Shown: positions 1-64,000, counted from the first letter of the stretch. The stretch is 64,000 nucleotides of DNA from Eledone cirrhosa (GCA_964016885.1 OZ024743.1:193068001-193132000), one strand, 5' to 3'. Program-made: numbers and translations. The notes: a model not told the origin generated them from the sequence alone.

Positions 1-20
1 TGCTCTATCCAGATATGTCA

Positions 21-172
21 TCCTGAGGTCATTTTCTCTTATTATGAATTTTTGGTAATGTTTTGCCATGTCTTTCCTGAGGTCATTTTCTCTTATGGAT
101 TTTTGGTAATGTTTTGCCATGTCTTTCCTGAGGTCATTTTCTCTTATTATGGATTTTTGGTAATGTCTTCAT
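21..172. repeat. Tandem repeat, ~55 bp unit x ~3
   Basis: tcctgaggtcattttctcttat...tttttggtaatg recurs three times. Confidence 0.9.
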
Positions 173-1399
173 GTCTTTGTAAAGAGTTACCTGATCCTTT
201 TAAAATGTCAATAAGTCTTTCAAGGGAATGAACAAGGCTAATTTCGACTGAATCCGACAATAGAGGGGGTTAGCTCCCATGGAATGAGACGGGGGTGGAT
301 GGGGTGAGGAATGCGAGGATGAAGGCTGATAGAATTTTACGAAATCCTTTTTGTATGTGGGTCCTCTGGTCACTCGGTGCATGGCCTTAAAATAATTTAG
401 ATTTAAATCTAAATGGTGACATTCTTTTTAAACAACCATCAATGTTAAATCTACCATCAGATGGGCATGTAAAAGGAATGTATGGACCGCACAGGAATAG
501 GAGGTTGGGAGCGAGCTAAAACAGAGAAATGTATTCTGTGTTTGTGGGGAAATGTATGTAAGATGTTCAGATGAATGTTACAGTGTAAAACTGCAAAAAT
601 AGAACAGTGGTATACTAAAACATTGAAGAGAGGAAATTGAAACTGAAAAAGGAATTCTGAGATGTACCAAAAACGAGGAAGTGTGTGTGAGATATTGAGA
701 TGGATGTAAATTCAATAAAAGTGCAAAAATAAAGCCGTGAGAAATTAAAATATTGAAACTGAAAAAAGAATTTTGGCTTTTTAGCTGCACCATACCTTGC
801 TCAAATGAAACTATTTAGGTTGTGTTTTTTTACAGCTGGACACCCTTTCAAACACCAACCACCTTTACAGTGTGGAACTGGGTGGTCCTGTTATGAGAGG
901 AGTCTGGCTAGTGGCCATATTTGGGAGCTGGGTAGACCCATAATAAGGAAGATCTGGCCAGTTGGCTGCGTTGAACCCGTGTTTTTGGTGGGATTTCTAC
1001 AGCTGCTGGATGCCTTTCCTAACACCAACCATATTTAGCATGGGACTGGGTGGTCACACATATGAGGCAAGTCTGGCCAGTTGGCTGCACCATACATTGT
1101 TCAAATGGAACTGTATTTTGGTTGGTTGGGAATTTTTACAACTGGAAGCCCTTCCTAACACCAACCACATTTACAGTGTGGAGCTGTGTATTTCCATTAT
1201 AGGGAAGGTCTGATCAGACTCTGCCCATAACAGAACTGGAGGAAAAAATATATATAATGTGTTTATGAAACGTGTTATGTGTGATTACGAATAAAATGTT
1301 AAACTGAAACTTTGATCTCTCACATCCTCTCATCCACCCCACCACTCCCATAACAGCTAGTTTGCCTCCAATGTCACCTTCCCCCCACTGCCAGAGTCT

Positions 1400-4300
1400 T
1401 CTCCTCCCCATCTGAATCCTAATTCTAAGTTTGACTCCTCTGATGCTGCCAATTTACCACGAAACAGCACTCTCTGTTCCTGTACCAATTTATATCTAAG
1501 GACAATCACATGTCTCTCACACTATCACAGGAACTGGTTTAGCCTTACTAAGGGTCAATTTGAAAGTTTCTCAAACTGGATGTGTACTCAATGCCACTTC
1601 AGCTCCAATTCACTTTGCAGATCAGAAACTAGCTCTGACGTTCGTATTTCTGTTGATGATTTTGCCACTGCCCTCCAGGGCTTATCTAAGTTGAAACTCA
1701 TTAATAGGATCCCAAAGAGAGTTCAAACCAGTTTCGCCTGTGCTTTCTTGTAGCTCCTGAAGAACGTCTGCCTATCCAATGACATGTTGGATTGGCAGAA
1801 ACTATTCTTGTTTCCATTAGCCTCTCTCCATGTGTCCAACAAGAAATTCAGATCCCTCATATGTTCATTAAAACGGATTGAATCAACCCCAACTACTGCT
1901 CATTTCAGGTTGGTGATCAACTCAGTTCCAATCAATGGACGATCACCAAACTTAAAGAAGGCCATCAATGCCAAATTCAATGAATTTGACATTAAAAGGG
2001 GCTGTTCACCTCCTCTCCTCTTTGTCATCCCTTGCCCAGTGCATTACTGATTCATTCAACCGATTGAGAGTGAAACATCCTCTGGCCCCTCCAGATGACC
2101 ACTTACACAGACCCGATCCACCATGTTAATTGCAACCTGTCTTCACCCCAGCTAACGTCAGGAAGACAATAATATCCTTTTCGGTGGGTTCTGGTGCAGG
2201 GATTGATGGTCTTCAACCTCAAGGATAGTATCACCTTGTTGGCCGGAGACGCTGGTCTAGAGCTCTTGGAGAACCTCAACCATTTTGTCAACCTGTTCTC
2301 ATCCAAGAATGTCCTCCCTTATATTCGCCTCTTGTTCTTTGGGGCTTAACTGTTTGGCCTAACAAAGCCCAACAGTGACCTCTGCTCCATAGCAGTTGGG
2401 TGCAACGGCTCACTGAGAAAGCATGTTTTTGATTTCAGACAGCCTAACCACTGAATTTTCCCCTATTCAGATAGGGTGGGTACCAAGCTGGGTTGTGAGG
2501 CTGCTGTTCACGCCACTAGAGCATTTACCAACTTGCTTTCTGAAACCCCCAAAGTCATCCTCAAGCTGGATCTGAGGAATGATTTCAATTCCATCAGTCA
2601 GAGTGTCATTCTCCGTTTAGTAATGGAGAGGGCCCCACAGTTTTACCACTTTGCTTGGCAAGGCTATTGGGAGCCTCCTACTTCACCTTCAGCAACCATT
2701 TCTTAATATGTGCCATAGGGTCCAACAGGGTGACCCGCTCGGACCTGCTCTTTTCACACTGAGCATTAATGACATCACCAAGATGGGAGGTGACCTGGAT
2801 CTGAATGTCTGGTATCTGGATGATGCTTGGCGGTCCTCCAAACAAGGTCCTTGCAACTGTGAAGATGATGATTGAGGATCTGGGTCATTGGGGGCCTTCA
2901 CATCAACAGTTCCAAATATGAGCTCTGGCTCCTCAACCACCCAGCTTCACATCAGCAGACTGTTGACCTGTTCACAGAGTCCTTCCCCTCAATCACAATT
3001 CCTCCCTCATCAGTGTGGTACTCCCTTGGAGCTCCAATTACAGACCAAGCCTTCAAGCCCATCTTTCTATCTAAGTTGGCTAACCATGAGCAACTTTTTA
3101 AAAACTTTGAAGTCATTGAGCCTTACCAAGGTTTTTTTTATACTTAGGAATTATTTGTCAATCCCTAAGTTGTATTTCCTCAGAGTTAGTCCCTCTTACA
3201 AATTCTTGTCATCTCTCCAACACTTCAACGACCCCATATTCAGTGAACTTGAGGGTTTGGTCAATGTCCAATTCTCTCCAGAGTTCCGCAACAAAGGTGC
3301 CTTGCCCAAATGGTTTTGAGGTCTCTGCTGGTACAAATGCACATCTTTGTCCCTACCTTGCTTTCTTTCCTCCATCCACACTTTCTCCCCTTTAGTGGGC
3401 GACATCCTCTCCTTCACAACTTGGATGAAGCTTTACTAGTGGGGAGAGCTGGGTTTGTCAGTCCCAGTTACTGATGAGGATAGACGGAAGCAGAGAGTAT
3501 GGGATAATCTGTGTTCGAGGGAAAACTCTCTCTGATCTTTCCAATCAATATAGAAACTTATCTTATATGAAGTCCTCATACCAATCGTACAGTTTTAACA
3601 TATAGAAAATCCCAGCGTTTAGCACATGCTGTGGGTAAAGAAGTGCCAAGAAATGCCAGTAGAAGGAAGACGCAGTAGAGAAAGACCACAAAAAACATGG
3701 GCGGAGGTGGTGAGAGTAGATCTCGGATAGCTGAAGCTCATGGAGGAGATGACGAAGGACCGTGACAAGTGGAGAGATGCTGTGCTGAATAGGATCTGTC
3801 CCACCCTTGCAAGCAGGGAAAAGCGGACGTAAAATGATGATGATGATGTTCTAGGTGCCACTTACTTTCTACAAGTGTAAAGTTCTCGGCATACTGGATT
3901 GATGTCCACCAATGTCCACATTGGTGGCCTTCTTAGTCAGGACGAGCTCCGCATTTCCATTGCACACCGAGTGGGAGCCAACATCTGCTGGGGTTCTGAG
4001 ATGTCGCTGTGGTAGGCCCCATGATTCTACAGGAGATCCATGGTTTGTCCTGCCACCTGAATGCTGGTCGTTTTGCCCATCACATTGAGTTAAACCTGAT
4101 CATTAAGCGGGCCCTACCACAGATAAATACCCCCTCAATTCTGGAGTCAGTTGAATTATCCAGAAGTGATAGGAAGAAACCAGCCGGCCTTACCCTTTGT
4201 CCGTGGGTAAGAGGTTGGTGTCTCATCTGGGACTTCACAGTCAGTGACTCTTTTGCCCCCTCCCATATCACGGACGCCACGGTAAATATGGGGGTCACTT

Positions 4301-4720
4301 CTTCCGTTGCCGAATGGAATAAAATTCAGAAATACCTGAATTTATCTAGTAATTATTTTTTTCCAGCCTGTAGCGTCTGATACGTTTGGTGGACTTGGGC
4401 TGCTAACAGCAAAGTTCTTGTCAGCACTGGCGTCTCGCCTAACTGAGGTGTCAGGTGATGCGTGTGAGGGTGCCTGGTTGTTTCAGCGCCTTAGCCTCGC
4501 CATCACCCATGGCAATGCTGCAAGCGTATTAGCTTGCTTCGAAGTGTTTAGTTAACCTTTATGATGTGATGTGCGGCCGATTGTCGCACTTGGTGGTGAA
4601 TTGATGGTCGTTTTTGTTACCCCTCTCTTTTATGCGTTTTATTTTTGTTTATCAACATTATATTTGTAGTGTTATCTAAATTCAATAAACCTTAATTTGA
4701 TTATATTAATCTTAATATAT
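1400..4720 (+). mobile_element. Decayed CRE-like non-LTR retrotransposon (RT plus restriction-like endonuclease), interrupted by an RTE tail
   Basis: Broken frames encode RIPK..ND..WQKLFLFP, GCEAAVHATR, KLDLRNDFNSI, QQGDPLGPALF, WYLDD, HGLSC..GRFAHH, RSDRKKPAGLTLCPW..LIWDFTV and FQRLSLAI.GNAASVL; AATAAA and (TA)n follow. Boundaries approximate. Confidence 0.82.
3620..3848 (+). mobile_element. RTE LINE 3' fragment nested in the CRE-like element
   Basis: RERPQKTWAEVV..D..KWRDAV-type C-terminus and (GAT)n tail. Confidence 0.8.
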
Positions 4721-6607
4721 ATATAATTTCGGAATTCGTTCCCGTTCATTTTCCGGATTGGCATTAAACTGGGGCTGGAAGCAGCTGTCCAAAGAATCCT
4801 TTCCTAATTTAGGATGGTATGACGTGACTTGAAAGAAATTTGGCTGCTATTTCTAACAGGTCAAACAACCGCCTGGAGGTTTTTCACATATTCGTCATTG
4901 TTATTGGTTTCAGCCAAAAATGTTCTTGTTGAAATTAATAATTTTTACAGGATAGGTGAGATTCTAAAAAGAAAAGGTTCAAACAAAATTACCATTGAAA
5001 TCAAAAAGTTCAGCATTACACATTAGTCTTTTGTGTTGGGTCAACAAAACAATTAATATTAAATGAAGATCACAACAACAAACGAATTCGATGCAATTCT
5101 ACGAGGAAAGATTTTAGTTGTCCAGCATAGAAAACACTTTATAAATAAAATAGGACACTTTGTAGAATAATTATTTCAATGATTTTTTCCCTTTCCTTTT
5201 CAGTTTTTTCTTCGTCCTTCTTATTAGAATTTTAAAAAAAAGTATAAAGAGTATTTTATTAAGTTTTAAATATATACATAAATAACATTACAAATATAAT
5301 GTCGTTGATAATCACATATAACAAATACAATTAACCACAGCTAGGAACCTCACAAAAACAATGCACCAAAATATATGACAAGGGCGAAAGAAAGAACAGA
5401 AAAAAAATTAGATATGTTGTCTTTTCTCGCTTTGATTGTATACTTTTGTATATTATATCTATAAAGTTCCATGAATTCTATTTTCATGTGAAACACCATG
5501 ACAATAATACATTCTCCTTCGTTGGTCTCATTTTTTTTTTGTAGATAGCAACACGTTGTGTGTGTCGCTGTTGACTGTAGCAAAGCTCCAGGAAAACACG
5601 TCTATACGAGACGGGTTTGAAAAGTATCTGAAGTCATTTTTTTATATATACATGAACCGTTTAGTAGATTTTGTTAACAAAGATGAAACTTTCGTTACAT
5701 ATACAAATTTTATTTAAAGATGAAAAACAATGCGTTTTCAGTTATATAATGCAATTTTCATTTGTAATGAAATTTTTATCCTGCAAATAAAAATACTTAA
5801 GGCTTCGTGTATATTTTAAAAGCATGTGTATTACAAAAAACAAAGCATTTAGTAGATTTAGAAGTATCCCCACTTAAACGAAATTTATTCGTTTCAGTAA
5901 TTCAAGAAAGCCAAGTTACTTTTTTGCCTTCCTCGTTTTCATTTTTAATTACGAACGTAAACATCAAGACAACCCAGTTAATGGGTTTTCTTCATCCCAC
6001 TGTAAAATACGAATACGGGTTATAAGCTGGTGGGGAATAACGTTCACCTACGATCTATATTTTTGTCATTGTCTCATAATACTGCCACCCACCCATCGAT
6101 ACATCGTGATGCAACTTGTGTGTGCACTGCTATCCCAGAACAACTGTCATAATATTTCCTAACATGGGGTAGAACAATTAGTTTCCCCTCTATGTATTAT
6201 ATAATGATGAATTCATCGGCTTTGGTAGAAATACAGCTCTCTCCTAACAACAATAGAATATATGCTTCTGATCATCTCTCTATCGTATATGTGTGTGCGT
6301 ACGAGTGTTGTTTGTGCAGATGTGTCCACGCACGCATATTTTATTAAATTATAAAATTACATGTATTTAGATTTGTTTTATTGACCTTGCTTATTAAAAA
6401 AGAAACATTGTCCTGTGTCAGTTTAATTTCGTTTCGTTCCTTTTTGCTCTGTTAATTATTTACCTCCACCACCGGTTTTAACATAATCCACACCCAACAC
6501 CGTTTCTCACTCCTACACTCCTAGTAGCTCGTTCCACAAGATTGTGTGAGTAAGTGACTACGACTGGCCGTTCTGGTTATTTTTCTTATCTTGACCGAAC
6601 TGCCATC

Positions 6608-6646
6608 ATGCTCGCCTTACAGTGTGCATCAAAAGGAATCAGCCAG
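6608..6646 (+). CDS. PDHA1: PDHA1 coding exon 1 ([13 protein letters not shown], start of mitochondrial transit peptide)
   Basis: ATG in gccatcATG context; donor CAG|gttggt at phase 0 matches exon 2. The transit peptide is poorly conserved, so this exon is less certain than the others. Confidence 0.7.
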
Positions 6647-9600
6647 GTTGGTTAAATATTACTCAGTCAGTTAATATACCAGTGAATAGTATTTCCTTGT
6701 CCAAGGTCAATTTGTGACAAGCCCTTCTCACATCGTCTTAGTTATTGATTGTATTTAATGTTTTAGACTGTAGATATATATTTGTAATTTTAAAGTTCGA
6801 ATAAGTGTGTATTAGCTAATTCTTTCCGAATAATTGTTTCTTTTTTCTTTAATAGTTTATGATTTTTTTTTTTAAATGATGTTTAAATGAGCCGGTGTTT
6901 TGTTTACAAATGTTTGCCCCTATTCACCTCTAAACACTCAGCATTGCTGTCACAGTTTTTATTTATATCTATAATTATATAACATCCTATTTTTTAATAT
7001 TCATAAATCAAATGATCATAAAAGAAATCTTCCACACACTTTTTTCTTGTCTAATTAAATGATTAACTTCTGCACAACCTGTTAATTACTCTTATGATGT
7101 CTCTAAGAACGTTTCAACACTTATTTGAAATGACCTCCAGCTTCCCACAAGTTACCTATTAAAATGCAATCTTGCTTTGTAATGAAAATAATTTTACTTT
7201 GAATGACTTGTATTTTTAGAATATTAAAAGCTACTTAGCTTATAACTATATCTATTGATTTATTATATAAATATACAAATGATCTTATTTGCCAAACCGA
7301 CGTACAAACGCACCGATAATGGCAGTAATGTGATTAGTGATACTTTGGTAAAGGAGAAATGTTTTAGTTTTTCTTAAGAACTGTAATATTCCTTCTCTTA
7401 GCCCTTATTTCATGTAGGACTCGTCGGGGTGCCATACTGATATACGGTGGATCAAAACCGGATCGCATGTTCGTCGTGACAATTAATGTGACGATACTTT
7501 GCTTTACCAGTTACCTGAATAACAATCTTTAAAGATGATATAAAATGAATGAATGTAAATATATAGTCCCGTTTGATTAAAGATTCAAATCTATTTTAGT
7601 ATGTTTTATTTACAAGTTTTGTTATATTTGACCATTGTCTCTTAACGCAATTAACTCAGTCGACTAAGTTAAAATATTATCAGGATTCAAAAGAAATCGA
7701 TATCTGTTAGATTCTACTGTTTGATATTATTAGTGATTTGTAATATAGGAATCAGTTTCCAAACAGATGTGGAAATATTTTATGATGCTTATGACTTTCC
7801 CAAGGACGTTCTAATTATTATGATTAATTTAGAACAGACAACTTTTACTGCTCTAATTAACATTTTCATAGGGCTAGGAAGCGATAAATAAAATGCTACA
7901 ATAATCTTCAAAGTATTCATTTTAACTCATTTTCTCCAAAAGCTTTACAACTCTCCAAAATCATATCTGTACCCTCTTATTATTTCAAACCCCGCTGAGG
8001 TTGACTTTGCCTTTCATCCTTACGGGGTCGATAAAATAAAGTACCAGTAATACACTGGGTAATTGCTGGCCTTGTGCCAAAAAGTAGAAACAATTATTTT
8101 CTAAATCGAGTCTAACCACCTGTTGTAACTTGTTTGCTTACACCTATTTACACTGTGTCTATAAATTAGGTAACATGGAATAATTTAATTTCTTGTCAGC
8201 ATCCGTCTCACTGATCATTTTCTGTCCATTTCAGTTAAAATAACTTTGATTGTGGCCGATTTCTTTTAATATTTTACTGTTTTCAGACATTGGACTGAAG
8301 TTTAGTCAATTATATCGAGCTCAGCAGAATTCGATTTTGAACCCAGAAGATAAAGTGACATAACCAAATATTACAAACTATCTTCTTTGATCGATTCATA
8401 TTTATTTGTTAATGAAGACTTTGCTTTCTATCTATGAACACTTACCACGGTACTTTGGATCCTGTTATCTTGAATACAAAGTGTCTAACACGAATGTCAG
8501 TTGCATATTTGGCACTCTTTTCAGTCATCTGGATGTGACACTGCTATAGGGTTTATCGCAGCTTTACACAACGAAAGAGCATGATGTTAATGCTGCAATG
8601 TAGGTTCATCTGGGAGTGCTGTTTGAAAGTGTTAACATCTGCTCCATGTATATTCCTTTGAAACCCAGGGTATAGCAATACATAGTTCTGTAGCGAAAGA
8701 AATGTTTTCCCACAGTGTTTTTTCCCTTATGGCCATAACCACCAAAGGAGTGAACTGTGACCTCGAGAGAAGATAATAAATAAATTTCCCCCATGGAAAT
8801 ACTGCCAATTGTATGAAAGGAGAACATTTTCTAAGGCTGTCTGTTATCAGTAAAGTAACTAGTGGTCATTATATCTGTCAGTTCTCTGCCTCATCCACAG
8901 CCTATCCATATAACAGTTTACTACCACCTCTGCAGGCAACATAACTGTCTGACTACAACTTATCACTTTTTGAGGAAAATCCCATGGTTAATAAAGAAAC
9001 TCTTGCACAACACAGAAGCTTTATTGAACACTATAATCAATGATTGCATTTACGATTCAGTGTAGTTGCTTTTTTTTAGGTGAAGTAAAGCTATACATTA
9101 AACCAGAATTGTTGGTATTTGTTGTGTTCGTCATTTCTTCCACAACAAATAAACTTTACTTCAGTTCTTACTCAGAAACAATAAGGGTAGAAGTTTTGGC
9201 ATTGGACTAGTCATAAAAAGGTTCCATTTCTCACAGTTGTTCAGTTGGTGCATGGAAACAATCTTATTAGTGTAGGACCATTAGATTGTTTTCTATTCCA
9301 TAGTCATCCAAATCATAGTTGGAAGTAATAATCTAAGTAACCGAGAACAGCATCTTGTACAGAGCCAGCTTGATTTCCTTTTCTCTTGTAAATATTCTCA
9401 AAATCTATCCTGTGCATAGAAATATAATATAATTCTCTATTATAATAGCAATTCACAAAAAGGAAAAAAAAAATGAATATTAAAAACCATTAAAGTTATT
9501 ATATGCCTATCAATTTAGAGATTTAATTCTCATAATGCTAATTACAAAAAATAGCCAACACTGAATTACTGTTGTAGCCTTTTTTAATAAGTGGATTCAA

Positions 9601-12564
9601 ACTGAACTAATTAATAGAATCAGCACTAAACTGTTGACAAATATAATGTAGTGGCCAGTGGTATAGTTAGCCTAATGTAACAATGTAGTGGTCAGTAGTT
9701 TAGTTAGCTCTTTGATATCTGGTCCAATCAAAATGAATAGTTTAAAATATAAAATGCTATTAACAGAGAATGTCTGCACTCTTGCAACTAGCTGCTCTTT
9801 AAGTATTTTGTTTATAAAATGAACTCCAAATGTATTTATACTTTTTCCCACTCTTTTGAATCACAAAATTACAGTCATAGAAGCTTATATTGGGGGAAAT
9901 ATGCAAAAAAAAACAAAACAACAATATAGATTTCACAATATAATGAAGATTAGATTAAGTAAAACTTCTGACCTTCCCATGATTAGGAACTAATGGTGAA
10001 AGCAGATTGGCCAATGTCAAGGGCATATCTTTTACCCATCTCATGAAAGTAGAAGAGGGTGTTGTAGAAGAAGCAATGAAGTTTAAAGATGATCTGTGAT
10101 GCAATTGGTTGAAATAAATTATAAAGGTCAAGTGACACATGACCGTGACCTCTGGCATCATGCAGTAATACAGAAGACCCCCCCCCCCACGGGTGAAGCA
10201 TATAGACAATATGCCCCCACACCCTCCCACTACAAAGTGGTCGTGGAGGTGCCACGGCAAAAAAGCACCCAGCCCACACTGTAAAGTAGACGTGTAGGCG
10301 CCACAGAAAAAAGCACCCAGCACTCACTGTAAATGAGGTTGGTGTTAGGAAAGGCATCCAGCTGTAGAAATCAAGCCAGAATCAGTTCCCGTATGAGCAA
10401 GGCATGGTCAGCCGACCGGCTACTGCCCACAACAGGACAACCTGTCTAACCCATGCTAGCGTGGAAGATCGGACGTAAAACGGTGATGATGATGAAAGAA
10501 TGTAAGCTAAAACGCTATTATGTATCATCGTCATACAACTATTTTCTATGCCTTTATTGATTAGACAGGTTATCACATTCTGAGGCTACACAGTCAGATG
10601 ACCACATCTTGCGCATACATTCTATTCTTAGCTTAGTTACTATGGCTGAATGCCTTTCATAATGCCAACCACTTTACTGCATGTACTGGAGGCATTTTAT
10701 AGTGGTACCAGCACTACCACTTTATATACAATGTAGACTAGGTGTGTTTTATCATGACTCTAACATGACATGGCTACTTTACGAAGTGGGCTGGTTGTAT
10801 TTTATTGTAGTACCATCACTACTTCATTACATTATTAAGGCATTTGTATCCTCAACCCAGCTGGGGAAATCAGTGATGGGAATGGTGGGAAGGAAAGAGG
10901 GACATGCTACATGTTACTTACCTAAGGAGTTGCTTGCTAATGTATTTTTGGTAACAACAAGCTGGTGAAGAGGAAGATGTATACGATTGAAAGTGTATAT
11001 TCTTAGTTTTACATGTTTCTTTTTATCTTGCTGGAGAATAGCTACAAAGGTGTTCTGAAAAATTTACCCAAATTAAATTACTGCCCTTAAACAAGTGGAA
11101 CTTTCTCTTTTATCACCTTCATTCTATAGAACATAGAGCTAAGCCAAGGCTGGACTTGGTAGCACGTCAACCTGATTAGACACTGCAAGCAGGAAAGGGT
11201 GAGGGCAGTTTGTATAGGGAGAGGTGTGAGCTTTGGTTGAGGAGAAGCAAGCAACCAGATTTGTGGCATTGTGAAAGCAAGGTCCTTGGATGAAGTGGAA
11301 ACAAGCAGCAGAGCAAAACATCAGTTGGCAGGACATCTGGAAGTGGAATTCACAAAAGACCAAGTTCTTGATTCCAAGGGACTGTAATACCCTGTCTAAC
11401 CTGCTCCAAAGCAGTGCATCAGTCAGTACTCTAAGCACCTTGTTATGCTTCCATGTATATCTGATCTTCAGGCCAGGTGGGCAACTGAACAGTATGTGTT
11501 TCATCATTCCAGCCTTCCCACATTTGCAAAGGCTACTTTCTTCTATGTTCTGTTTTAGATTTGTGGAACTAGGAAGTATATCATAGAGCAAACCAGAAAA
11601 CTGGTTCAGGCTAGCTCCCATGACCACAATTCCTTCCATCCAATCTTCCACTCAACTACAAACTCCTCCCAAAACACAAAATCAGTCTCTGATGGCTGCA
11701 TTGCATCAAGGCCACACAGTGACTTCTCATTTCCTCCCTCTTTACCTGGTAGACTACCGCAACCCTTCTCTCCTTCTGATTCATGGTGTAGCATGATTGA
11801 AATTGGGAATTTCCTAGGCCCTTTTTATTGCTCTGCACAGGACCTGCTATATCTTCACATCCTAGGGAGGCCGCAAAGTACTCCATTACGTCTGATGCCA
11901 TCTGCTTTCTTTTAATCATGAGTCCTGATGGGGAGGAACAAATGACTTGGTCATTTAAATGGTGCTGTGTCACCACGGTTCGCACTTTACCACACTTGTA
12001 CTGCTTGACTGGGACAGGTAATTCTATTGGACCACCTTTCTTCTACAAAGCTGCACATGCAAATGTTTGTGGTAATCCTAGACACTTTCTGATATATTTC
12101 ATACAACATCAGTTGCTGCTGCAGTCTGGGGGTAAAGTGCAAACTGCATGCACCAGAGTTTGAAGTGCCTGGCAGTAATGTTTTATCTATCGCTGAAAGT
12201 CCAGCCTCACCCATCTTCTGGATTCTTAGTCCTTCGCTTCTATCATTAAGTGACCCATAGTACAACCTCCTTATACTATTTACAGACTTCTCTGCAATTG
12301 TTGGCATGACCTCGCTAGCAACCTCATACTTCAGTGTTTTTGTTTAAATAACAAAACAACCGATACAGTACATTGAAGTAATATATTAGTTTAATGCTTG
12401 AAATAGCAGGAAGAAGGTCTTAACGTTTCGGACGCTAGTCCTTCATCAGAAAAAAGAATGAGAAATTAAAGAAATAGAAAAATTGAGATGGACAGGTTAG
12501 AATCTGAAAAAAATTTTTTAGAGAAAAATAACAGGTCTTTTCATGTTGCCATCTCTTGGAAAAA

Positions 12565-12612
<48 letters not shown>

Positions 12613-15600
12613 TGAATAATTGTGCACATTTAACAATACATGAACATGATAGAGAAGGCAATTGAGGAAATGGTTTTGAAAGAAGAAGAAGAAAATATGA
12701 AGTACAGTAATGGAGGGGAAGTTTGCGAGTTAGAAGTAGGTGGGTGAGAAGGCATTGGAGGAAGATATGAATGAATCATGACGGTGGCTGCTCTGCAACA
12801 TGACAGTGTCAGCACTCTAACCTTGGTCATTGTATCTCACAGTTATTGTATATTTTATTTTTTGTCATAACATTTCAAAGAGGCTGTACTAAAGGGGATT
12901 CTTTCTCCAAGCAGTCCTAAAAAAAATTCAGAATTCTTAATGGGATGGGTGTTGTAATGTTCAATATCTTTCTTAGCCCTTTATCATTTAAACCGGTCAT
13001 ATCCAGCCAGAATTCTTTCAACTCTTTCTGTTCAAACTGGCTGTAACTGGCCTCTCGTACTGATGTTAAGGTATTGTTCTCAAAGTAAATAATATCAAAA
13101 TCTCATAGATTCCATATTATGTGAGATAAAACCTTTACCGTGAAAATATAATAGTAAATATAGAGTAATGTAAATGCTAAAGGGTTAAGGTATTTAGCAA
13201 TGTAAATCAAGTGACATAAGAATAGATAATTGAAACAGGCTCATGATGTTGCTTTGCTGAGTGCTTACCTGTTGTTTTATGGTGATTGCTATATGATTTA
13301 TTGTTTGTGTTTATATTGCTTTCCCCTTTGTTCTTTTTAGCTCCAAGGAATTCTTGGAATTGCTGTGCGTTTTTCATCTTCCTTAGCTGACCAAGCAACA
13401 TTTGACCTTCAGGTTAGTTAACTTTTCATGTATTTACATATATCATTATCATCATTTAGCATCCGCTTTCCCTGCTAGCAAGGGTTAGACTAAGATATAT
13501 ATATATAGTTCTAGGGTATATACTATATATACTTGTATATAAGCCGAGAAATATGTGAAAAAAAAAATATCCTTACATGCCTTCACACTCAATACATTGA
13601 GTCTATATATTTTGAAGCTTCATTTTGTTTTTTATGGTCAGTTGTGTATATATACTGATCTATATCTATCTACCTATCTATCTGTCTATAAATATGAGTC
13701 ACCTTGACAGGCCATAAGAGAGTGAAATAATTAGATGCTACATTCATAGATTTATTTTGATAAGTAAATTAAAATAGAATTACTATTTATGAGAGATAAC
13801 CTTCAAAGGTTACTCTGTATCTACCAACTGTCTCAGCACTATAAAACATTAAGTTACTTGTCAACTTGTAGTTAATTTTACTGAACTATGAAAGACTTTT
13901 TTTGTTAATTATTTTCCATGTATTTTTAGCATTTAGCACACACTGTAAAGTGGTAGTGTTGGTGCTATGATAAAAGGCACCCAGCCCACACTGGAATGTG
14001 ATTGTGCTAGTACTATAATAAAATACACATAGCCTACACTGAAAGTGGTTGTGCTTGTACTATAATAAAATACACATAGCCCACACTGTAAAGTGGTAGT
14101 GTTGGTGACATGTTAAAATGCACCCAGCCCACATTGTAAAGTGGTTGTGCTAGTACTATAATAAAATACACCTACTCCACACTGTAAAGTGGTAGTGTTG
14201 GTGTTATGATAAAAGCCACCCAGCCCACACTGTAATGTGGCAGTGCTGGTGACATGTTAAAATGCACCCAGCCCACTCTGTAAAGTGGTTGTGCTTGTGC
14301 CATAATCAAACACACATAGCCCACACTGTAAAGTGGTTGTGCTAGAGCCATAATAAAATACACACAGCTCACACTGTAAAGTACCATAATAAAACACACC
14401 CAGCCCACACAGGAATGTAGTAGTGCTGGTGCCATGATAAAAAGCACCCAACCTACATTGTAACATGGTAGAGGTGGTACCATGAGAAAACAAGCCCAGT
14501 ACATGCTGGGAAGTGGTTGGCATTAGGAGGATCCAGCTGTAGAAATCATGCCATAATGAAATGTAAGAGTAAGACACAGTCACCTGACATGACAACATGT
14601 CTAACATTTGCATGGCAAATAGACGTAAAACGGTAATGATGGTATTGGCAGAGCCAGCACCTTGGTATTTAACACCCTGGGCTATCTCTCCAATGTATGT
14701 CCCCTTCTCCCAGTTATGTGCTTCATTCTCTCAAATAAAGTAATTTTCAACTTACAGTTTGGTGAGCTGATGAACCTAGTTTATGACATTTCTTGCTTTG
14801 AAACCTGCATTTTACACTATACAGTTCTCTCCAGCACTTGGGCTATTTTCACATCACTGCTACATGTCAAAGATGTTTAACGATTTATTAATTGATTGCA
14901 GGAAATCATTCATCATCATTATCATTGTTTAATGTCCCCTTTCCACACTAGCATGGGTTAGACGGGTTGTATCATTTGAGGCAAGTTGGGTCAAGTGACT
15001 GTGTCTTTTTCATTTGGAACTGTTTCTGGCTAGACTTCTACAGCTGGATGTTCTTCTTAATGCCAACCAATTTTTATACAAATTCGTATAAAACTACAAT
15101 CCTTTAACATTCAGTTATGCATCTCTCTAAGGTCTGCACTCTAAGCAGCTGTCTGGTTAGCATTAACTGAAGTGCTGGTCCAGAAGAACATGAGAGGGAG
15201 TTTTTGGTGGCAAAGTTAAGCAATTGTGATTCAATCTAATTTTAATCGATTAGGCATGAGTGAAACCTGTTGTCAGCCTGATAGACTAACAGTTAATTAC
15301 AGAAGATGTAATAAGACTTGAATACTTGATCAGTATGTTCACTTTGCAGTCATTATAACATTGTAGATCAATAAAGATGTCACTCTTGCCATCATAAATA
15401 AAGTGAACTAGTGACAAGCCTAAAGTACCCTCTAACCAATGGTGCTTTTGTTCACTTAGTGCAATATATAATTATTTCTAATATTGGCACAAGGCCAGCA
15501 ACTTGGGAGGAGGAGAAAGTTCATTTTATTGACCCCAATACCTAACTGGTATTATGTGTTATCAAACTCGGAAGGATGATAAGCAAAGTTAACATCAATA

Positions 15601-18600
15601 GGATTTGAACTTAGAACGTAGATATTATATAATAAAATAATAGCAATGTATTTGTTTTGCAAGGTTTTTGATATGAAATTGTGTGTTGAAACAGACATTG
15701 TTATATTTGGGGAAGGTTATGCTGTCCTCATATTGCCAGAAAAATATAGTAAAACACACTCACTGTTTGGTTTGGCTTTTGCTTCAGTATATTTTTATTA
15801 GGACAACATGAACCTCCCCAAATATAACAATAAGATAATGAATTTGTTTAACTGTTCTAGAATTTACAGTATATATATTAATTGACTGTCCACATACATT
15901 ATTTATCTCAGATTTTACACCTTTATTTCCCCTCTTGCTGTTACAAGCTGGAGACTTCTCAAAATTTAGATACTTGCCTGAATTATTATTGGCATATCCT
16001 TTGCTAATGTCAACTGCCCAAATATAAAGCTCACAAACAATCTGTTTTACTTAAGAACAACTGTATATAAAATCATTGGTCATTAATTAATTGACTTTGC
16101 CTTTCATCCTTATGGGGTCGATAAAATAAAGTACCAGTAATACACTGGATAATTGCTGGCCTTGTGCCAAAAAGTAGAAACAATTAATTAATCCTGACAA
16201 AATTCTCATACAGTGTGTCTTGCCAAGTAAACATTAAATAATGCATATTTGTCTTTACAGCCATTCAAACTTCACAAACTTGAAGCAGGACCGGCTACAA
16301 CAACCACGCTTGCTCGAGATGATGCCCTCACTTATTATAAACAAATGCAGGTTATCCGACGAATGGAGACATCTGCTGGAAACCTCTACAAGTCTAAAAT
16401 CATTCGTGGATTCTGTCATTTATACTCTGGACAGGTAATCATATATATTTGTATTGTCAAACATTCAAATAACACTAATCCTTTTGATATCAACCCACAT
16501 GAAACCTGCTTCTGATTCTTTGTTAAAATTTTAAAGCATTCATATCCATATTAAAACTTTTTTTGTTATATTCTAAAGGTCAATTTAATGAAAAAGTTAT
16601 ATTACCTTCTAAATTTTTGGTTATTTTCAGCATTACCTGAAACATATTCAGTATATTTCAAAAGAAATTTGGTAATGAAAGGGCTAATGGTCAGCAGTTG
16701 AGAGATTAAAAAAATTTCTGATTAACACATTGAAATAGCTATCATGATGTACTCAATGCAAACTATGGTTACACAAGAGGTAGACAGAGAATAAAGATTT
16801 TGTATGTAGCAGATGCACAGGAGTAACCAGCAGTCAGTGCACTTGTAAAATAATTATTTTTCAATACCCAGCAGGCTCCATAAAAGTAATTGATAGCTTT
16901 TGTTACCTTCGTTACCTAATCAGCAGTGGCAAAGGGTGTCCTGAAAACATAGTGGCCAGAATAAAATCAGGGTAGAAAAAGTTCAGGTAGCTATTATCTT
17001 TGCTGACAACAAAGGAGTTCTCCATTGAGTGAAAGATAGATTGTATGATGCTTGTATATGTAGTTAGTACTTTGCTGACAACAAAGGAGTTCTCCATTGA
17101 GTGAAAGATAGATTGTATGATGCTTGTATATGTAGTTAGTACAATGCTGAATGGTAGTGAGATGTGTGGTCATAGAATGCAAAAGACTACAAAGAAATGA
17201 ATTGAGCATGTTCCACTGAATATGTAATGTTAGTTGGCCTGAATAATGAGGCACAGAATTGAGAGAAAAACTGGGTATAAGAGGAATAAGATGAAATGCA
17301 TATGTAAAAACACTGCCAGGTGATTCAAATAGAAAGTAGCTGTGAAAGAAGAAGACATGGACAAATGAATGCAACAAGTGACAAAGTACTGGGTTGGAGA
17401 GGAACCATACAGGCATAAAAAAAAGATGTAAAAATGATGAGTTGTGTTGATTTGTGTTCATCCTTTGGAGTCGAGGATGACCATAACTTCAATGTTGGGT
17501 AGAGAAGTTAATAGTGAGGCTAATCTGGGCTCAGGAACTATGCCCACAACTGGGAAGGTGCTGAGGTGAAAGTGGATGTGGGTTGTTCCTTGTATGTAGG
17601 ACGCTTTCTTTGAGCCTCTGCAATATGTTTGGTTTCTGCTACAAATGTTCTCTCAAAGATTTTGCTTTTACCAGATTGGGCAATCCAGAGAAAGTGATTC
17701 CCAGCTACTGGGATTGATGTTGAGTTACTGCTCTTCTTGGTGAGTTGTTTTCCCTGTAGCGTATGATGTGCAATTTTGTAAATTGTTGGTTTGTTTAGAT
17801 AGTCCAACTTCCTTGACAGGTTGCCATTTCTAGAGCTGTGAAGCCACCTCTCTAATACATGGCAAAGATACACATAGTAAGGATATATATTTATAAAAGT
17901 CGTGTAGGTGTCAAAACATCCAGCCCAAACTGTAAAGTGGTCGTGTAGGTGTCACGACAAAAAGCACTCAGCCCACTATAAATGTGGTTGGTATTAGGAA
18001 GGGCATCCAGCTGTAGAAATCTAGCCAGAAACAGTTCTTTATGAGCAAGACACGGTCACCTGACCCAACTTGCCTCAAATGGGACAACCCGTCTAACCCA
18101 TGCTAGCGTGGAAAATGGACGTTAAATGATGATGATGATGATGATAGTGCAATTTCTAATTGTAATAGGATATATATTAATAAAGTGTAATTTCTAATAT
18201 TAAAGGAAGCATGCTGTGTTGGGATGGAGAGCGCTCTTCAGAAAGAAGATCCAGTTATTACAGCCTATCGAGCTCATGGTTGGACCTACATGCGAGGAGT
18301 TTCTTTGGTAGGAGTATTAGCAGAACTTACAGGTTTGATTCTTTTATTTCTTATTTGGAGATTTACAATATATCTGATATGTGTTGTCTATTCTGGACAC
18401 ACACATTCTCTCTCTCACTCTTTCTCATTTCCTATCTTTTTCAGTCACTCTTACATAAACACGCTGCCTCTTGAATGAAATAGAAAGTGTGTGTGTGAAA
18501 GAAAGCTGTTTTCTGGTGTATCACTGTCTAACAAGATGGCATCAGTTTATATCAGCTGGTCTTGATCTTTAACAAGGGAGCTTCTCTATGATTACTCTGG

Positions 18601-21600
18601 CTGCTGGAAATAAGTCAAATTTTCCTCAAATCAGATCCTCCCATTTTAAACAAAGGTTATACTAGACATTGGATTTAAACTCAATGCAGAACATTAAATC
18701 ATAAATATATAATCCATTCCACCCTGTAAGGTTGTTGTGCTGGTGCCACAACAAAAATGAACCCAGCCTACCCTGTAAAGTCGTCATGCTGGTCACCTCC
18801 CGGTAAGGTGGTTGGCATGGGGAAGAACATCCAGCCATAGAAAATCAAATATAAATAACATTGTATGAGCAAGATGTGGACACGTGATCTTTCTGGCCTC
18901 ATAACATGACAGCCTGTCTTAATCATGCAAGTATGGAAAATAGACATTAACCCTTAGCATTTACATTACTCTATATATACTATTGTATTTTCATGGTAAG
19001 GCTTTACCTCACATAATTATCTCACATAATATCGAATCTATGAGATTTTGATATTATTTATTTTGAGAACAATACCTTAACGTCAGTATGAGCAGCCGGT
19101 TACAGCCAGTTTGAACAGAAAGAGGTGAGAGAATTCTGGCCATATATGGCCGGTTTAAATGCTAAAGAGTTAAACTGATGATGATCTGGATCACTTTATT
19201 AAATTGTTACTTTATGACTTTTGCCAGTCTGTAGTTGTTGATGTCAACACGCATATTTCTATTAGATTTCCTTAATGTTTTTTCTTCTTTCACCCTGTCA
19301 CTATATTGATGTAGTAACCACACAGATTGTTGGGTAGACAGAGTTCCAGGGAACACTATCAAGAGGTTGACATTTTGTACCTTGTCACTGCAACTTTTAT
19401 TTTATCACTGGTTTCAGACATTGGACTGTGGCCATGCTAGGGCATTGCTTTTAGTTGATTATATTACAACACCAGTACTTTGTCTGGTTTTAATCTACGA
19501 AATGCCAAGTGAACAGTTGGCATAAAGGAGGCTATTTATGTTAGAATAGACTATTTTTTTCTTTTTCTTTCATCTCACTGTGTTGTATCTGTAACGAAGA
19601 TTGTTAATTGTTATAATGACTTAGTCCATCAAGTTGAAAATAGACTAAGAACAACTTGCCTTTGTAAGAAGCAATTTCTCTGTAAAATGTAAAAGTGGTT
19701 AGTTATCTTGCAGTGTTGAGTTCAATTCTTTGTGGGTGTAGTTTGAGAGAATGATTGACTCTGACAGGCATCCCTTCCTAAAAGTGTGTGTACACATGCA
19801 CTGAGATAGGACTACCTAAGACAGAGTCTTCAGTGTTACTTCTACAATCCATTCGTTGGTTAAATGATGAGACATGTCAATATTTTACCATTTACCTATG
19901 ACACTCATATTTCACTTGTAAGTCTTTTTTAATTTGTTTTATGACGACCGTGACTTCTGGCGTCACGCAGTAATACAGAGTACCCGACCTCCCATGGGTA
20001 CAAGCTGAAGCATATAGACAATATGCCCCCCCCCCCCCCCCCCCCCCGCAAGGTGGTCGTGGAGGTGCCACGGCAAAAAAGCACCCAGCCCACACTGTAA
20101 AGTGGACGTGTAGGCGCCACGAAAAAGCACCCAGCACTCACTGTAAATGAGGTTGGTGTTAGGAAGGGCATCCAGCTGTAGAAATCAAGCCAAATCAGTT
20201 CCTGTATGAGCAAGGCATGGTCAGCCGACCAGACACTGCCCACAACAGGACAACCCGTCTAACCCATGCTAGCGTGGAAGAACGGATGTAAAACGGTGAT
20301 GATGATGACTTAAGTGTGCACATATTTGATTTAATTAAAAAAAAAGTTAACTGTCTTAGTCATAGGAGGAAGACAGCATCTAAAACTTCTGCAGAGCCTC
20401 CCAGACTGGGGTGAGGTATGGAACAAAGTACTACACATAGGTTACTGCAGAATGTGGTGCCACATCAAAATATCAAACTTTCTTCAGATTATAGATTGGG
20501 TCACATCTTATAATTCAAGTGTACACATTTCAAAACTCAAATGTTCACATATTTTATAACTCAAGTATACTTGCATTTTATGACTCAAATCATTACATTT
20601 AATTACTCAGGTATTCACACATTTTATAACTCAGATGTATACACGTTTTAAAACTTATTTGTACACATTTTATAAACACAAGTGTACACACATTTCATAA
20701 CTCGAGTGTCTCCAATATTCACACCTTTTATGATTTGATTGTTTACATATTTAAAAACTCAAGTCTACGACTTCAGTGTATGCATTTTTATATTTCAAAT
20801 GTACACCCATTTTATGATTTGAGTATACACACATTTTATGACTAGAGTATACACATATTTTATGATTTATGTGCACACATATTTTGGAAGATTGCTAGTC
20901 TTTTATTGTACTATTGTTGCCTTAATTCTTTCTTACTTTGACATTTTTAATGTAATGCAGGCCGTCAAACTGGTTGTGCTCAAGGCAAAGGTGGATCAAT
21001 GCATATGTACAATCATAATTTCTATGGAGGTAATGGCATTGTAGGAGCTCAGGTAAATATCTTCTATTTACACAACCCCTTAATTTTATTATTCATTTTA
21101 AAGTTTTCATACTTATATTAAAATATTCTATCATGATTTTGTTTCAGAAATTCCTATGTAATGTTCCAAACATCAGCTTATTAATGAAAAGGTTATATAT
21201 TTTACTAAATTCCTCCAAGCTTTTTATTATTTTCAAAATTAATTGAAACATATAGGCTGTGTATTTCACAAGAAAAGGATTGATTTTTATGATGCTTGTA
21301 TGAGTTGGGTAGTTTTTGTTTTGTTGGAACAACATTTACTACTCAACTCTAAAGTAGAAATGGAGTTTGTCTTATGTTTAGCCAGGTAAACTAGAGTAAG
21401 GTTGCTTTGCTCAGGGTAATAAATAACATAATTGTTTCTACTTTTGGCACAAGGCCAGAAATTACCCAGTGTATTACTGGTACTTTATTTTATCGACCCC
21501 GTAAGGATGAAAGCAAAGTTAACCTCGGCGGGATTTGAACTCAGAATGGCAAGGGTCGTAACTCAATGCGTCAAAGCATGGCGTCCGACCCTCTACCGAT

Positions 21601-24600
21601 ACTGCCAATCCACTAAAAAAAATAACACAATAAATAACATAATGAACTAAAGACAAATTTTAAAAACATTTTCTATGTTTATTGCTTAGTAAGAGGAGGA
21701 AGGATATTGTACATAACGTTTTTGCAGGGCATCTGAGTTTGTTAGAAAGAATCCATCAATCATAAGTTATCTCAGATGGGAAACCTGACCCAAATGCTTG
21801 CAATAGAGCGAATTCTGCTTAAAAGCACCCAAGTGCCAGTTGATATTAGTTGAAGTCAGTGTTAAGCCAACTACATAGAAGTCAACAGTACAAGGTCAGT
21901 GTTAAAGTCAACTACCCAGAAGTCATGACTATGTAAACAGTACTAGGTCAGTGTTAAAGTCAACTACCCAGAAGTCATGACTATGTAGTCAACAGTACAA
22001 GGTCAGTGTTAAAGTCAATTACCCAGAAGTCATGACTATATAGTCGGCAACACTAGGTTAGTAATAAAGTCTGTCCCAGTAGTCATGACTATGTAGTCAA
22101 CAGAACTAGGTCAGTGCTAAAGTCTGTGTCCTAGTAGTCATAACTAGTCAACAGAACTAGGTCAGTGTTAAAGTCTGTGCTCCCAGTAGTCATGACTAGT
22201 CAACAGTACTAGGTCAGTGTTAAAGTCAACTATCCAGTAGTCATGACTATGTAGTCAACAGTACTAGGTCAGTGTTAGTCTGTCCCTCAGTAGTCATGAC
22301 TGTGTAGTCAACAATACCAGGTCAGTAATAAAGTCAACTATCTAGTAGTCATGACTATGTAGTCAACAGTACTAGATCAGTGTTAGTCTGTCCCTCAGTA
22401 GTCATGACTGTGTAGTCAACAATACCAGGTCAGTAATAAAGTCAACTATCTAGTAGTCATGACTATGTAGTCAATATTCTAGTACCTCACAAACATTGTC
22501 TCAAAATTTGTATATATATCATCACCATTTAATGTCTATTTTCCATGTTTCCTTGGGTTAGACAAGCTGCTCATGCACTCCATTTTTTGGGCTTGGTTTC
22601 TATAGCTGGATGCCCTTCCTAACGCCAACCACCTTACAGTGTGTATTGGGAGCATTTTATCATTAGTCTGACACTACAACTTTGTAGGGTGGACTGGGTG
22701 CTTTTTTGTTCTGGATCTGACACTACCACTTTACAAGGTGGATTGGGTGTTTTTTATCATGGCACCAACATTACCACTTTTCAGGGAGAACTGTGTGTTT
22801 TTTATCATGGCATCAACACTATCCCAGGGAGGACTGGGTGTTTTTTATCCTGACATCAGCATTACCACTTTACAGGGTGGACTGGGTACTTTTTGTCATG
22901 GCGCCAACACCACTACTTTACAGGGTGGACTGTATAGTGAAAAGAAAAAGAAAATGATGTGGAGGTGGTATTAACAACAATGAATTTTAAAGGAATCAAG
23001 TCATTAAACCTAGTATGAGATAATAACAATGGAAGGGAAATGGGCACCACTAAGCATTTCTATGGCCTAATGAAATACCATGATGGACACAGACAAATAT
23101 CGAGAGTGGCATCCCAACAACTGGGTGTTACAGTTGAAGGTGTTTTATGTCTTTATACTTGAAAGCTGTTGCATTATGAGTATAACTGAATGTAGCCATG
23201 GTGAATTTTAAGCTTGCACAATAAGTCCTCTTTCATAGTTGACAATAAATCATTATTTATTTATGAATATAATCAATAAATATTAATAATCCTGTCAACT
23301 ATATGATGTTAATAGGTTCAACCTAAATGGGAAACAAATAATGCTTATCATAGAAAAGAATTGGAGCCTAAAAACCGTATATATTCGAATGTAAGCAGAG
23401 GAATATGTAACAAAAAAAAAATCAATGGTAAAATAGAGGTCAGCTTATATTCAGGGTCAATATTTTTATGATTTTTGCAAACTTCTGTACTGTTTCTGAT
23501 TTTGTAAGCATGTCCACAGGTGTTAGATATATGGAATTCAAAAAAGGTGCCCAGGGTTGTTGTTGAAAAGTTGGTTAATAATCTCATATTAATTAATTTT
23601 TCTTTCTTTGGCTTTCTACAACTGGTAAGATTATTGCAGCTTAGGCATAACTGGAATATCTGAAGGTGAATATTAACAGAAAAAACGACGTAGGTGGATG
23701 GAAGGAATTAGGTCTCTTTTTTCTTAAAACTTTCAAGATTTAGATTAATCAATGCAATGTATTATTTATTATCTATGGACTCATGATCTTTTTTGTTGTT
23801 TAATCAGGGGTCAGCCCTCACTTAAGTAGACATATAATCAGTGATGGTCCAGTTGATGGTCACTCTAACAGGACAAGAAACAATACTGCCCACAAGAGAG
23901 GATAAATTCAACAAGGAGCCAATGGTCATCCATCACACATACAAATGGAGTGGGGCCCTATTAAAGGCTTTTGAGTCTAATGTTACTGACACTTGACAAC
24001 CCCTTTCTCAGACATACGGGCTTTGCCTTTACTCCAGGCAAAAGAAGCCCCTTGGTAAATGTGAGGGATATCCAAAATAGCTTAAATCCTTTCTGGCTAG
24101 GATCAGCATCATCATCGTTTAATGTCCATTTCCCACGCTAGCATGGATTAGATGGGTTGTCCCATTAGAGGCAAGTTGGGTCAAGTGACCGTGTCCTCAT
24201 ATAGAATTGTTTTGGGCTAGGTTTCTACAGCTGGATGCCCTTCCTAACGCCAACCACATTTACAGTGTGGGCTGGGTGCTTTTTGTCATGCCACCTACAT
24301 GACTGTTTTACAGTGTGGGCTGGGTGCTTTATGTTGTGACTCCTACACGATCACTTTTCAGTGTGGGCTGGGTGCTTTATGTTGTGACTCCTACATGATC
24401 ACTTTTCAGTGTGGGTGATTTATGTTGTGACTCCTATATGATCACTTTTCAGTGTGGGCTGGACACTTTTTGTCATGACACCTACACAACCACTTTGCAA
24501 TGTGAGCTGGATGCTTTTTGTTGTGACACTTACATGACCACTTTACAGTGAAGGCTGGGTGCTTTTTGTCATGACACTTACACGACCACTTTACAGTGTG

Positions 24601-27600
24601 GGCTGGGTGCTTTTTTTATTGTGATAGCAACACAATTATACAGTGTAAGGGTAGTGTGGACATAAGTTGTGGCATGGGAGGTGTATGAAAGAGGGTATAG
24701 TGGTTAAGAGATGCCTACCAGATGTATGTTTGAGTCTGTGCACATTGGAAAGTGTGTCTTGCGTATTACTGCATAATGCCAAAGATCTCGTTCCTGTGTC
24801 ATTGTTTTTGCATTTCATCTTAACCATCAATCATTTACCCCACAAAAATGAACTGTGGTTCCAATTTACATGTATTATTGATGAATTATGCAGCTCCTGT
24901 CACATTGAAGGAAACAACAGACATGCTGGTTACTTATTTTATCTATTCAATTGATTTTGTGGCTTTCTTTATAAATAAGAAATCACCATTATTCTTATTT
25001 CTGTGTCATCTTCTTAACTCTTCTCTCAGTCTTGCTTCATCTCTCACTGTATAATTGCTAATCATTATTCTAATATATTTCTCTAGGTCCCATTAGGAGC
25101 TGGCATTGGTTTTGCCCTAAAGTACCAGAAGAAACCTAATGTTGCAGTTGCTCTGTATGGAGATGGTGCTGCTAATCAAGGTCAACTTTTTGAGGCTTAC
25201 AACTTGGCTAAATTGTGGAATGTACCAATCATTTTCGTGTGTGAGAACAATGGCTATGGAATGGGTACTAGTGTAGACCGAGCATCTGCTTCAACTGACT
25301 ACTACACTCGAGGAGATTATATTCCTGGCATTTGGGTGAGTGACATTTGTTAACATCTCATACGTGTAATATATGCAGAGGAAATATAATAGTTAAACAT
25401 AAATAGACGAACCTGGAAACAGAGGCCAACCTGGAGAAGAAAGATCTGGAAGCTGAAAGACCCCTCAGCCAGTAACAGATTTAAAGATATTTTATCAACG
25501 CCTATGACAGTAAAGAAGAACAGATAGAGACATTCAATGTAGAAGAGCACTGGGAGTTCCTAAAAAATAACTTACTAGAGGCGACGGATGAGATCTGTGG
25601 CTGGAGTAAGACCACAAGCAGGAAGAGAGTGACTTGGTGGTGCAACAATAAGGTAGATGAGGCAGTTAAGGCCAAGAGACAGGCATGGAAAGAATGGAAG
25701 AATGGGGGAAGCAGGGTACATTACATAGAGACCAAGAGGGAAGCAGAGGATAGAAAATTCAAGCATGTTTTGCAACGTGAGGACCAGAAACAGGAGGTGT
25801 TCAAGATTGCGAGGCAGTGTGTCAGAGAGAATTGTGATGTCATTGGAGAGAAGTGTATCCGGAATGATAAAGGTGAGCTTGCCCTCACAAGTGCTGAGAT
25901 GGAAGAGCCATTATGATAGATTACTAAATGAGGAGAATGCATGGGAAGAAGAGACCCTACCTCAAGTAGACCCTATAGAGGGGCCAGCAGTACAAGTCAG
26001 CAGCAGCGTAGTAAGTAAGGCAATCAAAGATATGAAGATGGGGAAGGCAACCGGTCCATCGGGTATAGCTGCCGAGATACTGAAGGCATCTGGGTCTGTA
26101 GGTCACACTATAACCACACGTATTGTTAACCAGGTAATACTAGAAGGTGTCATACCAAAAGATTGGTGCAGTAGCATCATTGTCAACTGCTACAAAAGTA
26201 AAGGTGATGCACTAGATAGAGGAAACTATAGAGCTATAAAGCTGATGGACCAGGTCATGAAAGTAACAGAAAGAATTATAGCACAGTTGATTAGCGACTG
26301 GGTGAAACTAGATGAGATGCAATTTGGGTTTGTACCAGGAAGAGGCACCACTGATGCCCTCTTCCTTGTGAGGCAGTTACAGGAAAAGTACCTAGCTAAA
26401 AGTAAGCCACTCTACCTGGCATTCGTCGATCTCGAGAAAGCCTTTGACAGAGTTCCACGTGCTATAATCTGGTGGGCTCTTAGAAAACTAGGAGTAGATG
26501 AATGGCTTGTGAAACCTGTGCAAGCCATGTATAGGGGAGCAGTCAGCAAAGTTAGGATTAGCAATGAGTATAGCGAGGAATTTAGCGTACAGGTTGGTGT
26601 CCACCAGGGCTCTGTTCTTAGCCCTCTCCCGTTCATCATAGTCCTGCAGGCAATAACGGAGGAGTTTAAGACCGGATGCCCATGGGAACTCCTGTATGCA
26701 GATGACCTCGCACTTATAGCTGAATCTATGGTAGAACTAGAGAAGAAATTCCAAACTTGGAAGCAGGGACTAGAAAGAAAGGGTCTCAAAGTCAACATGA
26801 CAAAAACTAAGGTCCTTGTAAGTAGACGAGAAAACAGAACCCAGATCCCCTTAGGGAAATGGCCTTGCTCAGTATGTAGGAAAAGTGTAGGTAGGAACTC
26901 CATTCTCTGCCCCAAATGCAAACAATGGGTACACAAGAGATGTAGCGGGATCTCAGGAAGCTTAATTAAGAATGTAGGCTTCACATGTAGCAGCTGTGCT
27001 GGGACAGCAAGCAGCAAACAGCCACAGGAAACAAGTACCACTAATCTCTGGGAGGGCTCTGTAGAAACAGTAGACAGCTTCTGCTACCTAGGTGACCGAA
27101 TTAGCAGCAGAGGTGGGTGTTCAGAAAGTACAATAACTAGGGTAAGAACGGGATGGAAGAAGTTCAGGGAACTACTGCCACTGCTAGCTGCAAAAGGCTT
27201 CTCCCTCAAAATGAAAGGCAGACTGTATGATGCGTGTATCCGAACAGCAATGTGACATGGTAGTGAGACCTGGGCGCTGAAGGTGGAAGACTTACATAGA
27301 TTAGAAAGAAACGAAGCCTGCATGCTCCGATGGATGTGTAATAGTAATATATGCGAAAGGCAAATCATAAATGAATTGAGAGAGAGACTGAGCATAAGAG
27401 GAATCAAATGCTGTGTGCAGGAGAGGCGTTTTCGTTGGTATGGACATGTGATGCGTATGAAGGATGACAGCTGCATAAAAAGGTGCAGAGCAATAGAAGT
27501 CAATCGAAACCGCGGAGTGGGGAGACCCAAGAAGACCTGGGATGAGGTGATAAAAGCCGACCTTACCCAATTACACCTCTCAAAGGCGATGACACACGAC

Positions 27601-30600
27601 TGTGACCTCTGGCGTCACGCAGTAATATAGAGTACCCGACCTCCCATGGGTACAAGCTGAAGCATATAGACAATATGCCCCCACACCCTCCCACTGCAAA
27701 GTGGTCGTGGAGGTGCCACGGCAAAAATGCACCCAGCACACACTGTAAATGAGGTTGGTGTTAGGAAGAGCATAGCGGTAGAAACCAAGCCAAAATCAGT
27801 TCCTGTATGAGCAATGGTCAGCCGACCAGACACTGCCAACAACAGGACAACCCGTCTAACCCATGCTAGCATGGAAGAACGGATGTAAAACGGTGATGAT
27901 GATGATGATGAAACATGTTATTGCTGGTAATGTGACAAGCAAATCCAATGATCCAGTCTTCAGTGATATGATGGTACTAAATAATATTCTCTACATATCT
28001 GTTTTCTATATATATATTTGTACAGTTCTTTATGAACAAGACACAGTCACCTGACCTGATTTGCCTCAAATGGGACAACCCGTCTAACCCATGGAAAATA
28101 GACATTAACCCTTTAGCATTTAAATATATATGTATCATCATCATCATTGTTTTTTTATGGGTTGGATGGGATATTTTGAGGCAATGTTGTACAGCTAGAT
28201 GTCTTTTCTGACTCTAACCCTTTTAATTGCTTCTTACAACATGTAGGGATATGGAGTATTTATTCTAAACCAGATACATACATGTATACACATATAAATT
28301 ATAGAAGGATCAGAACAACCTATTCTCGACAATGTTAGTCGTCAAAAATCAAATACATTAATTTCATCAAGTCCACAATTGAAGCAAAGTACAAGAATTG
28401 TGACAGGATGTAGAAAGCCAAAACGTTTCGAGGAGGAATAATTTAATAGTTGCTGATTGGTGTCTTGGTGTCATCATCTGCTAGTCGTAGTCGTTATTCT
28501 TCGTATGAAGTGAACTCTCAGGGGTACATCTTGTGCACTCACGAGGAGATCACAAGGTGAGAAAGAAGGATGCAGCAGCCATCTAAGAAGGGTGTCAACG
28601 GTCAGCAGAGCAAAAGAGTACAAGGAATGAGCTGTGTAATTTACCGTTAATAAAAGTTTTTATTAAAACCCTCTATTACGTGTCATACATAACATAAATT
28701 AAACCGCAATGATTTCATTTGTTACAGGTTGATGGTATGGATGTATTAGCTGTTAGAGAAGCCACAAGGTTTGCCCGGCGCTATGCTCTTAAGCAAGGTC
28801 CTATCCTCTTAGAGTGTGTTACTTATCGTTACCATGGCCACAGTATGAGTGACCCTGGTACAAGGTAAGATTTATTATTTTTTCAGTTTTTGTTTTGATT
28901 TTCTTCTTTTTTTGTCTTTACTTTGTTGGGAAATTTGGAAACCATTAGTATAAAATGGGACTTATTTGTGGTGAAACGTGAGTATGTGGAGAGGAGATGT
29001 ACTTGATGTGTATTCAGAAATAAAAAAAAATGACAGCAAAGAAGGAATATGAGGGGTACCTGAAGAGGGAAGTAATAATGGAACATGTTGTTATGGGTAG
29101 AGATGGAAAGGTGGAGAGATGCTATTAGTAAAGAGAGGGAGAGAAAGACTACCAAGAAATAGAACAATGGATATCTTCCAGTTGTTTGATCAACTGTACT
29201 ACTTATGCATTGAATTAGTGTAAGTGGTTGAGTATTCCATAGCCATATGTAGTTATCTTCTTAATGTAATCTTTATGCAGAATAGCTTGTGACTTGGGTG
29301 GCTCATTGAATTACAAGTACAGCTTATTGAAAGGACTTCTGTACAATTTCTGTCCACTCAATTGCACTCACAAGGTTCAGTTTGAAGGATCTGATAGAGG
29401 ACACTTACCTAAAGTGTCATGTAGTGGGATTGAACCTGGAATCATGATTGAGAAGCAAACTTTTTAATCACTTGCTCTATCATTATCATTTAATGCCTGC
29501 TCTCCCTGCTAGCCAGGGTTGGATGAATCCTCACAGACCAAGTTGGTACTAATCTGGGTCTATTGACCATGCAGACAGACCGGGAGCTTTCATCTTGCTT
29601 ACATATGGTTCCATGCTCTGAGCGCATTTTATCATCACACCAGTATTAGGGAGGTTGTCATGTTTTTTACACAACTAAAGGGGCCTCCCAACCCTTTGTT
29701 TGGCAAGCTTTCTGTGGTTGGATGCCCTTCCTATCACCAACTATTTTACAGAGTATACTGGGTACGTTTATCATATAGATCAGCAACACTAGAGAGATTG
29801 TCATGTCCGTGAAACGAGCTAACTTGAAAGCGCACATTACAAATCAAGTAACTAATATATACCAGAAGAATACAGTTATTTTGTTTGTCATGGTTGTTTT
29901 ATCAAATCCAAAAGAACGGGAGCCAAAATGTCTCTCCTGGATGGGTTTGAACTCTAAACATAACAAAGTATAACTAAATACTGCAATATTATTACACTAT
30001 TATTCCAATTCAAAACCTTCTCTCACCTGTTGGAAGAACCTCTCTCTGGTTTACTTCCACTGCTTTCTGTTTGGTTTTGGTCATGTCAGGGGTGTGGCCA
30101 TACTCACCACGCTTGGCCAATTGTGGGTTGGTGAAGCTATTTAACTCAAATAATAATAATTACAAAATTACAAAAATATTGTTTATTTTGCCACATTAAT
30201 TTTATTTAATTAATGTGAATAGAAAAGAGTAAACAAGAAAGCCCTGAGGTTGTAGTAACTGATCCGAAATTTCTGAAACTCACAGAGGAGATAACGAAAG
30301 ACTGCAATGAGTGTTGGGATGCTGTGCTTGCAAGGACCCATTGAACCCATGCAAGCATGGAAAGGCAGACATAAAGCGCTGATACTGATGACATATGCGG
30401 CTGATTTATTATTATTTACTAAAAAAAAGTAGAACCAATTATTATTGAGTGGCAATAATAATAATAATAATAAATTATTATTATTATCCAGGGCGGTGGA
30501 TTGGCAGTATTGGTAGAGTGTCGAACACCATGCTTTGCAGCATAGAGTTACGGCCCTTTACGGCCTGAGTCTAAATCCTGCCGAGGTTAACTTTGCTTTT

Positions 30601-33600
30601 CATCCGTATGGGGTCGATAAAATAAAGAATCAGTAATACACTGGGATAATTGCTGGCCTTGTGCCAAAAGTAGAAACAATTATTATCCAGGGCGGTGAAT
30701 TGGCAGTATGAGCATCAGACACCATGCTTTGCAGCACAGTGTTATGGCCCTCTACGTTCTGAGTTGAAATCCTGCCGATGTTAACTTTGCCTTTCATCCT
30801 TACGGGATCGATAAAATAAAGTACCAGTAATGCACTGGTGTAATTGCTGGCCTTGTGCCAAAAGTAGAAACAACTATTATTGAGTGGCAATGGATTAGTA
30901 CAATCATTAGAGCACCAGACAAAAAAACCTTGTAGTATTTAGTTACAGCTCTTTACATTCTGAGTTCAAATGCTGCTGTGGTCAACTTTATCTTTCATCC
31001 TTCCATGGTTGATAAAATAAAGTACCAATTGATGTAATTTACTTTTACCCTTTCCCTAAAATTGCTGGCCTTGTGCCTAAATTAGAAACCATTACTATGT
31101 TAAAACAAATATTCATGTTGAAATGAACTGTCATTTTCCTCACTCACCATTACTATTTTCTGTACATCATAGCTACCGTACAAGAGAAGAGATTCAGGAA
31201 GTAAGAGAAAAGAGGGACCCAATTTCAGCACTGAAAGAGCGCATGTTATCTAACAACCTGGCTGCTGCTGATGAACTTAAGGTAAGTTAGAAATAACTAA
31301 TTTGTTACACAGGTCATAAGGGGATGCTAGTCTCTTGGTGTTCCGAAAAATATGTTCATAGCTATTCTATCTTAGTTCAGGCAACTGAGATATAATATTT
31401 TTAAGTAACTATTACACTATGTATATGCACAATAGCTGTAGAGTTACAGTGTTGGTCTCCTAGTCAAATTTTACTACTACTACTATGCTTTGCCTTTTGA
31501 TTGCAAATGGTGAGTTAGAATATCACATTAATTATACCCCTTTAAAACATGGGCAGTGACTGCAGAGGCTGGAGATAAAATGAAGCAAGCATGCTTTGAT
31601 GGATATACAGTGTTAATGTGAGAGAACAGCTGAGGTTGGATGAACTGAAAGAAAAACTGGGTTTAAAAGGAATTAGAAGTAGTATGCAAGAGAGAAGACA
31701 GTGTTGGTATGGACATGTGATGCGCATGAGTGAAGAAGTTCCAAGGAAGCTGCAGTAGAAGACCAAGTAAGACCTGGGCAGAGTTGGTGAGAGCTAATCT
31801 CAAATTGTTGAAATTCACAGAGGAGATGACAAGTGGAGAAATGCTGTGCTGAAAAGTACCCGTCCAACCCATGCAAGCATGGAAAAGCGAATGATGACTA
31901 AGCAATTTAATTTAACATCTTGTATTTTCAATTCAAAAATATATATGTAGTTAGAATTAATATTGGCAAGGGTCGTTCCGAAGGAGTGGCGTAGCAGCAT
32001 CATCATTAACTGCTACAAGGGTAAAGGAGATGCCCTAGATAGATGAAACTATAGAGGCATTAAATTAATTGACCAGGTCATGAAAGTCACAGAAAAAGTA
32101 ATAGCGCAACTAATCAGAGCGAATTGATCTGGATGAAATGCAGTTCGGGTTTGTGTCAGGTAAAAGTACCACAGACGCTCTTTTCATTGTACGACAGCTA
32201 CAGGAGAAGTACCTAGCTAAAAGTAAACCCCTATACTTAGCTTTTGTTGACTTGGAGAAAGCCTTTGACAGAGTCCCACGCCCCATTATCTGGTGGGCTC
32301 TCAGAAAACTAGGTGTTGATGAATGGCTTGTGAGAGCTATACAAGCCATGTATAAAGAAACAGTCAGCAAGATTAGAATTAACAACGAATATAGTGAAGA
32401 ATTTAGCGTAAAAGTTGGTGTTCATCAAAGTTCTGTCCTTAGCCTCCTCCTATTTATTATTGCCCTTCAGGCTATAACAGAGGAGTTCAAGACCGGCTGC
32501 CCATGGGAACTCCTATACGCAGATGATCTAACGCTCATAGCTGAATCAATGGCTGAACTAGAGAAGAAATTCCAAACATGGAAGCATGGCCTAGAATCAA
32601 AAGACCTTAAAAATTAACCTGTCTAAGACTAAAGTTCTAGTTTGTAGGAAGGAAAATAGGGCACTGGTCCCATCTGGGAAATGGCCATGCTCAGTGTGTA
32701 GGAAAGGAGTAGGCAGAAACTCCATTTTATGTCCCAAATGCAAAGTATGGGTGCATAAAAGATGTAGTGGGATCACAGGTAAGCTAACTAAGAATATAGA
32801 TTTTATATGTGGCCGGTGCTCAGGTGCAATAAGTAGCAGCATGTGCCCACTGAATACTAGCTCATTCCATTGCACAGATGGTTCTATAGAAATAGTGGAC
32901 ACCTTCCGTTACCTGGGTGACAAAATCAGCAGTGGTGGAGGGTGCTCTGAAAGTACTGTAGCTAGAGTCAGAACGGGATGGAAAAAGTTCAGAGAGCTTA
33001 TACCACTATTGGCCGCTAAAGGTTTCTCTCTAAAAATGAAAGGCAGGCTATATGATGCCTGCATACGAACAGCAATGTTACATGGCAGTGAGACCTGGGC
33101 ATTGTGTGCAGAGGATATACGCAGACTGGAGAGGAACGAAGCTTGCATGCTCCGTTGGATGTGTAATAGTAATATACGTGAACGGCAAAGCATAAACGAA
33201 CTAAGGGAGAAATTAGGAATAAGAGGGATCAGATGTTGTTTACTCGAGAGAAGACTACGTTGGTATGGCCACGTGATGCGCATGAAAGACGACAGCTGTA
33301 TAAAAAAGTGCAGGGTGATAAAAATAGATGGTAGCCACGGAGTAGGCAGACCCAGAAAAACCTGGGACGACTTGATAAATTCCGACCTCACACACTTACA
33401 CCTCTCCAAGACAATGTCACTGGACCGAGATCTTTGGCGCTACACAGTAATACAGAAGACCCGCCTTGCCTAAGTACAAAGCGAAACCTACAGTCAGTAG
33501 GCACCTCTTAACAAAAATACACCCCCGTCCCACTACCCCCACCCCATCCACACCACCCCTTTCGTAAAGTTATGTTGGTACCACAACATCCAGTCCGAAA

Positions 33601-34385
33601 TAAATGAGGTCGTGTAGGTGTCACGACAAAAAAAAAAAGTCCACGCTGTAATGTGGCCGTGTAGGTAACACGGTAAAAACCTCCCAGTCCACACTGTAAA
33701 CGTGGTTGGTGTTAGGAAGGGCATCCAGCCATAGTAAACCCGCCAGACAGTCCTATACGAGCAAGACAACCAATCTTGCCTCAAGTGGGAAAATTCCCGT
33801 CCAAACCCATGCAAGCGTGGAAGATGGACGTTAAACGATGATGATGATGATGATGAACTGGATAAAAATAAAATGTGGGACACGAGACTCCTTAAAGTTA
33901 GAAATCTATTAACATTGAAGATATCAGTTTTTTAAATAGCTGTTTATTGCTTAATAAAATCAGTACAAGCAACTTTGTTGATTATTTTAGGATATAATGT
34001 ATTTTTGTTATAAAAACAACCTTATCTATTTATGTAAATACTGAAGTTAACTGATTGTGCTATATGGAGGTGCTAGATGAAAGAACTTATGGAGTTGGCC
34101 CAGTCTTGACTAATATAACATAAAATATTTAATGTAGCTTATTTGTAAAATTTACATATTTCTTATGTAGTAGAATATCTTATAAGGATACATTAATCTT
34201 TCCTGCCTTTTTTCTTTCAGAAAATTGACCTTGGGGTACGAAAAGAAGTTGATGTTGCCGTAACTGCAGCTAAATCTGACCCAGAGCTGCCTATAGATGA
34301 ACTATATACACATGTCTACAAGAACCCACCCAGTGGAATGAAAATACGTGGCTGTGATAGTTTTTCATACCATCCAACAATGTAG
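6608..34385 (+). CDS. PDHA1: Pyruvate dehydrogenase E1 alpha subunit, complete 9-exon gene: join(6608..6646,13341..13412,16261..16434,18206..18332,20961..21052,25087..25335,28728..28864,31173..31281,34221..34385), 1164 nt, 387 aa
   Basis: All introns are GT-AG with compatible phases and an open joined frame. Motifs: [30 protein letters not shown]...CENN (TPP-binding GDG..NN), [17 protein letters not shown] (phosphorylation loop). Confidence 0.96.
7985..8098 (+). mobile_element. SINE, 3' part (MetaSINE-like core gcctttcatcct..ggggtcgataaaataaagtacc)
   Basis: Near-identical to 16091-16187 and to the fuller copies at 30489-30880. Confidence 0.8.
10133..10494 (+). mobile_element. RTE LINE 3' end (last codons, 3'UTR, GAT tail)
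   Basis: Near-identical to 27590-27910 and 19943-20308. Confidence 0.88.
11110..11404 (+). mobile_element. Second HERO-like fragment, opposite orientation
   Basis: QGPWMKW...[21 protein letters not shown] is homologous to the - strand fragment next to it. Confidence 0.6.
11405..12330 (-). mobile_element. Decayed HERO/NeSL-like RLE retrotransposon fragment (thumb to zinc knuckle)
   Basis: [34 protein letters not shown] and [20 protein letters not shown] across frameshifts. Confidence 0.72.
12346..12553 (-). mobile_element. Dispersed ~200 bp repeat carrying a hammerhead motif (solo Penelope pLTR or retrozyme-like), copy 1
   Basis: Aligns with 52340-52512 over most of its length; contains a hammerhead core. 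Confidence 0.75.
12418..12453 (-). ncRNA. Minimal type I hammerhead ribozyme
   Basis: - strand UUUU-CUGAUGA-A-GGAC(UAGC)GUCC-GAAACGUU-AAGA: intact core, 4-bp stem II, palindromic mini stem III (AACGUU), stem I AAGA/UUUU. Confidence 0.8.
12977..13184 (+). mobile_element. piggyBac-type MITE family A, copy 1
   Basis: TIR ccctttagcattta...taaatgctaaaggg (left TIR slightly degenerate), TTAA-type flanks; five copies in the window. Confidence 0.85.
13341..13412 (+). CDS. PDHA1: PDHA1 exon 2 ([24 protein letters not shown])
   Basis: Acceptor ttctttttag|, donor CAG|gttagt; ADQATFDL resembles the start of the mature E1a chain. Confidence 0.88.
13935..14640 (+). repeat. Minisatellite of ~43-44 bp units (cacccagcccacactgtaaagtgg...) x ~12, continuing into an RTE 3' tail
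   Basis: The unit matches the one- or two-copy motif in the RTE 3'UTRs; followed by ggttggcattaggag..atccagctgtagaaa and the tail. Confidence 0.85.
15697..15831. repeat. Foldback/MITE-like element with ~30 bp inverted repeats
   Basis: attgttatatttggggaaggtt..gtcct ... aggac..aacctccccaaatataacaat. Confidence 0.75.
16091..16187 (+). mobile_element. SINE 3' part, with attaattaa on both sides (possible TSD)
   Basis: Near-identical to 8001-8096. Confidence 0.8.
16261..16434 (+). CDS. PDHA1: PDHA1 exon 3 ([11 protein letters not shown]...[11 protein letters not shown])
   Basis: Acceptor tttacag|, donor |gtaatc; 174 nt. Confidence 0.96.
16900..17400 (+). mobile_element. Decayed RTE fragment containing a 72 bp tandem duplication (16998-17141)
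   Basis: Remnants of KKFRELL, RLYDAC and EKLGIRGI-type motifs; exact 72 bp repeat. Confidence 0.7.
17455..17880 (-). mobile_element. RTE-1/BovB-like LINE 3' fragment
   Basis: AEAQRKR-type basic C-terminus and terminal atggtcatcctcgac..aaggatg stem-loop. Confidence 0.55.
17900..18145 (+). mobile_element. RTE 3'UTR/tail copy
   Basis: ggttggtattaggaagggcatccagctgtagaaa...ccatgctagcgtggaa..ggacgttaaa(tga)n. Confidence 0.82.
18206..18332 (+). CDS. PDHA1: PDHA1 exon 4 (EACCVGME...ITAYRAHG...LAELTG)
   Basis: Acceptor taaag|, donor ACAG|gtttga; 127 nt. Confidence 0.95.
18951..19169 (-). mobile_element. piggyBac-type MITE family A, copy 2 (inverted relative to copy 1)
   Basis: TTAA on both sides; reverse complement of 12977-13184. 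Confidence 0.87.
19943..20308 (+). mobile_element. RTE LINE 3' end
   Basis: Near-identical to the end of 25401-27910. Confidence 0.88.
20505..20885. repeat. Degenerate ~22-30 bp minisatellite (cacattttataactcaagtgta)
   Basis: Recurrent gtacacatttt and aactca motifs just upstream of PDHA1 exon 5. Confidence 0.7.
20961..21052 (+). CDS. PDHA1: PDHA1 exon 5 ([30 protein letters not shown])
   Basis: Acceptor tgcag|, donor |gtaaat; 92 nt. Confidence 0.96.
21430..21612 (-). mobile_element. SINE copy, reverse orientation
   Basis: Reverse complement of the 30489-30680 family. Confidence 0.8.
21855..22475. repeat. Minisatellite, ~52-57 bp unit x ~11
   Basis: gtcagtgttaaagtcaactacccagaagtcatgactatgtagtcaacagtactag repeated, with two alternating variants. 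Confidence 0.92.
22520..22935 (-). repeat. RTE tail with expanded 3'UTR minisatellite, reverse orientation
   Basis: gctggatgcccttcctaacgccaacc followed by repeated ctttacagggtggactgggtg. Confidence 0.75.
24108..24620 (-). repeat. RTE tail with expanded 3'UTR minisatellite, reverse orientation
   Basis: (cat)n, tail motifs, then ~8 units of cagtgtgggctgggtgcttt. Confidence 0.8.
25087..25335 (+). CDS. PDHA1: PDHA1 exon 6 (VPLGAGIG...[10 protein letters not shown]...[11 protein letters not shown]...YIPGIW)
   Basis: Acceptor ctctag|, donor |gtgagt; 249 nt; contains the TPP-binding motif. Confidence 0.97.
25401..27910 (+). mobile_element. 5'-truncated RTE-clade LINE in PDHA1 intron 6, sense; RT nearly intact
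   Basis: [77 protein letters not shown]. One frameshift (~25890) and nonsense codons at 27253 and 27628; (GAT)n tail; candidate TSD AAACAT at 25395-25400 and 27911-27916. Confidence 0.93.
28728..28864 (+). CDS. PDHA1: PDHA1 exon 7 ([12 protein letters not shown]...[13 protein letters not shown])
   Basis: Acceptor ttacag|, donor |gtaaga; 137 nt. Confidence 0.96.
30489..31092 (+). mobile_element. Three head-to-tail tRNA-type SINE copies (30489-30683, 30688-30880, ~30885-31092)
   Basis: Head ggcggtg..ttggcag (A-box-like), gagttcaaatcc (B-box-like), core gcctttcatcct..gtcgataaaataaagtacc, tail gctggccttgtgcc..tagaaacaatt. Confidence 0.85.
31173..31281 (+). CDS. PDHA1: PDHA1 exon 8 ([17 protein letters not shown]...DELK)
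   Basis: Acceptor catag|, donor |gtaagt; 109 nt. Confidence 0.96.
31555..31899 (+). mobile_element. Older RTE 3' fragment
   Basis: [14 protein letters not shown] and RPSKTWAE remnants, plus tail. Confidence 0.72.
31965..33855 (+). mobile_element. 5'-truncated RTE LINE (second subfamily) in PDHA1 intron 8, sense
   Basis: ORFs 32138-32617 and 32694-33473 are homologous to the 25765 ORF; different 3'UTR; (GAT)n tail. Confidence 0.92.
34221..34385 (+). CDS. PDHA1: PDHA1 exon 9, terminal ([11 protein letters not shown]...[13 protein letters not shown])
   Basis: Acceptor tttcag|; TAG at 34383-34385. Confidence 0.94.
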   Translation, partial: KIDLGVRKEVDVAVTAAKSDPELPIDELYTHVYKNPPSGMKIRGCDSFSYHPTM

Positions 34386-35539
34386 AAAATTAAAAACTTT
34401 GTTTTCCTCCTCCGTTGAGAATAAGGAATGTTGCCCTTAAAACATTAAAAACACCCGGACTTAAATCATCTTCAGTTGGCCTTCTCTAAGATAAAAAGGT
34501 GAACTACATGATTGTTAATTTTGAGATTAAATAGAATTTCCTTGAAGTATATCTATAATTGTCTTTTTTCATCTATCCAATCTTTTTCGTTTGACTTTTC
34601 TTTGCTATAATTTAAAAAAGAACATATCGTATTCTATCTAATCTATGCAAGTATGGAATAATGAACACTAGTTAGAACTGTTTTGTACAGTTTAATACCA
34701 TTAAGAATGAAATAGAACTGGTTTTATGTTTGTCATGCAAACCGGAGGCAAAAACATATTAAATTAGTTTTTGCAAATATTGACATTTGTGCACTTGAGC
34801 AAGTACTTTTTTTTATTTACTTTTATCAGGCAGAAAGGACAGTCTCATGACCTTTTTCAGGGTATCTGAGACTGGCTGGAGGGAGGAAAGCTATTCCCAA
34901 ATCTGAAATCTGACCCAGATACTTGCAACAGAATGGACCCTACTAAAGGTACCCTAGAGCCCAGTGGTATTAAACCTGATGATGCATTAATGGTAGCTAC
35001 ATCATCATCATCATCATTTTACGTCCGCTTTTCCCTGCTTGCAAGGGTGGGACGGGTCTTATTGTTTTCTAATTCTACAGCTAACCACTAATTTATAGAA
35101 AAGTAAAAGTTAGCAAAAGGATGAGCTCTGCTAACCTAATTTACCTTAGAAACACTACTTAAAGCTCAAGTGGTGTCATTTAATATTTTCTTCCCTGACA
35201 GCCAGTGGCGTAACTAGCTTTTAAAGCCAGGGGGGAAAATCCGATCTAAAGGGGGCCCACCAATTCCATACGCTCATTTCCATCAGCTGCAAGAAAATAT
35301 GTTCATACGGGCGTCTAGAATAGATAATTTATAATAGAGTAGAATACATCATAGATTACAGAGTTAGCATGTTCCGTGAAAACTTTATTAACTGCAAAGA
35401 CGGTGGTCTATCTTCAGAAAAAAAAAAACAATATCCAGTAAAACTAGTCTTGCAATCGATTATTCACAAACAAAAATTTGTATGTGCAACAAATCGTTCA
35501 TCTAAAACTTTACTTTCACATTCGAGCACATCACTTGTT

Positions 35540-38245
35540 CTACAGTTCTAATTTGCGATGTTTTACTTTAGAAAATTTTTCAATCACGATGCTGAAGTCA
35601 ATTTTTTCAGCCAGTTCTCGCTCTATGTACATCATTGCCAGAGCATTCAACCGCTCTTCACTCATGGTACTACGCAAATAATTCTTTATCAGTTTGAGCC
35701 TGCTGAAGGTTCGCTCAGCCTGCGCCGAGCTAACCGGAATAGTTATGAACATTTTGTATAAGGCAAACACGTTCGGATAGGCTCTATCTAAGTCATTAGA
35801 AATCATAAACGGAACGATCTCAGAACTCGATATGGATTTATCTAAACACACTTCCTTGTAAAAATCTTTGAATGATAAATATTCATCGAAGATGTGTCAT
35901 TTTCGATGTCACCCTCGTAGAATTTCGCAAGATTATCGATTCTCTCTTTATTGCATGTGTTGTCGTCGTCGAAGTGCGCCGGTATCAAGCACGAAAAATC
36001 CTTCACTAGACCGTGCAAGTCGGCAAAACGTTCGTTAAAGCTACTAATGATTCTATCTAGGATAGTGAAATAAACGTCCCGTTTAAAATGCTGACTCATC
36101 GTCTCATGAGGTTCGTCACTGGCATTTTTGTCATGAAAACGCTTCTTTTTTCTTTTCCGTTTTTCTGTTGTAAACTCTGGTTCAACTTGACATTGCTCGG
36201 CGAGATTTTTAGTCTCTGATAATGTTCGGTCAAAATATTCATTTGAGCGGATTTCTTCAATTTCTTTTACTACAATTTTAATCATGACGTCCGCGGAATA
36301 TAAGTCGATAGCCTCCTTCTGCAAATATTGTGAAACAGAATGCAGCTTTTTAAGTAAATTCTGAAAAAACTTCAACATGAAAATGAATTCAAACTTGCTC
36401 ACATTTAGTAGCAAACCTCTGGCCTCAGTTAATACTTTCGGAGAAGTGTTGCGAACATCCCCACTTACTATCCTCTCTAGTGCACTCATTACTGCCGGTA
36501 AGTTGTTAATGGTAGCCTCTACAGCCTGAATGTGACTAAACCAGCGGGTATCTGAGAGTCTTTTTAATGTTAATACCGTTGAAGTCAATAGTTTTTCTTG
36601 TTCTTCTTCGAGGATTTTCAGCCTTGGCAAGCTTGATGTTAAGAAAACATACAGGCTCTCCAATGTACCAAAAAATAATTTACCATCCATTGACGATTGG
36701 CTAGCATCGATTAACACCAGGTTCAGGTTATGAGCACAACAATGGACGTAAACAGCTTTCGAAGAGCATCCCTCTTTAACTCTAGCCTGAAGCCCAGAAA
36801 TATGGCCGGACATATTCGACACTCCGTCGTAAGCTTGTCCTCTAATATATTGAGCATCCAAGGAGGGATCCTGGAAAAGAACTTTCACAAGCGTATCGAA
36901 AAATGATTCAGCGGCTGCTGATTTTAGTTCACAAAATGACAGGAAACGCTCCTGTGCGTGGCCACTTTTCGATACATATCGCAGTGACACAGAGCATTGA
37001 TCCTGATGCGAAATGTCTATTGTGGAATCGACAATGACTGAATAGTATTTTGCCTCTTTCACTTCCGTGATTATTTGTTGAGTACATTCGTTCGCCAGGC
37101 ATTCTATGAATTCGTTTTGTAATTTTGGACTGTCTTTTAGTGCGCCCAGGCGAGAAGAAATGGCTTTCCAAGATCGTATCATACTTGGCTCTCAATTTCA
37201 ACAATTCAATAAAGTTTCCTTCATTTTCTGATTTGGCGCCAAGTCCAGCATATTCCCTGTGACCTCTGAAGGCCAGGCCTTGTTTTACGAGAAATAACGT
37301 ACAATCAAGCAATCGCCCCAATATCTGGCGATTTCATTCAATTCGCTTCTTCTCTTCATGGATGAGGTTATCGATCACCGTTTTATTTGCGTCCAAATGA
37401 TATTTTGTCATGAAGTATTGCTTTTGTGCATTGATGTGAATGGTACTTTTCTCATGATTGGCAATTTTTTCGATTCCCTTTTTGAAGTCTGCCATCCCAC
37501 ACTCTGGATTACCCCAAGTCTTCGAGTAAGATTCAGCATTTTTATCAGCAAACAGCCAACAACAAAAGCAATATAGTCTGTTGGATTCAGGAGAGTATAC
37601 TAACCAGTGTCGGTCAACTTCATGGATTCCAGCACACTTTCTCTTGTACCAACTGATGTTGAATTTTCTGTGGTTCGAGTCGAGAGGGAAATCAGCAAAA
37701 TTATCTTTAAATCCTGGCTGACAAGGACCAACGGCCATGAGGGCACGAATTAGAGGTGTCGTCAATGGTCTGTCTTCGAAATGTTTCGGGTCGCTTGGAT
37801 ACTTCTCTTGTAAATTCAACATGCACTCTACTGGCTCATGCTCTGGGATTTGTTTTGCCGATGTAGTTTCCTCTGAATCATTTTCATTTTCAGATTCCGA
37901 TACAGCCATTTTTCCCTCTATTGAGTTCGGATCCCCAGTTGGAACTATATCTTCAGTGACTACGACGGTTGTTGAGATAGTCGATGGACCTGAGGCATCT
38001 TCGACGTCAGGTTCTCGCGACTCTCCAGTGCTTTTCTGTTTCTCCAGTTCATCTGACCAGACCGACTCGCCGGAAATTCCGGCAGTTACATTGGTTTGGT
38101 ATGCGTCACTACTTGTTGACGAAGACTGTTGACTTTTCAGAAAACTTGTGATTAGATGACATTTCTTTGCAGATTCTTCCCTGGCAGCTTGTCTAGCTTC
38201 TTTCCTCTTTGTTGCTCCAGTTTTGTAATTTTTTTTAGGCAACAT
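35540..38245 (-). pseudogene. hAT transposase, ~890 codons, one nonsense codon (37334-37336) and two frameshifts (~37150, ~35870)
   Basis: TTF-type zinc finger (WLVYS..LYCFCCWLF..HEKS..H), QGLAFRGH/GNFIELL, IVDSTIDISH (catalytic D), GQAYDG, HCCAHNLNL, TRW, and AERTFSRLKLIKNYLRSTM dimerisation domain. Confidence 0.92.
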
Positions 38246-39205
38246 TCTTAATGAGCACTATATTGACACTGTTGGAATAATGCAATTCGCTTGATTTGAT
38301 ATTCAACACTGAAGAATGTAAAACACGTCAAATAATCGACGAAAAACAAAACACAAAACATAGAGCAAAAGTCCAGGAAATATATATATATAACAGATTA
38401 ATCTACCGGAGTAAACGGTAGTGTCGAATCCGTATAGAGAACTCAATGTAATCCAAATGTGGAAAAATCATAAAAAATACATGTAGTTAATTAATAATGT
38501 AAAACAATTGGAAGACAGAGTCAAAATAAGACATTGAAAAACAATGAAAAATTAAACAAAGAACATGTTCTTCCTATTAATATTGATTTACACTTTAACA
38601 GACGATCGTTTCAAGGGATCAGATATTGGCATGTGTATTTTCATTAAGATATATATATATATATATTTTATATTTTACAAATTATACAAAGAAAATACAA
38701 CATACCTCCATCCGCTCTCTATCGTCAGTGTTGAATGAAAACTAATTTTATTACAAGAATAAAAAACATATCAAAATATAAAGGAACATTGACCGATGGT
38801 ATTCAATGGCTGGTTTCTAAATCAACAAAATCCATCGGCTGAAAAGGAGATGAAAGATGAAATTCAATGGAAAGCAGTGAGAGGATGAGGAGGGGTGTTA
38901 CAATAGAGGAAGTCAATTAGGTCAAAGTTCTGGACAGAATATTTAAGGACAGCAGAATGTCAGATATCAAGTTACAACTTTAGAAAGTTCATGATGAGAA
39001 CGAATATTATATTCCAACTAAATATATATTTGTGTGTATATACTCATGCATAATTATACTTTTAATTAAATATTAGGTTAAAAAACTGAGTATCGAGAAT
39101 AACATAAGTATGTATTACAACATTTCAAACAAAAAGAATAATATAGAATTTAGATATCAAATCATTTATATATATTTACAAATCAAAGAATATAACAATC
39201 GGTTT

Positions 39206-39420
39206 TTAATGAGATCCCTGTGATTGAGGCAAGGCTACTAATTTGTCAATGTTTGGTGTCAAAGCCGTTAGAGAGAGTCGTAAACCACCTCTTCTTTCTA
39301 TATCAAGGCGATTTCCACTTTTTGAAAGCAGATGCATAACCCGACTGAAACCTGACTCAACTAAATAAGATGTGGAGAAAGCAAATAAAAAAAATGTAAC
39401 GCTTTTATTCGACTGAATAT
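39206..39420 (-). mobile_element. C-terminal fragment of a different (Buster/Charlie-type) hAT transposase
   Basis: FSTSYLVESGFS...NRLDI..RGGLRLSLT..PNIDKLV..QSQGSH*. Confidence 0.8.
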
Positions 39421-39639
39421 TCTCCACACATTTTTTAGATGCAGTTGCCATTTTATCCGAAATATTATATTCTTTAAATAAACAAGAAATTGGTCTTAAC
39501 TTCTAGTCTTATTAAGGGTTTTCTTTAAGTTGTTGTAGTTAAGGATTCGTAATTACATGTGTAATAAGTTATGTGTTTAGAATTATAGCCTAGGGGGCCC
39601 ACCTAGACCGAGAGGAAAGCCAGGGGGGCGGTCCCCTCC

Positions 39640-39850
39640 TAATGTTCTGTTTGGAACACTGCTTACAATTTTTTCCCCTAATTTCCTTAGATAGGAGTTT
39701 GGGATTTGGTGATTCTTTCATCAGCACAAATGATGATCATATAACCACATCAACAATAAAATAGATATTTCCACCATTTGTTGGACTTCCTTTCAATGTA
39801 ATTGGTGGCTCTCAACTGGTCTGCACAGTACATACCATTCAAGTCATCAT
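39640..39850 (-). mobile_element. piggyBac transposase C-terminal remnant
   Basis: ADQLRATNYIERKSNKWWKYLFY and a downstream CKQCSK remnant. Confidence 0.65.
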
Positions 39851-39854
39851 CATT

Positions 39855-42560
39855 ATTTTTACATCTTTTCATGCATGCATTGGTTGGATGAGTCTTTTTC
39901 AGCACAGTATCTCTCCACTCCCTGCATTCCTTTGTCATCTTCTCTGTGAATCTCAGCGATTAGAGATCAGCACTCACCACCTCTGTTCAGGATTTTCTTG
40001 GTCTACCTCTACCGTGGCTTCATTCCACTAGGATTACCTGGCACTTTTTCACCCATGTGCATCACATGTCTGTACCAATGTAGTCTCCTCTCCTGCACAT
40101 CACTTCAGATTCCTCTTAACCCTTTAGCATTCACATTATTTTATATATACTATTATATTTTCATGAGAAAGGCTTTATCTCACATAATATTGAATCTATG
40201 AGATTTTGAAAACAATACCTTAACATCAGTTTGAGTGACCAGTTACAGCCAGTTTCAACAGAAAGAGGTAGAGAATTCTGGCCGGTGTTAAACCCAGCTC
40301 GTCCAAGCTCTGCCTTTCTCTCACATCCAATGAAACATGGTCACTTCATTTCTCTCCAGTCACAGCCCATGTTCCACTACCATGCAGCATCACTCTTCGC
40401 ATACAGTCATCCTTTTGTATATAGGGAGAAACCTTTGTTGTCAACAGTGGGAGTAGCTCTCTAAACCTTTTCCATCCTAACTTTATTGTACCTATAATGT
40501 TCTCAGAGGACCCTCCTCCACTGCTAATTACTGTATATGCTGGTGTACAAGGCAACTGGGCATATAAGATGACCCCCAAGTTTTCAAGTTAAAATGTGGG
40601 TTTTGAGCTACATTCGCTATAATACAACCTCGCCTCCAATCGTATTTTAAAATGTATTGAATTTATTAAATAAATTCAGTAAGCATATACTTTCTTTTCA
40701 CTCAAATTCTAATGAAAAAACGGTGGTGAGATATTGTCAATTAACTACCACAATCTGCACTTACCGTTCCCCTACCATAATCTCCCTGGTAATGATAACA
40801 TGATCAGCTGCTGTTAGCGTAAACACTGGTGACGTCACTTTAAAAAAATACTGGTATATAAAGGTTAATATTTTATTGACAATTGCTTACATGTAATAAA
40901 TTTTAAAATAGTTTAATATAATTCATACAATACATTTTATAATGAATTATATACAACAGAAAAAAAAAAGGAATCTTTTAAAGCCCATTTAGTCCTTGGA
41001 ATGTATCTTTTCCTCTCCAGTCTTGAATCATCTTTCTGTTACACTACTTCTATGGGCCATTCCTGGTTATCTTCCCCTCAGTTATTCCTGTACATACACT
41101 AGCTTGCTCATTATCCCACTACATCTCTTATGTGCCTAAGATTTACATTATGTGTACATCGTATGGAGTTTATGCCTACTCTTTTTCTACATATTAAGCA
41201 GGGCCACTTCCCTGAAGGAATCAGAGTCCCATCTTCTTTCCTACTTTCTAGCACTTTAGTTTTGGCTAAGTTTACTCTGTCCTTTTGATTGCAAAATCTG
41301 TTTCTATAGAACTTATCATTTAGGTCTTTTATGGATTCAGCTATAAGAACCAGATCATCTGCATAGAGAAGTTCCCATGGACAGCCAATTTTAAACTCCT
41401 CTGTTATGGCCTGGAGAATTATGATGAACAGCAGTGGGCTCAGAGTTGAACCTTGAACTACCTATACCATGAATTCCTTGCTAAATTCATTTCCTACTCA
41501 GACTTTACTGACTGCTCCTCTGTACATGCCTCGCACTGCTCTCATAAACCATTCTTCTACCCCTAATTTCCTTAAGGACCACCAGATAATAGATTGAGGT
41601 ACTCTGTCAAAAGCCTTCTCTAGATCAAAAGATAAATATAGTGGTTTATTTTTAGCTCGGAACTTCTTGTAGTTGCCTCACTGAGAGGGTATCTGTAGTA
41701 CTTTTCCCTGGCATGAAACCAAACTGCATCTCATCTATTTTGACTCTTTCCCTAATTAGCTGTGCTATAACTCTTTCTGTTACTTTCATAAGTAGGTCCA
41801 TTAGTTTTATTCCTCTATAATTGGTCCTTTCTAGAGCATTCCATTTGCCCTTGTAGTCAATATATGATTATACTGCTGCATCAGTCATTGGGTATAACTC
41901 CTGTTTTACCCGATTGACTCTGCGGGTTATTAGTCAAACTCCTATTCCCAAGGCTTTTATTATCTCAGCGACTACCTCTGACAGTCCCACAGCTTTACCA
42001 TTCTTCCTTGCTTCTTCGACTCTATAACTGTCAACTTCAATAGCTGGGGATAGTCACTCTTCCCCCCATTCATCAGTCTCTCATTTGAGCATCAATCCCA
42101 GTGTTATTTCTAACACACTGCCTTGCAATACTGCACACTTCACGTCTCTGATCCTCATATCTCAAGATATTGGCAAGCTGTGGTATATCTGTCGTCTAAC
42201 TTCTCTCTTAACTACTTGCTACCCCCATTCTACCACCAGGTCACTCTCTGTCTGGCTGGCGCTTTACTCCAGTCACAAGTCTTGTTTGAAGTTCGCAAAA
42301 ATTTCCAGTTGTCCTCTGTTATATGTACCTAACTCATCAAATGCATCCTGTAGAGCCTTTCTAAACCTAAACTTAATCGAAAGGTCCTTTAGCTTCCAAA
42401 TCCTATTTTCCGTCTCTGTTTTGTTGAATATCTTGTTGTCTTGTGTTTATTTTGATGTAACTTATAACTAATTTGTGTTGGGTAGTACACTCTTCCCTAA
42501 GAAAGGTTTTAGTATTTATTAGTCCGTTTATTTTGTTGTCTTACAAGTAAGTAATCAATT
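39855..42560 (-). mobile_element. Decayed RTE LINE pieces (39855-40530 and ~41000-42560), possibly one element interrupted by DNA-transposon sequence
   Basis: - strand [51 protein letters not shown], and tail. Confidence 0.78.
40120..40287 (-). mobile_element. piggyBac-type MITE family A, copy 3 (one end truncated), inserted in an RTE at TTAA
   Basis: Removing it restores gattcctcTTAAacccagc, continuous RTE-like sequence. Confidence 0.82.
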
Positions 42561-43422
42561 TGGCCTGAGTATTCGCCTGATCAGATGGCGAGCTCAGTAT
42601 AATTTTTTTTATTGCTCTTGGACATGGCACATTGTTGTATTCCCTGGACACTAGTTATGTCATTTGGACTAGCATGAATTTTAATGTCACAACTGTAGTT
42701 GGGATCAGGAAAGAAAATAATTTAAATAAAATCCAAGAATGTTTACAGAAAAAATAAAATAGATAAATAAATAAACAAAAGCAAACATTGAAATGTTAAA
42801 ACATTTTTACCCATGTCAAGCACAGCTCACATTTAATTGCTGTTTCTTTCTTTAGATATACCTACACTGTTTTGATGATAAAATTTAGTTCAATTTGAAA
42901 AAAAGAATAAACACAGATAATAGGAAAATAGCTTTATTGCTAGGGCTTTTAATATTTACAATTTTACATCACTGTTAGTGTCCATTTCTTACAATAGGAA
43001 CTGATAATACACAAAGCAATACACATCTTTAAAAAAAAAAAAAAAAAAAAAACTATGCAAGTGTGATTATTTTCTGAGTTTCTAGGATATATCTAAATAT
43101 TCTAGATCATACATCTCTGGTTTGGATTAAAAAAAAAAAATTCTAGCACCTCCATTTTTTATAAATGAAATTAACCATTAAACATATTTTCTAAAAGAGA
43201 AAGCAAATTAATAACCATTGATTTAAAAATCTAAAGCAACCTACCTTATTGAACAGTAAAATGTTATTAACATAAGTTCTAACACTGAAATATTTAATTA
43301 CAAAAACTCAATTGCAACATAGAGATCTTACAAGTAGTACAACACAGTATTGTTCTTTCTGTGACAAACACAAATCCATTTCTTACAATATGAGACCAAT
43401 GTTAGAAACCAATTTGTATATA

Positions 43423-43591
43423 CAGGTAAAATTCCATTATAACAAATTTTTTCAGTATAACGAACATTTTTTTAACCCCCGAGGTAATAAACAAATACTT
43501 GACTTGTTTCGGTCGATCTCGTTATAAAGAATTTTTCGCTAAACAAATTTTTTTTATACCCCGTGAATTTCATTATAATGGAATTTCACTG
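43423..43591. mobile_element. Tc1/pogo(Tigger)-type MITE
   Basis: TIR cag.taaaattccattataa...ttataatggaatttcactg; TA on the left, CA on the right. Confidence 0.72.
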
Positions 43592-44645
43592 CATAACAAA
43601 ATGCTTTTCTTCTTAAATTCCTCCATTAATTTGACTTAGACTCTTTTCAGTATTAAAAACAAATGAAAGTTGGGAGAATATGAGAAAAGAAATCTTGTTA
43701 CATTCTATAGAAAGAATGTTGATCATCAATTACGTATTTTAAGAAATGGATTTAAATGGTACTTTATTTTATTAACCCCAGAAGGATGAAAGGTAAAGTT
43801 GACCTTGGATTTGAATCCAGAACATAAAAGGCCATAAATATATGACACACTGATAATTGCGTTTCTATTGCTTATATGAAACTACATTTATCTATAGGGA
43901 ATTATGCATTTTAGCAATTTTTAGAAAAGCTTAACATTTGTGACAGCAACTGTTGGATAAGCTCTATTGAAATGTATGTATATGTTTAACTTGTATGTAG
44001 TTTTAACAGCCTCATTAAGTGTGTAGTTGCTTTGATAACAATCTGCTTCCTGTAACACTGTTGTAGTGAAGAACAAAAGATAAAAGCAATTAAACTTACT
44101 CACAGCACTCTTTATTTTATTTTTAAATTTCAATTCTTTTCACAATAACTATACATATATATATAGTTTGAAAGCAAATATATATATATAATGCATACAC
44201 TTATCACAGTTACAGCCAACTTTATACAGTTTTAATCCTGTTGTTTTTCCTCTCTGCATAGAGGTCCATATTTGGTGTCTTCTTGCATCTGCATAGATAA
44301 GGGCTATGAACTAACATTAGCTGATCAGAAAATGCATTTATGGATTCTTGAGTCAGTATTATCAAAATGAAACTAATTTGGTGTGCAAACAGTAAATTAG
44401 CTTATAAATATACATATTTTCACATATATACATATATACAATAAAGTCAACAAGTTGAAGAATATAAAACAAACGGAAACCAATCAGAAATATATTCATT
44501 GATAACAGCCAATCACATGACCTATGTAGTAAAATGTGTTCCATTGATATATCACTACAGATCATGCTATCATTATTTGCAGAAACCTCACCTATGTTAC
44601 CCACCATTTAATTTTGATAAATACTGAAAGATTATTTGGTTACAA

Positions 44646-44844
44646 CTCTTTAGTATTTAAACCAGCCATATCCGGCCAGAATTCTCTCACCTCTTTCTGT
44701 TCAAATAGGCCATATCTGGCTGCTCATACTTATGTTAAGGTATTGTTCTCAAAATAAATATCAAAATCTTGTAGATTTAATATTATGTGAGGTAAAGCCT
44801 TTACCATGAAAATACAATAGTAAATACAGAGTAACGTATTAGGG
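44646..44844 (+). mobile_element. piggyBac-type MITE family A, copy 4
   Basis: Homologous to 12977-13184; ends agggTTAA. Confidence 0.8.
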
Positions 44845-45155
44845 TTAAATTGATAATCAACTGAAAGTGAAAAAATGCCCTTTTACAGCCTGCCATAAAA
44901 AATATTTCCAGCAACTGAAATTCTTAAATAAAGAAATGAAAGAAGCTACATATAGTAGTGAGCTCAAAAGTGAAGTTACATCTTCACCATGAGTAATACC
45001 TCAATTATTTAACATATATTTACAGGGAGATATGTCATGGTAAAAGTTGCATCAACTTGTGATATATGAACCAGTCATGAAAGGCATAGTTATCCAAGTT
45101 TGTATGAGATAACAGCAATTCAGTTATTTAAAAATGATTTGTGTTTAGTGGAGAG

Positions 45156-45186
<31 letters not shown>

Positions 45187-45561
45187 GAGAGAGAGAGAGG
45201 ATGGTTTTTTTTTTATTACTAGCACCTAACTGTTTCTCCCAGAACTGACGGAGTAGATTGTTCCAATCTAGTGTGCATGTGAATATAAACAATTTTGCAT
45301 GTTGTTAGGTGTATAAACAGGCACCGGTGGTAGATAAGACTTGACAAACTATAGTGTTTTCTTGAAGATGTTACATGATATATTAATTGCAGATTAGTGA
45401 TGGTTCCTTTGCAACCAACTGTTTAGTTCCTTCCAATATAGGTATCTTCCTCTAGGGCAAGAACTAATTTAGATTTACTTTGCATTGGTGTATAGGTGAA
45501 GTGTAGCTCCTTTTTCAGTTCCAACTTTCAACAGACTAAAACTTTTAATGTTAGATAACAA

Positions 45562-45657
45562 TTAATCAACATAATCTGTCATCACTATAGTGTTTTGACT
45601 AAGGGTTTGTTGAATCTCTTCATGAAGTCCCAGAGCATAGAGAATTTGCTGTGAAAC
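45562..45657 (-). CDS. VPS13D: VPS13D terminal coding exon (VSQQILYALGLHEEIQQTL...YVD*)
   Basis: ctaacag| acceptor; TAA at 45564-45562. Confidence 0.9.
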   Translation of the reverse strand, partial: VSQQILYALGLHEEIQQTLSQNTIVMTDYVD

Positions 45658-48600
45658 CTGTTAGAAATACAAAAGACAATATTACTTCATTACAGAAAAT
45701 TATGTTACTATCATAAAATCAAAATAAAAATTCAACTTGATGAAAAAGATCCCCTGTCTTATTCTCTGCATAAAAAAAAATATATATAACCAGACGAGCC
45801 ATTGATTTTCTGTTGTAGTAGTTTCAAACAACTGTAAAACAAGTGTTGGCTTGCCACACATCCAAGAACACCAAACTTCAATAGATGAAGCAGCATATTT
45901 AAAGAAAATGTTTGGTCAGCTCATATTTCCAACACAAGAGTTTGCTAACTTGGAGTGAACCTTAAACTTTAAGTTCTTAAGCTATCCATAAAAGAAAGAA
46001 ATATGTGATCATGTTTGACAGTAGTTTTTATCTAATTTACATTTATTATATCACCATTGTCTTGTCTTGCCATAGTCATAAAGGTTCTGTCACAATATGG
46101 TATGTTTTGAGTATTTTAAACTTGGCAGAGCCCAGTCTTCTCCATCTCTGATCACTACAAATTTCCAATAGAGAGAAAGTGAGAGAGAATAATAATCAAT
46201 CCCCAATGGATGAAGTTGAACTTGCTGGGATTTGACTCAGAGCACAGAGATCCAGAATTAAAATGCTACAAGGCACTCTATCCAATGCTATAACGGTTCT
46301 GCCAACTCCCAGTCTTATATCATTATTATTGTAGATTACAAGTTAACTTCTTAATTTTACTAGAGACAAGAGATCTGCTATAATGTTGATGTTGAGTTAA
46401 AATCTATCTGGTACACTCTGTAAAGTAATTGGTGATAGGAAGAGCACCTAACTATAAAAATCATACCAAAACTGGAATGTATGAGTGAAATGTAGCCATT
46501 GACCTGTCTAGGAGGGCAATAACTCTGAATAAGGACTGACTTAGACTGTAATAACTTGTCCAGCACATGATAACATGGGCGTAAAGTTTTCAATGTGTAT
46601 TATGTAATACTCAGAGTCAACACTGAAATCAACTTACCCGTTGAGCAATTGCAAAACTATCACATCGTATGTACGGAGGAGCTCTAATTGAATTCTTCTT
46701 GACAAATTTCACATAGTAATTATCATCTACAAATTAAAACAGTTTAAAAAATATTTTTATACATATAAACATAATTTGCAGTAAATCTTCAGAATTTAGT
46801 TTGATGGAGTTCATAAGTTCAATATAGAAAGATTCACTATAGAAGAAATGGGTAGATCTTAGGATACTGGGTCTTACAGATAAGAAAAGATCAAGATAAG
46901 TGCTGACATGATGTACAATAGAGTTTCCAACTCACATAGGCACAGTAAGGCATGTTAAAACCAACAGAAAATAACTTGAATTAGAGACACTACAAGCAAA
47001 CCATCACAGCAAGGTAGGGCTTCAGCTAGGTCTAGCCTATTCAAGACTAACCCACTAAGTCATAAGGTATCTGTGGCAGGTTGGTCTTAGTTGTATGGAT
47101 AGATAATCAGTGGAGTGAATACTTGGAAGAAAAACAGTTATAGTTTTAGGTCCATAAACTCATATCTTGCTACATGTATTATATTGCTTTATTTTATCTA
47201 GCTTAGTAAAGATTACTAGTTAAGCAGAATAATATTCATATCATAAAGATTGGAAATACCAAGCCCTTTTCAACATAAATCCATTAAGACACTGTCCTTT
47301 CTATTTTTGTCTTTCTTTCAGAATAGCATTCAATATCTGAATACAAGATAGTGACAGTGGCAACTAGACCAAGTCAACCCTTTTGATACCCAACTGTCTG
47401 AAACTGCCTCTGGTTCCACAATATTTATCTACAAAAAAATCTTCAATCATAATTTCATGTAAGAATCTTTAACTTATGTTCAAACCACCAACTTATTAAT
47501 GAGAAAGTTATTTATATTACTATATTTTTTATTATTTTCAAAATATTTATGAATTAGAAAATAGTAACAAAATGGTCAATAGGTATTCAAACAGTATTTC
47601 TCTTTAATGACTGTGTAATAGCTTCAAGTCAGCCAGTGATTTTTATTGTGAACATTTAATGTTTCACAAAGTGGAAGTAACAAAGGAGTGTGCAGGTAAT
47701 TAAGTAGAGGAATTTGCCATACAAACAGTGTATCTACACATGTGCAGATGCAGTAGTTAACTTGTTCCTAGTTACAGAAAAAAAAATGGTTCATATTGCA
47801 GTACAGTTATGGCATAACAATTTTTACAATCCAAGAGAAACAAATATTGCAGACATGTAAGTTAAGAGGAAATACATACTTTTAGAAACAGGCATACAAA
47901 ATTGGATGTCTCGATGGTCAATTTTATAATCGACACTCTGATGTTCGGAGGTTCTATCACACATGAGAAAGTAGACTTTTTTGTTAGTAATGAGAGCACA
48001 CCATTGTCTGCTGCTCTCTTTTCGGACTTGTTCCCAGGCAATGAAACTGAAAATGAGATGAGATTACACAGAAACATTGAAAATAGATAAGATAACATAT
48101 ATAAGTCACAGGACACAATTAACCACACAAAATACTCCAGGGTGTAATTTATCTGACATATTCAACTATTGCTAATAATTTATCTGCACTGTGGTATATT
48201 TTCAAATTCCTCCAATAGCTGAGTATATAACTCAATGTTTATTATGATAAACATTGAGTTATATACTCAGCTATTGATTTTATGTCAACGTTTCCATGTT
48301 GGCATGGGTTGGACACAACGTTTTGAGGCAATATGTTACAGCAGGATGCCCTTTCAGACACCAACCCTTTTCGTTGCTTCTTACAACACAGTACACCTAT
48401 TCTAAACTGGATACACATGGCATAATATACATATGGGCCACTGAGGTGTTTGCTGTGGGCTTCAGGCCTTTTCAAATGTTTTTATGTAAGATACGATATC
48501 ATAAACACGACAAACTTCATACAGTTTACATCAACCAAATTCACTAAAACGACATTGGTTAGTCTGATGTTACAGTTGCAGATACTTGCTCAAGGTACCA

Positions 48601-49356
48601 CACAGTTGGATAGAATCCAAGACCATGTGGTTACGAAATGAACTTTTTAACTACATAGCTGTGTGATGATGATGATCATTGTTTGATGTCCATTTTCCAC
48701 GCCAGTATGGATTAGACGGATTGTCCCATTTGAGGCAAATTGGGTCAGGTGACCGTTTTTGGCTAGATTTCTATGGCTGGATGCCCTTCCTAACGCCAAC
48801 CACATTTACAGTGTGTGCTGGGTGCTTTTTGACGTGACACCTACACGATCACTTTACAGTGTGGGCTGCATGTTTTTGTGATGTTAAAATATTTAAGAAA
48901 TGAAGTAAACAATACTTACAATTCATCAAAATGGTTGCCATTGAGAAGGTGGATGTTTCTTTGCTGTTTAGCATGGTTGACATTATAGTTAGGCAGAAGA
49001 CCACCCAGTCCATGACAACATCGTGGTTCACGAATTCGAACCTGGATTTTATATGATCGTCGACTTGTCTCTCGTGCAGCTGTAGCAGCAGCTGTGGCAA
49101 AGTCCAGTACACCAGTGACAGGCTTGATTACAGTGCCAACTAACCCTTTACTCAAACCGGTGAAAAAGCCCTTGAAGAAATAGTTTATATAAAAAATTAT
49201 CTCATACATGTAATTGAGGTTAAAAGGGTTTTTTAAATGTTTTTTTCATTTTAATTTCTTTTAAATTTTAACTATGTTTTTTTCTCTAATTTATATCATA
49301 AATACATAGATTAGAGAGATATGCACAAGATAGATAGGCAGTTAATAGTGCAACAA

Positions 49357-49399
<43 letters not shown>

Positions 49400-52300
49400 A
49401 AGAGAGGGATGGAGAGTGTCTGACAATAAATCTTTATATTTCAGTACTTACTCCAAAACCATCGTCACGTGTCCCTTCATACGTTTGGTTGACCACACTT
49501 GTCAAACCACCAACAATTCCTATTACCAGACTTTTGCAGCCAGCTTTCAGATGGTCAGAAGAATGACCAGTGGAATGTCCTGAAAGTATCTGGGTACGTT
49601 TCTTCAAATGCTTTTCATCCATGGCTGCCATAGTCAATCCATCAGATAAGGAGCTGGTCACCTATACATTTAGGGAAGATAAAATATTGAATTTAGTGAA
49701 TATAAAGATGAGAAAGACATAGTATTATTTGGTAGAGTTGATAGAATGTTGGACAAAATGCCAGCAGAATTTAGTTATGGATTTTTATGTTCTGAGTTCA
49801 AAACCTGCTGGGGTAAATTTTACCTTTTATCCTTCTGTGGTCGACAAAATAAAGGATCAGTCAAGTACTGGGGTCGATTTAATCAACATTCCCCTCTCCT
49901 CAAATTTACTAGCCTTGATCTAAATTAGAAGCAATTATCATTTTAGGCTTATTTTCCAGGCTTGCATGGGTTAGACAAGTTAAATATATAGAGGCTGAAC
50001 AGGCAGGTCAGATGGCTGTATTTTACACATACAGAAGAACAAATTAAACCTAAAATTTAACTGGTATTTATTTTATTGACATTCTAGGAAAATGAAAGGC
50101 AAAATTGACCTCAATAGGATTTGAGTTCAGAATATAAATGAACACTAGAAAATATTATGGAAGAGAAAGGCAAGGTATTGAAATGAAAGATAAAGGAGTT
50201 AAATAGAGAAATATCTCAGAGCTATTATAAGGAGTGAGTAGTAATGAGTATTGGAACAAAAGAAATAACCATTAAAATAGAACGAAAGAGAATATGGAAT
50301 GAAGAAAAGAACGTAAGAACAGAGAAGCAGGAATGAGAGTGCAATCATAATAACAGAGCAGGGCATTATTAGGAAAGGACTGGAGATCAAATAGCACAAC
50401 AGAGAAAATGTAAAATGTAACAAAAAGGCTTTACATAAAAAAAAAAACCCTTACTTTGGCAGTAGAGTTTGACACACCATGAGTGACATTTTTCAGCAGT
50501 CCACCAAAGTTGCCATCTTTGATAAGGCCTGAAATCCCTTCAGTGAAGTCGTTGAATAAACCAAGTGGATTTCCTAGGAAGTCTATAGAACCCAAAATCT
50601 TGGCAGCTTGACTTTTCAATTCCTGTAAGAAACGTTACAGATAGATATGACATTTTATAAGCAGCAGCATTAACATAACATGATTCATAATAAAGATGTA
50701 TATATGGTTATGTTTATGTATAATAAACATATATAAGTTTTGATATGAATGTTTATTATACAGAAACATATTGTATATGCCTTCATATACACCTTATTAT
50801 GACAATTTATATCAAACAACTCTTGTTTACTAAACATTAAATCAATAGTCATGTTTCCAACCAGTAATATAAACACTATCCCCTAAGAAACCAAACCAAA
50901 TAGAGAACATATAAGCATATGAGGGAGCCTATCTATGGTCAATCAAAATAGTAATCAAATCTACCTTAAATCATACCATACCATTTTAAAGAAGGACACA
51001 TGGATAATGTATATATTAACCCTTTAGCATTTACATTACTCTATATATACTATTGTATTTTTATGGTAAAGGTTTTACTTCACATAATTATCTCACATAT
51101 ATCGAATCTATGAGATTTCGATGTTATTTATTTTAAGAACAATACCTTAACCTCAGTATGAGCAGCCGGTTATGTTCGGTTTGAACAGAAAGAGGTGAGA
51201 TAATTCTGGGCGGATATGGCTGGTTTAAATGCTAAAGGATTAAGCCAGGAAGAAAAAAAAGGGTATGATGTTAATAACAAGAACCCTTATTCAACAATAA
51301 TCTCGATAAAAAAAAAAGTACCAGTCCAGTACTGAAGTTGATTCTTCCTCTATATCTCTTTCTCACTTCCTCTCAAGGATAGTCTCTACAAGGATGGGAT
51401 AGTCTCCACAAGGTTTAAAATATCCTTATGACACCCCTTCAACTCCATTAGGAGTTTCAGGTCCATACATACAATAGTCCTTGAAATAATAAAAAAAAAA
51501 AACATAATAAAAAGATAAAAACAAAACTATTTCTTACATCAGTGTAATGAGATTTTATCTCGTTAATTAGAAATGTGCTTGTCTCAAAGACATGTTGTCG
51601 AATATAGGCATCTGAAATTGAAGGAAAAGAGATTTTTTTATAATAACAGAAAGCCAATTTAATAATAAAACAAAATAAACAAAAGACAAAATTTAAATTA
51701 CAATAAAGTACATCCCTGCTCACCATTAAACAATAAAGCTAGACATTTAAAGATAGTTGCTTCTGATAGGACCCCATGGAGTCTTTGCTCCCATGACCCT
51801 TTCAGAAATAAGTGGAAGAAGTTGTAGTAGTAGTGTGGGGGTAGGAGTGGGGAGAAGAAAAAAATGTATAAATACTGACCCAAATCAACAGTTGCATCTT
51901 CAAAACTTATCCAGCGAAGGGACAGTTTATTTTTAATTGCTTTTAATTCTGGTGGTAAAGTAGGTGCAGTGAGCATGCTCAGTGAGATACGGTGAGTGTT
52001 CAGCCGAAGAATACCAAAGAAGTAACGCTTGTTGTGAGGTGGACTAGCAGCAGCTTGAAGTACAGGCCTGCAACAGAAATCTGAGATAGTTAGCCGAAGC
52101 TACCATTGAAAGTGGGAGCAAGAAGGAGGTATAAGCAACTGAAGACACAGGACTGAAAACGGAAACTTTGATCATGCAAATGATTTGATCCTTGCTGATG
52201 ACACAATAATTATCTTTATTAGTTTGTTTCAGTATGTATAAAATAGAACTGAATAATACAAAAAAAAAATAAGGCTTCTTTTGAAGCAAGAAATCTCTCT

Positions 52301-55300
52301 CTCTCTCTCTATATATATATGTATGTAAAAGGTAAACAGAAATAACAACACAATCGGTACAGTACATGGAAGGAATATATTAGGTTAGCGCTTGAAATAA
52401 CAGGAAGGGGGTCTTAACGTTTCCGGACGCTAGTCCTTCATCAGAAGAAAGAATGAGAAATTCGAAAGATTGAAGGGACAGGCAGGGCAGAATCGGAAAA
52501 AATGTTGCCATCATACACACACACACATACAAATATATATAATCATCATCATTCTATATTTGCTTTTCCCTGCTTGCAAGGGTATATATAATATATATGT
52601 GTCTGTGTGTGTATATATATATATATATATAAAATATATTTTGGGGTTAAGCTGGAATCCGACTTCAGATCAGCAAATGAAGTTCTGGCAGACCATCTGC
52701 CGACTTCGTAATAAGGAGTCCTCTTCCACACCTGCTATCAAGAACGCGTCTGGGGTTCTGCTTTCTTCAGAGAGGTGCATCCTTGTGAAGTGGAGAGAAT
52801 ATTTTGCTGATCTTCTAAAACTGATCACAACAGCATCTTCTGATGAACACAAGGTGCATCTGGGAGCAGTGACTAATCTCTTGGTGTGATCTCCTTGTTA
52901 AGCTTCCCCAGTAACATCTATGCTAAGTGTCTGGTAAAGAGATGTAAGGAGACTGTCGAGTCCAAGCTAGCTGATGAACAGTGTGGTTTTTGCCCTGGAC
53001 ACAGCACAGCTGACCAAATATTCACACAGCAACAGGTCTTTCAGAAATCATAAGAATATTGCCAAGAGGTATATTCTTGTTTTGTAGGCCTTGAAAAGGC
53101 ATATGACTGCAGCAGAAGGTTCTGCAGGAGTATGGGATCAATATCTCTATACAAATAAAAATAATTGTGATGATGATGATGATGATATTTAAATCATGTA
53201 CACTGTATCTTCATCACATACACACACTAAAATAAAAAATCATTATTACATTGCTTTCTATAGTTTAGAGCACCCAAACTGATCAAAAATGATATTTGGA
53301 AAGTTTTAATTAAACATACACCACAAACAAACTTGTCAACCAATCTTCACTGTGCATGAGATAGTTAGTCTCACATGTGTTCCACATGGATGAGAGATAT
53401 TTTCACAAGAGGAAGACCAGTTTTTATGATGCAGTCTTGTTACTTTGAAAATATCAAGAAAGATCCCCAATGATGGTGAAGCCAAGCTTCTGTAGTTGTA
53501 TGTTGTTCATGTTTAGTGTGGTGGAGATGTTGATTATGATGTTAGTAATCACCAAAAGTTATTATTAGGTGAAGAAGTACCAGATGTTCCAAGTGGAAGG
53601 GAACTATGAAAGAGGAAAACCAAGGAAGACTTGGGTAGACATGGCGAAAGCTGATCTCAAGATCCTGAACTCCACAAAAGAGATGATAAAAGAAAGAGAC
53701 AAATGGAGAGACAAGTGGAGAAACCCTGTACTGCAAGCATGGAAAAGCAGATGTAAAATGGTGCTGATGATGATGATGACTTTGAAGAGTCATCCTTTAG
53801 AAATCAGCAAGCTTGAAGCAATTCATGTGTGTGCCAGATGACAAAGGACTGTGATTTGTCTAACTCATGCCAATATTGAAAAACAGACATGATGATGACT
53901 GTCAAGGTTAGATATTCATACCTACTCTCGGGTCTTGAATAATCGTCCCACCACTGTTTATTAACTTTTCAGATTTTTTCCAATTCCCCGCACTTACCCC
54001 CGCTCCCCCAATCTATTTCTGGCGAAGCAAGTTAATAAAACAGATTCAAAGCAATAATTTTCTTAATATATTAAAAAACATTATCATGACAAAAAAGAAC
54101 ATTACAAGAAATCCCATATGTTATAAAATAAATAGGATAAGTTGGGGTAAACTAACTGGCTATGTATGTAAACTAACTGGCTAATTCTGGTTTCTAAAAA
54201 AATCAAGGGAAACAACCTAGAAAAATTACCGGTTTTCCAACCGCTCACTGCTTATTCTCCACTTTTGGACCCGAGAGCAAGTTATTTCAAATATAATTTA
54301 TTTTTAAAACAAATCAATAAAGATTATGTTTAGTATTTGAACAAATTATGTCCATAAAATATTGATATCATGCAACATACATTAACCCTTCAGGATTCAT
54401 TGATGCAGTTAGCAAAATAGCAGGTGTTATAGAAAACACAGGTATAAAGGTTTGGTATGGAAAGAACATATGACAAAAAACAAAAAACAACTTAAGTTCT
54501 AGAATTTACTGAAACCAAATAATTTCAATTAATGCATGCATCATTATTTAAAAGCCAATCTCAAAATAGACATCAACATGAAATCCCTCTACCGTTAAAA
54601 GAAACTATCTAAATCACTCCATTTTTGAGAGAACCAAAATGGTTTCCATATTGGTTAAAAAAATAGCTCTCGACTTTTATTTAATCGATTTTCTTTTTAC
54701 CTTTCTTCATCACAGAATATGAATTTGAAAACAGAGAAGCAAGTTGATAAAACTGATTCAAAGCTAGAATGAAAATATAAAATTTATAAGAAGAATTTAA
54801 CAATATCAATAGATGTTAATGTAAATTTGTTTACAAGATGTTATTGGACTTTGGAACAGGAATAAATAGGCTCAATAGTAAAAACAATTGGGGCCATTAC
54901 CTTATAGAGTATAGTTGATTACATCAAGCTCACTACTTATTTTTTCGACTTCAGAAGGATGAAAGGCCAAGTGAACAATGACAGGATTTGTATTCAGATT
55001 GTAGTTGTTGTCATTCTCATTGTTTTCTGTCTGTGTTCTGTGCTGAACAATTTGTCACGCTCTGAGATTAGACAGGCTAGATGTTCTAGTTTGGCATGAT
55101 TTCTACAGCTGGGTGCCCTTCTTGATGCCAAACACTATAACTAAATACCTCAATGCCTTTTGTCCAGAATTCTACTGATTTCCATTAATATTTGAGTAAC
55201 ATAGTATAGTTAAGTAACTTTTACATGTCCCACATGTGGCTTTCCCAGCTCATTAAAAGCCTCATCAAACCTAAGAATACTATTTCCTTGCTAGCATACG

Positions 55301-58300
55301 TTGGATGGGTTGTCACAGACAACGCCAGTACTGAAGTTAAGCTACTGACCACTCAAACAGGTATAGGAATATAGATGTATAAAAAGAAGAGTGTTAAATA
55401 TCATCAACAAAGTCAAAAGAACATTAACAAAGTAAGGAGTGGAAGGCAAGAAATATATTTCCATTCAAAGATAGATGCACATTGTTTCACTTCAAAATAT
55501 GAATTAAAGACTTTCTTCATCACACAGATACATTTAAAGTTTACCATAGAGTTATGAAAAATTAATATTGGTATTAGAAAGTTATCATAGAAGAGACTTT
55601 GTAGAATTCCCTATCTGATAACAGAAAGTACCAGAATTGTTACTAACATCAACAAACTGACAATGATTCAACTTTTGGTGTCAGTTTGTATTTCACCAAA
55701 AAGAAATATATTATCATCATCATTTTACATTCATGTTTCCATACTTATATTGGTTAAACAGGTCCTTTCCAGCACAGCCTCCCTCCACTTGTTCTTTCAT
55801 TATGCCTATGAGATTCAGCATTTTGAGATCAACTCTAACCCTCTCTGCTCAGGTTTATCACAGTCTTCATTCTACTTCATCACCTAGTGTTCAACATCTA
55901 TACATGTCACATGTCCATACCTGTACAGTCTTCTCTCTTGCACACTACACCTGATTTCTCTTATACCCAGTTTTTCTCTCAGCTCATCCACACCATGTTA
56001 TCTATGCACATGAACATTACACATACCACAGATCATGCTTGCTTCATTTCTCTTCTACCTCCATAAATCCTCTGTATTTACCACCCGAGTCTCAATGTCA
56101 TGCAACATCACTTTTCAGGCAGGCACCAGACAATCTACCATTTGCTCATAGAGAAAATCCAACTTGTCAACAGTGGTAGTTGCTCCATGAACATTTTCCA
56201 GCCTGTTATTCTAGCTACTGTGATTTTAGAACAACCTCTTCCACTTCTAGGTCCCCTAAGTAACAGAAACTATCAACAATTTCAATGGTACTTTCCTGAG
56301 AATGCTTATTAATAGAGTGGTAGATGCCAGAATTCATAGAGAGATGGACAAAACGCCTTTAGTTGCATTCATTGCAAGTTCAAATCTCACCAAGGCAAGA
56401 TTTTTCCTGCCATTCTTCTGGGGTTGATAAAATAAGTACTAGATAAATACAACTGTTTTCTCTCCCCAAACTTTGTGTCTTTCTGTTAATATTACAAATC
56501 CTTGGATTGATAGAATTATCAGAGTTGGATAAAATGCCTTGCTGTATTTATTCTGGCTGTCTACATTCTGAGTTCAAATCCTGGTGAGGTCAACTTTGCC
56601 ATTCATCCTTCTAAGGCTGATAAAATAAAGTATCAGTTAAGTACTGGGCTTGATTTAATCAACAACCACACACCCAATTTCTGGCTTTATGCCACCTGTA
56701 TTAGAAACAATTATCAGGGTGATATATTGCAAAATCGGTAGAATGTCTTGAAGTATTTGATTATATCCCATGTTTTGAGTTCAAATCCCACTAAAGTTGA
56801 CTGTTTTACCTTTCCAAGGTCGACAAAGGACCACTGAAGTACTAGAGTTGATCAGCTATATCCTTCCTCAAAATTTGTTGTCTTGTACTTACCTAAGTTT
56901 GAAAACATTATTATTATTATGGCTAGGATGGTTGATTGGCAGAATTGTTAGAACCTCATACAAAATATCTTGCAGCACACGTTTGACTCTTTATGTTCTG
57001 AGTTCAAATCCCACCAAGGTTAAGTAAGCCTTTCATCCTTTTAGTGTCAATAAAGTATCAGTCAAATACTGGAGTCAATTTAGTTGATTAACACAACCTT
57101 GCAAATTTCTGGCCTTGTGCCTATATGAAAAATTATTATTATTACTACTCTTGCTGTCAGTTTGTTTTATTGATAAATTGTATTACGGGATTTGAATATT
57201 TTTTAGTGATTTCTGATAACATGGTGGAGGGGGGTAGGCAGGTTTTCTTGAAAATATATGTTATAATCTATTGAGTTTGATATGCCAAAAACAACTAATT
57301 AACCCTTTTGTTAACTAATTACCTGAAACTGCCCCTGATTCTATGCTATAAAGTGGTGATAATTATCTAAAATTCTTTTGTCACAATTTTATGCTAGAAT
57401 CTTTGTTAAGTTATACTCCAAACACCAGTTTAATAATGATGAAGTTTTTTATTTTACTAAATCCTTCAAATTCTCGACTATTTTCAAAATGATTTGAAAA
57501 TGATTTGAAAATCATAGGCAATGTCTTTCATTAGAAACATGGTATAAAAAGGGTTAATAAAAACAAAAATTAATTTAAAAAGAAAAAAGTAACAGCAATG
57601 AAATGGATACAACAGAGAATGAGATGATACAATTGATGACAATGAAAAACATATTCCTAGCACTTAACAAATAAAACTGTAGGTGAAAGTATTGTTGTTT
57701 CAGCTCACATTTGTATAGGTTTAGCTGTCCTCTTAAGGGGTTGCATCTCATAGAAGTTTTCTGGGGTTGTTTTTAATAAGATCTCTAACATATCACCACC
57801 TTTCTAGTGACAAGAGGTGGGATTTGAACTCAAAATGCTAACATTTTTCCATCCTCTTTTCCCTGTTAGCACTTCACCATTTATAGTGTTTCTTTATCAT
57901 CTACTTTGTGAGGTTCTGTGCCGATGTCTCCCTTAGTCTTATTCTTCCACAGCCATTGTCCCCTTTGATCTCCTAGAACTTATTTACCCAACTGCCACTG
58001 TCAATATATCCATACCAGTGCAGGCTTCTCTTCTGCACACTACATTGGATTCCTTTCATACTCAGTTTTTCTTTAAATTTATCTGTGTCTTGTTGTTTAT
58101 GCACACTAACATTACACCCAACAGAGGTTGCTATTTTATTTCTTTCCAGTTTCTGTTCACCCTTTGCATTCAATGCCAGTGTCTTGCTACCATGCAAGAC
58201 TGCACTTCTTATACAACATCACCCTGGACTGTTACTTTATTTATCAATTCTAAAAAGATGAACAGCAGAGTTGATCTCATCAGGATTTGAACTTGGAGCA

Positions 58301-58648
58301 CAGACAGCTGGAACAAATACTGCAATACATTCAGTCTGATAGTCTGTTGACTGCCAATTCCATACCATATGTTAATGTGTGCTTATATGAAAGGGATATC
58401 TTACCTCTGACTGCTGTATGCATTCTCCATCAGCTGTGTATCTTCATCTGGCTCATGGTAACCAGTAAACTGTAATAACTTTAGCAGTAACATCTCCTCT
58501 AAATGTAACTTCACCTTACGCACTGAAATGATTAAGTGCTGAAAAGAGAACACAAATATGTAAACAAACAAAAACAAAGTTTAAATTCAAACAAAAGAAA
58601 AACAAAGACTAGCAACCCATTCCTTTACATATAGTAATACATAGACAC

Positions 58649-58685
<37 letters not shown>

Positions 58686-61600
58686 GGTGGTCCTTTATAT
58701 ACAGTAATATAGACGTGTATATATACTATGGTGGTCATTTAAATAACAGATTAAAGTTTAAGCAAAGAATCGCTGCTTTCACCCTTAACGGGATCTTCTG
58801 AAACTCATATATATATATATAAAAAAATTTGGTCGTTTTGGAAGCCTCAACAATGCAGATGGGTAAATCTCTGAGTAACAGAAGCCGGTGGTGAAGAGAG
58901 AGATGTAAGAGGAAATGTAGAATGAGATGTATAGTGTGTAGAGGAACGTAGGAAAGAGCGTAAAATAAAAATAATAACACGAGATAGAGTTACCTTGGGA
59001 GAGATTTAATTGTCCCTATATTTCAGATTTCGCATCCATCAACTGGGGGGTTTTTCGAGGGGGAAAGTTATCTGTCGAAGAGGAACGGTATGTGGCCTCT
59101 GTTGTCTGTCGTTTGTGTGTAACTGAGATAATCTGTAGAGCGCGCGGAATAGGTGCAGTGAAGCAAAGGTGGAGGCAGCTCCTCTTTATTGTGGGAGTGG
59201 GATGGTGCTTCGCTGTCAATCCATTATACTACCTATATTCAGTCTTTGTTACTGGCAGTGTTGGGAGTCTGCCTGGTTGTCGCTTGTTGGTCGGTGGATG
59301 GTGGGGGCGCTATACACACAATAACTATCGTTCGAATGCCACTGTGTGTGTGTGTGTTGTTGTTGTTGTCTCGTTTGTTTACACCAGCCACCTCATCTCG
59401 CTTCTCTTGGATCAGTTATTTATTTGTGGTCCTAGGCGTTTGATCCAAAGTGCTTCCTTGATTCGTAACGTGCTGACGTTGCGTTCTGTCTCTAGCACTG
59501 TGACAATGGGCCTTCCGTCTTTGTTTCCGGAAAGACGAGACCCGGTGTAGATGTGCTCCTTGATCCGGATATGTAGCGGCTGGATTGTGCTACCGATATA
59601 GTAGTGGTTGCACTTGTCACATTCTACCCTGTATACAATGTATGTACGTAAGCAACAGTTCGTTTGGCGCATCGGACAGTTTCTGAGGGAACATGCGTCA
59701 GTTGATTTCCCAGGTTTCCTGGAGAGGCATCTCTGTAGGGTGGGGCCCGAGTGGGCCAGGCGGATGTCGAGGCCTTCTCTCCATATAGCCCTGCGGATAG
59801 CGTTGGTGGTTTTCTTGCCCAGGTGCGGGATTTTAAGGAAGCACTTGCCTTGGGTGTTTCTCTGCCTCTTGCGTCAGGTGTTACTTACTCTGTTTGTAAG
59901 CAAGGCTGGGTATCCGTTCATCTCCAGCACCCTGAGGAACCACTTGGTATGGGTGACACCACTCATGGAATCGCTATATCTGTTTTTAATTCGCGTGATC
60001 TTATTCGTGATGTACCTCTCTCTTTTAGCACTGTTAGGGAGGGCAGACTTGTAGTCGAGTGGGTGGGGTTGGAGTGGGTTGTTGCGGTAGTAAGTTGGGG
60101 AACTTGGGGTGGGTTGTGTGGGTGCTGTTATTTTCTGTGGCGCTGTTGATGGCGGTAACCCATTTAAGTTGGTAGGCGGCTCGGCAGAAGTTGGCTTCGA
60201 TGTCGAGTTTGAGTCTGTCGTCGAGCCGCTGTGAGATGATGAACTTGGGTCCGAGGCATAGGAGTTCCAGCTCATCGTTTGTGAGGGTGCCGGTTAAGTC
60301 GGTGACCAGGTGCGTCGCATCGTTGAGGTGTGGCTCGGTGTTGGTGGATGTAGCGGCGGCTGTTATGTTGCTGTTTATCACGTGGTTCTGGTCTGTCTGT
60401 TTGTTAGTGTCGGTGTTCTCGTTGTGGAATTTAAGCAAGATCCACTCATATTTCCGTTTGAGCCGGTTTTTTTTTTGTTGGACTCTGGAGTGGTAGCACT
60501 GGTCGATTGCTTTTGTGATATATATACTATGGCAGAATCGCTAGAGAGTTGGACAAACTGCCTTGCTGTATTTGTTCCAGATCTTTTAAAACTTTCACAA
60601 TGACCTGTCCACTAGCAAAGATATTATAAACGTTTGAATTAACAAACTCATTTTTAGATAATTTCTGTTAAATCATTGCAGACTGTTAGGAGTTAATCTG
60701 TTAGGCAAAGTGATATTCCAAAGCCAGGAGCACAACCCAATGTTTGCAACAGTGTTTGAATTTATGAGCATGTGGGTCATAAGTAAGTACATCCTGTTAA
60801 TCACCTCATGACAATTATGTTTCTCATTAAAAATGTTTTTTTTTTTATAAATTCAATGTAATATGTTTAAAATGATAACTCATACCATATTTAGTTTAAC
60901 TTTTTTGATACTAAACTACCTGAAACTGCCCCTGGATCTGTGATATAAAAGTGTTCATATTCATCTAAACACCTTGCATCCGAAATTCTGGCTCTTCTGC
61001 TTTCAAATCCAACTTATGTGATAGACTTAATCTGTCACCAAGTTTAACACCACTAACTGGTTCTTGGTAACTTTAGCAGGGTCCATACTGATGCAAGTAT
61101 TCAGATTAAGTTTTATACTTGAGGTACCTTCCTTTAACCAGTCTTTGAAGCCCTGAAAATGATCATCGGCATTACACTTCTCTCCCTGACTAAACAGTCT
61201 CACTCTCTCTCTCTCTCTATATATATATATACACACACATACATATCATTATCATCACCATTTAATGTCCATATATATATATAAAATAAAGGGGCACATA
61301 AGGGATAGGTATTGGCTAGCATTGTCTGTGATAAACAAACTATGTCAGAAAAGATGGGATTGCTATGGATAAAATGTGTTTGATTATAGATCTACAAGTT
61401 CAGAGCTGATCTGAGGCTAAACACCAACAGAACCCACAATTACTACTACCATAGTAACAGTGATCTATTATAATAATCGTAAAAAACAATCATTATACAA
61501 ACAAAGTAATGCACAAACCTTGAATATCTCCACATTCCACTGCGACGGATTTTTATGGACAACCATGTGTAGTGCAGGAGTATTTTCTGGGACATCATGT

Positions 61601-63521
61601 TTGGATGGCATGATGGACAGCATCACTGGTCTCTGAGCGCTAAACAGTTGGTTGTCAACCTGAAAAAAATCAAAACATCAACAGAATTATATAGTTTTGT
61701 TTTATACTTTTTCTAGTATCAGTCAAACAATGGCCATGCTAGGGCACTGACTGTCTGAAAGGGTTTCAGTCAATCATATCAACCCTAATACATATTTTTA
61801 GAAGTCTGGTACTTATTCTAGATGAAAAGAAAGCAACGGGAAATGGTAGAGTCATCATTATCACTGATATCATCATCATCATCAATATGGTGTTTTTAAA
61901 TCCACTTTTCCCTGCTGGAATGGGTTGAATGGGGTGTTTTGAAACAATGTCTTATAGTTGGTTACTTTTCCTGATGCCAACCTTTTCAGTCGTCTCTTAT
62001 GATATGCAAGGATACAGTGTATCTATTCTAAAAACCAGGATACATACAGTATATTATAGAATGTTATAATTAATTGAAGAAAGCATGAGCCTACTGACAT
62101 TACTGACCTGCACATTACCAATACTTGTGTCCATTATCAGTAAACCATTTTTACTGGTGCATCGTATCACAATGTTCCATATAACAATGTAAACAAGTTC
62201 CTCAGGCACCCGGTTCACAAGAGATATCCCTACCCCTTTTGGCAATGAAAGCAGACCATAGATAACAAGCTGAAAGTTTTAAAAGAAGAGAAAAAAAGAG
62301 CAATAAAAAATTAGACAAAAACTACATTTCTTTTTAGTAAATAAACTTTTGTAGAATTAATGATTGATGTTACAATCTTAAAACAAAACATTACATGCTC
62401 AATTAGACTGAAAACATGCACAAGAATCAAAATAAATAGTCTAAAATCAATATTAAGATTCTATTTTAAAATATGGATTCATATTAACTTAAATCATCAT
62501 TTATGCCCCCACCCAATATAATTCTTGATGGCATCATATGGGTGCTGTAGAGACATATGACATGCCTTAGGCATTTTTAAAATCAAGTTAAGCCTATTCC
62601 TTTCCTGGTCTGAACACAGCAGATTCTTTTCAGAGAAGAAGAGAGCGTAATAGAGAGGATGTGAGAAAAAGATATATAGGAAGAATCGAGCCCAATACTC
62701 AACTTATACTTTTTATCATTATTTTTTTCTTTTAAATCAATCTTGAAAGAATGAAAGGCAAATTGATCTCAGTGGGATTTGAACTCAGAACACAGAGAGC
62801 CAGAACAAAAATTACAAAGCATTGTGTCCAACGTGCTAATTAGATCACCTAGGTAACAGAAGCTATCAACCACTTCTATGAATCCTTCATGTGGTTGGAA
62901 AAGGCTTATATCACTGATACTCTTACTATCGATTACCTGTAGTCATATCAGGAAGGGCATCCAGCCAAGAGAATACTTCCTCAAAATGCTTCATCCAACC
63001 CATACCAGCATGGAAAAATGAATGCAAAATTGATGGATGATGATACAGGTGTAGATAGTTCCTCTGTAATCTTTTAGGATTCAAACTGGCTAAATTTGTC
63101 AGTCTTTAAAGCATTGCTATTTGTTCTAAACAACCATATTGAGCTGTATAGATATTACTTTTGGTAGCAGAAATCCCACATTTACCTAATAAACAAGAAT
63201 TGACACTTTTATCAATCCTGTTATTTGATCATTTTATATAATTACATCATCATATCAAATACCATTGACAGTCAAAATTAATTCCCACCAATGTACGATT
63301 TTTATTTGTGAAAGTTAACAAAAGAGAACAACAAAATGGTATTATAACTGAAATATCATATTGAAAGTAATAAAAATAAAAGTATAAAATAAACCACTAC
63401 TAACTTTGTTCTTCTGTTGTTCCTTGTCTTCATTATCATGGTTGTGTTTCAAGCTTGTTGAATGATTGACAGAATCTCTCAAATTCCAATCTTCAAAGCT
63501 GGAATCACTGAAAGCCGTGTG
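45562..63521 (-). CDS. VPS13D: VPS13D-like lipid transfer protein, 3' part (12 coding exons); the gene continues beyond the window end
   Basis: Phase-compatible GT-AG exons give GVGISLVNRVPEEL, QVDNQL, SQAAKILGSIDFLGNPLGLFND, GLVGTVIKPVTGVLDFA and terminal VSQQILYA, matching the VPS13 C-terminal region and most like the D paralogue. Confidence 0.9.
46638..46726 (-). CDS. VPS13D: VPS13D exon (DNYYVKFVKK...YIRCDSFAIAQR)
   Basis: tttgtag| acceptor, |gtaagt donor; 89 nt. Confidence 0.88.
47880..48046 (-). CDS. VPS13D: VPS13D exon (FIAWEQVRKE...ALITNKKVYFL...CMPVSK)
   Basis: ttttcag| acceptor, |gtatgt donor; 167 nt; phases fit both neighbours. Confidence 0.88.
48920..49170 (-). CDS. VPS13D: VPS13D exon (GFFTGLSKGLVGTVIKPVTGVLDFA...RIREPRCC...HFDE)
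   Basis: ttcaag| acceptor, |gtaagt donor; 251 nt. Confidence 0.94.
49452..49661 (-). CDS. VPS13D: VPS13D exon (VTSSLSDGL...TYEGTRDDGFG)
   Basis: tatag| acceptor, |gtaagt donor; 210 nt. Confidence 0.94.
50455..50622 (-). CDS. VPS13D: VPS13D exon (ELKSQAAKILGSIDFLGNPLG...SNSTAK)
   Basis: ttacag| acceptor, |gtaagg donor; 168 nt. Confidence 0.95.
51020..51239 (-). mobile_element. piggyBac-type MITE family A, copy 5
   Basis: TTAA flanks; closely matches 18951-19169. Confidence 0.85.
51538..51611 (-). CDS. VPS13D: VPS13D exon (AYIRQHVFETSTFLINEIKSHYTD)
   Basis: tttcag| acceptor, |gtaaga donor; 74 nt. Confidence 0.92.
51880..52067 (-). CDS. VPS13D: VPS13D exon (PVLQAAASPPHNKRYFFG...ISFEDATVDL)
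   Basis: ttgcag| acceptor, |gtcagt donor; 188 nt. Confidence 0.92.
52340..52512 (-). mobile_element. Hammerhead-carrying dispersed repeat, copy 2 (hammerhead motif 52412-52448)
   Basis: - strand UCUU-CUGAUGA-A-GGAC(UAGC)GUCC-G-GAAACGUU-AAGA; homologous to 12346-12553. Confidence 0.75.
52650..53140 (+). mobile_element. Decayed RTE-type RT fragment (another family)
   Basis: KFWQTICRLR, KWREYFADLL, EQCGF.PG.STADQIF and CFVGLEKAYD remnants. Confidence 0.68.
53925..54277. mobile_element. Non-autonomous DNA element with a 10 bp TIR
   Basis: TA-ctctcgggtc ... gacccgagag-CA. Confidence 0.55.
55695..56300 (-). mobile_element. Decayed RTE 3' fragment
   Basis: GWKMFMEQLPL, RNEASMI.W, EKLGIR and GHV remnants, plus tail. 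Confidence 0.65.
56320..57140 (+). mobile_element. Cluster of ~4 degenerate head-to-tail SINE copies
   Basis: Repeated gagttcaaatc...catccttc..gataaaataa.gtac motifs. Confidence 0.72.
57303..57553. mobile_element. piggyBac-type MITE family B (relatives near 16478-16684, 47378 and 60900)
   Basis: TTAA-ccctttt...aaaaggg-TTAA; shared internal ctgaaactgcc.ctg motif. Confidence 0.72.
58405..58538 (-). CDS. VPS13D: VPS13D exon (HLIISVRKVKLHLEEMLLLKLLQF...SQR)
   Basis: ttttcag| acceptor, |gtaaga donor; 134 nt. Confidence 0.9.
58750..60500 (-). mobile_element. Penelope-like element, 5'-truncated and lacking the RT core, in a VPS13D intron, sense
   Basis: N-terminal LTNDELELLCLGPKF; thumb LDYKSALP..K..NGYP; Cys linker CSLRNCP..CC; GIY-YIG IVYRVECDKCNHYYIGST..LHIRIKEH..IKEALWIK..PQIN; downstream region with hammerhead-like motifs. 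Confidence 0.85.
58754..58806 (-). ncRNA. Degenerate type I hammerhead ribozyme downstream of the Penelope-like ORF
   Basis: - strand GAGUUU-CAGAAGA-U-CCC(GUUAA)GGG-U-GAAAGCAG(CGAUUCU)UUGCU-U-AAACUU. Stems I, II and III all pair; core U4 is A and the stem II closing pair is non-canonical. Confidence 0.65.
61519..61659 (-). CDS. VPS13D: VPS13D exon (VDNQLFSAQRPVML...NVEIFK)
   Basis: ttttcag| acceptor, |gtttgt donor; 141 nt. Confidence 0.92.
62108..62269 (-). CDS. VPS13D: VPS13D exon (LVIYGLLSLPKGVGISLVNRVPEEL...IGNVQ)
   Basis: cag| acceptor, |gtcagt donor; 162 nt. Confidence 0.92.
63405..63521 (-). CDS. VPS13D: VPS13D exon (HTAFSDSSFEDW...QQKNK)
   Basis: Acceptor tttgtag|, donor |gttagt; 117 nt open frame; poorly conserved linker. 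Confidence 0.72.
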
Positions 63522-64000
63522 CTACAAAGAATAAAAAAACAGGAAACGATGATAGTAAAAATAATGTAATACCAAAAAGGTAACAGAGTATTGATGGCAT
63601 TGGGATACACATGGATATCTTATACAATATGAGAATATGATGGAAGAGCTAGCAAAGAAGCTTCTATGATTCATTCAAATCATTGATGTGGCAGCCAAAT
63701 CCGCACCCCCACCCATCACTTTCTGTGCAAGATTGTGAGAAAAATATGACTATAACGACAAGCTCAACATTCTTACTATTGCGTGTAAATACGAAGGTGA
63801 AGATAAACATTTTAATGGTAGCATTTCAACTACACAACTGACCCTAGACATCTTACATCTGCCCAGTCTACAACAGACTAAAACATGCATAAATTAAAGG
63901 TAGCCACAGTATCTAAAGATAGCAGTAATTCAATACCAGTCAACTAACTATAGAGACATACATGATAGATAGAATCCAAATCAAATAGCATCGTAGAAAG

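What the first reader, a model, noticed from the sequence alone, without database searches (positions are those of the whole stretch)
12346..12553. Small dispersed repeat carrying an intact minimal hammerhead ribozyme
Seen: the - strand of 12418-12453 reads UUUU CUGAUGA A GGAC-UAGC-GUCC GAAAC GUU^AAGA. This has the full CUGANGA/GAAA core, stem II, a palindromic AACGUU in place of stem III, and stem I AAGA/UUUU. It sits in a ~200 bp non-coding unit that recurs at 52340-52512, and both copies abut microsatellites. Known: minimal type I hammerheads with a palindromic stem III that fold as dimers are typical of Penelope pseudo-LTRs and animal retrozymes. Inference: a non-coding, ribozyme-bearing mobile family in this genome, unrelated in sequence to the Penelope element at 58750-60500 and possibly undescribed.
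Basis: partly seen in the sequence, partly recalled or inferred. Interest (0 to 1): 0.72.

Follow-up and report, generated by a model that had tools for sequence, protein, structure and literature searches.

The report
Solo ends of a Penelope-type retrotransposon
This short repeat with a predicted self-cutting RNA motif is the stranded tail end of a 3.6-kb Penelope-type jumping gene, present at thousands of places in this genome, a known kind of thing; its favoured length of about 228 bases likely marks where the element's RNA begins.

Summary
The motif is real: an intact minimal type I hammerhead at 12418-12453 (-), 0 hits in 100 shuffles; the copy at 52323-52512 has an extra G in the core. 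But the unit is not an independent non-coding family. It is the 3' end (pseudo-LTR) of a 3.6-kb Neptune/Nematis-type Penelope-like element (RT, CX4CxxC linker, GIY-YIG), seen as pLTR-ORF-pLTR, tandem and inverted copies. At least 6,420 copies exist (about 12,000 by capture-recapture). The 3' end is fixed at (TA/CA)n; 5' ends vary, and 4 of 95 reach the ORF. Short and ORF-linked copies are interleaved on a tree. 5' ends pile up 4-7 nt inside the element's only Inr+DPE pair (232 nt from the end) and collapse upstream, so the unit is likely a run-off cDNA of the RNA's first 232 nt, copied through an uncut ribozyme. No peak sits at the cleavage site, only a weak two-fold step. Single minimal hammerheads from truncated PLEs are published (PMC4209133). 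This scan noted Penelope ends piling at the promoter start on other DNA of this genome (e1-9849436). New member of a known kind.

The parts
12346..12559 (-). Copy 1: solo pseudo-LTR of a Neptune/Nematis-type Penelope-like element, older subfamily; starts at about +3 to +7 of the inferred RNA, lacks the last ~16 nt
   Evidence: 82% identity over 222 nt to the 3' end of full-length copy L112; subfamily with the short extra T/C block
12418..12453 (-). Minimal type I hammerhead motif: stem I 4 bp, core, extra A between A9 and G10.1, stem II 4 bp, palindromic ACGU in place of stem III; predicted cut between 12422 and 12421
   Evidence: sequence; descriptor 1 hit vs 0 in 100 shuffles; all four diagnostic traits of PMC4209133
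12534..12538 (-). DPE-like pentamer at +28 to +32 of the inferred transcription start (reads AGACC here, GGACC in most copies)
   Evidence: spacing of 28 in 79 of 80 copies that hold both motifs; DPE consensus is recalled
12560..12609 (.). 5' flank on the element strand: T run (likely the expanded +3..+6 T run) and (AT)n target microsatellite; the Inr A+1 is absent
   Evidence: sequence
52323..52512 (-). Copy 2: solo pseudo-LTR, starts at about +13, internal deletion of about 30 nt that removes the DPE, complete 3' end
   Evidence: 88% over 181 nt to L112; sequence
52412..52448 (-). Hammerhead motif of copy 2 with an inserted G between C11.1 and G12 (likely damaged)
   Evidence: sequence
52295..52322 (.). 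(AT)n/(CT)n microsatellite at the 3' end of copy 2
   Evidence: sequence
52513..52530 (.). (CA)n microsatellite at the 5' end of copy 2
   Evidence: sequence

Best explanation
The repeat is the solo 3' end (pseudo-LTR) of a 3.6-kb Penelope-like retrotransposon with a Neptune/Nematis-type linker, and it is likely made when the element's reverse transcriptase starts at the (AU)n tract behind the first pseudo-LTR of its RNA and runs off the RNA's 5' end about 232 bases upstream, through a ribozyme that was likely uncut. Steps: (1, shown) the unit ends every long copy and precedes the 5' UTR of tandem copies across a short (AC/AT)n tract; (2, inferred) an internal Pol II promoter, Inr at -232 plus DPE at +28, starts the RNA inside the upstream pLTR; (3, inferred from known PLE biology) the GIY-YIG domain nicks (TA)n DNA and the nick primes on an (AU)n tract of the RNA; (4, inferred) priming behind the first pLTR gives cDNAs of at most 232 nt, priming behind the last gives the ladder of longer 5'-truncated copies; (5, shown) most short copies start at +4 to +7 and so lack the Inr, which (inferred) leaves them promoter-less and explains why no separate short lineage arose; (6, inferred) the hammerhead needs a partner copy or the element's protein to cut, is kept by selection on the master elements, and is a passenger in dispersed copies such as the two in this window.
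For: Link to ORF: 24 of 30 EN-selected loci; 22 of 28 without the two that led to the query; 6 of 30 RT-selected loci with an upstream tandem unit, 4 of 30 with an inverted one; L112, L115: pLTR end, 5' UTR, ATG, ORF of about 2.77 kb, 600-nt 3' UTR, hammerhead 121 nt from the end. Protein: RVT_1 E 2e-4, under the curated cut-off; 264 longer relatives at E<=1e-20 with PF00078/PF26215, some with PF01541; ADKG, GLRF, CX4CxxC and CCHH motifs in translations. Fixed 3' end with microsatellite in 94 of 100. 5' ends in 95 de-duplicated copies: 27 at 210-239 nt, 3 at 240-299, 4 beyond 600., hand tally: 86 of 94 unique junctions lie at +2..+13 (61 at +4..+7), 8 of 94 upstream of +1; T-homology sites there hold 18-19 each vs 2-4 at such sites in the tail over about the same range. 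The Inr+DPE pair is the only one in the 3.6-kb copy; chance about 0.002 per 25-nt window. 10 of 11 5' UTR heads follow a pLTR end and a short microsatellite. Subfamily alleles shared by ORF-linked, UTR-length and short copies; label not clustered on the tree (24 changes vs 26.9 shuffled, 79 of 500 as low). 70 of 95 copies run through the hammerhead. Literature.
Against: No RNA data: the start site is inferred from motifs and cDNA ends. The Inr/DPE motifs were looked for after the peak was seen and their consensus is recalled. The peak overlaps a T run that favours joining to (AT)n; without such homology the drop across +1 is only about 3-fold (12 junctions at 4 sites vs 7 at 8). The peak does not tell priming behind the first pLTR from short RNAs started in a 3' pLTR or in promoter-bearing solo copies. 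The tree has 1 starred branch of 77 and little power. None of 30 copies of copy 1's own older subfamily reaches the ORF (7 reach the 3' UTR), which fits the 4% rate seen elsewhere but leaves its link indirect. The core is somewhat better kept in dispersed copies than flanks (17 changes vs 25-27 expected, p 0.03-0.05), not quite what pure passengers give. Pfam GIY-YIG was not hit on the EN piece tested.
Confidence: 0.76

Rival explanations
1. Same identity (solo pLTR), but the 228-nt peak comes from short RNAs started at the promoter of 3' pLTRs or of promoter-bearing solo copies and copied in trans, i.e. a Pol II 'ribozyme SINE' riding on the element.
For: Gives the same product as the main model; about 15 of 95 copies extend past +1 and keep the whole motif pair; short copies outnumber ORF-linked ones about 20 to 1; 0 of 30 copies of the older subfamily reach the ORF; one internally deleted 390-nt tandem pair exists (L147/L148).
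Against: No short-copy lineage on the tree or in alleles; most short copies lack the Inr; in the anole Poseidon the RNA needs sequence downstream of the pLTR for use as template (PMC11167929).
Confidence: 0.12
2. The peak is not an RNA end but a reverse-transcriptase stop or a joining hot spot at the GTTTT run, on ordinary 3'-primed, 5'-truncated copies; the promoter-like motifs are chance.
For: Junctions follow microhomology throughout (19 at the TATAT site vs 9 at the TA site); the strongest positions follow a T.
Against: Equal T-homology sites elsewhere hold about six-fold fewer ends; density stays low for hundreds of bases upstream; exact Inr, G+24 and DPE spacing at this place.
Confidence: 0.08
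3. An independent non-LTR retrozyme: a non-coding tandem repeat cut by its hammerheads into unit-length circles.
For: Minimal type I hammerhead, unit of 200-230 nt, non-coding; such arrays of another family exist in this genome (L078).
Against: Copies are single (1 tandem pair among 100, with a changed core), have a fixed 3' and ragged 5' end, and are continuous with an RT-EN ORF. No pile-up of ends at the cut site.
Confidence: 0.03

Closest known systems
Minimal hammerheads in pLTRs of metazoan Penelope-like elements (Cervera and de la Pena 2014, PMC4209133; parts 1-2 of 4 read: introduction, results, discussion)
   Same: Core, extra nucleotide between 9 and 10.1, G10.1-C11.1 pair, palindromic 15.2-16.2, 4-bp helix I; thousands of single motifs that the paper ascribes to truncated PLEs, a few pairs about 3 kb apart around an ORF, and opposite-strand pairs.
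   Different: Helix II is 4 bp, not the 7-8 bp of the Schistosoma families; this family's motif is uniform across subfamilies; the paper does not map copy ends or a promoter (in the parts read).
Neptune (or Nematis) clade of endonuclease-bearing Penelope-like elements (Craig et al. 2021, PMC8557442; passages read)
   Same: One ORF with RT and C-terminal GIY-YIG, CX2-5CxxC linker, CCHH, DKG motif, partial-tandem pLTR, inverted 5'-truncated partner, microsatellite targets.
   Different: Clade not placed by a tree with reference elements; no 30-40-nt tail beyond the microsatellite was seen in 100 short copies; a microsatellite tract is part of the pLTR-5' UTR junction.
Anolis Poseidon PAc (Frangieh et al. 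2024, PMC11167929; parts 1-2 of 4 read: main text)
   Same: Reverse transcription starts inside the RNA downstream of the pLTR and product length follows the RNA's 5' end; the hammerhead is not needed and uncut RNA is the main template.
   Different: PAc starts in an AC-rich stem-loop inside the ORF without homology to the target; here the inferred start is an (AU)n tract that can pair with the (TA)n target, and the hammerhead lies in non-coding sequence.
Drosophila virilis Penelope internal promoter (Schostak et al. 2008, PMC2377424; passages read)
   Same: TATA-less internal promoter with Inr and DPE inside the pseudo-LTR; upstream partial copy drives the downstream copy.
   Different: Here inferred only; no intron behind the start was tested.
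Metazoan non-LTR retrozymes (PMC7229834, passages; bioRxiv 10.64898/2026.07.22.740005, part 1 of 5 and passages)
   Same: Type I hammerhead, short non-coding unit, PLE origin, dispersed monomers.
   Different: Defined by tandem units each with a hammerhead; this family is not tandem and is still joined to its ORF.

Membership tests
Minimal PLE hammerhead (PMC4209133) | Catalytic core CUGANGA / GAAA / UH | tested here: met
   copy 1; 51 of 70 dispersed copies keep all 11 core bases, 41 of 70 also the stems
Minimal PLE hammerhead (PMC4209133) | Extra nucleotide between 9 and 10.1; G10.1-C11.1; palindromic 15.2-16.2; 4-5-bp helix I | tested here: met
   traits listed
Minimal PLE hammerhead (PMC4209133) | Lies in both repeats that flank an RT-EN ORF | tested here: met
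   (L112)
Minimal PLE hammerhead (PMC4209133) | Self-cleavage as dimer or with protein | not testable with these tools
   no assay; monomer predicted to misfold, all 20 pairs of the double-hammerhead form are standard
EN+ Penelope-like element, Neptune/Nematis type | Single ORF, RT then C-terminal GIY-YIG with CCHH | tested here: met
   translations; RVT_1 E 2e-4; relatives; Pfam GIY-YIG not hit on the piece tested; all copies seen are broken, longest open stretch 687 aa
EN+ Penelope-like element, Neptune/Nematis type | CX2-5CxxC linker between RT and EN | tested here: met
   CX4CxxC in L059, L053, L045 and others, and in 4 of 5 relatives printed
EN+ Penelope-like element, Neptune/Nematis type | Partial-tandem pLTR and inverted 5'-truncated partner | tested here: met
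   6 and 4 of 30 loci; L011
EN+ Penelope-like element, Neptune/Nematis type | Microsatellite targets | tested here: met
   94 of 100 3' ends
EN+ Penelope-like element, Neptune/Nematis type | Optional 30-40-nt tail at one end | tested here: inconclusive
   0 of 100 short copies carry the start of the 5' UTR behind the microsatellite; the trait is optional
Neptune clade proper (vs Nematis) | RT phylogeny with reference elements | not tested
   no named reference sequences on hand; relatives bear no clade names
Non-LTR retrozyme | At least two consecutive tandem units, each with a complete hammerhead | tested here: not met
   window copies single; 1 tandem pair among 100, core changed
Non-LTR retrozyme | Non-coding, not part of an ORF-bearing element | tested here: not met
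Non-LTR retrozyme | Unit-length linear and circular RNAs | not testable with these tools
   no RNA holder listed
Independent SINE-like family | Own lineage with diagnostic changes | tested here: not met
   (low resolution)
Independent SINE-like family | Preferred full-length 5' end | tested here: met
   peak at 210-239 nt, here read as run-off at the element's own start
Independent SINE-like family | tRNA/7SL/5S-derived Pol III head | not tested
   no tRNA scan run; Rfam at E<=5 gave no such match on the window

The most novel reading that the evidence does not exclude
The thousands of stumps are a fossil map of the element's RNA in the germ line: the main stop marks the capped start, and the two-fold drop in 5' ends upstream of the predicted cut records real in vivo cleavage of a minority of RNAs by a minimal Penelope hammerhead, for which in vivo evidence was lacking in the papers read; promoter-keeping solo pLTRs then act as a Pol II, ribozyme-bearing SINE and as thousands of scattered promoters.
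Probability: 0.2. Interest if true: 0.6.

Novelty: new member of a known kind. Interest (0 to 1): 0.32.

Why it matters
As a ribozyme find it is ordinary: single minimal hammerheads left by truncated Penelope-like elements are described in many animals. Its value is as a natural experiment. With 10^4 copies, the ends of the stumps can be read like a primer-extension gel: they point to the element's start site and to priming inside the RNA, the step shown in vitro for one Poseidon element, and they show that most templates were not cut by the hammerhead. It also warns that such ~230-nt peaks can be mistaken for SINEs or retrozymes in repeat libraries. A genome-wide end map would make the open question of whether these minimal ribozymes ever cut in vivo testable without bench work.

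Tried and rejected
Rfam at E<=5 over the window: no hammerhead model matched. Apparent fixed 5' start shared by five long copies: an artefact of using a truncated copy as query. In vivo cleavage fossil: first suggested a pile-up at the cut site (clean junctions 48 at 0..+7 vs 56 at -21..-1, about 2.3-fold after weighting; hand tally), but searches showed a plateau over 0..+24 rather than a peak (single-A sites 4 and 10 near the cut, 6 and 5 far downstream, 3 and 0 upstream; no step among no-homology sites), so it is left as inconclusive. Separate non-autonomous lineage: rejected. Selection on dispersed ribozymes: raw core-vs-flank difference p 0.006 fell to p 0.03-0.05 after matching base composition; not claimed. 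Tail extension behind short copies: 0 of 100. Relation to the window's other Penelope: none in DNA, 32% over 41 aa of the endonuclease. The library lacks most subscription papers and Repbase/Dfam were not searchable; supplements were not read and may list this family. Look-up of earlier findings by sequence gave nothing.

Full report
Observation. The minus strand of 12453-12418 holds the motif as described. A structural descriptor finds it once in the window and never in 100 dinucleotide shuffles. Rfam gave no hammerhead match at E<=5. The second copy (52323-52512) is 82% identical but has an extra G between C11.1 and G12 and a deletion of about 30 nt. As a single strand, copy 1 is predicted to pair its core with the 3' side in an inactive hairpin (z -1.3; -7.5 vs -4.0 kcal/mol for the hammerhead stems); in a double hammerhead all 20 pairs are standard, though the cofold minimum was another structure.

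Copy number. The 32-base motif occurs exactly 2,559 times and a 26-base tail piece 6,420 times, controls 0. 22 of the first 44 motif sites have a tail site among the first 100, which gives about 12,000-13,000 copies; this is a lower bound, since older copies such as copy 1 miss the tail piece.

What it belongs to. Among the 30 best matches the 3' end was fixed and the 5' end ragged; the longest ran into a GIY-YIG-type frame with a CX4CxxC linker and, further up, an RT. Of 30 loci chosen by that endonuclease DNA, 26 carry part of the unit downstream on the same strand and 24 the hammerhead part (two of the 30 are the loci that led to the query). Of 30 loci chosen by the N-terminal part of the ORF, 6 have a tandem copy of the unit upstream and 4 an inverted one. 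L112 and L115 show the whole plan: upstream pLTR of variable length, short (AC/AT)n tract, 5' UTR of about 225 nt, ORF of about 2.77 kb, 3' UTR of 600 nt with the hammerhead 121 nt from the end, microsatellite. The RT piece hits RVT_1 at E 2e-4, under the cut-off, and the EN piece had no Pfam hit; 264 longer relatives at E<=1e-20 carry PF00078, PF28514, PF26215 and in part PF01541. All copies seen are broken (longest open stretch 687 aa). The linker places the element with Neptune or Nematis (PMC8557442 passages); I did not separate the two. It is unrelated in DNA to the Penelope at 58750-60500 (32% over 41 aa).

Not a separate short family. I fetched all 100 listed tail sites and dropped 5 (three by shared flanks, one second member of a tandem pair, one unreadable 5' end); one of the three may be a false duplicate. 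In the 95, 5' ends run from 46 nt to beyond 600 nt, 4 reach the ORF, 70 span the hammerhead; 94 of 100 end in a microsatellite. Subfamily alleles are shared among 38 ORF-linked, 28 UTR-length and 55 short copies, and no column between 138 and 75 nt from the end, which spans the ribozyme, has a second allele at 20%. On a tree of 42 short and 38 ORF-linked copies (80 of the 165 copies then in hand: those of at least 200 nt in these two classes) the label needs 24 changes vs 26.9 shuffled, 79 of 500 as low (poorly resolved). In copy 1's older subfamily (46 exact sites, 30 fetched) 7 of 30 reach the 3' UTR and none the ORF, about 1 being expected.

Why about 230 nt. The 5' ends are not a smooth decay: per base, 0.44 at 66-92 nt, 0.25 at 93-120, about 0.19 at 121-179, 0.53 at 180-209 (inflated by six alignments that ran into the microsatellite), 0.90 at 210-239, 0.05 at 240-299. 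At the upper edge, 232 nt from the end, lies an Inr-like ACAGTT with G at +24 and GGACC at +28 to +32; the spacing is exact in 79 of 80 copies, it is the only such pair in the 3.6-kb copy, and shuffles give about 0.002 per 25-nt window (consensus recalled, looked for after the peak was seen). A separate genome search for (TA)n junctions around this site (first 100 of 474 rows, 94 unique, hand tally; only junctions after T with a non-A base) put 86 at +2..+13, 61 of them at +4..+7, and 8 upstream of +1. The peak sits on a T run that favours joining, but like sites in the tail hold 2-4 junctions over about the same range vs 18-19 here; for sites without homology the drop is about 3-fold. D. virilis Penelope has an internal Inr/DPE promoter in its pLTR (PMC2377424 passages), and the anole Poseidon protein starts reverse transcription inside the RNA downstream of the pLTR, with product length set by the RNA's 5' end (PMC11167929 main text). 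Since 10 of 11 5' UTR heads follow a pLTR end across a short (AC/AT)n tract, the simplest reading is priming on that tract by a nicked (TA)n target and run-off at the cap. Most such products lack the Inr. Copy 1 fits: it begins in the T run. These steps are inferred; no RNA holder was listed.

Does the ribozyme cut? Untested. Copies that span it came from uncut or re-joined RNA, as in PAc, where the hammerhead is protein-assisted and not needed; dimer constructs of a minimal motif cut weakly and monomers not at all (PMC4209133). I looked for cDNA ends at the predicted cut (93 nt from the end). Hand tallies (first 100 of 250 and of 177 rows, cut to the same range; 158 unique, 104 clean) gave about 2.3-fold more ends at 0..+7 than at -21..-1, but (first 100 of 225 and of 288 rows) showed that density stays as high out to +24 and follows microhomology. 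So there is a step of about two-fold and no peak; pausing at the RNA structure or length decay explain it as well as cleavage. In dispersed copies 51 of 70 keep the core and 41 of 70 core and stems; core changes are 17 vs 25-27 expected (p 0.03-0.05), too weak to claim selection on solo copies.

Comparison and verdict. It works like, and passes the sequence tests for, the minimal hammerheads in Penelope pLTRs, whose paper already reports that most motifs are single and probably from truncated elements. It fails the tandem and non-coding tests for retrozymes (PMC7229834 passages; 2026 preprint part 1 and passages). Six paper searches listed no description of this family or of a run-off peak; repeat databases and supplements were not seen. 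Earlier notes of this scan on other DNA of the same genome reach the same class, and one (e1-9849436) reports Penelope ends piling at the likely promoter start (seen after my analysis; I tested the idea only on this family and do not know whether it is the same family). New member of a known kind; interest 0.32, mostly for the readable map of RNA ends.

Noticed in passing
L078:2421-5857 (also L050): A 310-nt tandem array of another hammerhead family, 8.5 units at 100% plus 2.6 inverted units at 99%, each with core, 6-bp stem I and a CGCG palindrome: a young candidate non-LTR retrozyme.
   Followed up: partly
L147/L148 (G000:C1:19524700-19525400): A 390-nt tandem pair in which 37 nt around the start codon are joined to the last 190 nt of the pLTR at a short shared sequence: an internally deleted derivative, core changed.
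   Followed up: partly
L013 oriented 251-400; L048; L063: A sister pLTR family, about 74% alike, whose stem II reads GGGC/GCCC where this family has GGAC/GUCC (a change on both sides), with the same ACGU palindrome.
   Followed up: partly
L043, L045, L053, L055, L062-L066, L073, L075, L077, L080: At least four further hammerhead-like families in the flanks, one as a 436-nt repeat pair.
   Followed up: no
window 58750-60540 (-): The window's other Penelope-like element has a GIY-YIG hit, no CX2-5CxxC linker and no RT core in the frames listed; near 58775-58810 it has a hammerhead-like motif with one core change.
   Followed up: partly
L112, about 292 nt from the element's 3' end: A conserved pyrimidine run plus CAG that looks like a splice acceptor in the 3' UTR, upstream of the inferred start; three copies begin near it.
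   Followed up: no
window 25729-27630 (+) and 32114-33473 (+): Two decayed non-LTR reverse-transcriptase ORFs of one family (RTE-like, label recalled).
   Followed up: no
window 35540-38257 (-): A broken hAT-like transposase gene in four frames (label recalled).
   Followed up: no
window 48916-49245 (-): An exon-like frame resembling the C-terminus of a VPS13-family protein (recalled, no search run).
   Followed up: no
window 7984-8100, 10133-10495, 12972-13190 and their partners: Several other short dispersed repeat families with 4-8 copies each in the window.
   Followed up: no
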